NCBI GenBank assembly: GCA_964438045.1
Contig: CAYTIY010000001.1
Location: 132-64,131, forward strand
Length of the DNA stretch: 64,000 nucleotides
Direction of reading: 5' to 3'
Origin: an uncultured Bacteroidales bacterium
GTDB lineage: Bacteria > Bacteroidota > Bacteroidia > Bacteroidales > UBA1402
The notes below the pieces were generated by a model. That model was not told where the DNA came from. It was given only the letters and a program-made list of their open reading frames with translations, and made no database searches. The position numbers were made by a program, and so were the translations under genes. Positions 1 through 64,000 of the stretch are shown in pieces. Within the stretch, counting starts at the first letter, position 1; each line of letters opens with the position of its first letter.

Positions 1-120
1 GTAACCTGCGAATACTGTGCCAAAAAAAAGAGGAGCCTTAAAAATCGGCCTCAACTGACAAAAATAACACCATTCATACCAAATCCAATAAAAAGACTGA
101 CAAGATGGCAATCGAAAAAT

Positions 121-141
121 CCCCGCCGCAAAGCAGCGGGG
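121..141 (-). terminator. Putative rho-independent terminator after the 158..2311 gene
   Basis: Inverted repeat ccccgc (121-126) / gcgggg (136-141) with a 9-nt loop. On the minus strand it is followed by ATTTTTCG. Confidence 0.4.
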
Positions 142-157
142 TATCCACCCATAGCAT

Positions 158-2311
158 TCAGGGAACAAGAATCTTAAAAACAGCACTAGATCCATTGTTC
201 TGTTCAACCTTGACCAAGTAACACCCTGGATTCACGGTAGTTGTACAAGTTGTTCCACCAAAACCAGCCATATCGGCCACCATTCGACTCATCATGTCGA
301 TAACCGTGATTCGTCGTAAGTTTTCTCCTTTTACCCAAAGCTGGCCGTTCGTTCCCGAACCGACCGATGCCTTCACTGACGACTGTTTGCCCGACACATC
401 CAGCTCGGTTTCGTAAGAAAAACTCTGCACCGTTGTCATCTCGAGTCCAGTCAGCACAGACTGATCCAGGTAACCCTTACGAACGTCCTGTACCAACTTC
501 GTTTCCATATTGCGTGGATGAATTCTCAATGAAACCAAGGTGCCCGAATTTCCGGAAAAAGATTTTCCGGTTGACATGGACCACAAAACCAGCCTGTACC
601 GACGACCATCAGCCGATACCGGTACCAACTTCAGGGTGTGGCTTGATGCGCAACGTGGTGACAAGCTGGTTTCTTCCAGTACCAACGAAACGTCCTCCGG
701 TAAAACGACGTCTACCTGCATGGCCTGTACCGCATCGTGGTTGTCGAGGCAAATATCAAGCAAGGTTGGATCTTCTTTCGATTGTGTCAGGTATATATGA
801 TTGCTTGGACTTGCCTGATCCAGATGATAGGGCTGTTTGAGCAATACTCCACTCGCTGCGGACTCATTTGCAGGAGACACGCTGTTGATTCGTCCAGCCG
901 GGGATGCCACACTGTAGGTGGTCGCATTGATGACGTCCACCATCCGCACTACGTCCAGGATATTCCAGACTCCGTTTTCATCCATATCAATGGCTTCCTT
1001 CTGACAAACAAACGGACAACGCCCGTTGATCAGCGCAACCAACCATACAATATCGGTCACATTAACCCTGTCGTCGTTGTCGGCGTCGCCCACCGTGTAG
1101 CGAGGCAGCACCGATAATTTGCCATCAGACATGGACACTTCGGCCGGATTGGCTGCCGTATCAGCCAGGATTACCTTCTTGATATCGATGGTGTAGGTGC
1201 GTACCGTATCAAGCACGTTGATGTACAAGTTGAGTATGGCACCGTTCCTACCCAGCAACGTGTCCTTGCTGGTCATCGAATAGGTCATAAACTTGTACAC
1301 AGTGGGATTTGTGGAAACCTTGGCGATGGACAACCGGTGTCCTGCTATTCTGGATGCGACCAGTGTCGACCTAAGGGTGTCCAGAAACAGTCCATCGGGC
1401 AAGGCTACATCCATTTCAAACGCCACAAGTGGCGTGACGTTCGCCAAATGAACTGCAACTACGGCGGTATTGCCTATTTTCACACTAACGGACGGCATGG
1501 ACACAAGACTCTTGGTTTGATTCGTTTCCAGCGTCCACTTCTTTGCCAAGGCCTGTTCCGGGTGACAGTCGGCCGTGCCGGGATTTCCACTGATAAACAG
1601 GTTTTGGTTGGTAGATATCTCGGACAAAATGGGCAGTTGCTCAAACAAGCTGTCCAACGCTTGAATGCTCAGACTGCAAGCTGAGCACGAAAGGTAGTTC
1701 AAGACTCCTGATGAATTAACGGACAAACGGGTCAAGGGATTTGTGTGACAGGTCACCTTTTTGAGCTGGCTCAGACCAGACAAATCCAAACCGGTCAGCT
1801 TGTTGTCTGAACAGGTAAGGGTCTGTAACCGGATATTTGCCGCCAGGTTCAGGGTTTGCAGGTTGTTTCCGCCACAATAGAGCGATTCCAACTTGGTATT
1901 CCTGGAAAGGTCGAGCCCAGACAACTGGCTGCTGCTGCAACTGATATAGGTAAGATTTGGTGCTTTTTCAGGATGCAGACTCAACAGGCGGCGGGAATCG
2001 GCCTTGAAATAAGTGAGCAAGGTTCCCGTTGCCAGACAGGAATAATTCCCCACCATACTGTAATAATGCGTCAGATTTTCCTTGCTCAAGGAATCGTTGA
2101 TCCACTCCACGGTTCCGTCTCCCCAATCCACCCTTACACTGTCGGCGAATTCCAAGACACAGGTCTTGGTTTTGGTGCTGGTCGTAGTGGTCACCTCCCA
2201 CGACCAACTCAACGTATCTAGCGGCTGCGTCTGTGCACTCAGCCACCCGCAACAACCGAAAAAAGCCTGCACCAGCAGGCATTGAATGATAAGAAGTACC
2301 TTGTTTTTCAT
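158..2311 (-). CDS. Secreted multidomain surface protein: leucine-rich repeats, cohesin-like module, dockerin, second cohesin-like module, T9SS C-terminal sorting domain
   Basis: 717-aa ORF with an ATG at 2309-2311 and a signal peptide (MKNKVLLIIQCLLVQAFF). LRR-type repeats are present (LxxLxCxxNxLxxLDLS...). The cohesin-like segment is SVSVKIGNTAVVAVHLANVTPLVAFEMDVALPDG. Two EF-hand-like dockerin loops are DADNDDRVNVTD and DMDENGVWNILD. The C-terminal tail (GCYLVKVEQNNGSSAVFKILVP) is typical of Por/T9SS sorting domains. Confidence 0.75.
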   Translation of the reverse strand: MKNKVLLIIQCLLVQAFFGCCGWLSAQTQPLDTLSWSWEVTTTTSTKTKTCVLEFADSVRVDWGDGTVEWINDSLSKENLTHYYSMVGNYSCLATGTLLTYFKADSRRLLSLHPEKAPNLTYISCSSSQLSGLDLSRNTKLESLYCGGNNLQTLNLAANIRLQTLTCSDNKLTGLDLSGLSQLKKVTCHTNPLTRLSVNSSGVLNYLSCSACSLSIQALDSLFEQLPILSEISTNQNLFISGNPGTADCHPEQALAKKWTLETNQTKSLVSMPSVSVKIGNTAVVAVHLANVTPLVAFEMDVALPDGLFLDTLRSTLVASRIAGHRLSIAKVSTNPTVYKFMTYSMTSKDTLLGRNGAILNLYINVLDTVRTYTIDIKKVILADTAANPAEVSMSDGKLSVLPRYTVGDADNDDRVNVTDIVWLVALINGRCPFVCQKEAIDMDENGVWNILDVVRMVDVINATTYSVASPAGRINSVSPANESAASGVLLKQPYHLDQASPSNHIYLTQSKEDPTLLDICLDNHDAVQAMQVDVVLPEDVSLVLEETSLSPRCASSHTLKLVPVSADGRRYRLVLWSMSTGKSFSGNSGTLVSLRIHPRNMETKLVQDVRKGYLDQSVLTGLEMTTVQSFSYETELDVSGKQSSVKASVGSGTNGQLWVKGENLRRITVIDMMSRMVADMAGFGGTTCTTTVNPGCYLVKVEQNNGSSAVFKILVP

Positions 2312-2349
2312 ATCAATACATTTGTTTACACGCCAACAACCACCGTGTG

Positions 2350-2357
2350 CAAATATA
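2350..2357 (-). promoter_or_regulatory. Candidate Bacteroidota -7 promoter box (TATATTTG) for the 158..2311 gene
   Basis: The plus-strand caaatata is the reverse complement of TAnnTTTG. It lies 39-46 nt upstream of the ATG. No -33 TTTG was found at proper spacing. Confidence 0.3.
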
Positions 2358-2404
2358 TCCTTTTTATTTCTTTTTTATGTTTTTTATGTATTTTTTTACG
2401 CAAA

Positions 2405-2439
2405 AAGGTGTCCATTTCGCATCAGCGATTGGACACCTT
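2405..2439 (-). terminator. Stem-loop downstream of the 2467..2937 gene (possible terminator, no clear U-tract)
   Basis: Perfect 10-bp inverted repeat aaggtgtcca (2405-2414) / tggacacctt (2430-2439) with a 15-nt loop. Confidence 0.25.
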
Positions 2440-2466
2440 CTTCAACGTTGTATGGACGCTGCCTGA

Positions 2467-2937
2467 TTAGCGACGACCTTTGAAGGTCAGGGGATAAATA
2501 CCGCAGTTCATGGATAAGCGCAATGAATCGTCGGTAATATCTCCGTTCAAGGCAGTGATGGTGTACGCAGTAAATGCACCACCCATGGCATAGGGAACGA
2601 TGCTGTCGCCGCTTAGCACATAGCCGTCCTGATGTGATACGTAAGCGATATTCCCTACGGTCATATCCAGTTTAACAGGCATGCGCGATGAGAAACGAAC
2701 CTGAGACATGAGCATGGTCATCGTACCTTGGTTGAGATTGGGAGTCATGGTAATGCTCACGCTGTCCATGACAAAATAGGTTCCGTTCAGTTGATCAACT
2801 GCCAGGGTACCAACAAACGTGCTATCGTTTGTCGTATCGGGTGTTTTTTGCCCACCGTTATCGTCATCGGTTTCGGTACAGGAAGCAAAGGATAAAACAA
2901 GACTGACGGCAATGATTGAAAAAATAAACTGTTTCAT
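2467..2937 (-). CDS. Small lipoprotein of unknown function, possibly a calycin/lipocalin-like partner of the adjacent TonB-dependent receptor
   Basis: 156-aa ORF with a lipoprotein signal peptide and lipobox (VSLVLSFASC). It sits 8 nt downstream of the TonB-dependent receptor gene on the same strand. The fold assignment is a guess. Confidence 0.55.
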   Translation of the reverse strand: MKQFIFSIIAVSLVLSFASCTETDDDNGGQKTPDTTNDSTFVGTLAVDQLNGTYFVMDSVSITMTPNLNQGTMTMLMSQVRFSSRMPVKLDMTVGNIAYVSHQDGYVLSGDSIVPYAMGGAFTAYTITALNGDITDDSLRLSMNCGIYPLTFKGRR

Positions 2938-2944
2938 ACTGTAT

Positions 2945-5206
2945 TTATTTACGGGTTGATAATCGAGTGAGGGAGATGCTCAACGAAGCACCGTATTGAA
3001 TCGGTCGTCCTTTTTGCAAAAAGGCATTTCCCATGGAGACAAAGTAAAAAGTATCGTAGTCAGTATTGGTCAGGTTCTTACCCCAACACTGCAGGGTGTA
3101 ACGACCACGAGAAAAACTGACAGAGGCATCCAGTAGCTGATAGAAAGACTGGTATGCATCATTGGTTTCCGTCCACCAGATTTTTCCACACCCACGGTAT
3201 CCGGCATGAATAGTTACAGCATCCAACACATTACCCTTGCAGGAAAACCGTCGGTCGATGGATGCATGTACAGTATTTTCCGGCGCAAAAGGAACGCGCT
3301 TTCCCTTGAGATCTTCCATTCCGTTGTTGTACCGGACAAAGCGGGCATTGGTGTATCCGTAGTCGAACTGGAGGGCATACTGACCCCATCTGTAGCTTGC
3401 CTCCATTTCAGCCCCGAAACTTCTGGTTTGACCGGCATTGGTCATCATGCGACCCGTATTTTTTCCAGCCGGAAAAACAGTGAGTTGCTGGTCGCGGCAA
3501 TCAATGTAGAATCCGGTAGCTGTCATCTGGAGTTGATTAACGGGATTGGCTTCCATCTTCATTTCCAGGTTCCAACTGTGCTCGGGTTTGTAGGTGACCA
3601 CATCCGACACGGTGAATCCATCAAGACCGGTTTCCATGTACAATCCCATGTCTTCCATCAAATCACTCGTCAATTCGTTTTTCAATATATCCGAGAACAG
3701 CTGGGTATTGAAGCCCCCTGCCTTGTACCCCTTGGAAACCTGCGCCGAAAAATGGAGGGTCGATGAGGGTGTCCATGTGGCGGCCAGACTGGGCAACAGT
3801 TCTAAAAACCGAAGGGAAGATTGGCCTTGCAGGTGTGTCTCCAATCGTTTGAACTGCGGCATGGTAAGTGAAAATCGGTAGTTCAGGGCCGACTGGCAAT
3901 CGTAGTCCAACGAGGTAAATTCATAGTCCAGACGTAAACCGGCATGAAAAGACCAATCACCCAGCTGCACTGAGGTTTGGTTATAGAGAGCCACACCCAT
4001 GGAGGGTTGGTGAAACTCGGATGATAGTAAAAAGGATGAATCGTTGATCTCAAGCAGGGCATCGGGAAAAACGTGCTGCATTCCTTTGTTGGCGTTGGCT
4101 AGAATCAGGTCGTCAATGCCTTTCCGCTTAAATGACACAGGAGCATCCGTTGTCAACAAACGGCTAAACAAATGAAGACCGGTCACCGATTTCCACCGGG
4201 ATGTGGGGTCGTGCCACTGAAGGGTCAGATCTTCGGAAAGTAGGTGTTCCTGTTGCGCTTGATGCATGGTGAAAAAATCATCGGCTGTGAAATCTTGATC
4301 CAGCTGCATGTCATCGCGAGTATGTTGGTAGGAAGCCGTACTGGTGAGTACTTGGTCACCCATACGCCAGTTTGCCGTGAACCCTTCATTGATAATCAGT
4401 CGTTTGTAGCCAGATGGAGCATTGTAGCGTATTGGCTGCAGGCGGCCTTCCAGTTGTTGGCGATAGGGATAACCGGTTTGGTCAATCCAACTCACATAAA
4501 GATTCTCCATCCAATCGAACCGATCGGTTGCTTTTTCCAACCGGATGCGACCACCGGCTTCCTGATAGGCATCGCAACTGGAATTGTCGTACGTGTTGGT
4601 GTACAATCCGTTTGAACGACCGCCAAATCCGTGCGCCGAGAGAAACAGGTTTTCGGAGAGTCGTGTGTAGTGTGACAGGGAAGTACCGAAGGTCTGTCCG
4701 TTTGCGGCATCCACCTGCAGGTTGGTGCCTTGGACTGTTCGGGGAGAAAGGGTGCGGATGTTGATCACGCCCCCCATGGTGTTTCTTCCATAAAGGGTGC
4801 TTTGAGGGCCTCTCAACACAGACAAGCTGATTACCTCCCCAAAACGGGCGTCATAGTTGCTTTTGTTGAACACAGGTATGCCGTCAACCACCAGTCCCAT
4901 GACTGATTGATCCATGCGGGCTCCCAGGCCTCTCACATAAACGGCCGATGTCATCCGGGAACCGTAATCGGGCATAAAGACGTTGGGAACAGTGAGCGAA
5001 AGATCTTTCACCACCTCAACCCGTTCAGTCAGCAGGTTGGATTGTTGAAACGTGCGGACAGATACATATGGCGCACTGGCTGCCTGTTTTGCTCCTACAA
5101 CGACGGTGTTTAACTCTATCGTCGTATCGGCAGATACCTGTGCTGAGGAAACGCTGCCCAAACAGGCACTAATCACTAAAAAGAGGGAAAGAAGGGTGGT
5201 CTTCAT
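2945..5206 (-). CDS. TonB-dependent outer-membrane receptor (siderophore/metal type)
   Basis: The plug-domain pattern is RVEVVKDLSLTVPNVFMPDYGSRMTSAVYVRGLGARMDQSVMGLVVDGIPV and RGPQSTLYGRNTMGGVINI, followed by a long beta-barrel region. The start was moved to the ATG at 5204-5206 (MKTTLLSLFLV signal peptide) because the track start at 5245 is TTG. Confidence 0.85.
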   Translation of the reverse strand: MKTTLLSLFLVISACLGSVSSAQVSADTTIELNTVVVGAKQAASAPYVSVRTFQQSNLLTERVEVVKDLSLTVPNVFMPDYGSRMTSAVYVRGLGARMDQSVMGLVVDGIPVFNKSNYDARFGEVISLSVLRGPQSTLYGRNTMGGVINIRTLSPRTVQGTNLQVDAANGQTFGTSLSHYTRLSENLFLSAHGFGGRSNGLYTNTYDNSSCDAYQEAGGRIRLEKATDRFDWMENLYVSWIDQTGYPYRQQLEGRLQPIRYNAPSGYKRLIINEGFTANWRMGDQVLTSTASYQHTRDDMQLDQDFTADDFFTMHQAQQEHLLSEDLTLQWHDPTSRWKSVTGLHLFSRLLTTDAPVSFKRKGIDDLILANANKGMQHVFPDALLEINDSSFLLSSEFHQPSMGVALYNQTSVQLGDWSFHAGLRLDYEFTSLDYDCQSALNYRFSLTMPQFKRLETHLQGQSSLRFLELLPSLAATWTPSSTLHFSAQVSKGYKAGGFNTQLFSDILKNELTSDLMEDMGLYMETGLDGFTVSDVVTYKPEHSWNLEMKMEANPVNQLQMTATGFYIDCRDQQLTVFPAGKNTGRMMTNAGQTRSFGAEMEASYRWGQYALQFDYGYTNARFVRYNNGMEDLKGKRVPFAPENTVHASIDRRFSCKGNVLDAVTIHAGYRGCGKIWWTETNDAYQSFYQLLDASVSFSRGRYTLQCWGKNLTNTDYDTFYFVSMGNAFLQKGRPIQYGASLSISLTRLSTRK

Positions 5207-5300
5207 TTTCACCGCAAAAGTAAGTAACCCACCTTGTTCAGACAATCCTCATTTGTGGGGGTTTTTCATCCGGCTTTTTTACGCTATCTTTGCGCAACAA

Positions 5301-5900
5301 ATGGATAGTCAACCCACTAAACCGTGCATTGTCATTGTTGAGAACAACATTTTAGCTGCTCTTGGCCTAAAAAGCATGATTGAATCCATTGCTCCACTCA
5401 TCAAGGTATATACGTTTCGTTCGGCGGAAGAGCTAAAAACAACGACGCTACCCCATGTGGTCCATTACTTTGTGTCTGAAAACCTGGTTCGTGACCAGGA
5501 TGTATTTTTCAAACCGCTGGCTGGCAGGCTTATTGTCCTAACATATGGACATAGAGCGTTGTCAACTCCTCCCGGCCTGCGTTCTCTTGATGTATGTGTA
5601 CCGGAATCCGTTTTCCTCAAAGGCCTGCTCGATATTCACGGTCAGGGACATGGTGTGGGAAATCCGCACAGCAAAAGACCAGTGCCTGAGAGCACCCTCA
5701 CCCGCAGGGAAAACGACATCTTACGCCTGGCCGTGCTGGGTCTGCAAAACAAGGAAATCGCCGAGCAATTCCACATTGCCTTGAATACGGTGATTTATCA
5801 TAGAAAAAACATTGCCCGCAAACTGGTCAACAAGTCGTTGTCAAACTGGGCCATTTACGCTGTTGTCAACGGCTTGGTTCGAATGGATGAAATTGCCTGA
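5301..5900 (+). CDS. LuxR/GerE-family transcriptional regulator with a degenerate receiver-like N-terminal domain
   Basis: The C-terminal HTH is LTRRENDILRLAVLGLQNKEIAEQFHIALNTVIYHRKNIARKL. The N-terminus has receiver-like topology but lacks the acidic pocket (IVIVENN instead of DD). The start was set at the ATG at 5301, because the 5052 extension overlaps the receptor gene. Confidence 0.7.
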   Translation: MDSQPTKPCIVIVENNILAALGLKSMIESIAPLIKVYTFRSAEELKTTTLPHVVHYFVSENLVRDQDVFFKPLAGRLIVLTYGHRALSTPPGLRSLDVCVPESVFLKGLLDIHGQGHGVGNPHSKRPVPESTLTRRENDILRLAVLGLQNKEIAEQFHIALNTVIYHRKNIARKLVNKSLSNWAIYAVVNGLVRMDEIA

Positions 5901-5913
5901 ATCGTCTCATTGA

Positions 5914-6915
5914 TTACTTCACCACCACTTTCCACGTATATCCCGAGCATGTCACCAGATAGATACCGGGTGACACGTTGGCAATAAACTGAATCGTTCC
6001 CGTGGTTGAAACACTGGAAAGCCGAATACCCAGCGGATTAAAAACAATGACCTGCCTGTCTTTCAGGGATGTCTGAATGTAAATAGATCCCAGATTGGCA
6101 TAGAGCTGGAGCACTTCGTTTCTCGAGAAGGAACCTTCTCTTCCAGTTAGGCTGAATGCATACGCCGTTGAATCGCCCCACAAGTAACTGGCCAGTTCCG
6201 GATAATCGATAAAGGGATTTCGGTTATGTTGGAATGTATACACTGCCTCGTTTCGGGTTCGCTCTTTGGTGCTGACAGGATCTTTCCTATGCCAGTCCAT
6301 CAATAAACGAACGGCTTCCGGTCTAAAGGTGGGATAGGAATTGGTTTCAACCATGAAGGTATGCTTCCAGGTAAGATCCTGGTAGCATGTGGCTACATAG
6401 AAATAGGCGCGTGCAAAGTCACCTTTGTACGTGTCTGCCGGTTCGAACACCAGGCATTCCGTTGAATTGCCCTGAAAACTGTCATACCCGACCTTGCTTA
6501 CACCGTTGTCAAACACGGGAATTCCCACATTGCCCAACGGGTGGTTGCTTTTGGCCAGATTGGCAGCCTCATCGGCGGGAAATAGATGATGCAAGTCGGA
6601 ATATGCGGCGTTTCGGGATCCCCCCCACCAACTTTTGGGAAAGGCGTGTTCCCGGTTCATTCCTGAAAACCCCGTTTGTCTTCGATTGGAATACATGTCC
6701 CAAACAGTTCCGTCCGAACGCGTGTCTGTCACGGTAAACAAGGCCCACAAACTGTCGTATTCCAGAACCAGTTTGTTCTGAATTAACCCACTCAACGCAG
6801 ACTTGAGTGCAACCGCCTGTTTTCCGTCTATCGTGGAATAATACCCTGAAGGAACCGCAGCGTTTGCGGCCAGTACCAAGCTATGCCACAATACAATCAG
6901 CACATGTGTTTTCAT
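5914..6915 (-). CDS. Secreted endonuclease I family nuclease with T9SS C-terminal sorting domain
   Basis: Endonuclease-I-like motifs are present (NREHAFPKSWWGG, DLHHLFPADEAANLAKSNHPLG, FIDYPEL). It has a signal peptide and a C-terminal tail GIYLVTCSGYTWKVVVK. Confidence 0.75.
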   Translation of the reverse strand: MKTHVLIVLWHSLVLAANAAVPSGYYSTIDGKQAVALKSALSGLIQNKLVLEYDSLWALFTVTDTRSDGTVWDMYSNRRQTGFSGMNREHAFPKSWWGGSRNAAYSDLHHLFPADEAANLAKSNHPLGNVGIPVFDNGVSKVGYDSFQGNSTECLVFEPADTYKGDFARAYFYVATCYQDLTWKHTFMVETNSYPTFRPEAVRLLMDWHRKDPVSTKERTRNEAVYTFQHNRNPFIDYPELASYLWGDSTAYAFSLTGREGSFSRNEVLQLYANLGSIYIQTSLKDRQVIVFNPLGIRLSSVSTTGTIQFIANVSPGIYLVTCSGYTWKVVVK

Positions 6916-6980
6916 CCGTTGTTTTGACCAAAGATACCGGACAAAACAACGGACAAAAACTTATTGTCACTGATTGTGCT

Positions 6981-7487
6981 TTACTTGGAAAGAAGAGCCA
7001 CCACTGGTTCGTAATCAGGTTCCTGAGCAATCTCAGGCACTTGTTCGGTGTAGATGACCGTTCCCTGCGCATCGAGCACAACCACTGCCCTCGACATCAG
7101 TCCGGCCAACGGGCCGTCAATCATACGCAAGCCGTAGTTTTCGGCAAAAGTTCTGGGCTGCCTGAGTTCACTCAGGGTAACCACATTGCTTAGACCTTCA
7201 GCACCGCAGAAACGGCTGGCAGCAAAGGGAAGATCGGCGGAAATGCAAAGCACCACCGTATTCTCGAGTTTCTCCACCTCTTTATTGAACCGACGTACCG
7301 ACATGGCACAAACACCGGTGTCAATGCTGGGGAAAATGTTCATCACCACGCGTTTTCCGGCGAAATCGGCCAGAGACACATCAGCCAAACTCGCGTTCGT
7401 CAAACAAAAATCGATTGCCTTGCTTCCAACCTTCGGTAAGTCACCATTGGTATGGACCGGACTGCCTTTAAATGTAATTGTTGCCAT
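6981..7487 (-). CDS. tpx: Thiol peroxidase (atypical 2-Cys peroxiredoxin)
   Basis: The sequence [21 protein letters not shown]...[12 protein letters not shown]...[19 protein letters not shown] matches the Tpx family pattern. The ATG was verified at 7485-7487. Confidence 0.9.
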
Positions 7488-7625
7488 ATGTTGTTCATTT
7501 ATCTGATATTGTCGTGAAGGAATAACAGCCAACACGCATCATTGTTTTGCAAGATAGTGTAAATTTGTAGCAAAGCTAGTAAAAAAACACGAATATAACA
7601 AGTATTTACTTTTATTATTACCACC

Positions 7626-8018
7626 ATGAAACCCACTAAAAAAACCGGTTACCCGGTACAGGAGTACCACCAACCCGTAAAAAGGTATTGCCAAACACTC
7701 GATTTGAAAGACGACCCTGCATTGATTGCCGAATACATCAAACGCCACAGCGAAGCTGAAGCCTGGCCGGAGATCAGGGCCGGAATCCGGGAAGTCGGAA
7801 TATTGGAGATGGAACTCTACAACCTGGGCACCAAGTTGTTCATGGTTGTGGAAACACCGCTCGATTTTGACTGGGATTCCGCCATGACAAAACTGGCCAC
7901 TCTGAACAGACAGGCTGAATGGGAAGCGTACATGGAGATTTTTCAGATTTCAAAACCCGGAGCTTCCTCAGCAGAAAAATGGCAATTGATGGACCGGATT
8001 TTCTACCTGTACCCCTAA
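7626..8018 (+). CDS. L-rhamnose mutarotase-like protein (RhaM/DUF718 family)
   Basis: 130-aa ORF. KRYCQTLDLKDDPALIAEYIKRHSEAEAWPEI...EMELYNLGTKLFMVVETPLDFDW...WEAYM matches the mutarotase family pattern. Confidence 0.7.
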   Translation: MKPTKKTGYPVQEYHQPVKRYCQTLDLKDDPALIAEYIKRHSEAEAWPEIRAGIREVGILEMELYNLGTKLFMVVETPLDFDWDSAMTKLATLNRQAEWEAYMEIFQISKPGASSAEKWQLMDRIFYLYP

Positions 8019-8024
8019 GCAGGA

Positions 8025-10556
8025 TTACAGCAACAACAGCACCACGCGATAGGTGGCAAAAGCCATCAACCAAGCCACCAGCAGCGTGTATCCCACCTCG
8101 AACAAGGCCCATCGCCAGGAACCCGTTTCCCGGCTGATGGCTACAATGGAAGCAATGCAGGGATAATACAACAGCACAAATATCATGAGGGCCAAGGCGA
8201 CAGCTTGGTTGAAAACAGGTGTGCCGTCTTCGTAGGTGTCCGTTTTCAAACGATGTGGCAGACTGGCCGGATCGGATGGGTTGGCATACAGCACCGACAT
8301 GGTGCTGACCACAATCTCCTTGGCAGCCACACCTGAAATCAGGGACACGCCGATTTTCCAGTCAAAACCCAAGGGCTTGATGGCAGGTTCAACCACATGA
8401 CCCATGCGACCAATGAAGGATTGCTCTTGTTGCAGGCGAAGGTTTTCCGGAGTGGGATTGGACACATACGCCTCTTGCCTTGGAAAATAGCCCAGTAACC
8501 AAATGACAATCGTGGCCAACAAAATCACCGACCCCATTTTTCTCAGGTATTGGTAGGCCTTTTCCCACATATGCCGCAAAACAGATTGATAGGTTGGCAC
8601 ACGATACGGTGGCAATTCCATGACAAAGGGCAGATCTTCCTTCTTGAAAAACAGTTTTTTGAACAATCGCGCCAACAACACGGCCATTAGCACCCCGGTC
8701 AAATACAAACCAAACATGACCAAACCTGCATGGTCAGGAAAAAAAGCTCCGGCCAAAAGCAAATAAACAGGCAGCTTCGCACTGCACGACATCAAAGGCG
8801 TAACCAATATTGTCAACAGGCGGCTATTCCGGCTTTCAATGGTTCGGGCCGCCATGATGGCCGGCACACTGCAACCAAATCCCATGATAAGTGGTATGAA
8901 AGACTTGCCGTGCAACCCCATCTTGTGCATGAGTTTGTCCATTATAAAGGCAGCTCTTGACATGTATCCCGTATCTTCCATGATGGAGATAAAAAAGAAC
9001 AGGATCAAGATGTTGGGCAAAAACACAATGACACCCCCCACTCCGCCTATGATACCGTTTACCAGCAAGTCCTTAAACGGGCCTTCTGTCATCTGTTGTT
9101 GAACCAGATTGGACAGCAAAGATACTCCGGCTTCTATCCAACTCATAGGGTAAGCCCCCAGTACAAAGGTGGCCTCAAACATCAGAAACATGAAAGCCAG
9201 AAATATGGGATAGCCCATGTATTTACTGAGCACCCAAGAATCAATTTTACGGGTACGCTTCCTCCGTTCCTTTTTGTATCGTACGTACGTTTCAGCCAAA
9301 GCACCGGCTATAAAGCCATATTTCGCTTGTGCAATGGCTGCCTCTGGATCTTCCTTGAGTTCCTGTTTGATGATGCCCACCGAACGCTTGCAGGTTTCGA
9401 AGACGGATGCCGCATTGGGAAGGGATTCGATCAGTTTTTTAACTTCCTGATCGCCTTCCAGCAGCTTAATGGATAAATAACGTGAAGAATAGGTGTCAGT
9501 GATACCCTCGAATTCCATCAAGCTGGCACGTACGTGCTTGATACACGATTCAATCACATGACCGTGGTTGACATGGATATGACGGGTAAGCAAACGTTCC
9601 CTGGCCCTGTCGTCCTTCAATTCATCAATAAAGGCATGTTCGAGGGAGGATCGATGGTAATAATCGTGCAACTCATCCAATACGTCTTTTCGCAATTCCC
9701 CGTCCTTGTGGAAAAAATCGGTTCCTTCATACACCATAGTCACAATATGGAACAACGCGTCCAACCCGACCCCCTTTCGACCAATGGTCGGAACAATAGG
9801 AGTTCCCAGCAGTCGGCTCAGTTGCAAGTAATCCAGGGTGTCGCCGCTTTCGGTCAGTTCATCGTACATGTTCAAGGCAATGACCATGCGCACGTTCATA
9901 TCGATGAGCTGAGTAGTCAAAAACAGGTTACGTTCCAGATTGGAAGCATCCAGCACATTGATTACTACATCGGGAGCCTCATCGATCAAATGATGGCGTA
10001 CATACAGTTCCTCGGGACTGTAGGTAGACAATGAGTAGGTACCTGGCAGGTCGACCAGCTGTATGGTGTACCCTTCAAAAGCGAAGGTACTTTCCTTGGC
10101 ATCAACCGTAACACCGCTGTAATTCCCTTCATGCTCATGCCCCCCTGCTGCGCGGTTGAACAGCGAGGTCTTTCCGCAATTCGGATTGCCCACCAGGGCT
10201 ACCTTGATGTGGCTGCGCTGATTTAAGGCGATGCGGCGAAGTTCTTCTTCCATGAGCAGGCCGTCTACCTTCTCCGCTCCGATCACCGCTTCGACTTCAC
10301 TCATTCCTACCACCTCTATGTTGGCAGCTTCGCTGCGGCGTAACGAAACCTGGTAGGACATGATGCGGTAATTCACGGGATCCCTTAGGGGTGCGTGCTG
10401 AAGGGCTTCGACCACTTTTCCACGTACAAATCCCATCTCTAGAATGCGTTTCCTAAAGCCGCCGTGTCCGGACACCTTCACGATGACCGCCTTTTCCCCG
10501 GGTTTTAAATCAGACAGTCTCAAAAAAAAAGTTTTAGGTTTTACGCATTGAATCAC
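8025..10556 (-). CDS. feoB: Ferrous iron transporter FeoB with N-terminal FeoA domain (FeoAB fusion)
   Basis: An FeoA-like N-terminus (LSDLKPGEKAVIVKV) is followed by a G-domain (VALVGNPNCGKTSLFN, DLPGTYS) and a polytopic membrane domain. The start codon is GTG at 10554-10556, and there is no in-frame ATG upstream of the FeoA domain. Confidence 0.9.
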   Translation of the reverse strand: MIQCVKPKTFFLRLSDLKPGEKAVIVKVSGHGGFRKRILEMGFVRGKVVEALQHAPLRDPVNYRIMSYQVSLRRSEAANIEVVGMSEVEAVIGAEKVDGLLMEEELRRIALNQRSHIKVALVGNPNCGKTSLFNRAAGGHEHEGNYSGVTVDAKESTFAFEGYTIQLVDLPGTYSLSTYSPEELYVRHHLIDEAPDVVINVLDASNLERNLFLTTQLIDMNVRMVIALNMYDELTESGDTLDYLQLSRLLGTPIVPTIGRKGVGLDALFHIVTMVYEGTDFFHKDGELRKDVLDELHDYYHRSSLEHAFIDELKDDRARERLLTRHIHVNHGHVIESCIKHVRASLMEFEGITDTYSSRYLSIKLLEGDQEVKKLIESLPNAASVFETCKRSVGIIKQELKEDPEAAIAQAKYGFIAGALAETYVRYKKERRKRTRKIDSWVLSKYMGYPIFLAFMFLMFEATFVLGAYPMSWIEAGVSLLSNLVQQQMTEGPFKDLLVNGIIGGVGGVIVFLPNILILFFFISIMEDTGYMSRAAFIMDKLMHKMGLHGKSFIPLIMGFGCSVPAIMAARTIESRNSRLLTILVTPLMSCSAKLPVYLLLAGAFFPDHAGLVMFGLYLTGVLMAVLLARLFKKLFFKKEDLPFVMELPPYRVPTYQSVLRHMWEKAYQYLRKMGSVILLATIVIWLLGYFPRQEAYVSNPTPENLRLQQEQSFIGRMGHVVEPAIKPLGFDWKIGVSLISGVAAKEIVVSTMSVLYANPSDPASLPHRLKTDTYEDGTPVFNQAVALALMIFVLLYYPCIASIVAISRETGSWRWALFEVGYTLLVAWLMAFATYRVVLLLL

Positions 10557-10600
10557 AGGCTATTCAAGCTCTCATTCGAACGCGCCTACTAATTCTTTGA

Positions 10601-10608
10601 CAAAAGTA
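10601..10608 (-). promoter_or_regulatory. Candidate -7 promoter box (TACTTTTG) for feoAB
   Basis: The plus-strand caaaagta is the reverse complement of TAnnTTTG. It lies 45-52 nt upstream of the GTG start. Confidence 0.3.
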
Positions 10609-10656
10609 CCTGTCTTTTTGTTCTCGGGCAATACCCTCCAAAAGGTATTTCGATTT

Positions 10657-11007
10657 TTAAATGGATTCCAAAACGACTTTACGGCTGATAACTCCGCTCA
10701 TGGTTTCCTCACACAAATTCAGTGTGAAATAATTTAACCAGGGCAGGATGAACGTGCCCGGATCAATAGGTGCAAGGATCATTTTTCGTTCATTGGGAGT
10801 ATAGGCACCAAAAATGGCACTGACAACATACAAATCGTCAGCTGCAATTTCAGCATACTTGATATGTGACAGATTGATCGATTCACAATCATCCTGAAGT
10901 TTGAAAAAACCGGAAACATGCATCAGGAACCGACCGAATGTCTGTCCGTCCATTCGCCAGTTGTCAAGAACCTTATCCAAACACATATATATATCCTTAT
11001 TAATCAT
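10657..11007 (-). CDS. Hypothetical cytoplasmic protein, translationally coupled to the usher-like gene
   Basis: 116-aa ORF with no signal peptide. Its ATG (11005-11007) overlaps the upstream TGA (11004-11006) as ATGA. I recognise no family. Confidence 0.5.
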   Translation of the reverse strand: MINKDIYMCLDKVLDNWRMDGQTFGRFLMHVSGFFKLQDDCESINLSHIKYAEIAADDLYVVSAIFGAYTPNERKMILAPIDPGTFILPWLNYFTLNLCEETMSGVISRKVVLESI

Positions 11008-14000
11008 GGTTGCTCAAGTAATGCTGATAATCTCACCTGTTTTGCCAACTTGACCGTTTTTTCAACAGAATGAAAGGTATTTGTTTGTACTTTATAATAA
11101 GCACCCTCCTTAACGATTCGAATTTTATCTTTTAATAGCGTCTTCAATCTATCTCTTAGAATGATGGCACTTCCAAGGGTATAAAATGCTCCAAACTGAA
11201 TGATGTAAGAACCATCACTCAATTCCAAAAACATCATGTCCCTGGTCTTTTTGCGTGAAACAATTTGTTGAATGGACTTCAACGCCCCATCCTTCTGAAT
11301 TAAATCGGTTGAACTCACCGGATTTGATTCGATAAGATTTGGGTTAGTATCCATATCTATTTGTCGTGTAGCTGCAGCCATAAGTGCTTGGTTCAAATCC
11401 CCGGCCGTCGCGCCCAATCCAGGTTCTCCGGGCATACGCTTGTCGAAGGTAACACGTCTGTTGGCGGCCCGTTCAATAACAGACATTCCATTATTGACAG
11501 GGAATGACTCTCCTTGACCCGTTGCTTTCAATTGATCGGGCGATACCCCGTTTTCAATCAAGTAGCGCATAACGCTTACGGCCCTTCGTTCACTCAACAG
11601 CTTATTGTACACGGAAGCACCCACTGTATCGGTATGTCCTTGGATTTCCAAATTAAAATCCATATTATCTTTCAGGAATCCAATAAGTTGTTTCAGCGTT
11701 CCAACATATTCCGCACGCATAGCATCCCGGTTGTTATCAAACAGGATGTAGTATTGTAGAGTATGATCGGTCAATGTATCGACCGGGGCAGCAACCAGCA
11801 TTGTGTCAGTCAACTGTTCTTTGGTCTGTGTACTGATCTTTCTCAGCACGATGTCGCCCACTTCGACAATATCGCCTTGCAAATCGGGTTTCACGGTTAC
11901 CTTGATGGGGTTGCACGCCATATTTAAGATGCTCAATTGCATGGAATCAATAGAAACAACATAGCTTCCCGGTTTGAAGCCGACATAAGAGAAATAACCA
12001 TCCGATTCGGTTAGCGTCTTAAACAGCTGTTGACCATTCTCGTCGGAGAACGTTACCAATATACGCCCTATGCCACTGCCTTTTTCGTCGTAAACCATCC
12101 CGGTTATTTCTCCCATAGGCTGTACAGCTACCGGCAATACCTTAAACTGATTAGGGTCGGTCACCACCTTGATTGTTTTATATGGAAGTTGCCAAGCCAG
12201 ATTCTGGAAGGTCGACTCATCCAAAATCAACGTATATTCGGTGAAGGGCTCCAAACCGACAACACGCATGATGGAATCTTTGACTTTATGAATAACCTGA
12301 CCTCCACTGCAACGCACACGCATGGGTTCGGTGGACGGTTCACCTTCATCACGGACACCGTTGAAATTCGTGTCCACAAAGGGGGCGATGGCAATACCGC
12401 TGCGTCCGACTGAAGCCCTTTTATCAGCGTGCACATAACCGTTGCCACTGCCAAAGGCAAAACTACCCCTGGCGCTTTGGGCTGCCTGAAACTGCCTGTT
12501 ACCCCAACCACCACTCACGCTGGCTGACATGAAGGGCAAGTCGTATCTGAAAGACAAGTTGATATTGTTGGTCCCAGCCAAGATGTTGTTTTCGTAACGC
12601 AGGGAAGCGTACCCATTGGTGAACACGCGGGACTCCACCTCACCCCTGACCGAAATCCATTGACCTGATGTATAATTGTATTGAGCCGATGGCCTGACGG
12701 TGACATGACGCCCCAGTCGCCAGCCGATGGCCGCATTGGCATATAAGTTGGCCCTGCCTGTACTGGTCCAGTTGATGAAATGGCTCATGTTGGCGTTTAG
12801 TCTGCCGTAGTTGCCACTCAACATCCATTCGCCCGAGTTGTAGTTGAAATTATCGTACAGGTTTTGCCTGTACAGGAACTTGCTGTAACCTGAAAAGCGA
12901 TTAAACCGGTAGGGTAAGGATAAACTCACCGAACGCTCCTGTAAATAGTTGTAGATGATGGCTTGTTGATCGGGATCGTATATCGCCATGTTCATATCGA
13001 ACGAGATGTTGGATGGCAGCATCAAGTTGAGGTTTACTTTCGCACGTACATTGTGGGCATACTCAGCGGTAATCATCAACTTGGGTATGGGTTGAAACGT
13101 TAGGGTGGCAAAAGGAATCTCTGGTTGGCCGCTGATGGAATTCAGGTATTCCATACCAATACCGGCTGTCAACCAGCGTGTCACCCCGTAGTTCATTTCC
13201 AATCGACCGTATAAGGAGTTCAAGGTGTCCATGACCGATCCTCCTACAGCCTTGTATTCAAACTCACCCTTCGGTAACATGTTGTAAGGCATGCTGAAAC
13301 GCTTTTCCTCTGAACGCACCTCACCGCCGGGGCCGTAAAACCGGAGTGTCATGTTGGTGGTTCCATAAACGATTGGCACATCAAAGCGGTAAAAACCGGA
13401 CGCATCCGAACGGGTGTACGAGACCATGACATTGTTGACGTATAGTTCAACAACCCAATCCGGCTCTGTGTAATCAGCAATCTGATATGTACCCAAGGCC
13501 TTTCTTACGGTGGTTGGGGCATTGGTCAGCATGAAGCCGTCCATTGGCGCCAACAGGGAGGCAATGCTGCGCGTGTTGACACGCCCAAGCTGTACCTGCC
13601 TGAGAGCACGTGAGCTGTTGTCAGCCCACCGCCAGTAGTAATTTTGTTGTTCCCTTGGCATACCGTATCGATCTGACCAATTTAATAATACATTTGTTTC
13701 ACCGCCAAATAATTCGACGCCTCCACCTAACTCCATGCGCGATTCTCCGGGGTATTTATTCGACTGACTGGAAGCAATGGACCAATCTACCATCCCACCT
13801 CTAAACCAGTGGTAATCCCTAGGGAAGAGGGTATCATACTTTATTTCATCCGATTTGCCTGCACCTAGTTTCTCACGGTTGCGTTCCAGTGTCATAAATT
13901 TCACAACAGGTAATTCGACCGTTGTCTTGAACTTAGCCGTCAATGTCCTGAAATTGAACTCAAAGGTGAAACCAAAAGCCTGGTCTAGCAAGTTCGTTTT

Positions 14001-14468
14001 CAGGTACAGGGTTCCTAAATCCATCAAGGCGTCCTTTTCCTTGATGAGGGTACGTTTGCCTTCAAAGAGAATGAAGCTGTCGGGCAAGTTGACCTCATAC
14101 GGCCTATCTTCTGTTTCCATAAACCCTTTAATCACTTTTCCGTCGGCCGATACCGTACGTACAAATCTGAACAGGGTGAGCAAGTCGTTGATGGGGAGGT
14201 ATAAAGCCCCTGGATCTTCGTAATAGGCGGGCATGCTATAAGTGCCTATCTTGTTGCCAAATGCGATAGATACATTGAAAAATTCGAGGTCTGGATTGTT
14301 CATGGCTTCCTGCGCCGAAAGCCTTTGAAAAGGAATAAAAAAAATCGTCAGCAACGACAATACGACCCCCAATCTGGCAACCAACGAACGGACGTGATAA
14401 GGATGGGAGGCTGACATTGACAGAGGTAGTTTACATAAAACAAGCGGTTGCTGATGGTAACGTGCCAC
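11004..14468 (-). CDS. Usher-like outer-membrane beta-barrel protein fused to carboxypeptidase-regulatory-like, OmpA-like and SPOR-like domains
   Basis: 1,154-aa ORF. The first ~650 aa are rich in amphipathic beta-strands. A plug-like segment reads VVELYVNNVMVSYTRSDASGFYRFDVPIVYGTTNMTLRFYGPGGEVRSEEKRF. An OmpA_C motif reads NLEIQGHTDTVGASVYNKLLSERRAVSV...RRVTF (about nt 11423-11753). The C-terminus is SPOR-like (about nt 11018-11230). The start is GTG at 14466-14468, overlapping the upstream TAG; an alternative ATG lies at 14415-14417. Confidence 0.6.
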   Translation of the reverse strand: MARYHQQPLVLCKLPLSMSASHPYHVRSLVARLGVVLSLLTIFFIPFQRLSAQEAMNNPDLEFFNVSIAFGNKIGTYSMPAYYEDPGALYLPINDLLTLFRFVRTVSADGKVIKGFMETEDRPYEVNLPDSFILFEGKRTLIKEKDALMDLGTLYLKTNLLDQAFGFTFEFNFRTLTAKFKTTVELPVVKFMTLERNREKLGAGKSDEIKYDTLFPRDYHWFRGGMVDWSIASSQSNKYPGESRMELGGGVELFGGETNVLLNWSDRYGMPREQQNYYWRWADNSSRALRQVQLGRVNTRSIASLLAPMDGFMLTNAPTTVRKALGTYQIADYTEPDWVVELYVNNVMVSYTRSDASGFYRFDVPIVYGTTNMTLRFYGPGGEVRSEEKRFSMPYNMLPKGEFEYKAVGGSVMDTLNSLYGRLEMNYGVTRWLTAGIGMEYLNSISGQPEIPFATLTFQPIPKLMITAEYAHNVRAKVNLNLMLPSNISFDMNMAIYDPDQQAIIYNYLQERSVSLSLPYRFNRFSGYSKFLYRQNLYDNFNYNSGEWMLSGNYGRLNANMSHFINWTSTGRANLYANAAIGWRLGRHVTVRPSAQYNYTSGQWISVRGEVESRVFTNGYASLRYENNILAGTNNINLSFRYDLPFMSASVSGGWGNRQFQAAQSARGSFAFGSGNGYVHADKRASVGRSGIAIAPFVDTNFNGVRDEGEPSTEPMRVRCSGGQVIHKVKDSIMRVVGLEPFTEYTLILDESTFQNLAWQLPYKTIKVVTDPNQFKVLPVAVQPMGEITGMVYDEKGSGIGRILVTFSDENGQQLFKTLTESDGYFSYVGFKPGSYVVSIDSMQLSILNMACNPIKVTVKPDLQGDIVEVGDIVLRKISTQTKEQLTDTMLVAAPVDTLTDHTLQYYILFDNNRDAMRAEYVGTLKQLIGFLKDNMDFNLEIQGHTDTVGASVYNKLLSERRAVSVMRYLIENGVSPDQLKATGQGESFPVNNGMSVIERAANRRVTFDKRMPGEPGLGATAGDLNQALMAAATRQIDMDTNPNLIESNPVSSTDLIQKDGALKSIQQIVSRKKTRDMMFLELSDGSYIIQFGAFYTLGSAIILRDRLKTLLKDKIRIVKEGAYYKVQTNTFHSVEKTVKLAKQVRLSALLEQP

Positions 14469-15001
14469 TAGTACGCTTCTATGATCAGTAAGGCTTCACT
14501 GTGGTAATCACCTGGGGGATTGGCTCCTGAGTCACCAATTTCTAAAGTACCACCCATGTAGAGTCGGTGTATATGATTGCTGCCTATTTTGGACATAAAA
14601 CGGATGTACCCTGTTCCGGTTTCCAGGATGGTACCGGATTCCAACGTAAAGTTCAATTTGGTTAGTGTCACTCTTCCGCCTCGAAGACCTGTCACATCCA
14701 TGGAAACTGGAAAGCGAATAATGACCATCCGGCCTGGTTGCAAACTAAATTCAAACTGGCCCTGCTGTACGGGGCCTCCCATCATATGGACGCTTCCCTG
14801 CCAGGAACGCTCACCAGTTGCGGAAACGGTCACCGACCCTGTCGATCCGTCGTTTGGAGCTGTAAAATATCCAAATTTCAGCGATGATGTCGGTTCCAGG
14901 ACCATCGGAGTCCTTAAGGGCAGGGTGGGCGGCGCTTGAGCCAACACACTTCCTCCCCCAATCACCAAGAACAACAAGGGGTAAATGATTTTTTTCCACA
15001 T
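14468..15001 (-). CDS. Divergent DUF4402/SCPU-like secreted subunit (candidate tip, adaptor or terminator subunit)
   Basis: 177 aa with a signal peptide. It keeps the family core (LKFGYF..., GSVTVSATGER, GQFEFS, MGGTLEIGDSGANPPGDYHSEALLIIEAY-stop). It lacks the alternating N-terminal segment and the terminal YN of the other paralogs. Confidence 0.6.
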   Translation of the reverse strand: MWKKIIYPLLFLVIGGGSVLAQAPPTLPLRTPMVLEPTSSLKFGYFTAPNDGSTGSVTVSATGERSWQGSVHMMGGPVQQGQFEFSLQPGRMVIIRFPVSMDVTGLRGGRVTLTKLNFTLESGTILETGTGYIRFMSKIGSNHIHRLYMGGTLEIGDSGANPPGDYHSEALLIIEAY

Positions 15002-15019
15002 GATGGCTGTTATTTAGAG

Positions 15020-15853
15020 TCAGGGAATCCTGTATTCAGTCCTGGCAAGTTCACTGGCACCGGCGTCTCGAGGAGTCAGAAAACGGACCACGACCTTGCC
15101 GGCTTTCAGTTTTAACGCTTTCGGCACCCTCAGAGGCAAGGTATACAACCTACGGCTTAGTTCGGTGTAAATTCCGACACCATTGGCCAGCCCCAACATG
15201 ACTTTATCACCTTGAGGGGATTCGTAATACGCTTCCAACGTGCCATAGGCAGATTGGTTACCACTCCGATTGATAGCCACTTTCATTGTGTACAACGTAT
15301 CGTTTACCTGATTGAGGGCCAGATCGGACAGCTTAACATTCAATGTCATACTCCCGTTTCGCACAATTATGGGGATACTGATGCCGAAGATAGGCGTGAT
15401 GCTCACCGACAAGCGGGAGGTATCCCCGGTATTCTCCAATCCCAGAGGTGCCGTGTTCTTGTCTGCCCTGAAATACAGGTGGGAACGGTATTCACCCTGA
15501 GCCATGTTTTGTGGCTTGCGAAACTGGAGACGTACAATCTGCGATTCACCGGGAGCTAACGTCACCCTTCGTGGAAAAATCCTCAGGTAACTGTCCGCTC
15601 TCTGTGTCGGTTGCGAAGCACTGTCGGTCACATCCAGAAACTGACCATCCTCCTTCATCTCGTACTGTAGGAATGAAATCAGGTAAACGGCTGTATCCTG
15701 TCCGATGTTGGTTAAATTAAGGTCTTCCCGTTGCTTACTATCTTCGAAAACCACCCTGATGGGGGCTACCAAAAGATTGCCCTGGGCAAAAAGTCGTTGA
15801 CCGCTCAACAAGAGCACCAACAAGACAAAGAAGTAACCGATCGTATGCTTCAT
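15020..15853 (-). CDS. PapD-like periplasmic pilus chaperone (putative)
   Basis: 277 aa with a signal peptide. LLVAPIRVVFEDSKQREDLNLTNIGQDTAVYLISF and YLRIFPRRVTLAPGESQIVRLQFRKP match the N-domain pattern of fimbrial chaperones (P.R.I...N.G..P., l.v.PP...L.PG..Q.vRl). A second beta-rich domain follows. Confidence 0.6.
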   Translation of the reverse strand: MKHTIGYFFVLLVLLLSGQRLFAQGNLLVAPIRVVFEDSKQREDLNLTNIGQDTAVYLISFLQYEMKEDGQFLDVTDSASQPTQRADSYLRIFPRRVTLAPGESQIVRLQFRKPQNMAQGEYRSHLYFRADKNTAPLGLENTGDTSRLSVSITPIFGISIPIIVRNGSMTLNVKLSDLALNQVNDTLYTMKVAINRSGNQSAYGTLEAYYESPQGDKVMLGLANGVGIYTELSRRLYTLPLRVPKALKLKAGKVVVRFLTPRDAGASELARTEYRIP

Positions 15854-15881
15854 GGTAACTGATTTTAACCTGTTAAATGCT

Positions 15882-15889
15882 CAAAGATA
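15882..15889 (-). promoter_or_regulatory. Candidate internal -7 promoter box (TATCTTTG) for the chaperone / subunit / usher genes
   Basis: The plus-strand caaagata lies 28 nt upstream of the chaperone ATG (15851-15853). It sits inside the only sizeable intergenic gap (189 nt) of the locus. Confidence 0.35.
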
Positions 15890-16042
15890 CAGATATTCCA
15901 CTATGTTGATAGTGTGAGATTATTTTTTTTTCACATAAGTCGGTATCAACTAAGCTTTTCAGCCTGAGATTAGCCGCATTTTTGAACAAGTACCGGTTCG
16001 TGCATGGAATCATGTCAAAGAACGTCTAGGACTATCCGTCCA

Positions 16043-16552
16043 TTAATTATACATGAAGACCACTTCATACGTTCCGGTATAATAACCGGCAGGGTTTGTC
16101 AGCCCATTGGCTATGAGCAAAGTGGCTCCAATGCTGATTTCCGCTTTGCCGTCGCTCTGTCTGACCACCTGTCCGCCAACCGGAACATCGGAGGTGAACT
16201 CCTCGACAGAAATTTCACTCACGCCACTTGAAAGCAGCAACCGCTGAGGCGTCTGTGGCAACATAATTGAAACCAAGCTGTTTGGCATACCGGCCACCAC
16301 AAACCGACCGGCACTGTAGGCATCATTCATCAAGGTGATACCACCCGTTGCCGTGCGTTCACCCTCAGGGGTGATCCTGACCGAACCGCCAGATGGTTCA
16401 GGCACGATGCGTCCAAAATTCAACAATTCCGTTTCAACCGCTGTGACAGGTACGGCAATTTCCACTTCCATTTTGCCCAGCACACCGGATTGAGCCTGTA
16501 ACCCAACGGACATGACCAGTAAAATCAATGAACTAAGCAGGAACCGTTCCAT
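16043..16552 (-). CDS. DUF4402/SCPU-like secreted fibre subunit paralog
   Basis: It has a signal peptide (MERFLLSSLILLVMSVGLQAQ), the LNFGRIV motif, GSVRITPEGERTATG, and the C-terminus IGATLLIANGLTNPAGYYTGTYEVVFMYN-stop. The start was moved to the ATG at 16550-16552 because the track start at 16576 is TTG. Confidence 0.65.
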   Translation of the reverse strand: MERFLLSSLILLVMSVGLQAQSGVLGKMEVEIAVPVTAVETELLNFGRIVPEPSGGSVRITPEGERTATGGITLMNDAYSAGRFVVAGMPNSLVSIMLPQTPQRLLLSSGVSEISVEEFTSDVPVGGQVVRQSDGKAEISIGATLLIANGLTNPAGYYTGTYEVVFMYN

Positions 16553-16572
16553 ATAGGTAGTTGTCAACAAAT

Positions 16573-17097
16573 TCAATTATACGAAATACTGACAGGAAAA
16601 CTCCCTGTGTACTTACCTGCAGCCTGTGAGGTAGGAATGGTCAGGGTCGCTCCCACATTGAATGTATTGTCTACACCGATGGTCCCCGTAAGCACACCAG
16701 CAGCTTTGGACGCCAGTTTAACGGTAAAGGCATTTACATCCAATTTTTTACTTTCATCCCCCGTCATTTGGAGAACAATTATTCCCGTAGGTATACTGAC
16801 CGTATAGGTGGTACCTGTCAATCCATTAACGCCAAAGACGGCGGCAGTTGGCGTGAGGTTACCTGTATTTGGAATATAGAGGTTAGTCGGGGTTATGACA
16901 TTGTCAACACCGAGGGTTAGGGTTCCAATACCTTCTCCTGTCAAAGCTACCTTTCCAAACTGCATGTCAACAGTTTTTTCAAGAGTAACTGTCTGCACCA
17001 ATTCGGCTTCCACATTGGCACTTTCAGTAGGGTTGGCTGCCTTAACAGGCAATGTGACAACCCCCAGAGCCAACAGGACACTTGTAACGTATTTCAT
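16573..17097 (-). CDS. DUF4402/SCPU-like secreted fibre subunit paralog
   Basis: It has a signal peptide (MKYVTSVLLALGVVTLPVKA), the MQFGKVAL motif, and the C-terminus VGATLTIPTSQAAGKYTGSFPVSISYN-stop. The ATG is at 17095-17097; the track start at 17106 is GTG. Confidence 0.65.
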   Translation of the reverse strand: MKYVTSVLLALGVVTLPVKAANPTESANVEAELVQTVTLEKTVDMQFGKVALTGEGIGTLTLGVDNVITPTNLYIPNTGNLTPTAAVFGVNGLTGTTYTVSIPTGIIVLQMTGDESKKLDVNAFTVKLASKAAGVLTGTIGVDNTFNVGATLTIPTSQAAGKYTGSFPVSISYN

Positions 17098-17131
17098 TCG
17101 TTTCACAGGTGGATAGGATTTGGTTTTTGGT

Positions 17132-17650
17132 TTAATTGTAACCCACGCTCACTTCAAAGTTGGCGCGGTATTCGCCTGGCGGCAGGTCAGGAGATGCGAT
17201 GATCAACTTGCCTCCTACAGTGAAATAGGCATCGGCAGTAATGATGCCTTTCAAGGCATTTTCACCGGCCGATGAGGGTCTTGCGACCAATTCTTCGATG
17301 ACAATCTGATTCCCGTCTTTTTCCAACGTGATATCAGCTGGTAATCCAATGTAATATTCGTAGTTGGGGGTACCTCTGACCTCAAAACGAGCAGGCTTCC
17401 ACCCTGACTCACCCACAGCAGTGACACCGGTGACTAAACGTTCTCCGGAAGGCTTCAGTTCCACAACGCCGGTGGTACCATTGGCCAAACGGCCGAAATT
17501 CAGATCCTCCACCTTTATCAGCTGAAGGATGTCCAGCACCATTGCTCTGGTTGTCGTATTAGCCGTAACCGCATGTTCGGCCTTCAAGAACCCTGAACAG
17601 AGAACCTGACCAACCAGAAAAAGGATGAAAAGAGGCAATCTATTCTTCAT
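17132..17650 (-). CDS. DUF4402/SCPU-like secreted fibre subunit paralog
   Basis: It has a signal peptide, the LNFGRLA motif, VVELKPSGERLVTG, ARFEVRG, and the C-terminus VGGKLIIASPDLPPGEYRANFEVSVGYN-stop. Confidence 0.65.
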   Translation of the reverse strand: MKNRLPLFILFLVGQVLCSGFLKAEHAVTANTTTRAMVLDILQLIKVEDLNFGRLANGTTGVVELKPSGERLVTGVTAVGESGWKPARFEVRGTPNYEYYIGLPADITLEKDGNQIVIEELVARPSSAGENALKGIITADAYFTVGGKLIIASPDLPPGEYRANFEVSVGYN

Positions 17651-17658
17651 TATTCAAT

Positions 17659-18195
17659 CTATTGATAGGCTACTGTCACGGAAAAACTCCCGCTGTATTC
17701 GCCTGGAACTTGGTTGGCACCAACCGTAAGGGTCGCCCCAACACTGAATGTGGCCTGACCTGCCGTGGAAAGCACTTCGGTGGAATTGTGCTCAAAATCA
17801 TTCACAGTCATTTTCTCCGTTCCACCGGAGCGGGTCAACTCCACCATACCGTCAGCCGGTAACGAAACATAAAAAGTTGCGTCGTTTTCGCCGCTGACGC
17901 TAAAAGGGGCAGCCGAAAAATCGGAGGAACTCAAGACTGAGATTCCTCCAGTGGCTGATCGTTCTTCGTCCGGGGTCACAGTCACCGTACCTACTGTGGT
18001 TGCGCGGGAAATCGTGCCAAAATTCATGGGCGTGGTTCCCGTGTTCTCCAACGAAATGGGTGCGATGATCTTGGCGTCGATGCCAATGCCGGCTTCGGTG
18101 GAGGCAACCTGGGCATGCAGCCTGCCAGACAACCCCAGGAGCACGAACACACCCAAGGCAAGTCGGCTGATTTGGTTCATTGTCTGATTACGCAT
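17659..18195 (-). CDS. DUF4402/SCPU-like secreted fibre subunit paralog
   Basis: It has a signal peptide, the MNFGTIS motif, VTVTPDEERSATGG, APFSVSG, and the C-terminus VGATLTVGANQVPGEYSGSFSVTVAYQ-stop. Confidence 0.65.
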   Translation of the reverse strand: MRNQTMNQISRLALGVFVLLGLSGRLHAQVASTEAGIGIDAKIIAPISLENTGTTPMNFGTISRATTVGTVTVTPDEERSATGGISVLSSSDFSAAPFSVSGENDATFYVSLPADGMVELTRSGGTEKMTVNDFEHNSTEVLSTAGQATFSVGATLTVGANQVPGEYSGSFSVTVAYQ

Positions 18196-18213
18196 ACCCG
18201 GTTTGTAACTTAA

Positions 18214-18834
18214 TTAGTTGTAAGCAACGATTACAGGGAACGTTCCGGTATAAGCACCGGCATTCTGATTTGCAGCAACAGAAAGCGTACCACCTACGGT
18301 AAACTTAGAGACGCCTGCTGCTGTCAGTGTGCCTGTTACAGCATCAGCAACATCATCAAGGTTGATTTTGAAAGCATTTAATGTCATTGTATTGGTGCCA
18401 GCACCACCCACTCCGGTCAACGTGACATCACTGGTGGGCAACGTAACCGTATAATGTGAACCACTTGTACCTGTAACCGTATACATGGCACAAGAAGCGT
18501 CAGTGCCAATCAAGTCAACCGTTCCAGTTGTCGAACGTGTTCCTACCTCATCAGCACCGGTTGGAGCAAGTACAACAGTACCACCCGTGTTGCCAGGAGT
18601 AACAGAACCAAAGTTCAAGGATGCTCCGCCAAAATCACCACCAGCAGTGTTAGTTTCAACACTCAAGGCATTGACTACATTAGCTTTGGCATCGGTGGCC
18701 TTACTTGTACCTTCAAATTGTGCAAATACACTCACGGGAATGGCCACGAAAGCGGCGACGATCAAAAGAGAAATGATAATCTTTTTCATAGTCGGTTTAA
18801 AATTAGAATTGTTATGATTTTGTTTATTATCCAT
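18214..18834 (-). CDS. DUF4402/SCPU-like secreted fibre subunit paralog; first of the array and candidate major subunit
   Basis: It has the LNFGSVT motif and the C-terminus VGGTLSVAANQNAGAYTGTFPVIVAYN-stop. ATGs occur at 18832-18834 and at 18787-18789 (MKKIIISLLIVAAFVAIPVSVFAQ), and either start is possible. Confidence 0.65.
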   Translation of the reverse strand: MDNKQNHNNSNFKPTMKKIIISLLIVAAFVAIPVSVFAQFEGTSKATDAKANVVNALSVETNTAGGDFGGASLNFGSVTPGNTGGTVVLAPTGADEVGTRSTTGTVDLIGTDASCAMYTVTGTSGSHYTVTLPTSDVTLTGVGGAGTNTMTLNAFKINLDDVADAVTGTLTAAGVSKFTVGGTLSVAANQNAGAYTGTFPVIVAYN

Positions 18835-18868
18835 TTTTCAAGTGGCCTGATGGCCTTTTTTTCTGATA

Positions 18869-18876
18869 CAAAGATA
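18869..18876 (-). promoter_or_regulatory. Candidate -7 promoter box (TATCTTTG) for the subunit gene array
   Basis: The plus-strand caaagata lies 34 nt upstream of the ATG at 18834. Confidence 0.4.
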
Positions 18877-18919
18877 CGGCGACCCATCCTATGGGTCATA
18901 GAAACAATAGCATCAGTAT

Positions 18920-18960
18920 GGATACAAGCCCCCGAACAAGAAGGATACAAAAAGGATACA
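18920..18960 (-). promoter_or_regulatory. Three direct GGATACA(A) repeats, including a 16-mer identical to one upstream of the giant gene (candidate activator site)
   Basis: ggatacaa occurs at 18920-18927 and 18943-18950, and ggataca at 18954-18960. The 16-mer aaggatacaaaaagga (18941-18956) is identical to 30279-30294. It lies 72 nt from the -7 box, versus 71 nt at the other promoter. Confidence 0.45.
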
Positions 18961-18979
18961 TAGGGCAACAAAGCAGGTA

Positions 18980-21900
18980 TCAATACACAACCTTCACATC
19001 GTACTTGGCAGTTTCTGAGCGCAATGAAACGATATAAACCCCGCGTTGTTTTAAGGATAACTCGAAGCGTTCACCACCGAACATAGAGTGTCTTTTGAGA
19101 ACCCGACCGCTCAAATCGTACACCATTAAGGTGTAATCATCCTTCAGTTTATTGAGATCAACCACCAAATTTTCACCCTTCACGAATATATCGGCCAGGC
19201 TGGGCTTGTCTTCGGGCTGAATGGAACCGTAGTGAAGGACAAATCGGTTGACAGGATTGGAGCTAGCAGCAGTGAAGGTATAAACAGGGAATTCAGCAAA
19301 ATCATGGAAAGTACCGGTCAGCTTGTCTTCCAGAATGACGGTGTTGGTCAACGCCGCATCAAAGCGGACTTGCAGGGTATAACGACCTTCAACACCGGGC
19401 TTGAAGGCCACGGGCGTCTTGCCGTTGGCTTCCGGGGTAGTCATACGACGAATGGTGTAAGGCTGATTCCTAAGCGGCAAATACAAGCTGGGGGCTGTTT
19501 GAACGTAGCTGAACAGTTTACCCGTTCCTTTATCATTGGTAGAAAACCCGAAAGACAGCTTGACCTCATCTTTACCCAAGCCATCCAACGATGCCACCGT
19601 CAACCGAACAGCACCGGACGCCGTTGCGTCTGATGAACGCAACCACGCACTGGCGGATTCGTGAACCCTGGCCTCGTTGGCAAAGCCCAGTTGACCGGCC
19701 GAAGCGGCTTTCACGAAGAAGCCTTGCATGGGGGCAATATACCTGGATGCGCTGAGGGTGCCCAGATCATCGGGCTCGATGGAATTGTAGACCCCATAAT
19801 TATTACTGATAGAACTCCACATCCACAGGTCGTAACCCCCGCTGGTGGCATCGAGAGCGGTGCGGGTCAAGCCGGAAGCGGCCTTCCAGTCAATGCTGCT
19901 GGGGTAGGGATTGCCGACGAGGTGGAAGCCGGACTGACTGCCGGCACCATCCTTGGTTAATGCATAATTGACAAGCCCGTTGTTGAGGTATCCCGAAAAG
20001 GCCGGTGTGGCGATGGAGTCGTATAAGGAATAGAGGTAACCGCGGCCAGGCACAAAGGTTGCCGATGGATGGGCCACTGTCCAGGTGGTGTAATCCGGTG
20101 TGGTTGTATTCAGGTTATAAATCCAGGAGGCAGAAGGTTCATCCCAGACAAACAAGTCATATGCGGTACCATCACCATACTGCCCCGCCGGAGTCCAGAC
20201 AGTACCTTGTATGGGTTGAGCTGCGACTGGCGTGGACAATAAATGCCAGGCCGCTGTATCTGTGGCCATTTCACCATTGATGTAACGACGTACGGTGGCG
20301 TAAATGCCGTCCTGGTTGCAGATGAACGAACCAGTACCCGAAGCCGTTGAGTTGATGACCAGGCCCGTCTCGCCGGCGTTGTTCACAACATTGGAAGCAA
20401 CGGTGAGGGCGCCACCACCATTGATGGTCACAACGGCACCCGCATAGATTACCAAGGTGGAGGCGGCTGCCTGCACTCCGTTGTTGATCAGGGGTTGGTT
20501 GATACGCTGGGGGATATTGGCCCTGATAAGCGATGTCGGTACATAGTGAGGCATCCAATTGCCCGGTTTGGACCAGTCCGTATCCAATGTTCCCGTCCAG
20601 TAATAACCGGAAAATTCCAGAGCACCCATGGTGGGGGGTGTGGCTCTGACCGTACCGACGTAGTCGATGTTGACCAAACCAGCCAAGGCATCCAGGGTAA
20701 CAGTCGGGGTATAGTCAACTGGCATGGTAGATCCCGGGAGAATAAAGTCCGGATTCAAATTAAGACTATTAAGATCTTGACCGGTTGCCGAACGCCAGGC
20801 AGCTATGGTAGACCTGTCTGTGGAGAGGCGGCCCAGAATACCGTTGACTCCACCGGCCCAGTAATCGTTGTAGTTGATGGTCAGACCCGACGTACCCGTC
20901 AATAAAATGGCGTAGTGTTTGCCCCCACCCGACCTGTGATTGGCCATTATATTGTTGCGAATGGTGTGTGTTCCGGTTGATTCGTTACCGAAGGCGTATG
21001 TGCTTGAGGAGGCGGCTGCAACCGTACCTCCTATGTATAACGTATTGTGGAAGATGGTCAGTGTCGAGTTGCTGGCGTTTTGTAAACCATACAGCGTCAT
21101 ACCCTTGGCCAGGCTGTCACCGATGGCGATGATGTTGTTGTACACCGAAGCCGTACCTTGTTGCATGGACATGCCATACACCACACTTTCAGGGGGAGCC
21201 AAGGGCAGCAGCATACGGTTGATAAAGTTGGTAGCCAACACGTTGGTACCACTGGTAGGACCTGCGTAGTACAGACCATATACATACACTTTGGCGGTAG
21301 ACGTATTCTGCATCTTGGAGATGGTATTGCCCGTCACTTGTTGACCAGCCGTGGTTGTTGACAACAAAAGACCAATAACGGGGGCGTTGGCACCCTGAGC
21401 TCCGTTGGCAGACCCTCCTGAGGTCAAATTGATCAAGGTATTGTTCTGAATGGTGTTGGAACCGGCGCCTATATACATACCCACCAGCTTGGAGGCCTTG
21501 ATGGTTTCAACGGTTTTGTTGCCGATGTTTGCCAAGGTATTCCCACTGAACACGTTGGTGCCAGTACCTAATGAATACAGACCATATACCAGTTGGTTGG
21601 TATTGTAAGCTTCAGAAGTGGCCTGCACACTGTTAGGAGTCGTGCTGCTCCCTATCACATTGTTGCTGACAGTAAGGTTTCCGGACACAGCCGCTTTAGA
21701 TATACCGTAGATATTTGTGGCGTTGGCTGGTGTGCTGTTGGCTGCCGTTACACTACCAACAGTGTTGTTGTTACAAGTGACCGTCCCTGAACCCTGTATA
21801 CGAACACCGTAGAAGGCAGCGTCCGAGCCGCTGTTCGTCAAGGTAATGCTACCCGTGCCCGTTGGTGCACCAAATACATTACCAGTCGTGGAGCCCACGT

Positions 21901-24900
21901 TTACTGTACCCCCGGCAACATGAACACCCACCATGTCGGCTGCCCCTGTATTGTTGAAATTGAAACCCCTGAATGTATTGCCTTGAAGGCTGGTTGCCGT
22001 GGCAGTGCTGACATTGAGGTAAACACCATAGAACGTGGTGGCCTGACCAATCTTTGACCAGGTCCCCACAGCACCGGGTGCTTGACCACCCAGGAAATTA
22101 TTGATCACTTGGAAGCCTTGTCCGGTTGTGTTGTCGATACGAATCAAGGCGTATTCGCAGGCAACAGGCACCGACTGGGTCAAGGTGTTGTAGATACTGT
22201 TGCCGGACACAGTAAAGTCTGTCGTATTGGTTGACAAATAAATTACATTGGAAGAAACACCTGGTATCAAGAGGTCAAAGAAGGCATTGTCTACTATCTG
22301 AGTAGCATTGTTGGTACGGCCTACTGTTCCAGCTGAGTACACAGCGTTGAGTGGACGTTCGCTGGAATTGAGTCCGGTGATTTGATTGTAGCGCACCACG
22401 TTGCCCACGTTACCGGTACCCGTAGATGAAGTACCTAAGTGAACAAGGCCTGTCGCTGTACCTTGACCCGCCCCTTTCAGGATACAATACTGCAAGGTGT
22501 CTTGTTGGGCCGACTCAGCCAGTTTGATGGTTGAAGCGTTGGTACCCGTGCTGATATTTGTAAACGTCAGGCCGGGGGTTGATCCAATGGCGTTTACGCG
22601 GCCGTCGATGGTCACTCGGTCAGCTCCTTGTAAAAGCACCAAGGGGGCGTTCATGGAGCCAGCAACTGCAATATTCTCCCTGGTCGCGTATACGCGGACC
22701 CGGCTGTAGGAAGGGCCACTTCCACTAGCCAGCAAGGAAGCTGTCGCCGTTTCGTAGGTGCTTTTTAAAATCTTGACAGTAATGTCGCCTGTCCAAGCCG
22801 AGGAATTGATGTCGTCAAACGCACTCTTCAGTGTCGTATAAGCTTCCCGTTTGGTGTTGTTCGTCCAGATTTCCACACAGAGGAAATACTCCCAGGCACC
22901 TATGGTGGGGGCCGTCATGCTGCGTTCACTAGCCCCAAAATCAGTCAGGACGCCGGCAGGTATGCCATCCAGCAAACCACCCGTTTTGTAATCCAAAGGC
23001 GAGTTGCCACCAGCGTTGAGTAGGCCAGGATTACTGGATATACTGGCTGCATCTTTCGAGGTTGCCAGCCTCCAAGCTGCAACCGTTGTGTAGTTGCTGG
23101 CGCCCAACCGCCCCAGCATATTCGTGCCCCCCGGTACATAGTAGTCGTTGCCGTTGATGGCCGACAAAGAAGATATACCGGACAATGAAATGGCGTAATG
23201 TCGGCTTGACGTGTTGCCTCCGGTGCGGGCGTTGTACAAGATATTGTTGAGCAAGTAAGAGGCTCCAACATCAGAATATTTAATAAATGCATAAGTCAAG
23301 GCTTGAGAACCTGTTCCATTCACCGTACCAGATAGATATACCGTGTTGTGGGCTATGGTATCGGAAAAATCGGTCACACCCAACTCGTAAATGCCGTAAA
23401 TCAGATTATATCCGGTGATATTGCCCCCAAGACTGATGACATTATTGACACAGGTGGAGGAACCATTTTGAAGCCAAATTCCTGAAATGGATGGGGATAC
23501 GCTTGCTGAGGCCAACGAAAGCCTGTCTACAAAATTACCTTTGATCTGAGCTGAACCTGTACCGGTCTTATAGATGCCGACAACCTGGTTGCCAGTGTTG
23601 TTGTACGTGGATGCGTTGTAGAGGTTGCTGACCGTGTTTCTTTCCACGATCCACTTGCCTGTCCCTTCATAACGGAGCGCGTCGAGTCGTTGCGCCTGGG
23701 AGGTGGCAGCACTGGTTGTTTGCACACTTTGAGTAGTGGTGTTGCTACCAACGGTGTTGTCGCTAACTGTAAGTTGAGCATTGCCCGTACCGTATATACC
23801 GTAGAAGTTGTGTGCGTAACCGGCCGAAGAGGTAACCGTAATGCCCCCCAGGGTGTTGTTGGATACGGCAACATCGCCGCCACCACCCACATAAATACCA
23901 GCAGAACTGGCGTTGGAGGCTGCCGATGTCACGATGATTTTACCGTTACCGGCCATGGCTCCGATGATATTGCCCCTTTCGGTGCCCAGATTTACCGATC
24001 CTCCCGTCACATAAAAGGCAGCAAATGGTTGGTTGGAAGCACTGACCACGTTCAGGTTGGTGACGGTATTGCCCTGGAGGCTGGAAACAGAATCCGTCCC
24101 CACATTCACTTGGAAAGCCGTAAAGGAAGCAGCCGCCGATGTTACCCCAACGTTCATGGTATTTCCCAAACCTTGCTCCAAGGTGCCACCCACGAAATTA
24201 TCAGCCACAATATGCCCACCTCCGGCGGTGTTGTTCAGGTTGACCGCCGAATAGATGTATGCCCCTGTCGGGGTGAAGGCTGTTGTTTCGTAGAAATGGT
24301 TGCCGGTCAACATCCAATAATCGGAGCCTGCTCCCAACATCACCATGTTGGCGCTGGAAGCCTGTCGCCAGGTGTCAACGAACGTATTGTTTGAAACGAA
24401 GTTGTCACTGTTCGTCCGCCCCGTTGTTCCTTGTGAAAGAAGGGCATTGTACGGTCTGAGGGTAGTGCTCAATCCGGTAAAACGGTTGTTGTTAATGATG
24501 TTGTTGTCGTTACCTTCACCGGTAGAAGCGGTTGAGATATGCAGGATGGCTGAAGACGTCCCCGAACCAGCACCACTCAAGAGGCAGTACTGTATCTTAT
24601 TTTGAGTCGCAGACTCACCAAGTCTGACAGTGTTGGCCGACGAGCCTGTATTTAGATTGGTCAAGGTTAAGTCAATGGTTGTTCCCACCGTGTTTACCCT
24701 ACCATCGAACGTGACATTGTCGGCCCCGTTTAACCGGATGATGTCACCGTTGAGGTTCCCCCTGACCACGACATTGCTTCTGATGGGATGAATCAAGACG
24801 CTGCTGTAGTTGGCTGAACCTGTTCCGCTGGCGTTCAGTTGGGCGGTAGCGGTTTCCAGGGTGCTACCTTTTAGTTTAATGGTCAGATCCCCTGTCCAAG

Positions 24901-27900
24901 TGCCAGCATTGATGGCATCGAAGGCATCTTTCAAGGTGAAGTAAGAGGAACGGTAGGTGCTGCCGTTGAGGACATCCACGGGGAAGCACTCCCAGGCCCC
25001 CATCGTCGGACTTCCGGCACTACGTGTCAACCCGCCAAAATCTGTCGAAACACCTGTTCCCGGAATCCCGTCAAGACCAATGTTGGTCTTGTAGTCGACA
25101 GGAAGGACGCCACCCATGTTGACAAACTGCGGATCCAGAATCAGGCTATGGGTATCTTGTCCCGCCATGGTTTCCAACCATTGTTGCAAGGTCACCAGAT
25201 TACCTGAATTGATGGTTGCAAAATAAGTACCTGACCAGCCGTAGTCATTGTAATCGATGGTCAGGTTGCTGGAACCGTGTAAGTACAAGGCATAATTGGA
25301 TCCTCCACCGGAACGGGTGTTGTAGAAAACGTTGTTGCGAATGTCGCGCTGAGCCGGAGTGCCGTCTGTCCTTTCCCTGAGCGCATAAGAGGTGGTGGTA
25401 CTGCCGTCAGACACGACACCGCCCAGGTGAATGGTGTTGTGGTAAAGATTGAACGCCTTGGGAGTATTTTTCAATATTCCGAAAATGTTGCAACCTTTTG
25501 AAATGCTGTCACCCATGAACACAATATTGTTAAAGGCTGACAAGGAGCCGGTAAAAGTTCCCGTCGTATTGTGTATAGAAATGCCATGGAGGTAACAAGT
25601 GGTGCTTTCGGACAGCATCTTGAACCCCTTTACGAAGTTGCCGGCCACTGTGTCGTTCCCACTTGAGGAAGGGGTCATGTAAATACCGTAGAACTCAACT
25701 TGTGACGTCGTGTTGCTCGTGAGTCGGCCGACCTGGTTTTGGACGATGTAGTGGGGATAGGCTGATGCATACACATGGATGCCCGTCATGGACACGTTGG
25801 TGTAATTGGCGCCGTTCGCTGAGCCGTTTGACGTCAGGTCATGGATGTTATTGCCGATGATACGGGATCGACCACTCAGCACATAGATGCCATAAGTCTT
25901 TGAACTGAGAGTGGTTTCGGTGGTGGCATTATAGACGTTGCCTACTGTATTACCTTGAATCAACACCAGGTCTGTCCCTTCTGAAAAAATGCCATACACC
26001 GTCTGCGATTGGCCGGTGGCGCTGCTGCTGACTAGTACACTCTCCGGTTTCGAAGGACTACCGATGTAGTTATTCCGTATGGTCAATGTGCCAGTTGTGG
26101 GGCCTTTATAAATAGCGTGGAAACTGTGGGCGTTGGCGTTGTTGGTTGAGGATGTGGTAATGGAACCAATCGTATTGTTGGCGATGACTGTGGAGGCTGT
26201 GTTGACGGCATATATACCATAAGATGTGGCCGAAGTCGCCGTGCTTGTCAGTTGGATGGAGCCTATGCCAACGGTGTCCCCTATGCTGTTGCCTGCAAGG
26301 GCGCCCACGTCCAGGCTGCCGTTATTGAGGTATATGCCGAAGAAAGGTGAAGTGGCCGAACTTCTGATAGCCAGGTTGCGAATGATGTTGCCATGTAACA
26401 ACGTGGGTGTTGTCGTACCTGTATTGATATAAATGGGGATAAAGGCCAGGCCTCTCAAAGTGCCACTGACTCCTATCTGCAGGGGGCTACCCAAACAAAG
26501 CATATCCTGACCACCGATTGCATTGCCGGACAGTTGAAATCCATGGCCTGAAGTATTTGACAAGTTGATACCGTAGTACGTATAATTGCCACCAGGCGTG
26601 AAACTAGTGGTCTCATACAGGCTATTACCGGACAGCACCCATCCTGATGTCCCCAACCCCAGGTTGACACCATAGGAAGTCGTTGTGGTGGACCAGGTGT
26701 CGTAGAGTTTATTGTGTAGCAGTATATGGCCCGTGTTGGTGCCACCGGCTGCGTACACAGCATTGACCCTGCGTGTGCCATTGTTGGTGATGTGACAACG
26801 CTCAACCATATTGGCGGTGTTGATGCCGGAAGCACCAAAATGGATGGTACCGTTGGTGCTGGATCCCCCTCCACCGCGCACGTAGCAGTAGCGGAGAGTG
26901 TCTTGTTGGGTCGAATTGTTGAACAGTACTGTGACCGCAGATGCACTGGTACTGGTGTTGGTCAGTGTCAACGAGGGCTCCGATCCTGTTGCGTCTACCC
27001 GACCATCCAAGGTGACGTTATCGGCACCGTTGAACGTAATCAGTGGAGCGTCCAGGTTGCCCGTCACCGTCAAATTGGCAATGGTGGGGTGTACCAGCAC
27101 CCGGGTGTAGCTTGCACTACCTGATCCGCTTGCATTGAGTGCTGCGGTGGCATTTTCCGAGGAATTGCCGATCAGCTTCACAGTCAGGTTGCCGGTATAG
27201 GTACCATCGTTGATCTTGTCGAAGGCCAATTTCAAGCGACGAAAACTGGCTTTGTAGATGCCATTTTGGTAAACCTCGACCGTGTTTAGGGCAGCCAATT
27301 CCCAAGCTCCGATTGTGGGCTCAGCCGGGCGTTCCGATCCATCATAGTCGGTGGTGGTGGTTCCTTCAGAATTGGTTGCAGTCAGTACTTCAGTGGGTAT
27401 ATAGGCTTCAGCGTAGGCACCCCCTTCCTCTTCAAACACGGGGTCGGCAGAAAGGCTGGTGGCATCCAAGCTTGCACCCGTCTGCCAGGACGACAAGGTC
27501 GTGTAGGTGTCGGTCGTATAGGTAGTGGCATTATAGGCCCAACCCAGGGCGCTGTTGGTGCCGGACACATACAGGTCGTTGTTGTTACTGACGACCCCAG
27601 ACGTCGTATTCAAAGCGATGGCCATATGTTTGCCCGTGCCTGTGCCCCCGGATCTATCGTTAATCAGCAGATTCCCCGATAGATTAATGTCGGTGCTCCA
27701 ACCATCTTTGTAGAAGGCAACTGAATTGGCGTTAGTGCCTGTAGTGGTACCGTAAATATAAACCGTGTTGTGCAGATAGGTCTCCGACGCACCGCTTTTG
27801 CTGAGTATGCCGCAAATGGTATAGTTCTTGCCATCCAACCCCTCACCCAGTGATATCACATTATTGTACGCCGACAAGGGGCCTGCCCCCCAGTGATAAG

Positions 27901-30133
27901 AGTAGATACCAGCCACAATGTTGGCGGTTCCCGTTGATGCGCAACTTAATCCGTAAATAAAGTTGGCAGCAACCGTTGTGGCGGCTTCACCAGAGGGTTG
28001 GATACCGGCTACGTAGGCACCGGCGTCGTTGCGGGTCGTACCGTTGTATAAATTAGCGATGACGTTATCGGTGTAGGATTCGCCACTTTTACCCGATGAA
28101 TAAATCCCCACCAGAAACTGATTGTTGCCGGTGGCTGTCGAGGTACACTGTATGCTACGTGGCGTACTGATGCCGCCTATGGTGTTATCCTTAACTGTGA
28201 TGGAGTCAGGACTGAACTTACGAATACCGTAAAAGGAGTGGGCATTGGCTGGGTTGGTATTTTCCGCTGTCACGGAGCCGATGCCATTGTTGTGGATGGC
28301 GATGGATCCGGGTTGGTATTCGCACAGGATACCGTAAGAAGTGGCCGAGGTGGCGGACGATGTCAGTACCAAGGAACCCGTGCCTATGGTATCTCCGATG
28401 AAGTTGCCGACCTCCGAACCTATCTGGACAGCTGCTCCCGATACTTTGACACCGGTGAAAGGGGTGCTGCCTGAACTCTTGACCGTTAAATTGCGAATGA
28501 TGTTGCCTTGAATCGAACTGTTTACCGTTGTCCCGGCACGTATGCAGATGGGCGTCAGTGCAATATCCTTCAAACTGCTAGTTGTGCCAACCGTCATCAC
28601 GGCTCCTCCACACTGAGGTGCACGCCCGCCAATGTAATTATTGGAGAGGGTATACCCGCCTTGTCCAGATTGGTTGTAAATATAAATACCTGAATACTCG
28701 TAGGCTCCGTTCGGAACCAGGGTTGTTGTTTCGTAAAAGTTGTTTCCGGTCAGGTTCCAGGCCGAATTGGTTGGAGCTGACACGCCGGTTTCCCAACTGT
28801 TGAAATAGATGCTTCTGGAGGTGGCTGTGGCCGACCAGGTGTCGAAAAAGGCATTGTTGCTGACAACGTTGTTGGTGTTTGTCCAACCTTCCACGTACAA
28901 AGCAACAGGCCGCCTTGAGCCATTGTTTGTCAGCGCGTTGTTGGTCAGCGCATTGAACGAATTTGAGCCACTGCTGAGAAATGAGACGGTACCATTGGTG
29001 CCGTTGCTGTTGCCGCCGCCTTTGATCGTACAGTACGTAACTATATTGTGGCTGGCTCCATTGTTCAATTGCAAAGTAACAGCATTCCATCCATTGCTGG
29101 CATTGTTTAGAGTCAAGGCACTCGAGGACCCTGTTGCATTGAGACGGCCATCAACCGTAACATTGTCAGCGCCGTTCAGGTAGATGAGAGGACCGTCGAC
29201 GCTGCCCCCAATGGTGGCCCCCGGCACAATGGGATAAATCGTGAGATCGGTGTAATTGGTGCTAGCCTGGCCGCTTGCGTTAAGGGTGGCGGTTGCAGTC
29301 TCCGATGTGCTGCCCAAAACATTGATTGTCACAGCGTTGGCATGTGTACCTGCGTTAATAGCGTCAAACGCAGCCTTCAAGGTAAAATACCTGGCCTTTG
29401 ACGTACCCGATGTGGCTGTGACCAGGATGGGGGGCGGGCTGTATTCGATCCATCGGTTGTTGGTGCCTGAGGATACCTCCTGCCATTTATGAAAGTAGTT
29501 GCTCACACCGCTGTGGATGCCCAAATCGGCACCCGATTGACTGACATTGTCCGAACCAAAAAGCAGTACCACCTTGTTGGAGGTTTCATGAAATTGTACT
29601 TGGATATCAGCGTACAAATTGGAATTCCAATTGATCTCCAGATTTTGGTATTCAATAGTGAAAATCCGGTAAGGGGCTGTTCCTGTCACCGTTGAGCGTA
29701 CCCAACTACCAATGTCACTGACATTGCCATCATAAAGGCCCATGGCAATGATTTGCCCAAAACCGGTACTACTGGTGTTTAGCTCGTAGCTGCTGGCATC
29801 CGTATAACTTGTATTGGCTGTTCCATCCAACCGAATATACCCATTGGTACACACACTCAACAAATTGGAAGTCGTGTAGCTGTCTCCGTAAAATTCAAAG
29901 TTGAACGGCCAGGCTATCGTCGCTTGTGCGTCATCCAGGGAGACAATGCTGCTTCCGCCTGAACAATCAATCCAGTTGTAGGTAGTACCAAGGGTGCCTG
30001 TAGTTGTGGTGTAGTTCCAACTGGCAGAGGCGGCTTGTGCGATAAGTCCAAAGAAAAGGGCGGGTCCCAGCAGGAACAAGATACGGCAAAGGCGTCCACC
30101 TTCGGCGAGCGGTTTGGTCAGCGTGCGCAGCAT
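18980..30133 (-). CDS. Giant (about 3,717-aa) surface protein: NIDO/lectin-like N-domain, four ~700-770-aa parallel beta-helix modules, C-terminal region and T9SS sorting domain
   Basis: The minus-strand ORF is uninterrupted for 11.2 kb. The ATG is at 30131-30133 (MLRTLTKPLAEGGRLCRILFLLGPALFFGLIAQAASA); the track start at 30157 is TTG. Four modules each open with Y/F-x-x-LK-x-AFD-x-IN and end with PT(I/M)GA(W/L)E. The composition is rich in Thr/Ser/Gly/Asn. The C-terminal tail LMVYDLSGRVLKRHSMFGGERFELSLKQRGVYIVSLRSETAKYDVKVVY is typical of T9SS cargo. Confidence 0.85.
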   Translation of the reverse strand: MLRTLTKPLAEGGRLCRILFLLGPALFFGLIAQAASASWNYTTTTGTLGTTYNWIDCSGGSSIVSLDDAQATIAWPFNFEFYGDSYTTSNLLSVCTNGYIRLDGTANTSYTDASSYELNTSSTGFGQIIAMGLYDGNVSDIGSWVRSTVTGTAPYRIFTIEYQNLEINWNSNLYADIQVQFHETSNKVVLLFGSDNVSQSGADLGIHSGVSNYFHKWQEVSSGTNNRWIEYSPPPILVTATSGTSKARYFTLKAAFDAINAGTHANAVTINVLGSTSETATATLNASGQASTNYTDLTIYPIVPGATIGGSVDGPLIYLNGADNVTVDGRLNATGSSSALTLNNASNGWNAVTLQLNNGASHNIVTYCTIKGGGNSNGTNGTVSFLSSGSNSFNALTNNALTNNGSRRPVALYVEGWTNTNNVVSNNAFFDTWSATATSRSIYFNSWETGVSAPTNSAWNLTGNNFYETTTLVPNGAYEYSGIYIYNQSGQGGYTLSNNYIGGRAPQCGGAVMTVGTTSSLKDIALTPICIRAGTTVNSSIQGNIIRNLTVKSSGSTPFTGVKVSGAAVQIGSEVGNFIGDTIGTGSLVLTSSATSATSYGILCEYQPGSIAIHNNGIGSVTAENTNPANAHSFYGIRKFSPDSITVKDNTIGGISTPRSIQCTSTATGNNQFLVGIYSSGKSGESYTDNVIANLYNGTTRNDAGAYVAGIQPSGEAATTVAANFIYGLSCASTGTANIVAGIYSYHWGAGPLSAYNNVISLGEGLDGKNYTICGILSKSGASETYLHNTVYIYGTTTGTNANSVAFYKDGWSTDINLSGNLLINDRSGGTGTGKHMAIALNTTSGVVSNNNDLYVSGTNSALGWAYNATTYTTDTYTTLSSWQTGASLDATSLSADPVFEEEGGAYAEAYIPTEVLTATNSEGTTTTDYDGSERPAEPTIGAWELAALNTVEVYQNGIYKASFRRLKLAFDKINDGTYTGNLTVKLIGNSSENATAALNASGSGSASYTRVLVHPTIANLTVTGNLDAPLITFNGADNVTLDGRVDATGSEPSLTLTNTSTSASAVTVLFNNSTQQDTLRYCYVRGGGGSSTNGTIHFGASGINTANMVERCHITNNGTRRVNAVYAAGGTNTGHILLHNKLYDTWSTTTTSYGVNLGLGTSGWVLSGNSLYETTSFTPGGNYTYYGINLSNTSGHGFQLSGNAIGGQDMLCLGSPLQIGVSGTLRGLAFIPIYINTGTTTPTLLHGNIIRNLAIRSSATSPFFGIYLNNGSLDVGALAGNSIGDTVGIGSIQLTSTATSATSYGIYAVNTASTVIANNTIGSITTSSTNNANAHSFHAIYKGPTTGTLTIRNNYIGSPSKPESVLVSSSATGQSQTVYGIFSEGTDLVLIQGNTVGNVYNATTETTLSSKTYGIYVLSGRSRIIGNNIHDLTSNGSANGANYTNVSMTGIHVYASAYPHYIVQNQVGRLTSNTTSQVEFYGIYMTPSSSGNDTVAGNFVKGFKMLSESTTCYLHGISIHNTTGTFTGSLSAFNNIVFMGDSISKGCNIFGILKNTPKAFNLYHNTIHLGGVVSDGSTTTSYALRERTDGTPAQRDIRNNVFYNTRSGGGSNYALYLHGSSNLTIDYNDYGWSGTYFATINSGNLVTLQQWLETMAGQDTHSLILDPQFVNMGGVLPVDYKTNIGLDGIPGTGVSTDFGGLTRSAGSPTMGAWECFPVDVLNGSTYRSSYFTLKDAFDAINAGTWTGDLTIKLKGSTLETATAQLNASGTGSANYSSVLIHPIRSNVVVRGNLNGDIIRLNGADNVTFDGRVNTVGTTIDLTLTNLNTGSSANTVRLGESATQNKIQYCLLSGAGSGTSSAILHISTASTGEGNDNNIINNNRFTGLSTTLRPYNALLSQGTTGRTNSDNFVSNNTFVDTWRQASSANMVMLGAGSDYWMLTGNHFYETTAFTPTGAYIYSAVNLNNTAGGGHIVADNFVGGTLEQGLGNTMNVGVTSAAASFTAFQVNVGTDSVSSLQGNTVTNLNVVSASNQPFAAFYVTGGSVNLGTERGNIIGAMAGNGKIIVTSAASNASSAGIYVGGGGDVAVSNNTLGGITVTSSAGYAHNFYGIYGTGNAQLTVSDNTVGSNTTTQSVQTTSAATSQAQRLDALRYEGTGKWIVERNTVSNLYNASTYNNTGNQVVGIYKTGTGSAQIKGNFVDRLSLASASVSPSISGIWLQNGSSTCVNNVISLGGNITGYNLIYGIYELGVTDFSDTIAHNTVYLSGTVNGTGSQALTYAFIKYSDVGASYLLNNILYNARTGGNTSSRHYAISLSGISSLSAINGNDYYVPGGTNMLGRLGASNYTTVAAWRLATSKDAASISSNPGLLNAGGNSPLDYKTGGLLDGIPAGVLTDFGASERSMTAPTIGAWEYFLCVEIWTNNTKREAYTTLKSAFDDINSSAWTGDITVKILKSTYETATASLLASGSGPSYSRVRVYATRENIAVAGSMNAPLVLLQGADRVTIDGRVNAIGSTPGLTFTNISTGTNASTIKLAESAQQDTLQYCILKGAGQGTATGLVHLGTSSTGTGNVGNVVRYNQITGLNSSERPLNAVYSAGTVGRTNNATQIVDNAFFDLLIPGVSSNVIYLSTNTTDFTVSGNSIYNTLTQSVPVACEYALIRIDNTTGQGFQVINNFLGGQAPGAVGTWSKIGQATTFYGVYLNVSTATATSLQGNTFRGFNFNNTGAADMVGVHVAGGTVNVGSTTGNVFGAPTGTGSITLTNSGSDAAFYGVRIQGSGTVTCNNNTVGSVTAANSTPANATNIYGISKAAVSGNLTVSNNVIGSSTTPNSVQATSEAYNTNQLVYGLYSLGTGTNVFSGNTLANIGNKTVETIKASKLVGMYIGAGSNTIQNNTLINLTSGGSANGAQGANAPVIGLLLSTTTAGQQVTGNTISKMQNTSTAKVYVYGLYYAGPTSGTNVLATNFINRMLLPLAPPESVVYGMSMQQGTASVYNNIIAIGDSLAKGMTLYGLQNASNSTLTIFHNTLYIGGTVAAASSSTYAFGNESTGTHTIRNNIMANHRSGGGKHYAILLTGTSGLTINYNDYWAGGVNGILGRLSTDRSTIAAWRSATGQDLNSLNLNPDFILPGSTMPVDYTPTVTLDALAGLVNIDYVGTVRATPPTMGALEFSGYYWTGTLDTDWSKPGNWMPHYVPTSLIRANIPQRINQPLINNGVQAAASTLVIYAGAVVTINGGGALTVASNVVNNAGETGLVINSTASGTGSFICNQDGIYATVRRYINGEMATDTAAWHLLSTPVAAQPIQGTVWTPAGQYGDGTAYDLFVWDEPSASWIYNLNTTTPDYTTWTVAHPSATFVPGRGYLYSLYDSIATPAFSGYLNNGLVNYALTKDGAGSQSGFHLVGNPYPSSIDWKAASGLTRTALDATSGGYDLWMWSSISNNYGVYNSIEPDDLGTLSASRYIAPMQGFFVKAASAGQLGFANEARVHESASAWLRSSDATASGAVRLTVASLDGLGKDEVKLSFGFSTNDKGTGKLFSYVQTAPSLYLPLRNQPYTIRRMTTPEANGKTPVAFKPGVEGRYTLQVRFDAALTNTVILEDKLTGTFHDFAEFPVYTFTAASSNPVNRFVLHYGSIQPEDKPSLADIFVKGENLVVDLNKLKDDYTLMVYDLSGRVLKRHSMFGGERFELSLKQRGVYIVSLRSETAKYDVKVVY
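20609..29389 (-). repeat. Four tandem, diverged, in-frame coding repeats (about 2.1-2.3 kb each) inside the giant gene
   Basis: Module starts were mapped from the DNA: YFTLKAAFDAIN at aa 257 (nt 29389), FRRLKLAFDKIN at aa 972 (27244), YFTLKDAFDAIN at aa 1739 (24943) and YTTLKSAFDDIN at aa 2440 (22840). The last module ends at MGALEFSG (about nt 20609). Amino-acid numbers are relative to the track start at 30157. Confidence 0.8.
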
Positions 30134-30207
30134 CTTGTTTATCCTATTCACTATCAACTCTTTATATTAACATATTACCCATATGGGCAAGGTATCACTA
30201 CCAACAC

Positions 30208-30215
30208 CAAAGGTA
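30208..30215 (-). promoter_or_regulatory. Candidate -7 promoter box (TACCTTTG) for the giant gene
   Basis: The plus-strand caaaggta lies 75-82 nt upstream of the ATG at 30133. Confidence 0.35.
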
Positions 30216-30278
30216 AGACACACATTTCAAAGCCTTTGTGCATCAGTCAGAGCAAAAAGTAACAGGCAGAGCTAAACC

Positions 30279-30309
30279 AAGGATACAAAAAGGAAGCAAT
30301 CAAGTATCC
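30279..30309 (-). promoter_or_regulatory. Copy of the 16-mer aaggatacaaaaagga plus an inverted GTATCC half-site (candidate activator site)
   Basis: 30279-30294 is identical to 18941-18956. gtatcc at 30304-30309 forms an inverted repeat with ggatac at 30281-30286. Confidence 0.45.
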
Positions 30310-30326
30310 GACTTGAAAGTAAGGGC

Positions 30327-31157
30327 TTAAAACGAAGAAATATAGCCCACCAGGTTCTCATCATTGCCCAGGTTCAATTTCTTCCTCAGCCTGGTCCTGG
30401 CAATCCGGACGCTGTCGTACGTTTGAAACGTCATGCCCGAGATTTCCTTGGTAGAGAGATTCATACGCAAATACAAACACAACTTCATCTCGGCTGGAGT
30501 CAGATTGGGATGTTTTTCACCCAAATTCCTGAAAAATTGCTGGTCCGTATCCTTGATGCGTTGCTCTACTTGATTCCAGGATGACGTTGTTCCTTCTGAA
30601 TTAATGTCCCTGATCAAACGATCAATATTCTCAACCAACAAAGAAGGGTCGGAATTAAAACTGCTTTTCAACTGCCTGAGTTCGTTGACCACTTTGTTGC
30701 GAAACTCTTCGCTTTGAACCTTTTGCATTGACATGGCTACAGCTTCCCGTCTCTGTGCTTCAATCATCTTGTTGTAGTAGTCCCTTACCGAGAGTACGGA
30801 TTTCACACGTGTCAAGAGCTCGACATTGTCAAATGGTTTCCGGATAAAGTCAACCACACCAGCCTGAAATGCCTTTTCCAGGTAATCCTTTTCTGAATAA
30901 CACGTAATCATGATGACGGGTATGGAAGCGGTGGCCTCATCTTCCTTTAAAATCTCAACAGCCCTTACGCCGTCAATGCCGGGCATTTGCCAATCCATCA
31001 GTATCAGGTCAGGATTGGTCTCTCTGGCCTGCTTGATGGCTGAAGTACCATCAAACGCAACCATCAGTTCGCAATCCATCTTTCGCGACAGCACAATAGA
31101 AACCAATGAAACCGCATGAGGGTTGTCATCAACGACCAGGATTCGATTTTTTGGCAT
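30327..31157 (-). CDS. Response regulator: receiver domain, coiled linker and C-terminal LuxR/GerE-like HTH
   Basis: The receiver is intact (ILVVDDNPHAV..., DLILMDWQMPGIDG, VIMITCYS, FIRKPF). The C-terminal HTH is LTPAEMKLCLYLRMNLSTKEISGMTFQTYDSVRIARTRLRKKL. The start was moved to the ATG at 31155-31157. Confidence 0.75.
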   Translation of the reverse strand: MPKNRILVVDDNPHAVSLVSIVLSRKMDCELMVAFDGTSAIKQARETNPDLILMDWQMPGIDGVRAVEILKEDEATASIPVIMITCYSEKDYLEKAFQAGVVDFIRKPFDNVELLTRVKSVLSVRDYYNKMIEAQRREAVAMSMQKVQSEEFRNKVVNELRQLKSSFNSDPSLLVENIDRLIRDINSEGTTSSWNQVEQRIKDTDQQFFRNLGEKHPNLTPAEMKLCLYLRMNLSTKEISGMTFQTYDSVRIARTRLRKKLNLGNDENLVGYISSF

Positions 31158-31236
31158 AGAATGAGATAAACATGAAAAATATAGGGTGAAGATAGCTGAA
31201 AATCCACTTACTATCAAACTTTTCCTTTCATTTTTT

Positions 31237-31244
31237 TATCTTTG
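31237..31244 (+). promoter_or_regulatory. Candidate -7 promoter box (TATCTTTG) for the kinase / response-regulator operon
   Basis: tatctttg lies 24 nt upstream of the ATG at 31268. Confidence 0.35.
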
Positions 31245-31267
31245 CTTTACCAAACGCCACACCAACC

Positions 31268-32365
31268 ATGCAACCGCTTCCCAATATTCTCATCGTAGAT
31301 GATAATTCGACCAATATCCTATACCTTGAGATCATTTTAAGAAACATCAAAGCCAATTTGATCAAGGCGCTGTCGGGGCCAGAGGCCCTTACGTTGTCTC
31401 AAGGGGTTGACTTGTCGTTGGCCATACTCGATGTCCAAATGCCTGTCATGAACGGGTACGAACTGGCCATTCTGCTAAATGAGGACCGAGTTGAGAACAA
31501 GGTTCCCATCATATTTCTCACGGCAAACTTTCCCGAAAGCTCACGCATTCTTGAGGGTTATAAAGCAGGTGCGGTGGATTACATCATCAAGCCTGTCAAT
31601 GAAATCATCCTGACCAGCAAGATCAAGGTCTTCCTGGAACTCTATTGGCAAAAGAGCCGTGTGGTTGAAAATACGGAAAAGCTCATAGCCTCGGAAGCAG
31701 AACTGCTTGAAGCCAAAAAGCAGCTTGAACAGATGAACGAATACCTGATCATGGCCATCGAACAGGAGCGAACATCCATTTCATTGCAGGTTCACGATGA
31801 GTTGGGACAAGCTATGACCGCCTTCAAAATGGACTTGAGCTGGTTGCGACAAAACATCCGGAACACAGAGGCAGCCGTTGATAAAATCGAGCGGATGGTT
31901 CATATGACCAACGATGTGATCCGTAAAGTCCAACGCATTTCGTCTGAATTGCATCCGGGATTGCTGGATGATTTGGGACTTGTTCCTGCCATCGAGTGGT
32001 ACTGTCGTGAGTTTTCAGAGCGTACAGACATTGTTTGTGATCTGGATCTGGTAGAGAACGAGCAGATTTCCTCCGATGTAAACCTGGCCTTGTTCCGTAT
32101 CTTTCAGGAATCCATGACCAATGTCATCCGGCATGCGGGAGCCTCAATGGTATCCATTCAACTCGGCCATTCGCCACAGACTACCCTGACTATCGCAGAC
32201 AACGGAATTGGCATAGCGCCCGATAAGATATCATCGGGAAAATCTTTTGGCATTCTAGGCATGCGTCAACGGATCAACAAATGCGGGGGCATGGTTGACA
32301 TCACCGCCACAGAAGGAAAGGGAACCACAGTAACAGTAACCATTCCCAATACGTCACAATTATGA
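31268..32365 (+). CDS. Cytoplasmic histidine kinase with N-terminal receiver domain (REC, coiled coil, HisKA_3, HATPase_c)
   Basis: The receiver is ILIVDDNSTN...LAILDVQMPVMNGYE...IIKPV. The H-box is SLQVHDELGQAMTAF. ATPase motifs are ESMTNVIRHAGAS, DNGIGI and GILGMRQR. No transmembrane segment is present. Confidence 0.8.
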   Translation: MQPLPNILIVDDNSTNILYLEIILRNIKANLIKALSGPEALTLSQGVDLSLAILDVQMPVMNGYELAILLNEDRVENKVPIIFLTANFPESSRILEGYKAGAVDYIIKPVNEIILTSKIKVFLELYWQKSRVVENTEKLIASEAELLEAKKQLEQMNEYLIMAIEQERTSISLQVHDELGQAMTAFKMDLSWLRQNIRNTEAAVDKIERMVHMTNDVIRKVQRISSELHPGLLDDLGLVPAIEWYCREFSERTDIVCDLDLVENEQISSDVNLALFRIFQESMTNVIRHAGASMVSIQLGHSPQTTLTIADNGIGIAPDKISSGKSFGILGMRQRINKCGGMVDITATEGKGTTVTVTIPNTSQL

Positions 32366-32991
32366 ACATCCTGATTGCAGACGATCACGCCATTGTACGT
32401 GAAGGGGTCAAACAAATTGTTCGCGGACTCCCTGAGGTAAAACTGATTGAAGAAGTCTCTGATGGAAACGAGGCCTTTTCAAAAATATGTTCCACTTCTT
32501 ACGACATTGTTATTCTGGACATTTCGATGCCTGGAATGACAGGCTTGGACATCCTGCAACGCATGAAAGACAGGAATATAAAAGCCAGGGTGCTGATATT
32601 CAGCTTCTATCCACAGGAACAGTACGCCATTCGCGCCTTCAAACTAGGGGCATCCGGTTACCTATCAAAAGACAGTGCCTTTGATGAACTGGCTACGGCA
32701 ATCCGAAAAATTGCTTCGGGTGGCAGGTATGTCTCTGCCGCCTTGGCCGAACGTCTGATCTTTCATGATTCGGAACGGGAGGACAAACAACCTCACGAAG
32801 CTTTATCCGAAAGGGAATTTCAGATTATGATGCTGTTGGCCAGGGGCAAATCCGTGACGGAGATTTCTCATGCCCTATTTCTATCAGACAAAACAGTCAG
32901 CACGTACAGAACCCGGCTTTTGGAAAAGATGAACCTGAAAACCAACGCCGATCTGACCATGTATGCCATTAAGAATAAATTGATTGAGTAA
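32362..32991 (+). CDS. NarL/FixJ-family response regulator (REC plus LuxR HTH)
   Basis: Motifs are MNILIADDHAIVREG, IVILDISMPGMTG, GASGYLSK, and the HTH LSEREFQIMMLLARGKSVTEISHALFLSDKTVSTYRTRLLEKM. Its start overlaps the kinase stop as ATGA. Confidence 0.85.
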   Translation: MNILIADDHAIVREGVKQIVRGLPEVKLIEEVSDGNEAFSKICSTSYDIVILDISMPGMTGLDILQRMKDRNIKARVLIFSFYPQEQYAIRAFKLGASGYLSKDSAFDELATAIRKIASGGRYVSAALAERLIFHDSEREDKQPHEALSEREFQIMMLLARGKSVTEISHALFLSDKTVSTYRTRLLEKMNLKTNADLTMYAIKNKLIE

Positions 32992-33011
32992 TACTGACAT
33001 ATATCCATTTT

Positions 33012-33029
33012 TGTAGGGATTCCCCTACA
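33012..33029 (+). terminator. Weak stem-loop after the response-regulator gene
   Basis: tgtaggg (33012-33018) pairs with ccctaca (33023-33029) around a 4-nt loop, followed by TCATTTTCC. Confidence 0.25.
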
Positions 33030-33094
33030 TCATTTTCCGTATTTCCGTCATATAAACAGCCCACTCCCTTTCACACATAGGAAAACGCCCTCTC

Positions 33095-33102
33095 TATCTT
33101 TG
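33095..33102 (+). promoter_or_regulatory. Candidate -7 promoter box (TATCTTTG) for the orphan subunit gene
   Basis: tatctttg lies 30 nt upstream of the ATG at 33133. Confidence 0.35.
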
Positions 33103-33132
33103 GGATATCAGAACCACCTAAATCCCAAAGTT

Positions 33133-33639
33133 ATGAAAACAAAAGTAACACTGCTGACAGTAGCCGCTCTGGTTACGTTGGCGCTTGGGGCTCTCTCACA
33201 GACCACAGCCACGGGGCATGTTTCCGTAACCATCGTGTCCCCCATCTCAATTGCAAAGGTACAGGATATGAACTTTGGGCATGTATCCGTTGAATCGGGT
33301 GCAGGTACCGTCACACTTTCTCCTGAAAGCAAGGATCGTTTTGCCTCAGGCAACGTTGAATTGATGGACGGTGGCGACATTTCTGTGGCGGCTTTCACCG
33401 TAAAGGGCTATCAGGGTGCCACATTTTCGATTTTGCTACCTACTTCACCCATCGTCATCAACAATGGCAATAAGAACATGATGGTTACTGATTTCACCAG
33501 TACACCAAACGGATTCAGTGATCTGACAGACGGATCCAGGAACGTTTACGTAGGAGCCACATTGGTCGTAACCGGAGATCAACAACTGGGCGAATACGCA
33601 TCCTCCACTCCTTTTCCAGTAACCGTGAACTACAATTAA
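33133..33639 (+). CDS. DUF4402/SCPU-like secreted subunit paralog (orphan copy inside the regulator block)
   Basis: It has a signal peptide (MKTKVTLLTVAALVTLALGALS), the MNFGHVS motif, GTVTLSPESKDRFASG, AAFTVKG, and the C-terminus VGATLVVTGDQQLGEYASSTPFPVTVNYN-stop. The ATG is at 33133; the track start at 33100 is TTG. Confidence 0.65.
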   Translation: MKTKVTLLTVAALVTLALGALSQTTATGHVSVTIVSPISIAKVQDMNFGHVSVESGAGTVTLSPESKDRFASGNVELMDGGDISVAAFTVKGYQGATFSILLPTSPIVINNGNKNMMVTDFTSTPNGFSDLTDGSRNVYVGATLVVTGDQQLGEYASSTPFPVTVNYN

Positions 33640-33642
33640 GAC

Positions 33643-34071
33643 ATGGCACAGGTTACATTCACAAACACACTAATCGACACTCCCATGAAAATATTAATAG
33701 CAGACAGCCTTTCCATCATCCAGGATAGCATCAAGAAGATCCTGCCGTCACTATCCGTCAGAGCGGATGTGGACGAGGTGTCCGATGGAACCGACGCTCT
33801 CAGGAGAGTAGAATCTGGAGAATACGACATTGCCATCTTGGGTGATCAAATTCCGGGAATAAACGGAATAGGCATTCTTGAACACATCAAAGGCAAAAAG
33901 GGAAAAACCCGAATGTTCATTTTTACAGAACATCCAAAAGGACAAACCGCTTATCAGGCGTTCAAACTGGGCGCATCGGGTTATCTCTCGATGTTTAGCG
34001 CTTTCAACGTGCTGGATATGGCGTTGCACGATATTGCCTCGGGCGATGGATATGAGATCCCTGAATCGTGA
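33643..34071 (+). CDS. Stand-alone degenerate receiver domain (paralog of the 32362..32991 receiver, no output domain)
   Basis: It aligns by eye with the neighbouring NarL-type receiver (FKLGASGYLS shared). However, DD becomes DS, the phospho-acceptor context LDISMPG becomes LGDQIPG, and YLSK becomes YLSM. It ends right after the receiver fold. Confidence 0.6.
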   Translation: MAQVTFTNTLIDTPMKILIADSLSIIQDSIKKILPSLSVRADVDEVSDGTDALRRVESGEYDIAILGDQIPGINGIGILEHIKGKKGKTRMFIFTEHPKGQTAYQAFKLGASGYLSMFSAFNVLDMALHDIASGDGYEIPES

Positions 34072-34134
34072 TCTCCGTCCGACCGAGACATTTTTGACTT
34101 AGATTTACTAGGTGGTTTTTGGTTTTTAAAAGAG

Positions 34135-34166
34135 GAAAGCCGATGGAGTGGTTACCATCGGCTTTC
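34135..34166. terminator. Bidirectional stem-loop terminator between convergent genes
   Basis: Perfect 12-bp inverted repeat gaaagccgatgg (34135-34146) / ccatcggctttc (34155-34166) with an 8-nt loop. T-rich runs flank it on both strands. Confidence 0.6.
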
Positions 34167-34173
34167 TCACGTT

Positions 34174-36744
34174 TTATTTGGATTGTTTCAGTTTTCCAAG
34201 ATATGTGGCGAGGCGTGCGTAGAGTACCTCTCGATTAATGGGCTTAACAATAATGTCCGAACACCCGCAACTTAGTGCCTTTTCCTTATCAGATTCCAGC
34301 GAATACGCAGTAAGCGCTATGATGGGCAACGAAGGATTGAACGCCTTTATCTGACGAGTGGCTTCGTATCCATCCATCACCGGCATCTTCAGATCCATCA
34401 AAACCAATTCGACAGCTGTATCTTTTGCCCTTTCAACGGCTTCCTGTCCATTTTTGGCACGAATCACTTCCACATTCAGTCGCTTCACCAGCTCACGGAT
34501 CAACATAAAGTTTAGATCTTCGTCCTCGGCTACCAAGATGGTCATTGCTACGTCGCCGTTAATACCGAGGGTTGGTAAAGTAGTCGCATTGTTTTTTACG
34601 CTCATGGTTGAAACAGGTTTGTATGGGAGCGTGAAATAAAAAGACGCACCCTTTCCAAGCAATGATTCCACCCATATTTTACCCCCATGAAGGTCAACAT
34701 ACGCTTTACAAATGGAAAGCCCCAGACCTGCCCCTCCATATTGACGGCTTATGGAACTTTCCACCTGACTGAAACGGTTGAAAATATCATCACGCATTGA
34801 TTCCGGAATACCAATACCCGAGTCCTTTACGAAGAATTCCAAAAAACCCTGTTTCACCATATAGCCAAAACGAACATATCCGGATTGAGTAAACTTGAAC
34901 GCATTGACCAGCAGGTTCGATACAATTTGTTGCAGTTTAGTTTCATCCGCCATGATGAGAGAGCGATCGTCGTCCAGCCCCCGGATGCACTCAAAAAGTA
35001 ATCCCTTTTCGGCCGCCTTCGATGTAAACTGATCCAATTCGAATTGCATCAGGTGATTGATATTCAGCTCTCCTTCTGTCAATTTTTCCTGACCGGCCTC
35101 AATTGTCGCAATTCGGACAATATCGTCAATAATGGAAAGCAATTGTTGGCTGCTTTGCTGTATGACCTGAATGAAGTGGTCCTTTTGCTGGGGTTGAATG
35201 ACAGGATCTGACAAGAATCCGGTAAATCCCATTATGGCATTCATGGGCGTTCGAATCTCGTGTGAAATATTGTGCAAAAACGCTGTTTTCAAGCGGTCAC
35301 TTTCCTCAGCCTTCAGCTTGGCCTTCATCAGTTCCTGTTCAAGGTTTTTCAACGACGTGATGTCTTTCGACACACCAAACGTACCAATTATGACACCTTC
35401 TTTGTTTTTCAAGGGAAATTTGGACGTAATAACCCAGGTAACACGACCATCTTGCCATGTTTCCATCTCCTCGACATTGATCATGGCACGACCTGTCCGC
35501 ATGATGGTTTGTTCGTCATCAAATGCTTTCTTTGCGTGTTCAGGTGAGAAAAAGTCAAAGTCCGTTTTGCCAATCAGTAAACGGTCATCATCGCTGGGTC
35601 CAAATACACGACCATACGCTTTATTAGAACGAATAATTCGGCTCTCCCTATCCTTAAAATAAATGACGTCCGGTGTATTGTCCATAAACGTATTCAACAA
35701 ATATTGCTCGGCGAGCAGTGCCTCTTCGGTACGCTTGTGCTGAGTGATGTCAAACTGCATTCCTTGTGAACCAATCACCTTTCCATTTTCATCGAGGATG
35801 GGCGTCTTTACCACCTGAAAATAATCGACCAAGCCATTCTCGTGCGGGTAAGACTCTTCTACGACAATAGGCATACCATGACGCATAATCCACTCATGAT
35901 GTTCCGTTCCCATCCCGGCCATCGTGCGTTGAATCGGCGGTTTGTGATACCCTCCGGATTGTTCTTTTTGTTCTTCATACAACGCCAGTTCACGGGGATT
36001 TTTTCCTACAATTTCTTCCTCTGACAAGCCTTTCAACTCACAGAATAACTTGTTCACATAGTCAAAACGGCCATCCTGTGTTTTGCGGAACACCCCGGCT
36101 GGAATGTGATTGACAAGGGAAGAATACAAGGCCCTCGACTCAATCAGTTTCTTTCTGTATCCCCAGTTTTCAACGCGCCTTAGCATGATCAAACCCAACA
36201 GCATGGTTCCAGCCGGATACAGCAAGATGATTGGAAGCACCATATATTTCAACGTAGGCAAGACCATCGCTTTTGGCAGCAGCAATGTTGAGAGCAACAT
36301 GACCAAATGCACACACACCCCCATTAGCAACATTGTTCCCCACTTGGCAGGCTTACGGTTGAATCGAGTTGGAACGCCCCAAAGAATCCCTATCAATCCC
36401 GATGTGAAAATCACAAAAACGCCCATCCATTGACCGGCACCGCCAATAGCAATGCGATAAACAGACAAAAGGACCATGGACACCAAAGTTGGAACTGGCC
36501 CGATAAAAAAACCGGAAACAGCCAACAGAATGGATCGAGTATCGAAGAATAATCCAGGATTCAAAGTCCATGGAGTCAACATCAACAAAAATCCGATGAG
36601 GGCAATCAGCATTCCAGCCAAAAACTTACCGTACCATTTGCGGATGATTTCACCTTGTATCCACAAGTAGTCATACAACAACACCGCCGAAATAAGAATG
36701 GCTGTATTCTGAAGCAGACTGATGAAAAGGGATTGTGCTACCAT
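34174..36744 (-). CDS. Hybrid sensor histidine kinase: 5TMR-LYT-type membrane domain, PAS domains, HisKA, HATPase_c, C-terminal receiver
   Basis: 856 aa. The hydrophobic N-terminal ~190 aa has 5-6 TM segments. PAS-like regions follow. The H-box is FLHNISHEIRTPMNAIMGF. ATPase motifs are DSGIGI and GGAGLGLSICK. The receiver is ILVAEDEDLN...VLMDLKMPVMDGYE. Confidence 0.85.
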   Translation of the reverse strand: MVAQSLFISLLQNTAILISAVLLYDYLWIQGEIIRKWYGKFLAGMLIALIGFLLMLTPWTLNPGLFFDTRSILLAVSGFFIGPVPTLVSMVLLSVYRIAIGGAGQWMGVFVIFTSGLIGILWGVPTRFNRKPAKWGTMLLMGVCVHLVMLLSTLLLPKAMVLPTLKYMVLPIILLYPAGTMLLGLIMLRRVENWGYRKKLIESRALYSSLVNHIPAGVFRKTQDGRFDYVNKLFCELKGLSEEEIVGKNPRELALYEEQKEQSGGYHKPPIQRTMAGMGTEHHEWIMRHGMPIVVEESYPHENGLVDYFQVVKTPILDENGKVIGSQGMQFDITQHKRTEEALLAEQYLLNTFMDNTPDVIYFKDRESRIIRSNKAYGRVFGPSDDDRLLIGKTDFDFFSPEHAKKAFDDEQTIMRTGRAMINVEEMETWQDGRVTWVITSKFPLKNKEGVIIGTFGVSKDITSLKNLEQELMKAKLKAEESDRLKTAFLHNISHEIRTPMNAIMGFTGFLSDPVIQPQQKDHFIQVIQQSSQQLLSIIDDIVRIATIEAGQEKLTEGELNINHLMQFELDQFTSKAAEKGLLFECIRGLDDDRSLIMADETKLQQIVSNLLVNAFKFTQSGYVRFGYMVKQGFLEFFVKDSGIGIPESMRDDIFNRFSQVESSISRQYGGAGLGLSICKAYVDLHGGKIWVESLLGKGASFYFTLPYKPVSTMSVKNNATTLPTLGINGDVAMTILVAEDEDLNFMLIRELVKRLNVEVIRAKNGQEAVERAKDTAVELVLMDLKMPVMDGYEATRQIKAFNPSLPIIALTAYSLESDKEKALSCGCSDIIVKPINREVLYARLATYLGKLKQSK

Positions 36745-36904
36745 GGAATTGTTTGCAGAAAGAAGCCTAACAGGTTGTCATGCGTAAATTTGTTCCAAAA
36801 CCAAATGTACAAAAAATATTTTTCAACCATCATTCCCAACCGGGCAATTATCTTGGAATCATATCAACGTTTAGACAAAGACAGATTGGCAGCAGCCATC
36901 GGAT

Positions 36905-36942
36905 GAAAAAGCAAAGAGGCCACCTGTGACAGGCAGCCTCTT
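36905..36942 (-). terminator. Rho-independent terminator of the ferredoxin gene
   Basis: aagaggc (36914-36920) pairs with gcctctt (36936-36942), with an inner cctgt/acagg pairing. On the minus strand it is followed by TGCTTTTTC. Confidence 0.55.
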
Positions 36943-36964
36943 AAAACTTCTGAATTAAGTTAGT

Positions 36965-37132
36965 TTATGCCGGATGAATAGCTTCAACCGGACAAACGTC
37001 GGCGCAGGTACCGCAATCGGTGCAAATTTCCGGATCAATCTTGTAGATATCTCCCTCGGAAATGGCTTCCACCGGACATTCATCGATACACGTACCGCAG
37101 GCGATGCAATCTTCACTAATTACGTGAGCCAT
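36965..37132 (-). CDS. 2x[4Fe-4S] clostridial-type ferredoxin (55 aa), missing from the ORF track
   Basis: The hand translation of the minus strand is MAHVISEDCIACGTCIDECPVEAISEGDIYKIDPEICTDCGTCADVCPVEAIHPA-stop, with two CxxCxxCxxxCP motifs. The ATG is at 37130-37132 and the TAA at 36965-36967. Confidence 0.85.
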   Translation of the reverse strand: MAHVISEDCIACGTCIDECPVEAISEGDIYKIDPEICTDCGTCADVCPVEAIHPA

Positions 37133-37167
37133 GATAAAAATAATTTAATGAGTGTTACTTGACAGGG

Positions 37168-37198
37168 CAAATGTACGTAAAAATGCATGACTTCCAAA
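37168..37198 (-). promoter_or_regulatory. Full Bacteroidota-type promoter (TTTG-N19-TACATTTG) for the ferredoxin gene
   Basis: The plus-strand caaatgta (37168-37175) and caaa (37195-37198) are separated by 19 nt. The -7 box ends 35 nt upstream of the ATG. Confidence 0.5.
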
Positions 37199-37305
37199 TA
37201 AACCGGCAATAAATCCTGCCGAAATTCGTTTGTATATTTCGCAGGACACCTGACTGTTATTCAGCCCAGCTGAGTGGTCCGGACTTTTCTTTTGAATGTC
37301 ATTTC

Positions 37306-38022
37306 ATGAAACAAACCCACATACATCGACTTATATATTTTTTTCTCCTGGTAGCAATCCCCTTGACTCTACCCGCTCAGAAAAAGGTGCAATACCTGCA
37401 ATATGAAGATTTGAAGCCCTATCACTTCGGTTTTCTGGTAGGCACGCACACGCAGGACCTGGTTCTGTCCCACTCGGGCACCATAGATGCCGAGGGCAAC
37501 CGCTGGTACGGAAGTGTGCCCACTTACGCCCCGGGGTTTTCAGTTGGTGTTCTGGGAGACCTACGACTGGCAGATTTTCTTAGCTTGCGTTCTTCACCCA
37601 CCATCCATTTTGGAAGCAAGAATGTGGCACTCACCTCTGATGCTCAAGGATCAGAAATCGTCCGCTCTGAAATCCGCTCAAATTATTTCATGTTGCCCCT
37701 AAGCCTTCGGTATAGAGGAGCCCGTACGGACAATTACAGACCCTACCTGATGGGCGGAGTGAGCGCAGGCATCGACATGGGAAGGGACAAACACGAGCCC
37801 CTCCTATTGACACGCATTCACCCTTATGTTGAATTCGGAGTTGGTTGTGACTTGTACCTGCCTTATTTCAGACTTGTACCTGAACTGAAGTTCTGCCTCG
37901 GATTGAACGACATACTGATCCACCATAGAACAGACCAGGACAGCGAAGCCTTTCTGCGATATACCAACGCTTTCGATCGCATTACCTCGCGATTGCTGGT
38001 ACTTTCCCTTCAGTTCGAATAG
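37306..38022 (+). CDS. porT: PorT/SprT-like outer-membrane beta-barrel protein (T9SS-associated family)
   Basis: 238 aa with a signal peptide. The N-terminal YEDLKPYHFGFLVGTHTQD resembles the conserved PorT opening (yD.k..HFGF.lG). Alternating beta-strand patterns follow, and the protein ends SLQFE. Confidence 0.55.
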   Translation: MKQTHIHRLIYFFLLVAIPLTLPAQKKVQYLQYEDLKPYHFGFLVGTHTQDLVLSHSGTIDAEGNRWYGSVPTYAPGFSVGVLGDLRLADFLSLRSSPTIHFGSKNVALTSDAQGSEIVRSEIRSNYFMLPLSLRYRGARTDNYRPYLMGGVSAGIDMGRDKHEPLLLTRIHPYVEFGVGCDLYLPYFRLVPELKFCLGLNDILIHHRTDQDSEAFLRYTNAFDRITSRLLVLSLQFE

Positions 38023-38032
38023 AACAGGTCGG

Positions 38033-38908
38033 TTATTCTACAAGCAGATCCAGTCTTCCTATGTACAGACCCCCCTTTCCGGCCTGATTGATAATGACGT
38101 TTTCACCATTCAGGTTCTGAACCACGGTTGGCTCCTTCAATAATGTATGCGAATGACCACCCAATATGACATCAATGTTTCGGGTTCGTGCTCCCAGCAT
38201 CAGATCGTCCGGAATCTGCCCTTTCATATCATACCCCAGGTGGGACAAGCAGATCACAAGGCTGCACTTCTTTGATTCCTTCAACCATAAGGCCGTCTTT
38301 TCAGCTGTCTCTACCGGATCCAAATACACAACCCCCTTGAAATTCCCTTTGTCTATAAGGCGCTCAGGGTTAATATTGGCGCTTACCACACCTACACGCA
38401 GATTTCCGCAACGAGTCACCAACCATGGCACCACAAGGCCCTCCAAGTCACTGCCTGCCACCTTGTAATTGGTACAGACTACAGGAAACCTGGCTTTTTT
38501 CAACATGACTGCCAACGCTGCAACCCCGTTGTCAAACTCGTGATTGCCCAACGTGATGGCTGTAGGTTTGAGACCATTCAACATGGTTATCTCAGCTTCA
38601 CCCCTGAAAAAGTTGAAATAGGGCGTGCCTTGCACGAAGTCACCGGATTCAAATACCAGCACATGGGATTCTTCCGACCTGATTAGACGGCACATGGCTT
38701 CCCAACGAAGAATGCCACCTTTATCAGGATGCTTCGGGTCATCTTTTGGAAGCGGATCCAGTTGGCTGTGCAGGTCGTTGGCATGCAGAATGACCAATGG
38801 AACCTCGGCCGACACAAATCCACCCGCAGCAACCGACAAAAGCACACAGAGGAAAAAAGCGCTGCACCTTTCGCTCTTTGTTCCCATGGTATTGATATTC
38901 TCTTTCAT
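38033..38908 (-). CDS. Secreted metallophosphoesterase (UshA/5'-nucleotidase N-terminal catalytic domain)
   Basis: Motifs are LVILHANDLHSQL, GDFVQGTPYFNFF, LGNHEFDNG and GGHSHT. Its ATG overlaps the upstream stop as ATGA (38905-38908). Confidence 0.8.
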   Translation of the reverse strand: MKENINTMGTKSERCSAFFLCVLLSVAAGGFVSAEVPLVILHANDLHSQLDPLPKDDPKHPDKGGILRWEAMCRLIRSEESHVLVFESGDFVQGTPYFNFFRGEAEITMLNGLKPTAITLGNHEFDNGVAALAVMLKKARFPVVCTNYKVAGSDLEGLVVPWLVTRCGNLRVGVVSANINPERLIDKGNFKGVVYLDPVETAEKTALWLKESKKCSLVICLSHLGYDMKGQIPDDLMLGARTRNIDVILGGHSHTLLKEPTVVQNLNGENVIINQAGKGGLYIGRLDLLVE

Positions 38909-39654
38909 GGTAAAACAGTTATTCGACCATCCAATGATGCCTGAACAAGCTTTCCAGCGGCCGTCAGTTTTTCAATTTGCCGGATATAGCAATCCCTGAC
39001 CTTGCAGCCAAGGTTCGTTGTTTCATCGGCCTTTAAAAGTGCCGATAAACCACCGTTCCCCCTGGCCAGGTAATCGAAGGTAGCAAGAACATATGTCTTG
39101 TTCTCATCGATGGGTTCACCACCCACAGTGGCCTGTTGGACCACTCCGTTTCGACACGTCAAACGAGCACCGGACAAACCCTCGCCTCCAACCCTGGCTA
39201 TTTGTTGAAACAACGACATGACATGCTTCCCCTTGATTTTCAGCAGAACAAGCTCATCTTCAAACGGCACTACCCTAAAAATGGCCTCTTCGGTCAGGAT
39301 GCCCTTGTTCAATGCGGCCCTGATGCCTCCTATATTAATGACGGACAGATCTACATTGGTCATTGACAGCGCTCGGGCTTCTTCCAGCAACTGGTCGGCC
39401 AAAAAGTTCGAAAGGGGACTCTCGGGCCTGCCGGCTGTCATCCTGCTTGTGACCGTGCCGATCTGCCTTACCACTGACTGCCCCATTTTTCGCTTAAAGT
39501 CAGCAAGCTGCTTCCTCATGGATGCATTCAGATTGGCGTCATATTCCGCCGTTACCTCCAATTGGCTAGCCGATCGCATGGTTATCCTTGCCGTTGCATG
39601 GTTGAACCATATGCCGGACAGGAGTAATAACAAGACGAAAAGAGTCTGTTTCAT
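38905..39654 (-). CDS. 5'-nucleotidase C-terminal (substrate-binding) domain protein
   Basis: 249 aa with a signal peptide. ESPLSNFLADQLLEEA, VINIGGIRA, PFEDELVLLKIKG and TFDYLARGNGG match the UshA C-domain pattern. Confidence 0.75.
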   Translation of the reverse strand: MKQTLFVLLLLLSGIWFNHATARITMRSASQLEVTAEYDANLNASMRKQLADFKRKMGQSVVRQIGTVTSRMTAGRPESPLSNFLADQLLEEARALSMTNVDLSVINIGGIRAALNKGILTEEAIFRVVPFEDELVLLKIKGKHVMSLFQQIARVGGEGLSGARLTCRNGVVQQATVGGEPIDENKTYVLATFDYLARGNGGLSALLKADETTNLGCKVRDCYIRQIEKLTAAGKLVQASLDGRITVLP

Positions 39655-39811
39655 GGGCAGGTTTTGCTGGCTAATTTAGGCAAAAAACGGCTGACACTCT
39701 TGTGGATGCAGTTTTTTTTTCATTCCTTTGCATCCGCTTTGCGTAATCGCTGGCAGGAATAAGTGTAGCCTGTTATGTTGCGCCAGTCTGTAATCTATAA
39801 TTCCGTTTATC

Positions 39812-40159
39812 ATGGATTTAATGAAAGTGGCCGAACAGGCCTTCGCCACAGGGAAGGAACACCCCGCATTCAAAAGTGGCGACACCGTAACCATCGCTTA
39901 TCGTATCAAAGAAGGCAACAAGGAACGTATTCAGCAGTACCGCGGCGTTGTCATCAAGATCAACGGTCACGGCGAAAAGAAACGCTTTACCGTTCGCAAG
40001 ATGTCCGAGAACGTTGGTGTGGAACGTATTTTCCCGATTGAATCTCCGTTTATCGAAAGCATCACGGTAAACAAAGTGGGCAAGGTACGTCGCGCAAAAC
40101 TGTACTACCTGCGTAAACTCACCGGTAAAAAAGCCCGTATCAAGGAAAAACGCTCCTGA
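39812..40159 (+). CDS. rplS: 50S ribosomal protein L19
   Basis: 115 aa. [60 protein letters not shown] is the L19 signature. Confidence 0.95.
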
Positions 40160-40206
40160 TCAAAACGGGGCTCTTGCCGCAACAAGGCTTCATTTACTCA
40201 TAGAAT

Positions 40207-40238
40207 GGCATCCTTTCTCGAAAAGGATGCCATTTTTT
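40207..40238 (+). terminator. Rho-independent terminator of rplS
   Basis: ggcatccttt (40207-40216) pairs with aaaggatgcc (40222-40231) around a 5-nt loop, followed by ATTTTTTAT. Confidence 0.7.
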
Positions 40239-40281
40239 ATTGTTTTTGCGTATTTTTGGGCACTATTTTGATCACACATTC

Positions 40282-42723
40282 ATGTTAAAACGCCTATCAA
40301 TCACGGTCTTTTCGTTGGCCTTACTGAGTATATCGACCTATTCGGCAGAGAACCCAAACATGGCCACAGTCGGCCAAACCGTTATTTCCAGACTGACCAC
40401 ACAGCTTAAGGGTTTTCCGCAAGAAAAAATTTACCTGCATCTGGACAAACCCTATTACGCCGTTGGTGAAAAGATCTGGTTCAGGGCCCACATGGTCCAC
40501 GCCGCCTTGAGCCTACCCTATGAGCTGAGCCGCTACATCTATGTCGAACTGATTGACAGCAAGGATGTGGTGGTCTTACGCGAGAAAGTCAGACCTATAG
40601 ACGGTATGTATTACGGTCAGATGCCGCTTTCGACCGATTTTACCGAAGGATGGTACTCCATCAGGGCATACACCAATTACATGCGCAATGTTGATGAAGG
40701 GTTCTTCTACCGGAGAACGCTCTACATTGGCAACAACCTGCGCGAACAAGAAAAAGCCAAGAAGGACATCTACACCAAACAATCAACAGGACTCACATCG
40801 TCGCCTTTCCAAATACACTTCTATCCCGAGGGGAACCACCTTATTCCCGGCAATGTCCAGGCAATCGGAATCAGGTCGACAAAGGCCGATGGCAGCCCGG
40901 TCAATGTTACCGGAAAACTATTGGATGCGAAAAACAACGAAATCGGCACATTCAACACGCATATGGGAGTTGGACTGGTCCACATCATGCCGGAAGAAGG
41001 ACAACTCTATGCTGCAACCTGCAAGGATGAACAGGGCAACCTCCAAACGGTAAAACTGCCGCTTGTTTCCATAAAGGATTTCGCTTTGTCTGTAAAACAA
41101 AACAAATCGGCCATCCAGGTTTCACTCCAGACTCCAGGCGGCAATCCACTCACCGACACCCTTCTGCTGGTAATCCATCAACGGGGCATACCGTTGTTCC
41201 AGGATTACTTTGCATCAGACAGAAATGAACTCACACTCTCAAGCAAAAACTTTCAGGAAGGACTGTTGCAATTTATGCTGATCGACAGGCAATACAACGT
41301 ACTGAGCGAACGTCAGATCTTCATACAGGAACAAAACAGGGCTCAAGTCACGGTCACAACCGACAAGGCCACTTATAGGCGGCGCGAGCGGGTCAATGCG
41401 ACCATCCAACTGACAGACGCTGCGGGAAAACCAATCAAGGGAAATTTCTCAGTCAGTGTAACCGATGACGCCGATGTTGTCTACGACCAGGATGGCGAAA
41501 CCATTGAAAGCCGATTGATGCTTCAATCGGAAACACAACACGCACTGTTCAACCCTGGCTATTACCTGAAAATCGATAACAAACAGGCGGCTTCAGAATT
41601 GGACATGCTGATGTTGACACATCCGTGGACACGGTACGACCTATCCTCTGTCATGAAGGGAACAATCAAAAAGGGTGACGCGTATCTCCTTGAACGTGGA
41701 TCCTCCATTTCCGGTCAGGTGATGAGTTACCCCAGCAAAAAAGGATTGCCGGGAAACCATGTTTCATTGTTTATTCCAAAACCAAGCCATGTCGATGCCA
41801 AGAGCACCGATAAGAACGGTCTTTTTTACTTTGACGGATTTGAATTTCCCGACAGTACAAAGATCATGCTCGAAGCCAAAGTTTCCTTGTCCAGCTTTAT
41901 TCGATTGATTGTTGACAAAGACAGTTTTCCCGATGTCAGGCTGACGTTGCCAATCATAAACGAACCAACGCTGAAATCCACCATGAAATCGTTTATGAAC
42001 AAAAGTCGTGAACGGTATTTTCAGGAAACCGGCGTAAGGATCATCAACCTGAAAGAAGTCGAGGTCGTGGCTCAAAAACAGGAAAAGGAAAAACTCGAAC
42101 GATTCAGACTCGATCGGGGAGTCGCGTATTTCAGTCCAAATCATACCATCAAGCAAGACCGCTTGGAGACAGCTAATTCAATAATGGACTTATTGATAAC
42201 CGTACCCGGTGTTTCGTTGAATCCAGACGGGACAGGCGTACTGATGCGCAACAAAACTCCCTTGATCATGGTAGACAACATCAAACGCGACATGAATGAG
42301 TTGACCATGATCACGCCCACTGAAGTCGAGCTGATCGACATCCTCAAAGAGGCGTCCGATCTGGCGGCATATGGTACAAGCGGTGCCAATGGCGTCATAT
42401 TCATCCATCTCAAACGGGGAGAAGCGGCTACCCATTCGAAAGAACCCGAATCCAATCAAGCCATTATCCAACCTTTGGGCTATTGTGTACCGGAGACCTT
42501 TCCACAACCCAATTACTTAAACTCGGATATCAGGCTGAACGGCATTCCCGATTTAAGAAGCACCTTATTCTGGAAACCAAACGTTGTGTGTGATGCAAAT
42601 GGAAAAGCTACGGTAAACTACTTTATGGGAGACAATCAGGGATCTTGCACCCTTACAATCGAGGGTGTTACCCCGGATGGAAAAATTATTCGCTATCAGG
42701 GAAAAATAAACTCCCGGAAATAA
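40282..42723 (+). CDS. Large secreted protein with MG2-like (alpha-2-macroglobulin-type) N-terminal region and a TonB-receptor plug-like C-terminal region but no barrel
   Basis: The ATG is at 40282 (MLKRLSITVFSLALLSISTYSAE); the track start is TTG. YLHLDKPYYAVGEKIWFRAHMV resembles the MG2 motif. ANSIMDLLITVPGVSLNPDG...LIMVDNI...AAYGTSGANGVIFIHLKRG resembles a plug domain. Confidence 0.5.
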   Translation: MLKRLSITVFSLALLSISTYSAENPNMATVGQTVISRLTTQLKGFPQEKIYLHLDKPYYAVGEKIWFRAHMVHAALSLPYELSRYIYVELIDSKDVVVLREKVRPIDGMYYGQMPLSTDFTEGWYSIRAYTNYMRNVDEGFFYRRTLYIGNNLREQEKAKKDIYTKQSTGLTSSPFQIHFYPEGNHLIPGNVQAIGIRSTKADGSPVNVTGKLLDAKNNEIGTFNTHMGVGLVHIMPEEGQLYAATCKDEQGNLQTVKLPLVSIKDFALSVKQNKSAIQVSLQTPGGNPLTDTLLLVIHQRGIPLFQDYFASDRNELTLSSKNFQEGLLQFMLIDRQYNVLSERQIFIQEQNRAQVTVTTDKATYRRRERVNATIQLTDAAGKPIKGNFSVSVTDDADVVYDQDGETIESRLMLQSETQHALFNPGYYLKIDNKQAASELDMLMLTHPWTRYDLSSVMKGTIKKGDAYLLERGSSISGQVMSYPSKKGLPGNHVSLFIPKPSHVDAKSTDKNGLFYFDGFEFPDSTKIMLEAKVSLSSFIRLIVDKDSFPDVRLTLPIINEPTLKSTMKSFMNKSRERYFQETGVRIINLKEVEVVAQKQEKEKLERFRLDRGVAYFSPNHTIKQDRLETANSIMDLLITVPGVSLNPDGTGVLMRNKTPLIMVDNIKRDMNELTMITPTEVELIDILKEASDLAAYGTSGANGVIFIHLKRGEAATHSKEPESNQAIIQPLGYCVPETFPQPNYLNSDIRLNGIPDLRSTLFWKPNVVCDANGKATVNYFMGDNQGSCTLTIEGVTPDGKIIRYQGKINSRK

Positions 42724-42741
42724 GCCACCTGTAATCGGATA

Positions 42742-43632
42742 CTATCGGGGATCTTGCCTTGGGTCTATACCCCAATACAGCTTCCTTCTGAGTGTTTGTA
42801 TGAAAGAGTGCCCCAGTGGTTTGACCGCCTTGATGGTGTAATCTGCCATGGATACTTGCAAATGAGCTGTACATGGCAATTGGAACGACTCGCCATCCAA
42901 CGACACCAGAAAATTGTGGCTTCTGCTTTCAATTTCCAAATTGATGATGGATGCATCTCCCACAATGATTGGTCTTACCGCCAGGTTATGGGGTGCCACG
43001 GCTGCTATCAACAGATCACGGCTGGTTGGCAACAATATTGGCCCTCCCACGCTCAGTGCATATGCAGTGGAACCTGTTGGCGTGGAAATCAGCAACCCGT
43101 CAGCCTGATAACCGTTAAGGTACTCCCCATTGACAAAAACATGGATGTTGATCATCGAAGAGCTGTCACCTTTCAGCACGGCAATTTCATTCAATGCGCA
43201 GGGATACTCGTTAAACAACTGACCATCAACATACAACTGAACCAATCGCAACTCATCAATGGTGTATCTTTTTTCGCTAATATCCTGCAGAAAAGGCCGC
43301 AAATCCACACATTCGGTATCCGCCAGGAAACCCAGACGCCCGGTATTGATGCCCAAAATGGGAATACCCTTGTTGCCGATGCGGTGCGCTGTTCGCAAAT
43401 AAGTGCCGTCACCACCTACACTGACAACAAAATCAGCAGTAAAATCATCCCCATCAATCAATCCATCCACACGAGGCGGATCCGTCATGACAGTTGTCAG
43501 GAAATCGTAAAAATTACGGCAAACAAGGAGCGAGCATCCCGTGTTGCGAAAGACATCGAACAGACTTACTACATGACACCGTTTCTCAGATTGAAAACGG
43601 CTTCCGAAAATGGCAATGGTTAATCCATTCAT
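42742..43632 (-). CDS. nadK: NAD(+) kinase
   Basis: Motifs are DFVVSVGGDGTYLR, GINTGRLGFLAD, ALNEI and ADGLLISTPTGSTAYALSVGGPIL. Confidence 0.9.
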   Translation of the reverse strand: MNGLTIAIFGSRFQSEKRCHVVSLFDVFRNTGCSLLVCRNFYDFLTTVMTDPPRVDGLIDGDDFTADFVVSVGGDGTYLRTAHRIGNKGIPILGINTGRLGFLADTECVDLRPFLQDISEKRYTIDELRLVQLYVDGQLFNEYPCALNEIAVLKGDSSSMINIHVFVNGEYLNGYQADGLLISTPTGSTAYALSVGGPILLPTSRDLLIAAVAPHNLAVRPIIVGDASIINLEIESRSHNFLVSLDGESFQLPCTAHLQVSMADYTIKAVKPLGHSFIQTLRRKLYWGIDPRQDPR

Positions 43633-43835
43633 GACATCATCAATTTGATAGTGGGCAGGTACAGTCCGACGGTTTTGTTTTAAATCGTTTTAACAACTCA
43701 AAAGTGATTTGATCAGAACCCTATACCTTCATACCTGAAAAAAAGATGTAACTTTGCGAACAGTGGTTGTCCGTTTTCCTTCCAAAGACTCTCAAGGCAG
43801 GTGATTGACACACAAAAGTGAGAAATCTTTGTGAC

Positions 43836-44549
43836 ATGACAAAACTTAGTGTAAACATCAATAAAATCGCCACGCTCAGGAATGCCAGAGGTGGTAATGT
43901 ACCTGACGTATTAAAAGCTGCGGTTGATTGCGAAGCTTTTGGAGCCGACGGAATCACGGTCCATCCAAGACCCGATGAACGGCATATTCGTTACGACGAT
44001 GTGCTGCAACTCAGACCATTAATTACAACTGAATTCAACATCGAAGGGAATCCTGAAAAACGTTTCATGGATTTGGTGCTCAAAGTCAAACCGCACCAAG
44101 TGACATTGGTACCGGACACGCACGACGCTGTCACTTCGAACGCAGGCTGGGACACTACGGCTCATTTCTCTTTGTTGACGGATATCATTGACGAACTTAG
44201 GAACAACGGCATCCGCAGTTCCATATTTGTGGGAACTGACATCAAAGACATTCAAAATGCGGCCAAGATCGGCGCGGATCGAATCGAACTGTATACCGAG
44301 CCATTTGCAGCCGGGTACTCCAAAAACAAAGATTCCGCCATAGCCCCTTTCATTGAAGCCGCGAAAGTGGCAAAGAGCCTTGGACTGGGTGTGAACGCAG
44401 GGCACGACCTAAACCTGGAGAATCTGTCCTTTTTTCATGAAAACATTTATTGGATTGAAGAGGTATCCATTGGCCACGCTCTGATTGCCGATGCTCTTTA
44501 CCTCGGTTTGAAAAAAGCCATCGAATCCTATAAAAATTGCCTTCGCTAA
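43836..44549 (+). CDS. pdxJ: Pyridoxine 5'-phosphate synthase
   Basis: [23 protein letters not shown]...[16 protein letters not shown]...EFNIEGNP...VTLVPD is the PdxJ pattern. The ATG is at 43836; the track start is GTG. Confidence 0.9.
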
Positions 44550-44564
44550 CTAAACCCACTTCAT

Positions 44565-45272
44565 ATGAACCTGTTCCTGTTCCTTCAAGCCACCGGGGAA
44601 ACGCTACCAGTTCTTTCCGACATCAAAGAAGCCGCCACCCAGGCTCCCTCCTTGAGCTTTTTTGACATGGCTCTAAAAGGTGGTTGGTTGATGATCCCGT
44701 TGGTGTTGTTGTTGTTCCTTGCCATTTATATATTCATCGAACGCCTGATGGTAATCAACAAGGCATCTAAAGACGATCCTTCGTTCATGGACAGGATCAA
44801 AGATTATATCCAGGGGGGCAATCTTGATTCAGCTATCAAATTGTGCAAAAAGACACAGACCCCTTCTTCCAGGATGATCGAGAAAGGCATTACCCGCATT
44901 GGCCGACCAATGAACGACGTTCAAATTGCCATTGAGAATGTGGGCAATATTGAAGTTTCCAAACTCGAGCGAGGGCTTTCGGTACTCGCTTCTGCCGCAG
45001 GCGGTGCCCCAATGATTGGATTTCTGGGGACTGTCATGGGAATGGTACAGGCGTTCTTCGACATGGCTACGGCCGGAAGCAACGTGGACATCACTGTTCT
45101 ATCTTCAGGAATTTATGTAGCCATGGTAACCACGGTGGGAGGACTCATTGTTGGCATTTCTGCCTACTTTGCATACAACTACCTGGTTTCCAGAATCAAG
45201 AGCATTGTAAACAGTCTGGAATCCAAGACCATGGAATTCATGGACTTGTTGCATGAACCCACGAAACAGTGA
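44565..45272 (+). CDS. exbB: MotA/TolQ/ExbB proton-channel protein
   Basis: 235 aa with three TM segments. LASAAGGAPMIGFLGTVMGMVQAF is the ExbB/TolQ signature. Confidence 0.85.
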   Translation: MNLFLFLQATGETLPVLSDIKEAATQAPSLSFFDMALKGGWLMIPLVLLLFLAIYIFIERLMVINKASKDDPSFMDRIKDYIQGGNLDSAIKLCKKTQTPSSRMIEKGITRIGRPMNDVQIAIENVGNIEVSKLERGLSVLASAAGGAPMIGFLGTVMGMVQAFFDMATAGSNVDITVLSSGIYVAMVTTVGGLIVGISAYFAYNYLVSRIKSIVNSLESKTMEFMDLLHEPTKQ

Positions 45273-45276
45273 CACC

Positions 45277-45705
45277 ATGGCCCTGAAACAAAGAAACAAG
45301 ATCGATGCCAGTTTCAGCATGTCGTCCATGACCGACATCATTTTTTTGTTGCTTCTGTTTTTTATGATCACCTCAACGGTTGTAAATCCAAACGCTATAA
45401 AAATCCTGCTGCCTGAAAGCAAGCAACAGACTTCAGCCAAACCGCTTACCCGAGTCACGATTGATAAGGATCTAAACTATTACGTCGCTTTTGGAAAAGA
45501 AAAGGAACGCCTTGTCAGTTTTGAGGAAATTGAGTCTTTCCTGCAGTCCAAGATTCTCGAGGAACCTGACATGTATGTAGCCTTGTATGCCGATGAAACC
45601 ATCCCCTATAAGGAATTGGTAAAAGTCCTCAACATTTGCAACAACAATAAATTCAAGTTGGTTCTGGCAACCCGCCCGCAAAAGGATGACGATCCCGAAA
45701 ATTAA
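45277..45705 (+). CDS. exbD: ExbD/TolR biopolymer transport protein
   Basis: MTDIIFLLLLFFMITS is the ExbD TM signature, followed by a periplasmic domain. An alternative ATG at 45253 overlaps exbB. Confidence 0.85.
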   Translation: MALKQRNKIDASFSMSSMTDIIFLLLLFFMITSTVVNPNAIKILLPESKQQTSAKPLTRVTIDKDLNYYVAFGKEKERLVSFEEIESFLQSKILEEPDMYVALYADETIPYKELVKVLNICNNNKFKLVLATRPQKDDDPEN

Positions 45706-46429
45706 CCGGACCGCATTGGCGGTGACATGCCTGATTTACCTGTTGCTCGCCGCCATGTTACTGTTCTTCGGTTTGGAACGCACCATACCTCCAGAACAGG
45801 AGGAAGGTCTGTTGGTTAATTTTGGAACGACGGATGCTTCATCGGGCCTTCTCGAACCAACCGAACAACAAACTCCCGACCAGGCATCAACCATTTCCCC
45901 GGAACCCTCTGCGGAAGAATTGCTGACGCAAGATATAGAACCCTCTGTCAATCTGGAGAAAAAAAAGAAAGAAGACGATCGAAAAAAGATTCAGGCCGAA
46001 CAAGAACGAAAAGCATCTGAGATTCGACTTCGGACTGCCAATGTCTTTGCACGCTCTACCGGAGAATCGTCCAATGAGGGAAACGCCTCCTTCGGTACAG
46101 GAAATCAAGGAAATCCGAATGGCGATCCCAATGCCCCACATTCAGCAGGAAGCGGCTATGGGAATTTTTCACTGGACGGCCGTAAGGTGGACGGCATGCT
46201 TCCAAAGCCCTCCTATACCATTCAGGATGAAGGCACTGTTGTTGTCAAGATTGTTGTAAACCCCAAGGGAACCGTCATTTCGGCCACGGTTAATCTTCAG
46301 GGAACCACAACCGACAATCCGGCTCTTCGTTCGGCAGCATTGAATGCAGCAAAATTGGCGCGCTTCAACAACATTTCGGGAACACAAAACCAAACTGGCT
46401 CCATTACGTATCGGTTTAGATTACGCTAA
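45686..46429 (+). CDS. tonB: TonB-family energy transducer
   Basis: It has an N-terminal TM anchor and a charged Pro/Glu/Lys-rich linker. The C-terminal TonB_C pattern is EGTVVVKIVVNPKGTVISATV...ALRSAALNAAKLARF. Confidence 0.75.
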   Translation: MTIPKINRTALAVTCLIYLLLAAMLLFFGLERTIPPEQEEGLLVNFGTTDASSGLLEPTEQQTPDQASTISPEPSAEELLTQDIEPSVNLEKKKKEDDRKKIQAEQERKASEIRLRTANVFARSTGESSNEGNASFGTGNQGNPNGDPNAPHSAGSGYGNFSLDGRKVDGMLPKPSYTIQDEGTVVVKIVVNPKGTVISATVNLQGTTTDNPALRSAALNAAKLARFNNISGTQNQTGSITYRFRLR

Positions 46430-46440
46430 CACCCAACCAT

Positions 46441-48317
<1,877 letters not shown>

Positions 48318-48347
48318 ATCATCCTGCTATGTAACACCTCCATGGGT

Positions 48348-48393
48348 GGCCGTTTCCGTTTGACAGACGGATACGGCCTCCTTGGATTTTTTT
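48348..48393 (+). terminator. Putative terminator of eno
   Basis: ggccgtttccgt (48348-48359) pairs with acggatacggcc (48367-48378) with one mismatch. A T7 run follows 7 nt downstream. Confidence 0.5.
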
Positions 48394-48408
48394 ATACTTG
48401 TAACATTC

Positions 48409-48924
48409 ATGAATAAGAACATTATTTTACTTTTGATTTTGGTTTTCTTTTCAGGCAGCCTGAACACTGTTGCACAACGTCATCAGGGTAGACCGGCCGT
48501 TCTTCAGGAAATACCGGTTCAGTCAGTACTTAAAGAGACCTTTTCCGAAGAAGCCACGCTGAAAAAAGCATCGGACTACTGGTTCAAGGTTGTCAACCCA
48601 AAAGGAAAAATCCTTGGATACGCCATGACAAGTACCGATTACTGCAAAGACGTGAAAGGATTTGCCAACACAACTCCAGTCGTCATTATCACCGACAAAA
48701 AATTCACCATCAAAAAGGTGGCCATGCTTTCCAACTACGAATCACCCAATTACGTCAAGCGACTGGTCGATGGTGGATTCTTTAGCAATTGGGTTGGAAA
48801 GAAAGTAAAAGAAGCCCAAAAAGACAGGGTTGATGGATACACGGGTGCCACTTATACAGCTAATGCTGTTGTCAAGAACGTGAACTTCCTGCTTGAGAAC
48901 GGGGGAAAGAAATTGCCCAAGTAA
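48409..48924 (+). CDS. FMN-binding domain protein (secreted or membrane-anchored)
   Basis: It has a signal/anchor sequence MNKNIILLLILVFFSGS. VDGYTGATYTANAV is the FMN_bind covalent-attachment-type motif. Confidence 0.65.
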   Translation: MNKNIILLLILVFFSGSLNTVAQRHQGRPAVLQEIPVQSVLKETFSEEATLKKASDYWFKVVNPKGKILGYAMTSTDYCKDVKGFANTTPVVIITDKKFTIKKVAMLSNYESPNYVKRLVDGGFFSNWVGKKVKEAQKDRVDGYTGATYTANAVVKNVNFLLENGGKKLPK

Positions 48925-48926
48925 GC

Positions 48927-50186
48927 TTAGTAAAGGGACATGTAAACCTGTCGGACAAAATCCTGGTAAACCCTGTCGGTATACCAGGATACTTTGTTTG
49001 TATAAAACAGTATGATCAGATTTTCCTTTGGATCGATTATAAACTCGGTGCCATAGCACCCACTTCCGAACAGCGATCCTTTTGATTTCATGGAACGGAC
49101 AGCCAACTCACGGTTGACAATCTCAAGCCCCAGTCCATATTTGTTTTTTCCGGAAACTCCAAACAGCTGGTCAGAACTCATCTGTTCAATGGTCTTTCGT
49201 GACAAAATCCGCTTTCTGTTGTAAACGCCACCGTCCAGAATCATCTCGCAAACATGGGAGAAATCATCAATGGTTCCACTCATTCCGGATCCACCTCCAA
49301 AAAAACGGCGGTTGCTCGACAGGGGATACACTTGTTCCAGAGAATCTTCCGACAACGATACCGAATCCTCCTGTGAAGACTTTTGATACAACGGCACCAA
49401 CCGTTTTGACGCTTTCCTGGTTAGATAAAAATGGGTATTCTTCATGTCCAACGGTTCCAATATTCGTTCCTCGATGAGTTTATCCAGTCGTTTACCGGAA
49501 ACCACCTCAGCCAAACGGCCGGCAACTTCCATCCCAAACCCCTTGACAAATCCAGTACCCGGATCAAATTTCAGTGGTAGTCTGGACATTCTTCGGACTA
49601 TTTCTTCTGTTGTGACAGTCGAATCGGAGTCATTGTAAAAAATGGCCCTGACATCCTGATCGTATGTATCATAAGCAATGCCCGAAGTATGACTGAGAAG
49701 TTGTCGGATGGTTACATCTCCATTTGCCGGCCTCGTAACCAAGTCACCTCCTTCATACGACCCGGACAGCCTGACAACCGATTGTGAAAACTCTGGCAAA
49801 TACTGTTTTACAGGATCATCCAAGTCAAACTTTCCTTCCTCGTACAACGTCATCAAAGCAAGGGTTGTGATCAATGCCGTTTGGGCCTCCATTCTAAATA
49901 TCGCATCCCTCTTAATGGATTTCTTCCCTCTAAGATCGGTTTTACCAAACGACTTGACATAAACGTCCTTCCCTTTATAGGACACATAGCAGACAACAAA
50001 GGGCACAGCTTGATCATTGATCGCTTTTTTCATACAATCGTCTATTCGGCTGAGTCCCTCCGATGAAAAAACGGTTCCAACACGGATTTTCTCTCCCGCT
50101 GTTTTCCTTACGCGCTCCACTGACCGACACGGCAATGCCACCAATATGGCAATGCCTAGCAACAAGGCGATACGTACCGTTTTCAT
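48927..50186 (-). CDS. Beta-lactamase-fold (serine hydrolase family) protein lacking the SxxK catalytic motif
   Basis: Family pattern: AIFRMEAQTALITTLALMTLYEEGKFDLDDPVKQYLPEF, LLSHTSGI. The position of S-x-x-K reads A-Q-T-A (codons at 49875-49886). Confidence 0.7.
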   Translation of the reverse strand: MKTVRIALLLGIAILVALPCRSVERVRKTAGEKIRVGTVFSSEGLSRIDDCMKKAINDQAVPFVVCYVSYKGKDVYVKSFGKTDLRGKKSIKRDAIFRMEAQTALITTLALMTLYEEGKFDLDDPVKQYLPEFSQSVVRLSGSYEGGDLVTRPANGDVTIRQLLSHTSGIAYDTYDQDVRAIFYNDSDSTVTTEEIVRRMSRLPLKFDPGTGFVKGFGMEVAGRLAEVVSGKRLDKLIEERILEPLDMKNTHFYLTRKASKRLVPLYQKSSQEDSVSLSEDSLEQVYPLSSNRRFFGGGSGMSGTIDDFSHVCEMILDGGVYNRKRILSRKTIEQMSSDQLFGVSGKNKYGLGLEIVNRELAVRSMKSKGSLFGSGCYGTEFIIDPKENLIILFYTNKVSWYTDRVYQDFVRQVYMSLY

Positions 50187-50198
50187 AATGCTTTACAC

Positions 50199-51665
50199 TT
50201 AAATTGAACTCAATGCTGTAGTTAAATAATGCCAGAAACGCTCCACACTGGCTACTTCTACTTTTTCATCGGGTGAATGCGGAAATGAAATGGTAGGACC
50301 AAACGAAATCATTTCCATGTCTCCTACCGCGTGTTGAATGATACCGCATTCAAGACCGGCATGAATAACGTTCACTTCAGGACGTTTACCAAACAAACGT
50401 TCGTAAGCTGCCACCATGACATCCATTAAATAAGATTTCAGATTGGGCATCCAACCCGGATAATCACCCGAAGTGCCCACCTTAGCACCAGCCAATGAAC
50501 ATGTGCTCTGAATCATCGAAACAAGCTGCTCCTTCATGAAATCAGAGGCACTTCTCACCAGGAATTGACATATTACCTCGCCCTCGCGGGTCTCTACAAT
50601 TGAAAGGTTGGATGATGTCTCCACCGTTTTCTGCATGCCGGGGATGTACCGAATAACGCCGTCATGCACAGCAACCATGGCATTGATGACATCATCCTGT
50701 ACTTCAACTGGCAATACGCCATTCGGCAGGTTCACCGGTAAAACACCAATCGATATAGCGTCTTCAATACCGTTGTACAGTTGTTTTAAGGAAGATTCTG
50801 TCTCTTTTATGTATTTCACCAGTTCCTCGTAACGGGATTCCGGAACGGTTAAAACAGCAAAAGCCTCCCTGGGTATTGCATTGCGCAACGTACCTCCACG
50901 ATAGGCAGCCAGGCGCACACCAAAATTTCGTACAAGGAGCTTCAATAAATTAAACATGACCTTGTTGGCGTTTGCCCTACCCAAATGAATGTCAACGCCG
51001 GAATGCCCCCCTTTCAGTCCGGTCAACGTCAGCTCTATGGCACGGTGTTTATCCGAAACAGGTGACAACCTTTCGTAAGCAAATAACGCATCTACATTTA
51101 CACCACCAGCACAGCCGACAAATAATTCTCCCTCAGCTTCAGAGTCAAGATTGATTAATGTACGTCCATCAATTGAATCTGCAGCAAGCCCGAATGCGCC
51201 GTCCATACCCGTTTCTTCATCTATCGTGAAAAGAGCTTCTATTGGTCCATGCACAAGTGTTTCCGAAGCCAGGACAGCCATGATGGCAGCAACCCCGATT
51301 CCATTATCAGCACCCAATGTCGTATCGGTAGCATGGACCCATCCATCCACCAATCGTGGTTTGATGGGATCTTTTTCGAAATCGTGGATTATATGGCTGT
51401 TTTTCTGAGGCACCATATCCAAATGTGACTGCAACACAACGATGCGACGTGACTCCATACCCAGAGTGGCGGGTTTGGTTATCAGAATATTTCCAATTGC
51501 ATCTTTTTTTGTTGGCAATCCTAGTTTTTGTCCAAATTCAATCATGAAATGTTGAATCGGCTCCATATGGCCGGATGGTCTGGGAACCTGGGTCAATGCA
51601 TAGAAATGTTGCCACAACTCGGTAGGGTTAAGTTTGCTGATCGTGTCTTCCATCTGTTCGTTCAT
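50199..51665 (-). CDS. pepD: Aminoacyl-histidine dipeptidase (Xaa-His dipeptidase, M20 family)
   Basis: LNPTELWQHFYAL..., VVLQSHLDMVPQKN, TTLGADNGIGVAA, IDEETGMDGA, GLKGGHSG and IHAGLECG align by eye with E. coli PepD. ATGs occur at 51663-51665 and 51651-53; the track start is GTG. Confidence 0.9.
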   Translation of the reverse strand: MNEQMEDTISKLNPTELWQHFYALTQVPRPSGHMEPIQHFMIEFGQKLGLPTKKDAIGNILITKPATLGMESRRIVVLQSHLDMVPQKNSHIIHDFEKDPIKPRLVDGWVHATDTTLGADNGIGVAAIMAVLASETLVHGPIEALFTIDEETGMDGAFGLAADSIDGRTLINLDSEAEGELFVGCAGGVNVDALFAYERLSPVSDKHRAIELTLTGLKGGHSGVDIHLGRANANKVMFNLLKLLVRNFGVRLAAYRGGTLRNAIPREAFAVLTVPESRYEELVKYIKETESSLKQLYNGIEDAISIGVLPVNLPNGVLPVEVQDDVINAMVAVHDGVIRYIPGMQKTVETSSNLSIVETREGEVICQFLVRSASDFMKEQLVSMIQSTCSLAGAKVGTSGDYPGWMPNLKSYLMDVMVAAYERLFGKRPEVNVIHAGLECGIIQHAVGDMEMISFGPTISFPHSPDEKVEVASVERFWHYLTTALSSI

Positions 51666-51666
51666 T

Positions 51667-51704
51667 AAAAAAAAATGTACCACCGGTTAAAACCAGGTGG
51701 TACA
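51667..51704 (-). terminator. Rho-independent terminator of the DUF4956 / VTC / CotH operon
   Basis: tgtaccacc (51676-51684) pairs with ggtggtaca (51696-51704). On the minus strand it is followed by T9 (complement of 51667-51675). Confidence 0.65.
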
Positions 51705-51750
51705 CAAAAATAACACAACCGAGTGTATATACCCTATAAAAATGCAAAAA

Positions 51751-52488
51751 TCAATAGTTTTCAGGTTTGAAATTTTCAGGTTTCAATTGCTTCGAAGAAA
51801 TATTGTGTGTCAGTTCGTTGTTGTTCGGTTTATAAAACAACTTGATGTATGCAACATCACGTAAGAAATCAATATTCCCCACTTCCACCTTAATGATATC
51901 CAGCCCCGTACGGTTTTTCAAATCCTCAATAAGCTCCTTTTCACGTTCAGGCACCACATTCTGAATCTTGTCGTACAGTACAATCTTGAAAGCAGTATGT
52001 TTGAGAACTTTGTTGTTTTCAAGTATCCATGTGACAATCAAGAACAACATGTTGGTCGCAAACAATTCAGAGTAACTGACAGTCATTGCCAGTCCGTTGA
52101 TCACAGAAATACCGATGATTTCAAACAAGTATGTCATTTCCCGAATGGGAACCGTTTCCGTTCGATAACGTATCATGCCAAAGATGGCAAACAATCCCAA
52201 AGCAAAACCCATTTGCAACTTGACATTGTCTAACAGGAAGATCAACAGGAAAATAGTGACACTGAAAAGCAGGAAGGTAAAGTAATAGTCCCGGCGTTCA
52301 CTTTTCTTGTAGTAAAAAAACTGGATGATAATCCAACATATCAATAAGTTGAAACCAAAACGAATGAGCAATTGTGCCAAACTTGGACCATCAAAAAGGG
52401 GAATATCCAGGAAATTATAATTGGGCACATCTTGGACGGTACCGGTCGAAAGTAGTTGTTCCTTTAGTAAGAGATCTGTAGAAGTCAT
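51751..52488 (-). CDS. DUF4956-like polytopic membrane protein
   Basis: 245 aa with 4-5 TM segments and a soluble C-terminal ~80 aa. Its start overlaps the VTC gene stop as ATGA (52485-52488). The family assignment is from recollection of the conserved CotH / VTC / DUF4956 gene trio. Confidence 0.6.
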   Translation of the reverse strand: MTSTDLLLKEQLLSTGTVQDVPNYNFLDIPLFDGPSLAQLLIRFGFNLLICWIIIQFFYYKKSERRDYYFTFLLFSVTIFLLIFLLDNVKLQMGFALGLFAIFGMIRYRTETVPIREMTYLFEIIGISVINGLAMTVSYSELFATNMLFLIVTWILENNKVLKHTAFKIVLYDKIQNVVPEREKELIEDLKNRTGLDIIKVEVGNIDFLRDVAYIKLFYKPNNNELTHNISSKQLKPENFKPENY

Positions 52489-53261
52489 TTTTCTGTACTG
52501 GTTAATTTATTGATGTATCTAATCTTAGTTCTAAATCGGTTGTTTTTTGCCGATGGATCAGTCATGACAGTTCCCAAGCAGTACTTGCTTATGCCTTTCG
52601 GACGAATCCGGCAATCCAGCAAATAGTCCTTGATTTTTGAGTGCACCCTTCCGTCCTGTTTAAGTTCAATGATGATCAAATTATTCATTACCACCTGTTT
52701 ACCATTCCTGCAATTGAAAAAATGCAGGTTTGTGTCTATGGTTATCCGCTCAGAAAGGTTGTTGTTCACCAACGTGATCCGATCAAATGAGGTATTTACA
52801 TGTGGAAAAAGGCGTTGTTCGTCATACGGAGAATTTTGTGTCAGAAACTCGTGCAGTTCAGTATTTAATGATTCACAAACTTCCTGATCTCCCTGCAATT
52901 GAACCCTCACCTTGTTTGTACGTCCCTTGTTGTTTTTTTTCTTTATCTCCAGAAAGTGCAAATCTGAATCGACATATGTCCTCAACCGTACTTTCTGACG
53001 AGGAAGCTTACCATTCTGGTGGAGTGTGTACATTTCCAGGTCGCTGGTGTCGTAATACTGCGTACTGTATTGGCTGATGGAATGACCTTCCACATGCTGA
53101 ATGCGAAAATCCTTTTCGGCAAATTCAAGCAACTTGGGGAGCAGGCTCGAGGGGGCAAGGTACTTGGTATCTATCCGATTCATCAACCGGACACCTTTCA
53201 TTTCGGCCAGCGTAATAGGCTTGATGTGGTTGCACAAGGTTTGCATCAATGTATTGTTCAT
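52485..53261 (-). CDS. VTC-domain (polyphosphate polymerase / triphosphate-tunnel) protein
   Basis: RLMNRIDTKYL, YSTQYYDTSDLEMY, RQKVRLRTY and HFLEIKKKNNKGRTNKVRV match the bacterial VTC-domain pattern. The start was set at the ATG at 53259-53261 to avoid a 65-nt overlap with the upstream gene. Confidence 0.7.
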   Translation of the reverse strand: MNNTLMQTLCNHIKPITLAEMKGVRLMNRIDTKYLAPSSLLPKLLEFAEKDFRIQHVEGHSISQYSTQYYDTSDLEMYTLHQNGKLPRQKVRLRTYVDSDLHFLEIKKKNNKGRTNKVRVQLQGDQEVCESLNTELHEFLTQNSPYDEQRLFPHVNTSFDRITLVNNNLSERITIDTNLHFFNCRNGKQVVMNNLIIIELKQDGRVHSKIKDYLLDCRIRPKGISKYCLGTVMTDPSAKNNRFRTKIRYINKLTSTEK

Positions 53262-53280
53262 TATATCAGTCACTGCATTG

Positions 53281-53997
53281 TCACAATTTAACTCCCAACC
53301 CGATGGTAAGGACATTTGATCGTTCGGCCTCATCGCTGTCAACATCTGATGTATACAGATATCCCAACTTGACAGACCATTTTTTCTGAATCGTATATTT
53401 CACACCGGCACTCCATCGATAGCTCTTGAATTGCATCGCGTCTGATCCATTTTCTAGGGCGTTGAATAATTCAACAAAAGCAAACGGTTCAAGAGGCAAT
53501 CCTTTTATGTTGTATGATACACCAGCTTTCGAACGCAACACAAATTTCGGGTTTGTTTTTGCAGTCGACAACGAATCGAGAACCCTGTACGTAGATTGTA
53601 CACGTTCTCTCAGTGTAAAATCAAATCGACCGAGGGTATATTCGCCTTCACCGTATACATTGAACCGGTGTCTCAGTTCCCAGAAATTGTGTTCGTGCTT
53701 GTTATCCCTTGGATGATAGTAATTGATCAACACATAGGAGGCTCCGGCTGTAAGGTAGGACCCAATTCCGTAACTGAGATCCACGGATGTCTCAAATTTA
53801 TCGGTCGTCAACAAATCGTTCCTCAACCGAAATTCCTCTTCCACCTTCAACTTCAAACCGTTGTTGAATTTTTTACTGACTTCCACACCGGACCAGATAC
53901 CAAAATCAGCATCCTGAGCTGCCACGGCACCTGCAAGTGTACATAATGCAGCCAGCAGAAGCCCCTTTTTATTTATCATTTTAACTATATTTCTCAT
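53281..53997 (-). CDS. Small outer-membrane beta-barrel protein (DUF2490-like)
   Basis: 238 aa with a signal peptide, alternating amphipathic beta-strands, and a terminal TIGLGVKL. Its ATG overlaps the CotH stop as ATGA (53994-53997). Confidence 0.55.
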   Translation of the reverse strand: MRNIVKMINKKGLLLAALCTLAGAVAAQDADFGIWSGVEVSKKFNNGLKLKVEEEFRLRNDLLTTDKFETSVDLSYGIGSYLTAGASYVLINYYHPRDNKHEHNFWELRHRFNVYGEGEYTLGRFDFTLRERVQSTYRVLDSLSTAKTNPKFVLRSKAGVSYNIKGLPLEPFAFVELFNALENGSDAMQFKSYRWSAGVKYTIQKKWSVKLGYLYTSDVDSDEAERSNVLTIGLGVKL

Positions 53998-55733
53998 TGC
54001 ACCGTGTAGCTGAATACATCATGCTCGGCTCCGGCAGGCATGTAGGTTCTTGTTCTGGTGGCGTTTCCCCTAACCGCTTCTATGTAAAAACGCACTCTTA
54101 CGCCCGAGCGTTGCGGGTTGATCAGTGCTGAATAGACGCCATCACCGGCAATAATGTCACCGTGTTGCCCGTTATCAAACATCTGAAGTCGCTTGAACCC
54201 GCCGAACAAACCCGTGCCAGCACATAAAAAAACACTGTTGGCATGTCCGGTACCTCCAACATGTACGGATACGGCAACCGTATCTGTCAAGGTTGGTTGA
54301 TTCCAAGCTATTCCGTCTACTTTCCACTCAACATTGGAAAGAGTCATTCCTGCCATATCGATCGAATCGTGCGTATTTAAAAAAGCTGAACGCTGGGCAA
54401 TTGTCTGTTTCATTGTTGCTATGGATGCCAAAAAGTCTCCGTGAGTAAACGAATTTCTTTGGTCCGCCAGTATGGCAGAGTCTACCTTCAACGCAAATTC
54501 ATCAATCAAGCTATTGAGATATAACGGATTATACACTTCTTTCAGTATGGTTCGGTAATGAGCCAGATAACGTTGTCGAATGGAAGGAACCGCCAACAGC
54601 TTGTTCAACAACGGAAAACGAACGTCATCGGCGTGATAGAACGGATCCCATGCAACAGACTCTTCCATAAATGTATCTTTCCCATCGTATTCAAGTGGTG
54701 TCAAGAGGCCCGTTTCCTTGTTCCAGAACAAATAATAATCTGTACCACCTTTGTTTACGTAACCATCTTCATCAGCAAACACGTTTTCACATGCCAGGAA
54801 CCAAAGTGTTCTATCCAAATCCAGCACCTTACGAATGGCTGTTTCCAGCGAATCCGGCTCAGTCTTTTCAAGAATCCGGCATACGGTCACGATATCATCC
54901 AACGGTTCCGCTGCTGTGGGACTATTCTTCAAATCATAATAGGGTGCATAGTCTGCCGCCGTTTCACCCAAATAGTTCAAACCTGAATATCCAGTTCCGT
55001 AAACTCCCACCTTGCTGGTATCTGCGTCTTTTGTAGGTTCCGCACGCCATCTGGATCCATTGGTGGAAAGAAACCACTCACGTATAAAAGATGCATTCAG
55101 GTGTTCGGTGTTGATGTACAGTCCCTGGTCGGTACCATTGACGCGCAGGTTGACAAAATTGACTTGCAGGGCAGGAATGTATCGCCTGATACAATGGCGG
55201 TAGATGGCCTCCCTAAGATATGTTTGATCTTTACCCGGACTGTTCAGCGCCAAGGTATAATACCCATTGAGTACTTGATCCTTGTCCACGGCATCAATCG
55301 TGATGTAATAAGAGGGCTTTTCACCGGGACTATCCGGTGTTCCCTTAAACCTCACTCCAACCTGGGCTGGTAGAGTAATTCCCCCATACTTCAAGGTCGC
55401 ATTGATCTCATCATCTCCGTCTGCCAAAGCCTTGAGTTGTTCTTCCCAATTGGATGCGGAAAAATTCAGTTCAACTACGCCGATTTCAGACAGTGTATAA
55501 ATGCCGGTCTGTTCAGTCAGCCCCATTTGCAAGCGGTGTAGGGATGTGTTCTCACTCATGAACAGCGGTTTCGTTCCCGATACGCCCGTAGCAATCGATC
55601 CGTCTGACGGTTCGGAAACAACATATGCAGTGTCATCTCCATCATACCTGGGCGGTGTGTAAACACCGTCATCCGCACAGGAAATCAGAAAAAGAAAGGA
55701 TATGATTAACAAAAAATACGGGATACGGTTCAT
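53994..55733 (-). CDS. CotH-family (atypical protein kinase fold) lipoprotein
   Basis: The lipoprotein signal is FLFLISCADDG. YLREAIYRHCIRRYIPALQVNFVNLRVNGTDQGLYINTEHLNASFIREWF matches the CotH pattern. A C-terminal beta-sandwich contains MFDNGQHGDIIAGDGVYS. Confidence 0.7.
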   Translation of the reverse strand: MNRIPYFLLIISFLFLISCADDGVYTPPRYDGDDTAYVVSEPSDGSIATGVSGTKPLFMSENTSLHRLQMGLTEQTGIYTLSEIGVVELNFSASNWEEQLKALADGDDEINATLKYGGITLPAQVGVRFKGTPDSPGEKPSYYITIDAVDKDQVLNGYYTLALNSPGKDQTYLREAIYRHCIRRYIPALQVNFVNLRVNGTDQGLYINTEHLNASFIREWFLSTNGSRWRAEPTKDADTSKVGVYGTGYSGLNYLGETAADYAPYYDLKNSPTAAEPLDDIVTVCRILEKTEPDSLETAIRKVLDLDRTLWFLACENVFADEDGYVNKGGTDYYLFWNKETGLLTPLEYDGKDTFMEESVAWDPFYHADDVRFPLLNKLLAVPSIRQRYLAHYRTILKEVYNPLYLNSLIDEFALKVDSAILADQRNSFTHGDFLASIATMKQTIAQRSAFLNTHDSIDMAGMTLSNVEWKVDGIAWNQPTLTDTVAVSVHVGGTGHANSVFLCAGTGLFGGFKRLQMFDNGQHGDIIAGDGVYSALINPQRSGVRVRFYIEAVRGNATRTRTYMPAGAEHDVFSYTVQ

Positions 55734-55816
55734 GGTTTGGAAATAAGGGTTGCCACAAATGTAGGTGTTTCTTTACAGAGGGAAAAACAAATTGAAGAAA
55801 AAGGCGATTTCAGTCC

Positions 55817-56803
55817 TTATTTATTCTTACGCGCGTAAAGCATAACCCAAGCTAAAAAGCCAAAAATCAACGACTGTGCCATTTGCATGCCGTGAACAAC
55901 AAGAGCAAAAATGGCCGCCTCCGGTTCGGCCACCCCGTAGAAGGTTAATGCGTATATCACCATGAAATGATACGCTCCAATTCCCCCCTGAACAGGAGCC
56001 AAAACGCCAAGACTCCCCATTACGAATGCGCTTAACATAGGAATGGCTCCCAATGGAATCTCAAATGGAAAAAAATATCGACCCACATAGAACATCAAGA
56101 AATAGACAATCCAGATTAATATGGAATACCCGACAAACAGTATGGGTTTCTTCAACGTGCCAATGGTTTTCATACCTTCCCAAAGCTTCAGCATAAAACC
56201 CCTTGCCTTATCAAATATGCGGTTCTTCCTCCATTGATCCTTGACAAGTAATGCGAGCACGATGAGCAGAGCTATTCCGCCCCATAAAAGCGGTGACTTG
56301 ATCACTTGCAGTAGTTTCTCCAAAGAAGCTGGATTTTCACGAAAGAAATCACCAAAAAATCCAAGTTGCATCAAAATGGCTATCAAAGCAATCAACAACA
56401 AGCACGCTGAGTCAAATACACGTTCTGATATCACGGTTCCCAGGGAACGCGAGAAGGATAACCCGTCTTTTTTTGATACGATGCCACAGCGTGCCACCTC
56501 TCCGGCTCTGGGAAACAGCAGGTTGACTGCATAACTGACAAAAACAGCCAGTATAGCTGTCATATTCTTGCTTTCAGCCGAAACAGGCTCCAACAACTGC
56601 CTCCATCTCAATCCACGTAATACGTTGCTGACGAAACTCAGCGCAACGGCTAGGAGCAACCAACCGTAATTCAAACCACTTTTAAACACGCCGGCCAACT
56701 GCCCAAAGTCCATATCCCTGTATACCAGCCAAAACAGCAGAATGGCCAGTGCAAGCGGAATCACAACTTGAAGTATTTTTTTTACCAGTGGCATACTCTT
56801 CAT
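55817..56803 (-). CDS. UPF0104 / lysylphosphatidylglycerol-synthase-TM-like (flippase-like) membrane protein
   Basis: About 328 aa with 8 predicted TM segments. SNVLRGLRWRQLLEP is typical of the family. The ATG is at 56801-56803; the track start is TTG. Confidence 0.65.
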   Translation of the reverse strand: MKSMPLVKKILQVVIPLALAILLFWLVYRDMDFGQLAGVFKSGLNYGWLLLAVALSFVSNVLRGLRWRQLLEPVSAESKNMTAILAVFVSYAVNLLFPRAGEVARCGIVSKKDGLSFSRSLGTVISERVFDSACLLLIALIAILMQLGFFGDFFRENPASLEKLLQVIKSPLLWGGIALLIVLALLVKDQWRKNRIFDKARGFMLKLWEGMKTIGTLKKPILFVGYSILIWIVYFLMFYVGRYFFPFEIPLGAIPMLSAFVMGSLGVLAPVQGGIGAYHFMVIYALTFYGVAEPEAAIFALVVHGMQMAQSLIFGFLAWVMLYARKNK

Positions 56804-56877
56804 CAAAAAGTAGTACTTTTGTAGGATATGTACGTGCGTGAGGGCACAAATGTACTAATTTTTTCGTACTGAGGTGG

Positions 56878-57663
56878 ATGATTCCTGTAAAACCCAAAAA
56901 ATCATTAGGACAGCATTTCCTGAACGATCTGGATATAGCTGCCCAAATTGCCGCTACGCTTGATGCGTACACGGGGATGCCCGTATTGGAGATCGGACCG
57001 GGCATGGGAGTGTTGACCCGCTTCTTGTTGAAAAACAATCACGACTTAAGGGTCATCGAACTGGACAGCGAGTCTGTGCACTACCTCCATTCTTCTTTCC
57101 CCACACTGCAAGATCGCATCATTGAGGGAGATTTTCTGAGACTGAATCTGGACGACTTGTTTTCCTCCTCCTTTTGTGTCATCGGTAATTATCCCTACAA
57201 TATCTCTTCGCAAATCCTGTTTAAGGTTCTCGAGCATAAGGATAAAGTCCCGTGCTGTTCAGGCATGTTCCAAAAAGAAGTAGCGGAACGTGTAGCGTCA
57301 AAGCCGGGAAGAAAAGCATATGGTATACTCAGCGTGTTGTTGCAGGCCTATTATGACATTGAATACCTTTTTACTGTCGATGAGGAAAAGTTTGATCCTC
57401 CGCCTGCCGTCAAATCAGCCGTTATTCGTCTGGTCAGGAACAAGGTTGAGCACCTGAACTGCAACGAAGCACTCTTCAAGCAAGTTGTGAAAACCGGTTT
57501 CAATCAACGAAGAAAGACTCTGAGGAACTCGTTAAAACCGTTGGTCGGGACTGACTTCCCGGAACGGGGACAGGCGATCTTCGATAAACGGCCGGAACAA
57601 CTTTCCGTTCAGGACTTTGAGGTGTTGACCAATCTGATCGAGCCCTACCTCAAGATGCCCTGA
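56878..57663 (+). CDS. rsmA: 16S rRNA (adenine1518/1519-N6)-dimethyltransferase
   Basis: PKKSLGQHFLNDLDIAAQIA, VLEIGPGMGVLT, VIGNYPYNISSQILFK and FNQRRKTLRNSL are present. Confidence 0.92.
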   Translation: MIPVKPKKSLGQHFLNDLDIAAQIAATLDAYTGMPVLEIGPGMGVLTRFLLKNNHDLRVIELDSESVHYLHSSFPTLQDRIIEGDFLRLNLDDLFSSSFCVIGNYPYNISSQILFKVLEHKDKVPCCSGMFQKEVAERVASKPGRKAYGILSVLLQAYYDIEYLFTVDEEKFDPPPAVKSAVIRLVRNKVEHLNCNEALFKQVVKTGFNQRRKTLRNSLKPLVGTDFPERGQAIFDKRPEQLSVQDFEVLTNLIEPYLKMP

Positions 57664-57745
57664 CAGAGCATCCCAACAAACAACCCAGCGTTCAACCTTC
57701 TGGTTTGTAGCCATACAAATCCGGATCAAACAACAAGCAAACGCC

Positions 57746-58684
57746 ATGGCAGAAATCAAGTTATTCTATCACGAAGGCGGCCGCATCAAAATAAGCCGCA
57801 GCTTGGAATTCCTAAAAAGCACCCCCATTGACAATTTCCTTTGGATAGACTTGCACGACGTTGATGAGGAGGTAGAGAACCAACTTGAAGACTTTCTGAA
57901 AATCTATATACAGGAAGAGGAAGAAATGGAAGAAATCGAGATGTCTTCCCGCTACATTGAAACTTCCGACTCTCTGGTTGTCAATTCCAACTTTATGCTG
58001 GCTGATAACGAACTGGAAACCGTTTCCTTCATTTTGAAGAACGACATTTTGGTAACGGTACACAATGAAGAATTGCCCTCTTTTCAGGAAACGCAGAAGA
58101 AATTAATTACCAACCCTCGGAATTATCCAACCGGATACCATATGATGGTAGCCCTGTTGGAAACCAGGGTGGAACGTGATGCCGACTTAATTGAGGACGT
58201 TATCGATGAAATCACCAAACTGAGCGATTCCATCCGGGGCGCAAGCGAAGATGTCCTGATGGATATCACCGAGTTGCAAGAACAAATCATGGTGATCCGG
58301 CAGAACATTATAGAGAAACAGCGCCTGCTTTCCAATTTACTGAGAAGCGAATTGCTGCCCAAGGAACTGCACCCGAAAATGACCATTGTACTAAGGGACG
58401 TCAATTCACTGGTTGAACACGCCAAGTTTAGTTTTGAAAGATTAGACTACCTCCAGGATACGTTTCTTGGTTTGGTCAACATCGAACAAAATAAGATCAT
58501 CAAAATTTTCACCATCGTTTCTGTCATTTTTATGCCTCCCACGTTGGTAGCCAGTATTTTTGGTCAGAATTTCCCCAACATGCCGTTTATTGATAAAGCA
58601 TGGGGATTCTGGATCTCCTTGCTGTTGATGTTTGTTTTTTCCGGCATCATCCTACTCTTTTTCAAACGAAAGAAATGGTTATGA
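57746..58684 (+). CDS. corA: CorA-family divalent cation transporter with G-Q-N in place of the G-M-N motif
   Basis: 312 aa with two C-terminal TM helices. FTIVSVIFMPPTLVASIFGQNF contains the GQN codons ggtcagaat at 58562-58570. Confidence 0.75.
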   Translation: MAEIKLFYHEGGRIKISRSLEFLKSTPIDNFLWIDLHDVDEEVENQLEDFLKIYIQEEEEMEEIEMSSRYIETSDSLVVNSNFMLADNELETVSFILKNDILVTVHNEELPSFQETQKKLITNPRNYPTGYHMMVALLETRVERDADLIEDVIDEITKLSDSIRGASEDVLMDITELQEQIMVIRQNIIEKQRLLSNLLRSELLPKELHPKMTIVLRDVNSLVEHAKFSFERLDYLQDTFLGLVNIEQNKIIKIFTIVSVIFMPPTLVASIFGQNFPNMPFIDKAWGFWISLLLMFVFSGIILLFFKRKKWL

Positions 58685-58782
58685 TGGAAAAAATGATTTC
58701 CTTTATGAGGCATTGCAAAAACTTTTGATTTAATTTGCAGAGATACAGCTTTTTGAAAAGCTCTGAAACTTATAACTTCACT

Positions 58783-60627
58783 ATGAAAACGGACAACAAT
58801 GAAACCAACAACCTGGAACAACCGGGGTTGGAAGAATCTCTCACCGAAGCCGTTGTGCTGACGGCCGAATCAACAGAACCGAATGGCCACATGCCGGAAG
58901 AACAAGTCGAGGCATCATCCGACGAACCGACTCCAACCACCAAACAGGAAGTAATCGACCAATTGAAGCGGCTCATCGAGTCGCCGGGTAACGAAAAGAA
59001 AGAACGCATTGACTTCCTGAAACAAGCCTTCTACCGTATTCAGAAAGCAGAAGCAGAGGCCGCGGCCACTTCCGAATCGGAAGATACAACGGACAGCGTA
59101 CGTGAAGAAGTGGTTGACCCTTTCGAGGCCAGCTTGAAGGAATTACTGGGAAGCTGGAGGGAAAAAAGGGCAGAACAGGTGGCCGAACTGGAAAGACAGC
59201 GTCAGGAAAATCTGGAAAAAAAGGAGCAAATCATCGAGAGCATCAGGTCTCTGACCGAAAGCACCGAAGACATAGGACGTACGCTGCCCGAATTCAGACG
59301 GCTACAGCAAACCTGGAAAGAAACGGGCAACGTGCCTCAAGAACAATTGAACGACTTATGGAAAAAATACCAAGTACAAGTTGAACGTTTTTACGACTTA
59401 CTTAAGATCAACAACGAATTTCGTGAATACGATTTTAAGAAAAACCTGGAAATCAAGACAACCCTGTGCGAAAACGCCGAAAAACTGGCTGAGGAAACTG
59501 ACGTCGTTGTCGCATTCAGGCAACTTCAAAAGTTGCACGAAGAATGGCGTGAGACCGGCCCCGTTGCAAGAGAATTCCGCGAAGACATCTGGAACCGCTT
59601 CAAGAATGCTTCAACCACCATCAATAAAAATCATCAGCAGTTCTTTGAACGGTTAAAGTCGGCAGAGAGCGATAACCTTGCGTTGAAGACGGAGATTTGT
59701 GAAAAGGTGGAAGCCGTTGATTTAAGCAAGTTAAGCACTTATAAGGACTGGGATGATAAAACCACTGAGATACTTAAACTTCAGGAACAATGGAAATCCA
59801 TCGGGTTTGCTCCCAAAAAAGTGAACAACAAGATATTTGAACGATTCAGAGCCGCCTGTGATGCGTTTTTCCAACAGAAAAGCGAGTTCTACAAGGCTGC
59901 GAAAGACGTATTGAACCAAAACCTTGAAAAAAAGCGGTTGCTGTGCGAAAAGGCTGAAGCGTTGAAAGACAGCACAGACTGGAAAGCAACAGCCGAAACC
60001 CTGATCCGCATCCAAAAAGAATGGAAAGCCATCGGACCGGTACCCAAAAAGATTTCTGATACGATTTGGAAACGCTTCATCAAAGCCTGCGACTACTTCT
60101 TCGAGCAGAAAGAAAAGTTTGCCCCTTCGCAGAAAAGCGAGGAAGCCAAGAACCTTGAGGCAAAGCGAGAACTGATTGTACAAATACAGGCCATTCCCGC
60201 CGATTTACCTGAAGACGAGCTGTTGACTCGTTTCCGTGAACTCACCGGCAAGTGGAATACCATCGGACACGTACCCTTTAAAGAGAAAGACGCCATTTAT
60301 AAAGAATGGCACGAAAGCTTGTCGGCCCTTGACCAGCGCTTACACCTGTCAAAGGAATCACACCGCCTGAACAAATTCCAGAGCAATCTGGAAGATATTT
60401 CCAGCAAAGGACAGGGCAAGGTGCTTCATGAAAGAGAACGGTTATTGCGTCAATTTGACAGCTTGACAAACGAAATCAAAACTGCCGAAAACAACATTGG
60501 CTTCTTTACAACATCAAAATCATCGGGAGACTCCTTCCTCAAGGAAATCACCCGGAAAATTGAAGCGTTGAAAGAAGAGCGTGACATCATCTACAAAAAA
60601 ATTAAGATGATTGACGAACAACTCTGA
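58783..60627 (+). CDS. DUF349 repeat protein
   Basis: It has an acidic N-terminus followed by about 5 repeats of the W(K/R)E.G.VP......(I/L)W.RF..A.D.FF pattern. The ATG is at 58783; the track start is TTG. Confidence 0.75.
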   Translation: MKTDNNETNNLEQPGLEESLTEAVVLTAESTEPNGHMPEEQVEASSDEPTPTTKQEVIDQLKRLIESPGNEKKERIDFLKQAFYRIQKAEAEAAATSESEDTTDSVREEVVDPFEASLKELLGSWREKRAEQVAELERQRQENLEKKEQIIESIRSLTESTEDIGRTLPEFRRLQQTWKETGNVPQEQLNDLWKKYQVQVERFYDLLKINNEFREYDFKKNLEIKTTLCENAEKLAEETDVVVAFRQLQKLHEEWRETGPVAREFREDIWNRFKNASTTINKNHQQFFERLKSAESDNLALKTEICEKVEAVDLSKLSTYKDWDDKTTEILKLQEQWKSIGFAPKKVNNKIFERFRAACDAFFQQKSEFYKAAKDVLNQNLEKKRLLCEKAEALKDSTDWKATAETLIRIQKEWKAIGPVPKKISDTIWKRFIKACDYFFEQKEKFAPSQKSEEAKNLEAKRELIVQIQAIPADLPEDELLTRFRELTGKWNTIGHVPFKEKDAIYKEWHESLSALDQRLHLSKESHRLNKFQSNLEDISSKGQGKVLHERERLLRQFDSLTNEIKTAENNIGFFTTSKSSGDSFLKEITRKIEALKEERDIIYKKIKMIDEQL

Positions 60628-60660
60628 GTCCTGATACTATACGCTATAACCAGGTATTGA

Positions 60661-60696
60661 AGAACCTCTCCGCCAACTGGCAGGGAGGTTCTTTTT
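60661..60696 (+). terminator. Rho-independent terminator of the DUF349 gene
   Basis: agaacctc (60661-60668) pairs with gaggttct (60685-60692), with inner gcc/ggc pairing, running into a T5 tract. Confidence 0.6.
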
Positions 60697-60746
60697 GTTA
60701 ATACTTGTTAATTTAAACGCTTTAATTTGCAATTCTATTTTTATCA

Positions 60747-60780
60747 TACGTTTATTTCGTAGTTTTACGACATCATCGTA
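60747..60780 (+). promoter_or_regulatory. Two tandem TACG-N7-CGTA dyads; candidate operator for the BlaI-like repressor
   Basis: The dyads are tacgtttatttcgta (60747-60761) and tacgacatcatcgta (60766-60780), 19 nt apart. They end 14 nt upstream of the repressor ATG (60794). Confidence 0.4.
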
Positions 60781-60793
60781 ATTTACTGATTAT

Positions 60794-61159
60794 ATGGATA
60801 AACTAACTCAGCAGGAAGAAGAAGCCATGCACATTATTTGGGAAACGGGTGAAGACGTAATTAAGACTTACCTCGATCACTACCCGGAACCCAAGCCACC
60901 GTATACTACGTTGGCCTCCATCGTCAAGAATTTACACCGCAAAGGCTATCTGGATGCAAAACGAATCGGCAATACATATGTGTATAAGCCACGTGTCTCT
61001 AAAGATGAATACACCAGCAGGAACTTATCGAACATCGTCAACACGTATTTCAACCATTCCTACCAAAATCTGGTAACCTTTTTTGCTAAGAAGCAGAAAA
61101 TCTCCGCAGACGACCTGAAAGAAATCATTCGTTTGATTGAAACTGACAAAACCCGTTAA
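60794..61159 (+). CDS. BlaI/MecI/CopY-family transcriptional repressor
   Basis: 121 aa. The winged-helix pattern is LTQQEEEAMHIIWETGE...YTTLASIVKNLHRKGYLDAKRIGNTYVYKP. Confidence 0.8.
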   Translation: MDKLTQQEEEAMHIIWETGEDVIKTYLDHYPEPKPPYTTLASIVKNLHRKGYLDAKRIGNTYVYKPRVSKDEYTSRNLSNIVNTYFNHSYQNLVTFFAKKQKISADDLKEIIRLIETDKTR

Positions 61160-61161
61160 TC

Positions 61162-62784
61162 ATGCCCGACGTACTGAGTTATTTCATTGAGGTGAATCTG
61201 GCAATTGCTATTTTCTACCTGTTTTACCGGTTACTGCTGCATAATGATACCTTTTTCGTGCAAAAACGGTTTGCTTTTCTGTTGACCTACCTTTTTACCT
61301 GCACATTTCCCTTTATAAATCTGAGTGACTTGTTTGACAAACAAAAAGAGCTTTTGGTGTTTGTTCAAACCCTGGATACAAGATTACCCGATTTCATCAT
61401 AACTCCGTCATCCCATAAATATAGTCTCCTAGACAGTTTGGCGATACTGTACGGTGTTGTTTCCGGCTTTTTGCTGCTTCGACTTGGTCGTCAGATCGTC
61501 TCCCTTACCCTGTTATCGTTGAAAACTACCAGGATACTTTATAAAGGAACCAAGCTGGTCAGACTCCCGGTTGACCAAGCCCCATTTTCCTTTTTGGGGT
61601 GGATATTCGTACATACCGAAGGCTGTTCAGAAAGAGATCTGGACGAGATCATCCAACATGAAAAAGTACACATACGTCAACATCATACCCTTGATGTGCT
61701 TTTGGCTGAATTTGTTTGCATTGTTTTTTGGATAAATCCTTTTTCCTGGCTTATCAAACGTCGTGTTCGCGAGAACCTTGAATACTTGGCAGACAATGAA
61801 GTAATCAGGGCAGGGTTCAACACGCAATCCTACCAGTTTCATTTACTTCGTATGTCCAGCCATGAAGATGTAGCCAATATGGCCAACCACTTTAACGTCA
61901 CCCATTTAAAAAAACGCATTATCATGATGAACAAACAGAAAACCTCCTTGATGGGGCTTACCAAGTACGCCCTATTCATGCCGCTCTTTGCTTTTTTCGT
62001 GTTAGCCGCTCAAGCATGGGGGCAGGAAACCCTGACGTCAACAGCCGAAAGCCTGAGCGAGGCAGCTCAAGCGAATTCCGCCTTGTCCAATCCACCTATA
62101 CCTCAAGCTACTCAATCCCAACCCGTCGTTCAGAAAAACGAAGCAGCCCAAAACGTTTCTGAGAATGCACCAAGATTATCGGCAGAAAAAATGCCAGTTT
62201 TTCCCGGTGGAGATCAAGGCTTGATTGATTACATCACAAAGAACGTGCATTACCCAACTTCCGCTCAGCAACTAGGAGTTGAAGGGCGTGTGATGGTCCG
62301 CTTTGTCGTTGACATAGATGGTTCGGTCAAAGACATTGAGGTCGTTAGAAGTCTCAATACGGCCTGCGATGAGGAAGCCACCAGGGTTATCAAGGCCATG
62401 CCCAAGTGGACACCAGCGCAAAATAAAGGGAAAGCCGTAAAAGTCTTTTATACCATCCCCATTTTGTTCAAGTTGAGTAAGGGAACGCCGCCACCGCCAC
62501 CGCTACTCGCTTCCCCCACCCTGGTTGAAATCACAGATGGGAAATCGACCACAACAGTCAACGCAATCTTAAACAAAAGTCTCATGTTGATTGTTGTCGA
62601 CAACAAACAGTATCAGATCGTGGGGATTGATCCATCAAAGGCTTCCGAGAAAGAAATTCTCAACGCACTCAATTTACCAAATGCAGAAGTTGAATCTATT
62701 ATTATAATGAAAGGCAAGGCGGCCGAGCAAAGTTTCGGTGAGGCCGGGAAAAACGGGGTAATCGTAATCGCCACCAAAAAATAA
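61162..62784 (+). CDS. BlaR1-like M56 peptidase-domain membrane protein fused to a TonB C-terminal domain
   Basis: It has N-terminal TM helices and the HExxH motif in IIQHEKVHIRQHH. The C-terminal TonB_C pattern is MPVFPGGDQGLIDYI...GVEGRVMVRFVVDIDGSVKDIEVVRS. Confidence 0.75.
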   Translation: MPDVLSYFIEVNLAIAIFYLFYRLLLHNDTFFVQKRFAFLLTYLFTCTFPFINLSDLFDKQKELLVFVQTLDTRLPDFIITPSSHKYSLLDSLAILYGVVSGFLLLRLGRQIVSLTLLSLKTTRILYKGTKLVRLPVDQAPFSFLGWIFVHTEGCSERDLDEIIQHEKVHIRQHHTLDVLLAEFVCIVFWINPFSWLIKRRVRENLEYLADNEVIRAGFNTQSYQFHLLRMSSHEDVANMANHFNVTHLKKRIIMMNKQKTSLMGLTKYALFMPLFAFFVLAAQAWGQETLTSTAESLSEAAQANSALSNPPIPQATQSQPVVQKNEAAQNVSENAPRLSAEKMPVFPGGDQGLIDYITKNVHYPTSAQQLGVEGRVMVRFVVDIDGSVKDIEVVRSLNTACDEEATRVIKAMPKWTPAQNKGKAVKVFYTIPILFKLSKGTPPPPPLLASPTLVEITDGKSTTTVNAILNKSLMLIVVDNKQYQIVGIDPSKASEKEILNALNLPNAEVESIIIMKGKAAEQSFGEAGKNGVIVIATKK

Positions 62785-62798
62785 GACGTACCTGTCCG

Positions 62799-63392
62799 TT
62801 ATTTCCGAATCAGGTTTATAAACTCCTCGCGTGTCTTGGCTTGTTGAAAAACCCCTGTAAAATCGGATGTCGTGGTGATGGAATTCTGCTTTTCAACACC
62901 ACGCATCTGCATACACAGGTGTTGTGCCTCTATGACCACCATTACACCAAGTGGATTGAGGGTATCCTGGATGCATTGCTTGATTTGGGTTGTCATTCGT
63001 TCCTGAATTTGCAGACGGCGTGCGAAGATGTCGACTACACGGGCTATTTTGCTCAAACCTGTGATGTAATTGTTTGGAATATATGCCACATGAGCCTTTC
63101 CGTAGAATGGCAGCATGTGGTGCTCGCACATGGAATAAAAATCAATATCCTTTACAATGACCATCTGGCGGTATTCTTCCTTAAACATGGCCGATTGAAG
63201 AATCTCAGCCGGATCAAGCGTGTACCCATACGTCAAGAATTGCATAGCTTTGGCCACGCGCTTAGGTGTTTTCAACAAACCTTCCCTGTCGGGATCGTCT
63301 CCAAGCAAACGAATAATTTCCCGGTAATGGACAGCCAGTTCATCTTGTATGGGATTTGATTCCGTTGACAGTACAACACGTTTATCTACCAT
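62799..63392 (-). CDS. folE: GTP cyclohydrolase I
   Basis: [53 protein letters not shown] and [12 protein letters not shown] are present. Confidence 0.93.
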
Positions 63393-63422
63393 GTGCTGAA
63401 TATTATGTGATGGTTGAAAACC

Positions 63423-63938
63423 TTATTTTTTTACCAGTATCGTCTCCTTCACAATTGACATTTCGCGTCCAAACGCAGGAAATTCACGTCTGAGCTTCTG
63501 TAAAATATCGCTCGCATCTTTATACGTTCTGCAGTCCCCTACCCGTAAACGCCAAAAAGGGGCTGAGTACCGCACATACGTGGATAATTCGGGGAATGTC
63601 AACTTGATGTCCGTTTCTTTTTTGAACGCTTCCTCTTTTGAGAGCCGCTGATTGTTTCCAGCAAAGACCTGTACACGCCACCCATTCATTTCAACATACT
63701 CATTGTTTTGAGCAGCAGTAGTCTTTCTGGGTCGTCCAATCCTATTGTTCACCAAATTGTCTTGAATGATACGCACTTTCCCTTTTCCCGGTTCGTTCCG
63801 GGTAATTTTATCCACAATCGACTGATGTATGACAGGCAGTGACTCGTTCTTTATCGTATCGGACGTCAACTCCTCCACTTGCGCATACAACATGCCAGTT
63901 AAAAAGAACAACCCAACAATTGACAGGAAACGTTTCAT
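63423..63938 (-). CDS. SPOR domain-containing protein
   Basis: It has a signal peptide (MKRFLSIVGLFFLTGMLYAQ). The C-terminal GWRVQVFAGNNQRLSKEEAF...FWRLRVGDCRTYKDASDILQKLR is the SPOR pattern. The ATG is at 63936-63938. Confidence 0.75.
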   Translation of the reverse strand: MKRFLSIVGLFFLTGMLYAQVEELTSDTIKNESLPVIHQSIVDKITRNEPGKGKVRIIQDNLVNNRIGRPRKTTAAQNNEYVEMNGWRVQVFAGNNQRLSKEEAFKKETDIKLTFPELSTYVRYSAPFWRLRVGDCRTYKDASDILQKLRREFPAFGREMSIVKETILVKK

Positions 63939-64000
63939 AGTATACTCAGATTGAACTGCAAAAATACATTTTTTTTGTGGCCAACCCACAATTGAAAAAA

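Follow-up and report, generated by a model that had tools for sequence, protein, structure and literature searches.

Most regulators of the NarL/FixJ family bind inverted repeats, and the canonical sites of ComA are inverted repeats as well. Tandem direct repeats upstream of an activator-dependent promoter are known from the pho boxes of OmpR/PhoB-type regulators. The sites of BvgA at PfhaB are phased at -88.5, -66.5 and -44.5, the strongest being the most distal (PMC9708447), and ComA of Bacillus subtilis, which has a LuxR-type tetrahelical HTH, can read direct-repeat binding elements (PMC4797271). The palindromic half-sites of a canonical NarL/LuxR-family operator were looked for in the array described here and not found; its units are direct repeats. 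The array stands in two spacers of a 64-kb stretch of Bacteroidales DNA, and by "the window" we mean the whole of that stretch.

A repeated 16-mer in a conserved surface-gene cluster

The cluster that surrounds the repeats is conserved and is arranged about a divergent spacer. On one side lies the gene of a LytS-PAS hybrid kinase, followed by an operon encoding a REC-only protein, a DUF4402 protein, the response regulator RR2 and a REC-HisKA_3 kinase; on the other side lie the gene of a second response regulator, RR1, a giant gene, the DUF4402 subunit genes, a gene whose PapD-like match is weak and the gene of a 1154-aa OmpA/SPOR protein. The giant gene (18980..30133, minus strand) encodes a protein of 3717 aa with a signal peptide, four internal repeats of about 780 aa each and, at its C-terminus, a type A sorting domain of the T9SS (TIGR04183, scoring 24.7 bits where the cut-off is 23), which places the organism in the Bacteroidota; no Pfam domain matched this protein. 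The subunit array (14468..18789, minus strand) is composed of five DUF4402 genes (18214-18789, 17659-18195, 17132-17650, 16573-17106 and 16043-16576), a 277-aa gene with the weak PapD-like match (15020-15853) and a sixth DUF4402 gene (14468-15001), all on the minus strand and in an order that is syntenic across related loci. The structure model of the DUF4402 subunit was too poor for a fold search (pLDDT 52), and searching PDB sequences with a profile gave no match for it.

As the earlier note had reported, exact copies of the 16-mer AAGGATACAAAAAGGA stand at 18941-18956 and 30279-30294 of the plus strand; there are no others within the 64-kb window (n=2), and on the coding (minus) strand the 16-mer reads TCCTTTTTGTATCCTT. 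Both copies are intergenic and upstream of minus-strand genes. The copy at 18941-18956 falls inside the 190-nt spacer that runs from the stop of the giant gene (18980-30133) to the first DUF4402 gene (ATG at 18789), and the copy at 30279-30294 falls inside the spacer from the stop of RR1 (30327-31157) to the start of the giant gene (ATG at 30133). The two boxes that had been named along with the repeat, CAAAGATA at 18869-18876 and CAAAGGTA at 30208-30215, are present, as are the offsets of 72 and 71 nt between 16-mer and box and the three occurrences of GGATACA at 18920, 18943 and 18954. Read on the minus strand, the boxes are TATCTTTG and TACCTTTG, both of the TAnnTTTG form; they are the predicted sigma-A -7 boxes of the subunit operon (18869..18876) and of the giant gene (30208..30215), respectively.

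The chance probability of 3e-5 that had been attached to this repeat was misapplied, being valid only for a 16-mer specified beforehand. About one recurring 16-mer of any sequence is expected in 64 kb read on both strands, and the window has, besides this one, five non-palindromic repeats that are 16-18 nt long and lie without exception in coding DNA. Taken alone, the repeated 16-mer is therefore weak evidence, and the case rests on conservation. Outside the repeat units the two promoter regions of the window cannot be aligned, and their similarity stops at the units.

Conservation, unit structure and register of the array

Related loci (given L numbers here) were collected through the similarity of their proteins to RR1 or to the giant protein, blind to the motif. 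Scanning a genome collection with the giant protein identified related loci whose protein is 54-68% identical, the nearest relatives in public genomes being Bacteroidales MAGs, and scanning metagenomes with RR1 as protein query identified 17 loci with RR1 orthologues of 58-89% identity. One of the latter, L029, ends inside RR1 and was left out, leaving 18 spacers downstream of RR1 for comparison (16 other loci, L005 and the window). The motif (T)CCTTTTTGTATC(C) was found downstream of every RR1 orthologue that has DNA there (18/18 spacers). Its 13-mer CCTTTTTGTATCC is exact in 15 of the 18 and carries one or two changes in the other three. The orthologous loci, 346 kb in total, hold 24 exact 13-mers where 0.013 would be expected from base composition; all 24 are intergenic and on the RR1 strand, with none elsewhere in the 346 kb. 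Phylogenetic footprinting of the orthologous promoters, a check that the earlier note had proposed, gave the same picture of a motif kept between diverged flanks: the 16-mer had a mean pairwise identity of 0.72 and the box one of 0.86, against 0.34 for the DNA between and around them, where the flanks are unalignable. A more remote locus in Lutibacter (L006, giant protein 40% identical) has a different gene order and no motif, and is too distant to inform the comparison.

The motif is also found beyond the spacer that follows RR1. Second or third motif promoters precede DUF4402 subunit genes in the window, L002, L019 (two), L020 (two), L022, L028 and L030, the extra copies in L019, L020, L022, L028 and L030 lying 7-10 kb downstream. 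A tandem GTATCC-T5-GTATCC is conserved in nine of these subunit-type promoters, the window's included. These second-site promoters were located via the motif itself, and motif conservation there is partly circular. The recurrence of the motif before DUF4402 genes in seven related loci supports, at the level of sequence, the suggestion that the giant protein and the fibre subunits are co-regulated.

Alignment of these promoters changed our view of what is repeated. Direct repeats containing GGATACA had been described at the subunit promoter and are there, but the true unit is an 11-bp direct repeat in four phased copies, rather than one 16-mer. Its consensus is TTTTTGTATCC, with the core TTGnnTCC, and the 16-mer decomposes into the TCC of a first unit (A), a T5 spacer, all of a second unit (B) and a trailing TT. 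Each target promoter has four phased units in two tandem pairs, with the G of each unit at -82/-71 and -49(-48)/-38 from the T of the box; the distal pair, which holds the 16-mer, is nearly invariant, and the proximal one is degenerate. Subunit promoters have GTATCC as their unit A, whose form in giant-gene promoters is GCTTCC, CGATCC or TGTTCC. Unit C, at +22/23 from unit B, takes the form TTGT(A/T)TCC, CTGTAGC or CTGTTAC, and unit D, at +33/34 from unit B, the form TTTTTGCTCT, TTCTGTAT or AATGATGCT; both stand out as peaks of information content, at -49/-48 and -38 relative to the box.

The register of the array to the box is strict. In 27/27 promoters, which come from 19 loci and make 20 clusters at 70% spacer identity, a TAnnTTTG-type box follows 70-72 nt downstream of the G of unit B. 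The box is exactly TAnnTTTG in 25 of the 27, those of L025 and L026 ending in A (TACTTTTA and TAAATTTA). A TTTG at -33 (spacer of 17-23 nt) is present in only 2 of the 27 motif promoters, in contrast to RR1's own promoter in the same loci, which has TTTG-N19-TAnCTTCA. The TTTG inside the motif was considered as a -33 element and rejected, as it stands 38-82 nt upstream of the box and is not followed by a TAnnTTTG at 19-21 nt. In Flavobacterium psychrophilum, the sigma-A -7 box occupies -12..-5 (PMC9723704). If the box has that position here, the Gs of the units would fall at about -94/-83 and -61/-50 and the unit centres near -91, -80, -58 and -47; both tandem pairs would then lie on one face of the helix, with the proximal pair ending beside the would-be -33 position.

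All features of the two window promoters are on the minus strand. In the subunit promoter, the 16-mer (18941..18956, TCCTTTTTGTATCCTT) comprises the last 3 nt of unit A, the T5 spacer, the unit B hexamer GTATCC (18948-18943) and TT. Unit A (18954..18960) reads TGTATCC and has its G at 18959, 83 nt upstream of the -7 box, and the G of unit B, at 18948, is 72 nt from the box. Unit C (18920..18927, TTGTATCC) has its G at 18925, 49 nt upstream of the box, and the degenerate unit D (18909..18919, ATACTGATGCT) has its G at 18914, 38 nt upstream; unit D thus coincides with the information peak at -38, and its register agrees with that in the distant loci L052 and L056 described below. The 16-mer of this promoter is conserved exactly in L002, where the spacer that separates the giant gene from the first DUF4402 gene retains TTGTATCCTTTTTGTATCCTT..TTGTATCC and, like that of the window, has its box 80 nt from where the 16-mer starts. 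The window has a hairpin, TGACCCATaggATGGGTCG (18880..18898), in the stretch from the array to the box; it is terminator-like in the scan and is probably the terminator of the giant gene. This hairpin is lineage-specific: L002 has one of different sequence, GGTTCCCCCtaggaGGGGAACC, at the same place, and the other loci compared have none.

In the giant-gene promoter, the 16-mer (30279..30294) contains unit B as GTATCC at 30286-30281, with its G at 30286, 71 nt upstream of the box. Unit A (30292..30299, TTGCTTCC) has its G at 30297, 82 nt upstream, and units C and D (30249..30265, CTGTTAC and TTTTTGCTCT) have theirs at 30263 and 30253, 48 and 38 nt upstream. The corresponding spacer of L005, between RR1 and the giant gene, has diverged save for three islands at unchanged spacing, namely TGCTTCCTTTTTGTATCCTT (20/20), which is the block at the 16-mer, TGTTACTTTTTGCTCT (16/16), which spans the region of units C and D, and the -7 box.

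Several other patterns in these spacers were considered and set aside. An inverted repeat, GGATAC-N17-GTATCC (30309-30281; the subunit promoter has a comparable GATAC-N17-GTATC), might have been a palindromic operator and is not conserved in L005 or L014. A sigma-54 reading of GCCTGTTACTTTTTGCT lacks the GG of the -24 element in the window, and its spacing is off by one in L005. The 8-mer ACTGATGC is shared by both promoters (18917-18910 and 30247-30240) in different registers, its G being 38 nt from the box in one and 29 nt in the other, and it corresponds to unit D in the subunit promoter only. An invertible promoter of the kind found in Bacteroidales was rejected as well, there being no flanking inverted repeats (at least 12 nt with good complementarity) around the promoters and no recombinase in the cluster.

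More distant homologues of RR1 show how far the four-unit arrangement extends. The RR1 family consists of proteins of 270-282 aa known only from MAGs and metagenomes. In L052, where the regulator is 38% identical, four copies of the variant unit TTGCTTCC, which is unit A of the window's giant-gene promoter, precede a gene of >2524 aa, and their Gs are exactly -82, -71, -49 and -38 from the box TACTTTTG. In L056 (also 38% identical), two tandem regulator paralogues are each followed by GTATCY at -72/-61/-49/-38, with the proximal pair unchanged and the distal pair exactly one helical turn closer. The array is only partial in L057 and in L060, where the proximal pair is at -48/-37; in L050 the repeats are of another kind, with a period of 12-13 bp and a register that does not match, and no array was found beside the RR1 homologues of L054, L058, L059 and L061. 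The four-unit rule therefore holds for part of the RR1 family and is not universal. Wherever the array is kept, the motif lies directly downstream of RR1 or a homologue. Motif, unit structure, register, conservation and linkage to RR1 together define a conserved cis-regulatory array. A shared regulatory site tied to an adjacent LuxR-type response regulator had been proposed from the 16-mer alone, and the sequence comparison, with 18/18 RR1-downstream spacers and a register of 71±1 nt, supports that proposal.

The candidate regulator and competing explanations

RR1 (30327..31157, minus strand), the candidate binder, is a protein of 276 aa in which a receiver is predicted to be joined, through some 100 aa of helical linker, to a four-helix HTH of the LuxR/GerE type. 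The receiver matches PF00072 (E 2e-28). The GerE match, in the C-terminal 60 residues, is below the Pfam cut-off (13.2 vs 23.5 bits), and some RR1 orthologues carry a precomputed PF00196 match; aligned to the GerE HTH of RR2 with hhalign, the RR1 C-terminus matches at a probability of 90.6% (E 1.3e-6). The AlphaFold model (pLDDT 84) has a receiver, helices at 111-215 and a four-helix bundle at 221-274, and its best full-length Foldseek matches are VraR, LiaR, FixJ, StyR, DesR and RcsB. The short linker of NarL/FixJ proteins, which are about 200-220 aa long, is not seen in RR1. On the profile matches and the model, RR1 is a NarL/FixJ-type regulator with a predicted LuxR-type HTH and an unusually long helical linker. 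Its putative recognition helix, SVRIARTRLRKK, is invariant among orthologues, in keeping with the invariance of unit B. No OmpR-type regulator is encoded in the cluster. The units here are direct repeats, whereas inverted repeats are the usual sites of the NarL/FixJ family, and this arrangement speaks against RR1.

Our preferred reading, to which we give a probability of roughly 0.7, is that RR1 uses the array as an upstream activator site, with the 16-mer as its high-affinity core, through which the giant protein and the fibre subunits would be co-regulated. We infer that RR1 binds there, that it activates and does not repress, that its binding is cooperative and where transcription starts. 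Phosphorylated RR1 would bind the near-invariant distal pair and then, as the common register suggests, cooperatively fill the proximal pair, which is weaker and lies on the same helical face. The array, ending beside the position of the missing -33 element, could in this way recruit sigma-A polymerase, as the absence of TTTG hints, and the T9SS-secreted giant protein and the DUF4402 fibre subunits would be switched on together, in line with the conserved architecture that their promoters share. Dependence on an activator is plausible because only 2/27 promoters have a TTTG at -33. The motif scans covered the 64-kb window and 346 kb of related loci, a scope compatible with a larger regulon or with another genome-wide factor. 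A site centred near -86 is far from polymerase, and this counts against an activator unless the degenerate proximal units are occupied, as the model needs them to be.

The main alternative accepts the array as a real operator and assigns it to another binder, either RR2 of the divergent operon or an unlinked regulator. RR2 (32362-32991) is a NarL-type regulator with a canonical GerE HTH, is conserved beside RR1 in most loci and has an invariant recognition helix too. Gene neighbourhood argues against it, since the motif always comes directly after the RR1 gene and three loci have the array beside RR1 homologues with no HKhyb/RR2 operon within the stretches read (8-10 kb per side at most): L024 in 9.6 kb upstream and 10 kb downstream, L052 in about 8 kb on each side and L056 in its 8.8-kb locus. 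Because these loci keep the array with RR2 absent from the stretches read, RR1 is favoured over RR2 as the binder, and we consider the alternative unlikely. The earlier note had pointed to one of the LuxR/NarL-type regulators next door; RR1 (30327-31157) stands as the likely candidate, and the NarL-type protein at 32362-32991 does not, the motif persisting beside RR1 homologues in L024, L052 and L056 with no RR2 gene in the stretches read. The array might instead act negatively or architecturally, as the site of a repressor or anti-activator or as a roadblock between transcription units, with RR1 or some other factor bound to it. Each window copy does closely follow the stop of a gene that lies upstream and runs in the same direction, and in the window and L002 a terminator-like hairpin is found inside the array-to-box spacer. 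However, the sites extend from about -95 to -45 and overlap neither the -7 box nor the predicted start, the promoters are without a -33 element, and the strict helical register to the box fits an activator that contacts polymerase, making such a role quite improbable.

We regard as very improbable an element that works at the RNA level, in a 3'-UTR, in processing or in the leader of read-through transcripts. The repeats start 24-35 nt past the stops of RR1 and of the giant gene, and read-through RNA would include them. Against this, Rfam gave no match at the gathering threshold in the window (the sole hit in 18700-19050 was rimP, E 0.16), no RNA structure is conserved between motif and box across the loci, the hairpin being confined to the window and L002, and what is conserved is a distance to a DNA promoter element together with a phasing of 10-11 bp. 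Chance recurrence of an A/T-rich 16-mer would be unremarkable in a window that has five other repeated 16- to 18-mers where about one is expected, and the earlier note had itself named a dispersed repeat as the finding that would undo its proposal. Both ideas, along with a mobile element, are effectively refuted: 24 exact 13-mers occur at orthologous positions against 0.013 expected, the 346 kb of related loci contain 0 copies outside RR1-linked promoters and none at unrelated sites, and the flanks are unalignable and have no flanking inverted repeats.

If the RR1 array is read as we prefer, a broader proposal can be framed, which we put forward tentatively and hold to be rather doubtful. RR1 and its homologues of 270-282 aa may be a Bacteroidota-wide, uncharacterised class of activators that read two tandem 11-bp pairs in the register -82/-71/-49/-38 and so replace the missing -33 element. 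The array would then be a dedicated promoter grammar for loci of giant T9SS-secreted proteins and DUF4402 fibres, which may themselves form an undescribed surface structure.

To our knowledge, few transcription-factor binding sites have been defined in Bacteroidota beyond those of polysaccharide-utilisation regulators, and we know of none defined for DUF4402 gene arrays or the giant T9SS proteins that adjoin them; the literature that we searched made no mention of DUF4402. Activator sites of response regulators are an ordinary kind of gene switch, and this particular array has most likely not been described before. The RR1 reading proposes a precise regulatory link, of one regulator and one four-unit site with two or three promoters per locus, in a cell-surface gene cluster that is conserved in uncultured Bacteroidales of anaerobic digesters. 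This reading would thereby define a regulator, its site and its targets for an otherwise uncharacterised surface-structure locus of the Bacteroidota. The search pattern TCCTTTTTGTATC-N64-66-TAnnTTTG could be used to find co-regulated genes in metagenome-assembled genomes, and the array offers a natural case of a putatively activator-dependent Bacteroidota promoter without -33, useful for understanding or engineering promoter control in the phylum.

Comparison with known systems

The motif promoters resemble Bacteroidota sigma-A promoters (TTTG at -33 and TAnnTTTG at -7) in having a TAnnTTTG-type box in every case, and differ from them in that 25/27 are without TTTG at -33. The boxes of OmpR/PhoB-type regulators are similar in their 10-11 bp period and in serving a promoter without the upstream core element; they differ in being bound by winged-helix domains and in overlapping the -35 region, whereas the output domain of RR1 is a predicted GerE/LuxR-type four-helix HTH. 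ComA is from another phylum, and its motif is not the one seen here and has no four-unit fixed register.

The closest described system is that of BvgA at PfhaB and the fim promoters of Bordetella. Its sites are imperfect 14-bp palindromes placed 22 bp apart at sigma-70 promoters with -35 and -10 elements, whereas here 11-bp direct repeats in two pairs precede Bacteroidota -7-box promoters without -33; RR1 also has the extra helical linker of about 100 aa, and the site sequences are unrelated. In both systems, a NarL/FixJ-family regulator (RR1 here, as the candidate) is matched with several sites in helical phase that span roughly -100 to -40. For BvgA, as proposed for RR1, the best site is the one farthest upstream and weaker sites are filled towards the core promoter. 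BvgA co-activates the gene of a giant beta-helical adhesin together with fimbrial genes, and the same logic would apply to the giant protein and the fibre subunits at this locus.

Hairpins within and downstream of the promoters

In the subunit promoter, which precedes the DUF4402 genes, the minus strand of the window carries a hairpin at 18880-18898 (GACCCATaggATGGGTC), between the array of four phased repeat units and the -7 box. The related locus L002 has a counterpart at 11056-11079 (GGTTCCCCCtaggaGGGGAACC) and the two hairpin sequences are completely different, although the stem is perfect in both and the T-rich tract that comes next is the -7 box itself. A hairpin between array and box was not found in loci other than these two. 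This element looks like the terminator of the giant gene, nested within the promoter that follows.

In the clade of the window, promoters of both types also have short GC-rich palindromes or hairpins beyond the -7 box, approximately 20-40 nt downstream. They map to 30175-30190 and 18840-18856 on the minus strand of the window, and in its relatives to approximately 9900-9925 (L005), 10965-10990 (L014) and 11100-11120 (L002). The palindrome in the giant-gene leader reads CCCATATGGG, and the others have the form AAGGCC-loop-GGYC; these sequences may form a stem-loop in the 5' leader.

Near copies and other short repeats

A near copy of the 16-mer, the core part of the array, occurs on the plus strand at 9268-9283 (TCCTTTTTGTATCGTA, two mismatches). 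It falls within the feoAB fusion gene, in antisense orientation, lacks a -7 box at a distance of 71 nt, and is probably a chance occurrence. Further exact repeats of 16-18 nt in the window (11666-11682 and 32098-32114; 20664-20681 and 58468-58485; 46694-46709 and 50017-50032) lie in coding regions of unrelated genes and were taken as chance matches. Because such repeats occur in coding DNA of the same window, recurrence of the 16-mer alone is not significant.

Repeats at distant loci of the regulator family

RR1, the response regulator that putatively binds the array, has family members at more distant loci. Immediately 3' of one such gene, in L052, a 10-bp unit (GTGAGCTAAA or GTGAACTAAA) is repeated in tandem approximately 22 times (8830-9030). 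Inverted copies of the unit (TTAGCTCACTTTAG) follow some 300 nt further on, at 9330-9420, just upstream of the array of TTGCTTCC repeats and of a gene encoding >2524 aa. In L056 (4753-7705), two paralogues lie in tandem, and the same array of four GTATCY units, with a TACTTTTG box, comes after each of them. Expression of the second regulator gene would therefore be driven from the first array, which may amount to a regulatory cascade or a feed-forward arrangement.

The DUF4402 locus

Six DUF4402 paralogues stand in tandem, and a seventh lies within the regulatory operon. In the 190-nt gap past the fifth subunit gene, a TATCTTTG box (15882-15889, minus strand) precedes, by 29 nt, the ATG of a 277-aa gene whose product matches PapD only weakly (PapD_N, E 0.009). 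Upstream of this box the repeat units are absent; therefore, a separate, motif-independent promoter may serve the assembly genes, which comprise the PapD-like gene, the sixth subunit gene and the gene for the 1154-aa OmpA/SPOR protein. The 1154-aa protein, with CarboxypepD_reg, OmpA and SPOR domains, is encoded where an usher might be expected. We found no mention of DUF4402 in the literature searched, and a PDB sequence search with the subunit returned no relative. Taken as a whole, the locus (11004-18789 and 33100-33639) looks like an undescribed fibre system.

Follow-up and report, generated by a model that had tools for sequence, protein, structure and literature searches.

A giant protein of predicted tandem beta-helices with a type IX sorting domain, and the conserved C-terminal region that it shares with partners of DUF4402 fibre operons

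The locus described here raises the question of why the gene for a very long protein, ending in a putative type IX secretion system (T9SS) sorting domain, lies directly beside a cluster of DUF4402 fibre genes that would depend on a chaperone-usher-like pathway. The window (the whole stretch of DNA analysed, 64,000 nucleotides from an uncultured Bacteroidales bacterium) contains this gene as one unbroken minus-strand ORF from 18980 to a TTG at 30157, in which the first ATG, at 30133, gives a product of 3,717 aa; the single 11.2-kb frame of a preliminary description of this DNA is intact, and the NCBI gene calls of the protein collection include an identical 3,717-aa product. The order of parts is a putative signal peptide, a NIDO-like domain, four tandem modules, a conserved region referred to as CTa, and a type A T9SS sorting domain (CTD) (Table 1). 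By inspection, the N terminus (MLRTLTKPLAEGGRLCRILFLLGPALFFGLIAQA followed by AS), with its basic n-region, hydrophobic core and AQA/AS site, looks like a Sec-type signal peptide. A Pfam scan gave no match to the modules, the N-terminal domain or CTa, a PDB sequence search with the giant protein gave none, and an Rfam scan of the 64-kb window was equally without a match.

Each module begins with the motif [YF]xxLKxAFDxIN, at aa 249, 964, 1731 and 2432 counted from the ATG (earlier given as 257, 972, 1739 and 2440, i.e. 8 higher, by counting from the TTG), and closes with PT[IM]GA[WL]E, ending at aa 945, 1715, 2415 and 3173, with start-to-start spacings of 715, 767, 701 and 742 aa. These core motifs recur, but the consensus strings first proposed are approximate, as module 1 has N for K and the spacing from R to PT is 3 or 4 residues. 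All four modules are complete and can be aligned pairwise from end to end at 33.6–37.8% identity (E 1e-93 to 1e-147, far beyond chance), as expected of the four diverged tandem copies that had been claimed. There are no long DNA-level repeats, so an assembly artefact can be dismissed as the source of the four-module array. The AF2 model of module 3 (pLDDT 95.4, pTM 0.95) consists entirely of short beta strands, and nearly all of its top 50 Foldseek matches in the PDB are right-handed beta-helix proteins (best E 1.7e-5), including PL6 lyases, tailspikes, PfbA, pertactin, Ag43, AlgE epimerases and GH87, at low TM-scores of 0.18–0.28 and sequence identity of ~10%. In this model, module 3 is a right-handed parallel beta-helix, the fold that the preliminary description had anticipated; the HMM search proposed alongside it found no Pfam family of the Beta_helix/PbH1 type on any module at E <= 5, while one homologue of the modules (P0039) carries PF13229. 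The fold and an extended, rod-like surface display would be common to the giant protein, the passengers of the autotransporters pertactin and Ag43, and PfbA of Streptococcus pneumoniae, but the giant protein has four complete capped helices in tandem where these have one, its predicted route is T9SS rather than T5SS or sortase, and the PDB sequence search detected no similarity to known beta-helix adhesins.

The NIDO-like pattern noted earlier at the N terminus would rest on intermediates and not on the sequence of the giant protein itself, which gave no NIDO (PF06119) match in Pfam at E <= 5 and none in NCBIfam. A homology search found 715 relatives of this domain, and five of ten distant ones passed the NIDO cut-off of 25 bits with 28–35 bits, over profile positions 2–57 of 186 only, corresponding to aa ~91–140 of the giant protein. 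By transitive homology, then, the domain may be remotely related to NIDO. It also occurs together with the module in other architectures (P0225 and P0031) that are not linked to DUF4402, which argues that the N-terminal domain and modules are shuffled parts and not markers of the operon.

At the other end, the sorting domain claimed earlier was recovered when the tail was scanned alone: TIGR04183 (cut-off 23 bits) scored 30.0 bits on the isolated 77 aa and 28.4 bits when the last 130 aa were used, whereas scans of the whole protein left it below threshold (NCBIfam, 20.8 vs 23 bits; Pfam, 18.2 vs 27 bits). In a Foldseek search the C-terminal model matched NucA, one chain of a T9SS-substrate complex (8glk_D; TM 0.71 normalised to the target, aligned part unreported). 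Among 27 tails of cluster-linked CTa proteins, 19 matched TIGR04183 and 10 the type C model; the NCBIfam tail scans gave type A and weak type C only, with no match to the type B domain of the gliding adhesins SprB and RemA. In its putative Sec-type signal, large passenger and ~75-aa terminal beta-sandwich matching TIGR04183 alone, the giant protein resembles known T9SS type A cargo (TIGR04183/PF18962), and export by T9SS to the cell surface is accordingly what its sequence would predict; it is unlike such cargo in that the CTD is preceded by the dedicated ~465-aa CTa. No T9SS core genes were identified within the window, and two further proteins encoded there end in CTD-like tails that score below threshold (22.4 and 17.8 bits). 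A hidden pilin domain in CTa was also considered and was dropped after an hhalign comparison of the CTa and DUF4402 profiles returned a probability of 0.3%.

The first DUF4402 gene (ATG at 18834) follows the giant gene on the same strand after a gap of 145 nt, just as first described. Within the fibre operon, the profile of the 277-aa chaperone family weakly matches pilus chaperones, and homologues of the candidate carry the name 'fimbrial biogenesis chaperone' in their source records; with 2,772 chaperone homologues found, operons of this kind have thousands of members. The 1,154-aa outer-membrane (OM) protein has no detectable usher homology, a PDB search with its N-terminal 850 aa gave no match, and an usher-like role is thus something that we can only infer. 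A DUF4402 profile gave nothing meaningful against PDB sequences, and a literature search found no paper mentioning DUF4402 or PF14352, nothing relevant on chaperone-usher systems together with T9SS, and no description of T9SS cargo inside pilus-like operons, where the giant protein's family sits. The seven DUF4402 paralogues of the window form an alignment too divergent to seed a locus scan.

A scan of metagenomes with a 20-sequence chaperone alignment gave 80 loci, and a scan of genome contigs with a two-sequence alignment and narrow patterns gave three. Thirty-three of the metagenomic DUF4402/chaperone clusters, representing 22 lineages after de-replication at 80%, had enough upstream sequence to be informative, and a CTa homologue lies immediately upstream on the same strand in 25 of the 33 clusters and 15 of the 22 lineages. 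The loci nearest to this one belong to Bacteroidales MAGs. In three more loci (L073, L078 and L083) the CTa gene follows the OM gene; L083 is one of the seven lineages without CTa directly upstream, and the six others have no CTa gene within 10 kb, where a CTa HMM also found no divergent copy. The coupling spans chaperone identities from 83% down to 44%: in L004 (chaperone 83% identical) modules 2, 3 and 4 are 82%, 70% and 71% identical, CTa 74% and the CTD 61%, and the fibre genes that come next are the same, while in L003 (chaperone 44%, OM protein 36%) a one-module CTa protein directly precedes genes in the order DUF4402, chaperone, DUF4402, OM protein. Both of the minimal CTa proteins sampled (604 and 643 aa; Bacteroidales and Polaribacter) are encoded at the end of DUF4402 operons, and CTa identity tracks chaperone identity with r = 0.96 (n = 30 non-independent loci). 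The genetic coupling proposed for this locus therefore recurs widely; the preliminary description had held that the adjacency would be fortuitous if such clusters never adjoined such proteins, a reading that the 25 clusters clearly refute, and it had called the pairing unusual, when within this operon family a CTa partner is the rule. The CTa and sorting domain of the giant protein are a regular, previously undescribed partner of pilus-like fibre operons of Bacteroidota.

What precedes CTa is far less constant. Cluster-linked CTa proteins have no passenger, or one, two or at least three beta-helix modules, Invasin_D3/Big_1 domains, PA14 or PKD, and the giant gene is the largest version seen among the CTa-family genes examined. 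As judged from these architectures, the conserved operon partner is CTa plus the sorting domain, and the beta-helices are an exchangeable passenger.

The two units also share upstream sequence. The exact 15-mer CCTTTTTGTATCCTT has only two copies in the 64 kb, one upstream of the giant gene and one, at 18941–18955, among the TGTATCC repeats upstream of the DUF4402 array, and each is followed after 63–64 nt by a TAnnTTTG box. Orthologous loci with chaperones as little as 54% identical have kept the element where it stands here, and in locus L029 it lies upstream of a complete 2,349-aa CTa gene; it was not found in more distant clusters. This arrangement suggests that the giant gene and the fibre array are co-regulated, separately initiated transcription units which, with separate promoters and one common repeat element, are probably switched on together. 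The conserved TGTATCC-repeat promoter element also offers a handle for finding the regulator.

Table 1. Features of the giant gene, its upstream sequences and the neighbouring fibre operon (positions in the window).
Feature	Position	Strand	Basis or remark
Divergent unit: hybrid histidine kinase, LuxR-type response regulator (32362..32991), seventh DUF4402 gene	31268..33639	+	
Response-regulator gene directly upstream of giant gene, 296 aa	30327..31217	-	Domain scan; likewise placed in locus L029
Upstream element CCTTTTTGTATCCTT ahead of giant gene	30279..30293	-	Sequence search
Bacteroidetes-type -7 box TACCTTTG of giant gene	30208..30215	-	63 nt downstream of element
Giant CDS, 3,717 aa + stop	18980..30133	-	ORF, first ATG, NCBI gene call
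Putative Sec-type signal peptide, aa 1 to ~34–37, AQA/AS	30023..30133	-	Inspection
N-terminal NIDO-like beta domain, aa 38–248	29390..30022	-	Distant relatives matching NIDO
Beta-helix module 1, aa 249–945	27299..29389	-	Motifs, alignment, family alignment
Beta-helix module 2, aa 964–1715	24989..27244	-	Motifs, alignment, homologues
Beta-helix module 3, aa 1731–2415	22889..24943	-	AF2 model, Foldseek; module chosen for modelling
Beta-helix module 4, aa 2432–3173	20615..22840	-	Motifs, alignment
CTa, ~465-aa beta-sandwich-rich conserved region, aa 3174–3640	19214..20614	-	Homology, synteny; model pLDDT 71
Type A T9SS C-terminal sorting domain, aa 3641–3717	18983..19213	-	TIGR04183, Foldseek 8glk_D
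Three TGTATCC direct repeats, 5' ends 18960, 18949, 18926	18926..18960	-	Between giant stop codon and first DUF4402 gene
Hairpin TGACCCATAGGATGGGTCG, possible terminator of giant transcript	18880..18898	-	
-7 box TATCTTTG ahead of DUF4402 array	18869..18876	-	64 nt downstream of element
Five DUF4402 subunit genes	16043..18834	-	Domain scan
PapD-like periplasmic chaperone candidate, 277 aa	15020..15853	-	Weak PapD_N match; family profile; homologue names
Sixth DUF4402 gene	14468..15001	-	Domain scan
1,154-aa outer-membrane protein; CarboxypepD_reg, OmpA, SPOR	11004..14468	-	Domain scan

Taken together, we think it probable that the giant gene encodes a very long, T9SS-routed surface protein of the CTa-plus-CTD operon family that is co-expressed with the fibre array for one adhesive structure. 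After Sec export, the type A CTD would send the protein by way of T9SS to the cell surface, where the four modules, as rigid right-handed beta-helix rods arranged in series, would keep the NIDO-like head far from the cell; the nearby two-component regulator would probably switch on the giant gene and the fibre array together, and both units would jointly build one adhesive surface structure, with the giant gene as the most expanded version of the passenger, NIDO-like domain and four modules included. Adhesion, co-regulation, functional cooperation and physical interaction with the fibre are all predictions of this proposal, under which the type IX and chaperone-usher-like pathways may be functionally linked. 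An operon family with swappable, T9SS-tagged heads likewise provides a concrete, testable hypothesis of how Bacteroidota assemble adhesive structures on their surface and vary them. A more specific version, in which T9SS delivers the CTa proteins as one component of a DUF4402 fibre specific to Bacteroidota, with CTa docking on the fibre or the OM assembly protein and the adhesive head (none, one to four beta-helices or Ig arrays) freely exchangeable, is one that we put forward tentatively and with considerable doubt; if true, two secretion routes would cooperate on one appendage, and the giant gene would carry the most extreme head known.

Less credible again, and in our view unlikely, is that the CTa protein is itself a structural subunit of the fibre, at its tip or as an anchor, which the chaperone and OM protein would handle and whose C-terminal beta-sandwich would serve assembly and not T9SS export. 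In chaperone-usher operons, tip adhesin genes usually stand at the 3' end, after the usher gene. The minimal CTa genes are placed in just this way, at the operon 3' end behind an usher-sized gene, and the near-obligate operon membership of CTa genes, the parallel divergence of CTa and chaperone, and the variable head on a conserved tail fit the same picture: two-domain tip adhesins of the FimH and CsuE type likewise combine a variable N-terminal head with a conserved C-terminal part in one operon with subunits, chaperone and an usher-sized OM protein. Unlike these, however, CTa has no pilin-like or DUF4402-like domain detected in the profile-profile comparison, and the OM protein has no detectable usher homology, whereas a T9SS sorting domain is present, with its type A score above cut-off, its counterparts in most cluster-linked tails and its structural match to NucA.

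For the modules, the alternative to an adhesive stalk is that they are carbohydrate-active enzymes (a lyase, epimerase or depolymerase) remodelling matrix polysaccharide. The best structural neighbours, PL6 alginate lyases, phage tailspike depolymerases, AlgE epimerases and GH87, do belong to such classes, but at the low scores given above the resemblance is not close (TM 0.18–0.25 and ~10% identity for PL6), and the module lacks a conserved charged cluster at its middle: across 60 members of the module family the invariant columns are exclusively Asn or Gly, and the only near-invariant charged residues, D80, R573, D668 and R674, are placed close to the two termini of the module. Orthologous operons, moreover, replace the passenger by Ig/invasin/PKD/PA14 arrays or have none, which argues against a required, specific catalytic role, and we regard the enzymatic reading as improbable. 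That an unrelated T9SS cargo gene fell by chance beside a fibre operon is very improbable indeed, for although a hairpin and a further -7 box intervene between the two units, and related proteins with module and CTa (CTa 25–30% identical) or with NIDO-like domain and module occur away from DUF4402 genes, the idea is contradicted by synteny kept in 15–16 of 22 de-replicated lineages, into Flavobacteriia, as well as by the common upstream element and the correlated divergence.

The beta-helix module and CTa each define a sizeable family that Pfam does not model. Single-module proteins of ~1,290 aa (e.g. P0003, P0008 and P0010), which begin with a signal peptide and whose annotation reads no more than 'T9SS type A sorting domain-containing protein', share the module family (31–42% identity) and the order of module, CTa and CTD with the giant protein; they differ in having one module instead of four, no NIDO-like domain, and a CTa only 25–30% identical. 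Five of their loci were sampled; none has DUF4402 genes nearby, and in four of the five a gene for a 77–88-aa PID_CTERM protein follows the module protein or an adjacent T9SS protein.

The giant gene appears to belong to an undescribed system, in which DUF4402 chaperone-type operons regularly include a family of proteins sharing a CTa region (~465 aa; aa 3174-3640 here) and a T9SS tail, the head being exchangeable and a promoter element shared. A literature search found no paper mentioning DUF4402 or PF14352. Within the T9SS type A cargo class, the giant protein is a new and extreme member, with beta-helices as its passengers.

The gene is one minus-strand ORF, and an NCBI gene call with an identical 3,717-aa product exists; the signal peptide was judged by eye. 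We recovered the four tandem modules of the preliminary description, whose starts, counted from the TTG, equal our ATG-based motif positions plus eight. The modules share 33.6-37.8% pairwise identity in end-to-end alignments (E 1e-93 to 1e-147), and because just two short, ~70% identical DNA-level repeats remain within the gene, they are old and no assembly artefact. T, G, S, N and A are abundant in the protein. Over 20001-30000 of the window, which the gene occupies, G+C is 0.51-0.53 (0.45-0.49 in the flanks) and plus-strand GC skew is also higher, for which the Gly/Thr/Ala/Ser-rich composition is probably the simplest explanation.

A Pfam scan of the whole protein and its pieces gave no match except a sub-threshold Por_Secre_tail, and a PDB sequence search with the giant protein gave no relative. 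The right-handed parallel beta-helix fold expected of the modules was upheld by structure prediction: module 3, modelled with AlphaFold2 from 59 homologues, consists of short beta strands (pLDDT 95.4, pTM 0.95), and the model's Foldseek matches in the PDB are nearly all proteins of that fold, including PL6 alginate lyases, phage tailspikes, PfbA, pertactin, AlgE and Ag43. Since the scores are modest (best E 1.7e-5) and TM is low (0.18-0.28 throughout), the fold class is supported, and no specific family. In an alignment of 60 family members every invariant column is Asn or Gly, and the few charged residues that come close to invariance are found towards the module's two ends, a conservation pattern that fits a rod with a structural role more readily than a conserved active site. 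Weak structural matches, the absence of conserved catalytic residues and a passenger that can be swapped all speak against the modules being polysaccharide-active enzymes. For the N-terminal domain (aa 38-248; 715 relatives), the NIDO-like label held only by way of distant relatives, five of ten of which pass the Pfam NIDO cut-off, over just the first ~55 of 186 profile positions (aa ~91-140 of the giant protein), whereas Pfam finds no NIDO on the giant protein itself; 'NIDO-like' thus seems a fair description, with NIDO membership not established.

At the C terminus, the proposed T9SS sorting domain scores above the TIGR04183 (NCBIfam) cut-off of 23 bits on the isolated tail (28.4 bits for the last 130 aa, 30.0 for the last 77 aa) and below it on the full protein (20.8 bits). 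A moderate-quality model (pLDDT 71) of the C-terminal 544 aa contains several beta-rich domains, and matches NucA, a chain of a T9SS-substrate complex (8glk_D; target-normalised TM 0.71, with the aligned part unspecified), as well as DUF3244 structures. Among cluster-linked tails, 19 of 27 match TIGR04183 and 10 of 27 the type C sorting model. CTa proteins could alternatively be true fibre subunits whose tail is no T9SS signal; this is disfavoured, given the T9SS HMM and structural matches of the tail and a CTa in which no pilin-like domain was detected. A profile comparison of CTa with DUF4402 (hhalign) showed no similarity (probability 0.3%).

The suggested genetic coupling to the fibre cluster emerged clearly from comparative genomics. 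In a Bacteroidales MAG (L004) with a chaperone 83% identical to ours, the same fibre genes follow an orthologous gene (M2 82%, M3 70%, M4 71%, CTa 74%, CTD 61% identical), and since its modules are orthologous one-to-one, the multi-module arrangement predates the split between the two. In a distant Bacteroidales MAG (L003; chaperone 44%, OM protein 36% identical), two-component genes precede a single-module CTa protein, which lies directly upstream of a DUF4402-chaperone-DUF4402-OM protein cluster. A metagenome scan seeded with 20 chaperones yielded 80 loci, 33 of them, partly redundant, being informative (1.5 kb or more of sequence ahead of the cluster). A CTa homologue lay immediately upstream on the same strand in 25 of these 33, at a distance of 270-850 nt, which is consistent with the sorting domain plus the intergenic region; three further metagenomic loci carry CTa after the OM gene instead. 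De-replicated at 80% chaperone identity, 15 of 22 lineages have the upstream and one more the downstream arrangement, and a CTa HMM found nothing in the remaining six. CTa identity correlates with chaperone identity (r = 0.96 over 30 non-independent loci), which therefore indicates co-inheritance. A fortuitous adjacency of giant gene and fibre genes is contradicted by these synteny data.

The passenger N-terminal to CTa is exchangeable among the cluster-linked partner genes, complete or partial: L041 and L083 have none (CTa and tail alone, 591-624 aa), L033 and others a single module (~1,465 aa), L029 two (2,349 aa), and L004, L010, L017 and L024 three or more (incomplete); in L057 it consists of Invasin_D3/Big_1/Ig_7 arrays (3,055 aa or more), in L043 of PA14 (1,751 aa) and in L078 of PKD/Ig_7 (1,842 aa). 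Several of the alternatives are typical of adhesins. In a CTa-only search, the commonest close relatives (42-51% identity) were small proteins of 560-645 aa, essentially signal peptide, CTa and tail. For two such minimal proteins examined independently, of 643 aa (Polaribacter sp.) and 604 aa (Bacteroidales MAG), the gene closes a DUF4402-chaperone-DUF4402-OM protein operon at its 3' end, preceded by the gene for a PTL_trimer protein. The latter (441-606 aa; with Ice_binding in one) is encoded between the OM and minimal CTa genes, and ORFs of 471-600 aa at that position in L066, L067, L071 and L086 may be the same.

The module family is large, lacks a Pfam model and is found mainly in Bacteroidota, with some members in Chloroflexota, Acidobacteriota and others. 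Most of the relatives listed are ~900-1,300 aa long, with a single module and usually a T9SS tail; many share CTa and few the N-terminal domain, which elsewhere occurs in different architectures (e.g. two such domains, one module and other domains). Where module proteins have CTa at just 25-30% identity, DUF4402 was nearby in none of five sampled loci. In four of these five, a PID_CTERM (PF28310) gene of 77-88 aa follows the module protein or an adjacent T9SS protein, which is a second, different conserved pairing for the module/CTa/T9SS-tail architecture. In L002, a 576-kb ENA contig, a NIDO-like and module relative not beside DUF4402 genes is represented by five gene fragments in succession (672, 343, 1149, 69 and 1095 aa), probably a single giant gene interrupted by frameshift errors.

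On its strand, the giant gene is followed by five DUF4402 genes, the 277-aa chaperone-like gene, a sixth DUF4402 gene and the gene for the 1,154-aa OM protein (CarboxypepD_reg, OmpA and SPOR domains). The chaperone-like protein has weak PapD_N similarity and 2,772 homologues, for some of which the sources give the name 'fimbrial biogenesis chaperone' or 'PapD', and its family profile matches pilus chaperones exclusively in the PDB, weakly (E 0.038 and 0.27). Homology searches gave no support for an 'usher' role of the OM protein. Its conserved core of ~850 aa has no relative in Pfam or the PDB and makes up the whole of the shortest homologues (855-880 aa); the window copy adds the peptidoglycan-binding OmpA and SPOR domains to it. 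Divergent from the giant gene's upstream regulator is a unit with genes for a hybrid histidine kinase and a LuxR-type response regulator and, after them, a seventh DUF4402 gene, which probably starts further downstream than the TTG at 33100.

The exact 15-mer CCTTTTTGTATCCTT has only two copies in the window (0.16 matches expected by chance, two mismatches allowed), each followed 63-64 nt downstream by a match to TAnnTTTG, the Bacteroidetes -7 consensus. The gap copy belongs to a set of three direct TGTATCC repeats, spaced by 11 and 23 nt, with a hairpin between this set and the -7 box. The TGTATCC element is kept at the same places in orthologous loci (L004, L007, L010, L016-L029), down to ~54% chaperone identity, several having an extra copy before the second DUF4402 gene, and is absent from more distant DUF4402 clusters. 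In L029 it also precedes the complete CTa gene, upstream of which lies a homologue of the 296-aa response regulator. The element is probably a response-regulator binding site, still putative, that would co-activate separate promoters. A further -7-like box, TATCTTTG, before the chaperone-like gene suggests an internal promoter within the fibre array.

Positions of features in the window, the giant protein and the compared loci
Feature	Locus	Position	Strand	Remark
Giant gene ORF	window	18980-30157	-	TTG 30157; first ATG 30133
Opening motif [YF]xxLKxAFDxIN	giant protein	aa 249, 964, 1731, 2432		from ATG
Closing motif PT[IM]GA[WL]E	giant protein	ends aa 945, 1715, 2415, 3173		from ATG
CCTTTTTGTATCCTT copy 1	window	30279-30293	-	upstream of giant gene
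CCTTTTTGTATCCTT copy 2	window	18941-18955	-	145-nt gap before first DUF4402 gene
TGTATCC repeats	window	18926-18960	-	
TATCTTTG box	window	15882-15889	-	189-nt gap before chaperone-like gene
OM protein	window	11004-14468	-	
Endonuclease I homologue	window	5914-6915	-	
Leucine-rich-repeat protein	window	158-2311	-	
Seventh DUF4402 unit	window	31268-33639	+	
Degenerate element copy	window	~33001-33018		before seventh DUF4402 gene
TATCTTTG box	window	33094-33101		before seventh DUF4402 gene
PTL_trimer gene	L094	6580-7905		minimal-CTa operon
PTL_trimer gene	L096	6169-7989		minimal-CTa operon
PTL_trimer gene	L097	5474-7294		minimal-CTa operon
PID_CTERM gene	L001	19128-19382		after adjacent T9SS protein
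PID_CTERM gene	L087	11859-12125		
PID_CTERM gene	L089	3896-4129		
PID_CTERM gene	L091	11365-11601		
Five gene fragments	L002	10001-19983		

In the mechanism that the data support best, the giant protein would pass through Sec, be directed by its type A tail through the T9SS, and stand on the surface as four beta-helices in one rod, bearing a NIDO-like head, co-expressed and sharing a function with DUF4402 fibres built by the chaperone and OM protein. With the usual beta-helix coil of ~22-25 residues and ~4.8 Å rise, each module would very roughly measure ~10-12 nm. A rather doubtful extension would have CTa dock the T9SS-exported protein onto the fibre, two secretion routes thereby yielding one appendage. 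No T9SS core genes were identified within the 64-kb window, where the leucine-rich-repeat protein and the endonuclease I homologue have C-terminal T9SS type A tails below the threshold of 23 bits (22.4 and 17.8 bits, respectively), which is consistent with a T9SS-using host.

Follow-up and report, generated by a model that had tools for sequence, protein, structure and literature searches.

In eukaryotes, polyphosphate (polyP) is synthesized and translocated by the VTC complex. In bacteria, cotH, a polyphosphate-polymerase gene, and a gene for a DUF4956 protein have already been described together as an accessory block of unknown function in Gram-positive pel operons. In streptococci, clostridia, and bifidobacteria, these genes immediately follow pelDEADAFG together with a DUF4832 gene. 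A related grouping occurs in NELoc-2 of C. perfringens, which combines VTC-domain genes with genes for CotH, a glycosyltransferase, and a polysaccharide deacetylase. In a study of pel in S. intermedius, the authors suggested that, because other parts of the VTC complex are missing, the polyP may remain in the cytoplasm. Our literature search found no functional study of the VTC/DUF4956 gene set, which agrees with the statement in a sequence-only reading of this DNA that its function is not established. The operon described here hints at an uncharacterised machine, possibly one that makes polyP and passes it through the cell envelope. We consider it plausible from sequence and structure comparisons, at slightly less than an even chance, that the operon is a split bacterial counterpart of the eukaryotic polyphosphate synthase/translocase and exports polyP.

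The operon lies in the window, a 64,000-nucleotide stretch from an uncultured Bacteroidales bacterium, and consists of four co-oriented genes on the minus strand. They encode a short-form CotH-family kinase that is a lipoprotein (53994..55733, 579 aa; PF08757, 8.5e-32), a DUF2490 outer-membrane beta-barrel (53281..53997, 238 aa; PF10677, 2.2e-29), a VTC-domain protein that is a stand-alone triphosphate-tunnel (TTM) protein (52485..53246, 253 aa; PF09359, 3.1e-30), and a polytopic DUF4956 inner-membrane protein (51751..52488, 245 aa; PF16316, 4.7e-55). All four exceeded the Pfam gathering score by a wide margin. The families, gene positions, and orientation given in the sequence-only reading were therefore borne out, and its quoted motifs are all present in the translations (LISC in CotH; RIDTKYL, YYDT, KVRLRTY, and EIKKK..K.R in the VTC protein). 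Both of its overlapping ATGA junctions are also visible, with the CotH stop overlapping the DUF2490 start at 53997-53994 and the VTC stop overlapping the DUF4956 start at 52488-52485, while DUF2490 and VTC are separated by ~34 nt. The longest VTC open reading frame begins at 53345; homologues (253-262 aa) and the database gene call favor the ATG at 53246, and a start at 53261 is also compatible with the homologues.

An intrinsic terminator (51666..51705, minus strand), identified by RNA folding, ends 1-2 nt short of the ATG of the next gene, which encodes a pepD-like dipeptidase. It contains a 10+3 bp hairpin (51705-51675) followed by a run of U. Its fold of -18.8 kcal/mol compares with a shuffle mean of -8.05 (z = -5.07; 0 of 200 shuffles as stable), which confirms its earlier description as strong, and a simple terminator scan did not pick up this hairpin. 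At the other end of the operon, a possible Bacteroidetes-type -7 promoter element, TAcaTTTG (55756..55763, minus strand), was read 22 nt 5' of the CotH ATG, inside the 83 nt that separate CotH from the upstream LPG_synthase_TM gene. TAnnTTTG is the consensus of Bacteroides promoters. A sigma-70 scan gave no match at this site, and the assignment of the element to CotH, which is based on position, is weak because the motif by itself is expected ~30 times per 64 kb by chance.

Genes flanking the operon encode enolase, a beta-lactamase-like protein, the pepD-like dipeptidase, the LPG_synthase_TM protein, KsgA, CorA, and a DUF349 protein, and this housekeeping synteny was found again in a relative. 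The flanks bear on whether the operon is an exopolysaccharide module like those beside Gram-positive pel, in which the kinase, and perhaps polyP, would act on a secreted glycan or the machinery behind it by phosphorylation or regulation. The pel and NELoc-2 arrangements suggest such a role, as does the carbohydrate-binding Cthe_2159 beta-helix protein encoded in many Bacteroidales loci. However, pel, glycosyltransferase, and polysaccharide-export genes are absent from the flanks, and the VTC-DUF4956 pair is widespread without polysaccharide genes, so that we regard this role as very unlikely; it would in any case be compatible with polyP export rather than opposed to it.

The four products are predicted to occupy four successive layers (cytoplasm, inner membrane, outer membrane, and lipoprotein), and the compartments predicted earlier hold: a cytoplasmic TTM enzyme, a polytopic inner-membrane protein, a beta-barrel with a signal peptide, and a lipoprotein kinase. 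The VTC protein has no signal peptide, transmembrane segment, or SPX domain. Its AF2 model (pLDDT 92.8, pTM 0.89) shows a triphosphate-tunnel fold, with Vtc4 structures 3g3r, 8i6v, and 3g3q as the best Foldseek matches (~3e-11). The top 13 PDB matches are all tunnel domains of Vtc4, Vtc3, or Vtc2 (E 3e-11 to 3e-9), and TTM hydrolases and cyclases such as ygiF, CYTH, and ThTPase rank below them.

Mutagenesis of Vtc4 has identified K200, R264, R266, K281, R361, K458, S457, Y359, and the Mn ligand E426 as critical. Eight of these nine triphosphate-binding residues are kept in the VTC protein, where K200, R264, R266, K281, R361, E426, S457, and K458 correspond to K28, R87, R89, K102, R156, E194, S220, and K221 (the SKYxxG/SKFxxG motif was aligned by eye), and only Y359 is replaced, by F154. 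The tunnel Lys/Arg residues, which the sequence-only reading had left to a formal alignment, are thus in place. K458, retained as K221, is the sole residue that differs between active Vtc4 and inactive Vtc2/3. The mapped residues are invariant in 21 Bacteroidales sequences, with the exception of position 154, and their conservation spans five phyla, extending to homologues from Deinococcus, Alphaproteobacteria, and Nonomuraea; that of Streptomyces deviates at two (K28S and S220T). Homologues from Alphaproteobacteria and Actinomycetota share the Y of Vtc4 at position 154, and the Y359F change in yeast Vtc4 reduces polyP. A further difference is found at yeast T198, which is an invariant D/E in the bacterial family (position 26), giving RxDxK. 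This motif is a step toward the ExExK of TTM hydrolases, but the first glutamate is replaced by R, as it is in yeast Vtc4. F154 and the acidic residue in place of T198 both count against the export model.

The same two residues would suit a tunnel enzyme that is not a polymerase, but instead a triphosphatase or nucleotide cyclase that makes or removes a small signal sensed by the ACT-like domain of DUF4956. Adenylate cyclases, thiamine triphosphatase, and tripolyphosphatases all belong to the TTM/CYTH superfamily and have the same fold, and an ACT-like domain suggests small-ligand binding. Nevertheless, Vtc-type domains are clearly nearest by both fold and Pfam, the full set of basic residues lining the tunnel is conserved across phyla, as are S457 and the polymerase-specific K458, apart from the Streptomyces changes, and RxDxK stands instead of the hydrolase/cyclase ExExK signature. 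Such an enzyme would also leave the linkage to a barrel and secreted proteins without explanation, and we consider it the least probable of the readings weighed here.

In the DUF4956 protein, five hydrophobic helices are predicted (about 37-158), followed by a beta-alpha-beta-beta (ACT-like) domain at the C-terminus (166-219); both are present in an AF2 model of moderate confidence (pLDDT 69.8). An invariant stretch, Q92-A134, lies in the membrane core and contains R107-Y-R-T-E111 and I115-R-E117. The five helices and the positive-inside rule predict an N-out topology, whereas a VTC::DUF4956 fusion requires N-in. No similarity to the Vtc1/Vtc4 channel domain was detectable (hhalign probability 0.1%), and no solved channel matched the model (best Foldseek E 0.18), which showed weak matches to ACT domains. 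This lack of channel similarity, the moderate confidence of the model, and the conflicting topologies count against export. Since DUF4956 is not detectably related to the Vtc membrane domain and the SPX domain of the eukaryotic complex is missing here, the operon is an analogue rather than a member of the VTC complex. Describing VTC plus DUF4956 as a split VTC analogue is fitting, whereas calling them a homologue of the complex would not be.

These features of DUF4956 could also indicate that nothing is exported. In this case, the VTC protein would make membrane-tethered polyP in the cytoplasm, DUF4956 would serve only as an anchor or as a regulator whose ACT-like domain senses a metabolite, and DUF2490 and CotH would be co-regulated for a separate envelope task, such as phosphorylation of surface proteins. 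The cytoplasmic polyP proposed for S. intermedius, the ACT-like fold (typical of ligand-regulated proteins), the missing channel homology, and the many VTC-DUF4956 pairs in other phyla with no barrel or kinase nearby are consistent with this. However, DUF4956 is most conserved in Q92-A134, which would be surprising if it were a passive anchor, cytosolic polyP from a Vtc4-type enzyme has been described as harmful in eukaryotes, and the fusions and gene orders described below argue for direct coupling to extracytoplasmic parts. We judge an operon without export to be unlikely.

Linkage of the four families is far above chance. Of 80 related Bacteroidales species genomes, 78 have VTC and DUF4956 side by side in the same orientation (median gap ~32 nt), and DUF4956 lies within 300 nt of VTC in all 16 VTC-bearing plasmid/chromid records from other phyla, including those of Aminobacter, Shinella, Nitratireductor, Deinococcus, Streptomyces, and Nonomuraea. 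DUF2490 is directly 3' of DUF4956 in 59/80 of the Bacteroidales genomes. In most Bacteroidales, VTC-DUF4956-DUF2490 is accompanied by a Cthe_2159 beta-helix lipoprotein in place of CotH. CotH itself is found at the locus in one genome and is absent from the other 79, which indicates that it is not a core component and also counts against the export model. The conserved core is thus VTC-DUF4956, joined by DUF2490 in Bacteroidales, and the gene set that had been called conserved is so without CotH. Short-form CotH nevertheless accompanies VTC and/or DUF4956 in 18 of 22 metagenome loci, and in Pseudoalteromonas a porin follows DUF4956. One DUF4956-CotH locus has no VTC within 8 kb, a further point against export. 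The four families co-occur in at least five different gene orders, and this constant content with shuffled order argues for a functional relationship rather than inherited synteny.

Fusions were also identified. A DUF4956::signal-peptide-DUF2490 open reading frame occurs in a 36-member cluster and also in two independent assemblies. A VTC::DUF4956 fusion (P0467/L176) copies the Vtc4 layout of a tunnel domain and then a membrane domain, and a DUF4956::lipobox-CotH fusion (P0402) was also found; both are singletons, which counts against export. Judging by adjacency and fusions, VTC and DUF4956 behave as an obligate pair, in a system that is real, conserved, and uncharacterised.

Phosphate-related genes neighbor the VTC-DUF4956 pair in Nitratireductor (a PiT phosphate transporter and a phytase-like esterase), Aminobacter (a phytase-like esterase), and Deinococcus (phnCDE and a HAD acid phosphatase). 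This phosphate theme favors a polyP system of the kind proposed, but the neighbors suit uptake as well as export, a point against the latter. For uptake, the barrel and DUF4956 would import environmental polyP or tripolyphosphate as a phosphate-scavenging device, with a surface lipoprotein (CotH or Cthe_2159) capturing the polyanion and the tunnel enzyme pulling it in at the cytoplasmic mouth by processive hydrolysis or transfer to ADP. Most characterised TTM enzymes are hydrolases, Bacteroidota surface lipoproteins often capture nutrients, the ygiF and ThTPase matches show a common fold, and position 26 is acidic where hydrolases carry an acidic residue. Yeast VTC genes are themselves phosphate-starvation genes, so the Pho-type neighborhood is silent on direction. 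Several microbes grow on extracellular polyP by unknown transport routes. Against uptake, 8/9 active-site positions, including K458, agree with those of the polymerase Vtc4, the nearest folds are Vtc4 rather than hydrolases, the first ExExK position is R as in Vtc4, and the TonB-dependent SusC/D pairs usual for Bacteroidota polymer uptake are absent from the operon. Import is therefore, in our view, rather improbable.

For synthesis and export, we infer an enzymatic activity, a physical complex, translocation with an outward direction, and a role for CotH. The soluble Vtc4-type enzyme would polymerise polyP from the ATP gamma-phosphate on the cytoplasmic side of the inner membrane. DUF4956, as its obligate partner, would dock it through conserved basic cytoplasmic loops and the ACT-like domain, and would lead the growing anionic chain through the inner membrane. 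The DUF2490 barrel of diderm Bacteroidota may pass the chain over the outer membrane or anchor it there, and an extracytoplasmic partner, short-form CotH here and the Cthe_2159 beta-helix lipoprotein in most relatives, may bind, use, or process the polymer. One option is that CotH, lacking access to ATP, takes its phosphoryl groups from the polymer.

The DUF2490 protein also matches OMP_b-brl (1.5e-8). Its signal peptide ends at ...AVAAQ|DADF, leaving a mature part of ~210 aa with an alternating, amphipathic beta pattern; a barrel of this size may lack an open pore. The mature part is neutral (28 K+R vs 27 D+E), which counts against export, and none of its features marks an anion channel.

CotH carries a signal peptide and the lipobox L-I-S-C in MNRIPYFLLIISFLFLISC|ADDG, with Cys19 as the lipoprotein cysteine, followed by a kinase domain (about 127-452) and a C-terminal beta-sandwich with a 'choice-of-anchor X' motif (516-545). 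It matches NCBIfam NF041940 (2.9e-9), belongs to one short-form CotH clade, and its family profile matches B. cereus CotH 5jd9 (2.2e-22). D323 and D350 are invariant and align with an aspartate pair spaced like D228/D251 of B. subtilis CotH, mutation of which inactivates that protein.

Four co-oriented genes on the minus strand of the window encode, in order, a CotH kinase, a DUF2490 barrel, a VTC-domain enzyme and a DUF4956 membrane protein. ORF calls and Pfam bore out this gene set, which a sequence-only reading had first proposed: CotH at 55733-53994 (579 aa; PF08757, 8.5e-32 over the full profile length), DUF2490 at 53997-53281 (238 aa; PF10677, 2.2e-29, along with generic models of outer-membrane barrels), VTC at 53246-52485 (253 aa; PF09359) and DUF4956 at 52488-51751 (245 aa; PF16316, 4.7e-55, full length). 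Both ATGA overlaps that had been claimed are present in the sequence. The longest ORF for VTC begins at 53345 and would overlap DUF2490; a start at the ATG at 53246 fits homologues of 253-262 aa and the database gene call for an identical protein, and leaves a gap of about 34 nt after DUF2490. The strong terminator of the earlier reading also held up, as an interrupted 13-bp hairpin followed by a U run (-18.8 kcal/mol, z = -5.07 relative to shuffles) that a simple pattern scan missed. The gap 5′ of CotH is 83 nt and carries the element TAcaTTTG 22 nt from the CotH ATG, which resembles the Bacteroidetes -7 box; on its own, this is weak evidence for a promoter element. At the other end (51663-51705, minus strand), the terminator U-tract ends 1-2 nt 5′ of the ATG of a pepD-like dipeptidase gene, whose listed GTG start (51683) falls inside the hairpin and whose gene call in a relative is 484 aa. 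The dipeptidase must therefore need read-through or a promoter within the end of DUF4956.

The operon is chromosomal and not an island. It is flanked by genes for enolase, a beta-lactamase-like protein and the pepD-like dipeptidase on one side and by an LPG_synthase_TM protein, ksgA, corA and DUF349 on the other. No sign of origin as a mobile element or island was seen; composition is ordinary, and the same housekeeping synteny is kept in a relative whose CotH is 56% identical. The operon has no fifth gene, and no other polyphosphate (polyP) genes were found among the eight large window ORFs scanned. Membership in an anti-phage defence system was rejected, as none of the four proteins matched a PADLOC model. 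In the window's clade, a stand-alone LPG_synthase_TM/flippase-like membrane protein lies directly upstream and co-oriented (55817-56806, minus strand), with counterparts in the comparison loci L001 (3450-4436), L008 (6130-7188) and L093 (4926-5909). In the L008 genome this gene occurs without CotH, yet DUF2490-VTC-DUF4956 is kept.

Every test that could be applied here places the third protein of the operon in the VTC domain family. It matched PF09359 at 3.1e-30 with 105.9 bits (cut-off 23), covering profile positions 1-231 of 235. PDB sequence searches with the protein alone or with its 21-sequence profile returned nothing useful; the link to yeast Vtc4 needed a structure model and Foldseek. 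An AlphaFold2 model made with 21 homologues (pLDDT 92.8, pTM 0.89) gave 13 top PDB matches that are all tunnel domains from the yeast proteins Vtc4, Vtc3 and Vtc2 (E 2.7e-11 to 3e-9, TM about 0.6). In the cryo-EM study of the yeast VTC complex, triphosphate is held by K200, R264, R266, K281, R361, K458, S457 and Y359, which are needed for polyP synthesis; E426 is the Mn ligand, and K458 is the sole listed residue replaced in the inactive Vtc2 and Vtc3. Eight of these nine positions are identical in the window protein according to hhalign, MAFFT and motif alignment, with K200, R264, R266, K281, R361, E426, S457 and K458 corresponding to K28, R87, R89, K102, R156, E194, S220 and K221. The tunnel lysines and arginines, whose presence the sequence-only reading had left to a formal alignment, are thus kept. 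Residues 24-176 were aligned by hhalign and the C-terminal S-K pair by the motif SKYxxG/SKFxxG, not by programs; when Vtc4 was added to the family alignment with MAFFT --add, RxDxK at the N-terminus and SKYxxG at the C-terminus fell out of register. The sequences used for yeast Vtc4 and Vtc1 were 100% identical to the PDB chains.

All listed positions except 154 are invariant in the Bacteroidales alignment, including K221 at the K458 position that marks catalytic Vtc4 versus inactive Vtc2 and Vtc3. Homologues from Deinococcus, Aminobacter, Nitratireductor and Nonomuraea retain the same residues, and a Streptomyces homologue departs at two of them (K28S and S220T). Two departures from Vtc4 are found in the window protein. 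The first is F154 at the Y359 position, which matters because Y359F reduces polyP in yeast; in homologues from Alphaproteobacteria and Actinomycetota this position is tyrosine, as in Vtc4. The second is an invariant acidic residue at position 26, where Vtc4 has T198, within a strand-1 motif (R24-I-D26-T-K28) that hhalign aligned to R196-Q-T198-T-K200 of Vtc4.

The same eight-stranded tunnel fold is found in the triphosphate-tunnel (TTM)/CYTH hydrolases and cyclases, including CyaB-type proteins, and E. coli YgiF (5a60), other CYTH proteins, thiamine triphosphatase (3tvl/5a65) and plant TTM3 (AtTTM3, 5a5y) were lower-ranked Foldseek matches (E 6e-9 to 1e-4). A tunnel-enzyme activity other than that of a polymerase could therefore be considered from the fold. 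However, Pfam places the protein in VTC and not in CYTH, the ExExK motif of the TTM/CYTH hydrolases is absent from strand 1, and the basic lining and S-K pair are as in Vtc4; we regard such an activity as highly improbable. Judged by alignment, RxDxK is nearer to the RxTxK of Vtc4 than to ExExK. On sequence and fold, then, the window protein is a Vtc4-type enzyme and a putative polymerase.

DUF4956 is better conserved than the enzyme, with 59-86% identity among the best matches and an invariant unbroken block from Q92 to A134 that includes RYRTE and IRE. Its AlphaFold2 model is of moderate confidence (pLDDT 69.8) and has five helices and a C-terminal beta-alpha-beta-beta domain. The equivalent domain was called ACT by the authors of a study in S. 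intermedius (bioRxiv 10.1101/2024.04.20.589940). A relationship of DUF4956 to the Vtc membrane domain or to any solved channel was considered and rejected: Foldseek with the model returned no VTC chain and nothing below E 0.18, hhalign against the verified yeast Vtc1 gave a probability of 0.1%, and Pfam at E up to 10 returned the DUF4956 family alone. DUF4956 is therefore not a Vtc-type membrane domain, and if it is a conduit it would be an independent invention. The lack of a channel match would fit the explanation that polyP is made and kept in the cytoplasm, with DUF4956 as an anchor or regulator, an explanation that we consider unlikely. The basic loops of DUF4956 (60-69, 107-117 and 158-168) predict an N-out/C-in topology; fusion ORFs, described below, favour C-in but suggest N-in.

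The suggestion that the operon is a split analogue of the VTC complex is apt as an analogy. The family, fold and residues of the enzyme are of the Vtc4 type. PF09359 and the tunnel fold are common to the operon and to the yeast complex (Vtc4/Vtc3 or Vtc2/Vtc1; PDB 7ytj and 8i6v; tunnel domain 3g3q/3g3r), and in both the enzyme is tied to a polytopic membrane protein, here genetically and in one ORF by fusion, a parallel to the way in which VTC has been described as linking synthesis with passage through the membrane. Homology to the complex as a whole does not hold. The operon falls outside the eukaryotic VTC complex, having neither an SPX domain (by Pfam, the 253-aa protein contains the VTC domain only) nor a Vtc-type membrane domain. 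The enzyme is a separate soluble protein with no transmembrane segment. In the yeast complex, a three-helix membrane domain, present in Vtc1 and at the C-termini of Vtc2, Vtc3 and Vtc4, forms the channel; as found in Vtc1/Vtc4, it has no detectable relationship to the five helices and ACT-like domain of DUF4956. The envelope here also has two membranes and a dedicated barrel, and F in place of Y359 and D in place of T198 set this putative polymerase apart from Vtc4.

Linkage of the VTC and DUF4956 genes is nearly obligate. A scan of one genome per species from the VTC side matched at least 586 genomes, the best 80 of which were all Bacteroidales. In 78 of these best 80, DUF4956 was the gene that came after VTC (median gap about 32 nt); DUF2490 came directly after DUF4956 in 59, and a co-oriented DUF2490 match was present in 62. 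CotH was rejected as a core component, since it was found, even by CotH HMM, in only 1 of the best 80 VTC-anchored loci; this locus belongs to the closest relative among the matches listed and has the window's gene order. Many CotH-less loci in the same set have other co-oriented genes upstream instead. These encode a Cthe_2159 beta-helix lipoprotein (PF14262, 1e-52) in 22 loci, a CarboxypepD_reg-like lipoprotein in 27 and a small DUF2963-like protein in 32, and a DUF3413+sulfatase membrane protein is encoded downstream in 13. Examples of such partner genes among the CotH-less loci L002-L080 are L072 5860-7515, L014 337-1083, L058 7449-7919 and L024 10133-11992.

The pairing extends to other phyla. 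In a collection of plasmids and chromids, the 16 records with VTC, from Alphaproteobacteria, Deinococcus and Actinomycetota, are the same records that have DUF4956, with the two genes at most 300 nt apart. A seventeenth record, a Pseudoalteromonas chromid (L085 6652-8657), has an incomplete VTC remnant followed by DUF4956 and an annotated porin; a gene for a lamin-tail-domain protein lies just upstream. In Alphaproteobacteria and Deinococcus, the neighbours of VTC/DUF4956 include a PiT phosphate transporter, phytase-like esterases, phnCDE and a HAD acid phosphatase (L090 6363-10403; L087 6971-9283; L086 5635-11667). Such phosphate-scavenging neighbours are what uptake of environmental condensed phosphate would lead one to expect; set beside the Vtc4-type residues of the enzyme, uptake also appears unlikely to us as the function of the module. 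Across metagenome and comparison loci, the four families occur in at least five gene orders: CotH-DUF2490-VTC-DUF4956, DUF4956-DUF2490-CotH-VTC, CotH-VTC-DUF4956-DUF2490, VTC-DUF4956-CotH and a divergent arrangement. One more locus has DUF4956-CotH without VTC. A LytS-type His_kinase (PF06580) and LytTR response regulator adjoin the module in two different gene arrangements (L092 942-2745; L174 6404-8322).

Fusion ORFs join DUF4956 to each of the other three families. An exhaustive profile search gave 1,893 DUF4956 clusters at 50% identity, and fusions were taken from the best 150 of these. VTC::DUF4956 (cluster protein P0467; L176 5001-6452) is a 483-aa singleton on a 110-kb contig and repeats the domain layout of Vtc4. 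DUF4956::DUF2490 (P0367; L174 5001-6383 and L175 284-1666) is a 460-aa ORF that forms a cluster of 36 members and occurs in independent assemblies, located downstream of Cthe_2159 and VTC and upstream of the His_kinase/LytTR pair. It keeps the barrel's own signal peptide in the middle of the ORF (…MQRTCVLVALMGLFVTVGYA, then QQ…), which implies that the C-terminus of DUF4956 is cytoplasmic, and it could be a polyprotein cut by signal peptidase. DUF4956::CotH (P0402) is a singleton of 671 aa with a lipobox (FLSSC) at the junction. We consider it likely that VTC and DUF4956 form one functional unit, which would work at the membrane with tri- or polyphosphate as its substrate. As to whether the polymerase tunnel may be physically coupled to a membrane pore, the near-universal adjacency of the two genes and the single VTC::DUF4956 ORF are indirect evidence.

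A further fusion, CotH+DUF2490 (P0284), was rejected as Rosetta-stone evidence on the structure of L083 and L105. In both loci (L105 142-2586 and 2583-3365; L083 7968-10319), a DUF2490 short of its final strand runs in frame into the signal peptide of CotH, and in L083 a DUF4956 fragment is also present ahead of the join. This type of join, found in two samples, is probably a deletion product, unlike DUF4956::DUF2490, which is reproducible. The gene after the join encodes a Y_phosphatase3 lipoprotein (PF13350, 8.9e-45), placing a secreted phosphatase beside a secreted kinase.

The DUF2490 protein has a signal peptide that can be read from its sequence, and its mature part shows the alternating hydrophobicity of amphipathic beta strands, in addition to a match to OMP_b-brl at 1.5e-8. 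The barrel is small, at about 210 residues. Net positive charge as a sign of anion selectivity was not found in the mature barrel, which has 28 K+R and 27 D+E.

CotH bears the lipoprotein signal LISC, and the sequence C-A-D-D places acidic residues right after the cysteine, an arrangement that resembles the Bacteroidetes surface-export signal. NCBIfam finds a 'choice-of-anchor X' motif near its C-terminus. A PDB sequence search with CotH alone gave nothing useful, and the link to known CotH structures needed a family profile; when 23 short- and long-form relatives were combined in a profile, B. cereus CotH (5jd9) was matched at 2.2e-22 over residues 94-454. All 23 sequences have D323 and D350, which align with the aspartates of DGF and PWD in 5jd9. 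The latter are 23 residues apart, as are D228 and D251 of B. subtilis CotH, an enzyme that is inactivated by mutation of these residues. From this shared spacing we infer the equivalence of B. cereus and B. subtilis numbering, by which D323 and D350 would be the counterparts of D228 and D251. The Bacillus spore-coat kinase (5jd9/5jda) is thus of the same Pfam family, with both catalytic aspartates kept. It acts in the mother-cell cytoplasm, where ATP is present, on the coat proteins CotB and CotG. In contrast, the window CotH is predicted to be exported and lipidated, has additional N- and C-terminal domains and belongs to a non-sporulating diderm.

Two kinds of CotH were evident in a metagenome scan. 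Of 22 loci with the short form (570-600 aa), 18 also had VTC and/or DUF4956 and four were on contigs of 5.6 kb or less, whereas the long form, with LTD and T9SS tail domains, was beside VTC/DUF4956 in none of 61 loci. Long forms have a length of about 780-800 aa, contain lamin-tail and T9SS sorting domains and were found in Saprospiraceae, Flavobacteriales and others (L112-L169 and L171-L173), with tandem CotH paralogues in L141 and L146. A connection between CotH and an exported phosphoanhydride polymer may be suspected, mainly because an active kinase in an extracytoplasmic position would have no obvious source of ATP. Any specific role that might be assigned to CotH is doubtful.

A cotH/polyphosphate-polymerase/DUF4956/DUF4832 block lies beside Gram-positive pel operons, where its function was left open (bioRxiv 10.1101/768473), and SIR_1594-1592 of S. 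intermedius is such a block (bioRxiv 10.1101/2024.04.20.589940). It unites, as contiguous genes, three families also found in the window operon: a secreted CotH kinase, a VTC-type enzyme and DUF4956. The window operon and its immediate flanks differ in being without pelDEADAFG and DUF4832 and in adding the outer-membrane DUF2490 barrel, and the window CotH is a lipoprotein with a choice-of-anchor-X domain at its C-terminus rather than FN3. Modification of an exopolysaccharide, as suggested for the pel loci, is a very unlikely function for the operon described here. C. perfringens NELoc-2 also contains VTC-domain and CotH genes, and BT3498-99 of B. thetaiotaomicron are mentioned only in a transcriptome table, where they are labelled DUF4956 and DUF2490. 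In our literature search, no study of the function of a VTC, DUF4956 or DUF2490 protein from bacteria was found. What is new beyond the earlier reports is a diderm form that has its own barrel, the near-obligate pairing of VTC with DUF4956 across phyla, the existence of fusion ORFs, the division of CotH between a short form that is linked and a long form that is not, and the agreement with active Vtc4 at the level of residues.

Synthase-dependent secretion systems, such as those for cellulose (BcsA/B/C), alginate, Pel and PNAG, combine a cytoplasm-facing polymerase, an inner-membrane conduit and an outer-membrane barrel, and their operons also encode periplasmic or surface modifying enzymes. 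The operon would most resemble a system of this type built around a Vtc4-type enzyme, in mechanism only: its polymer would be inorganic polyP and not a glycan, no window protein is homologous to Bcs, Alg, Pel or Pga components, and its barrel is much smaller. In the scheme that we tentatively favour, the Vtc4-type polymerase would act at the inner face of the inner membrane, DUF4956 would be its dedicated membrane partner and probable conduit, DUF2490 would be the outer-membrane component in diderms, and a variable extracytoplasmic partner, CotH here, would act on or with the product. A more specific form of this scheme is a trans-envelope machine, with DUF4956 as a new type of polyP conduit in the inner membrane and a dedicated outer-membrane barrel, that secretes polyP as the extracytoplasmic phosphoryl donor or covalently transferred group for surface CotH. 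It would explain how an extracytoplasmic kinase works without ATP and would represent a third, eukaryote-like class of polyP synthase in bacteria, one that might have a tie to the ancestral form of the VTC tunnel domain; we judge it distinctly improbable.

The proposed net reaction, ATP-dependent polyP synthesis, is that of PPK1/PPK2, although the folds are unrelated and PPK products remain in the cytoplasm. A 2026 overview gives VTC4 as eukaryotic and bacteria as having PPK1/PPK2 only. If the operon does encode an active polymerase with a membrane conduit, it would be a third bacterial polyP route, able to put polyP outside the cytoplasm and present in bacteria that include Bacteroidales abundant in the gut and rumen; the pattern scan matched at least 586 species genomes. 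This would bear on phosphate cycling, cation binding, biofilm matrix and the host effects of bacterial polyP, and would inform the origin of the eukaryotic VTC tunnel domain. It would also provide a simple, genetically tractable two-protein model of polymer synthesis coupled to membrane transit; B. thetaiotaomicron has the DUF4956-DUF2490 neighbours BT3498-99. Furthermore, it would give testable answers on the phosphoryl donor of secreted CotH kinases and on the role of the unexplained accessory genes in Gram-positive pel loci.

Elsewhere in the window, positions 18980-30157 (minus strand) are occupied by one ORF of 3,725 aa, for which Pfam-A gave no match at E ≤ 1e-5. It lies in a stretch with a GC content of 0.51-0.53, compared to about 0.46, and a positive GC skew. 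A 1,154-aa OmpA/CarboxypepD_reg protein is encoded downstream of it, at 11004-14468.
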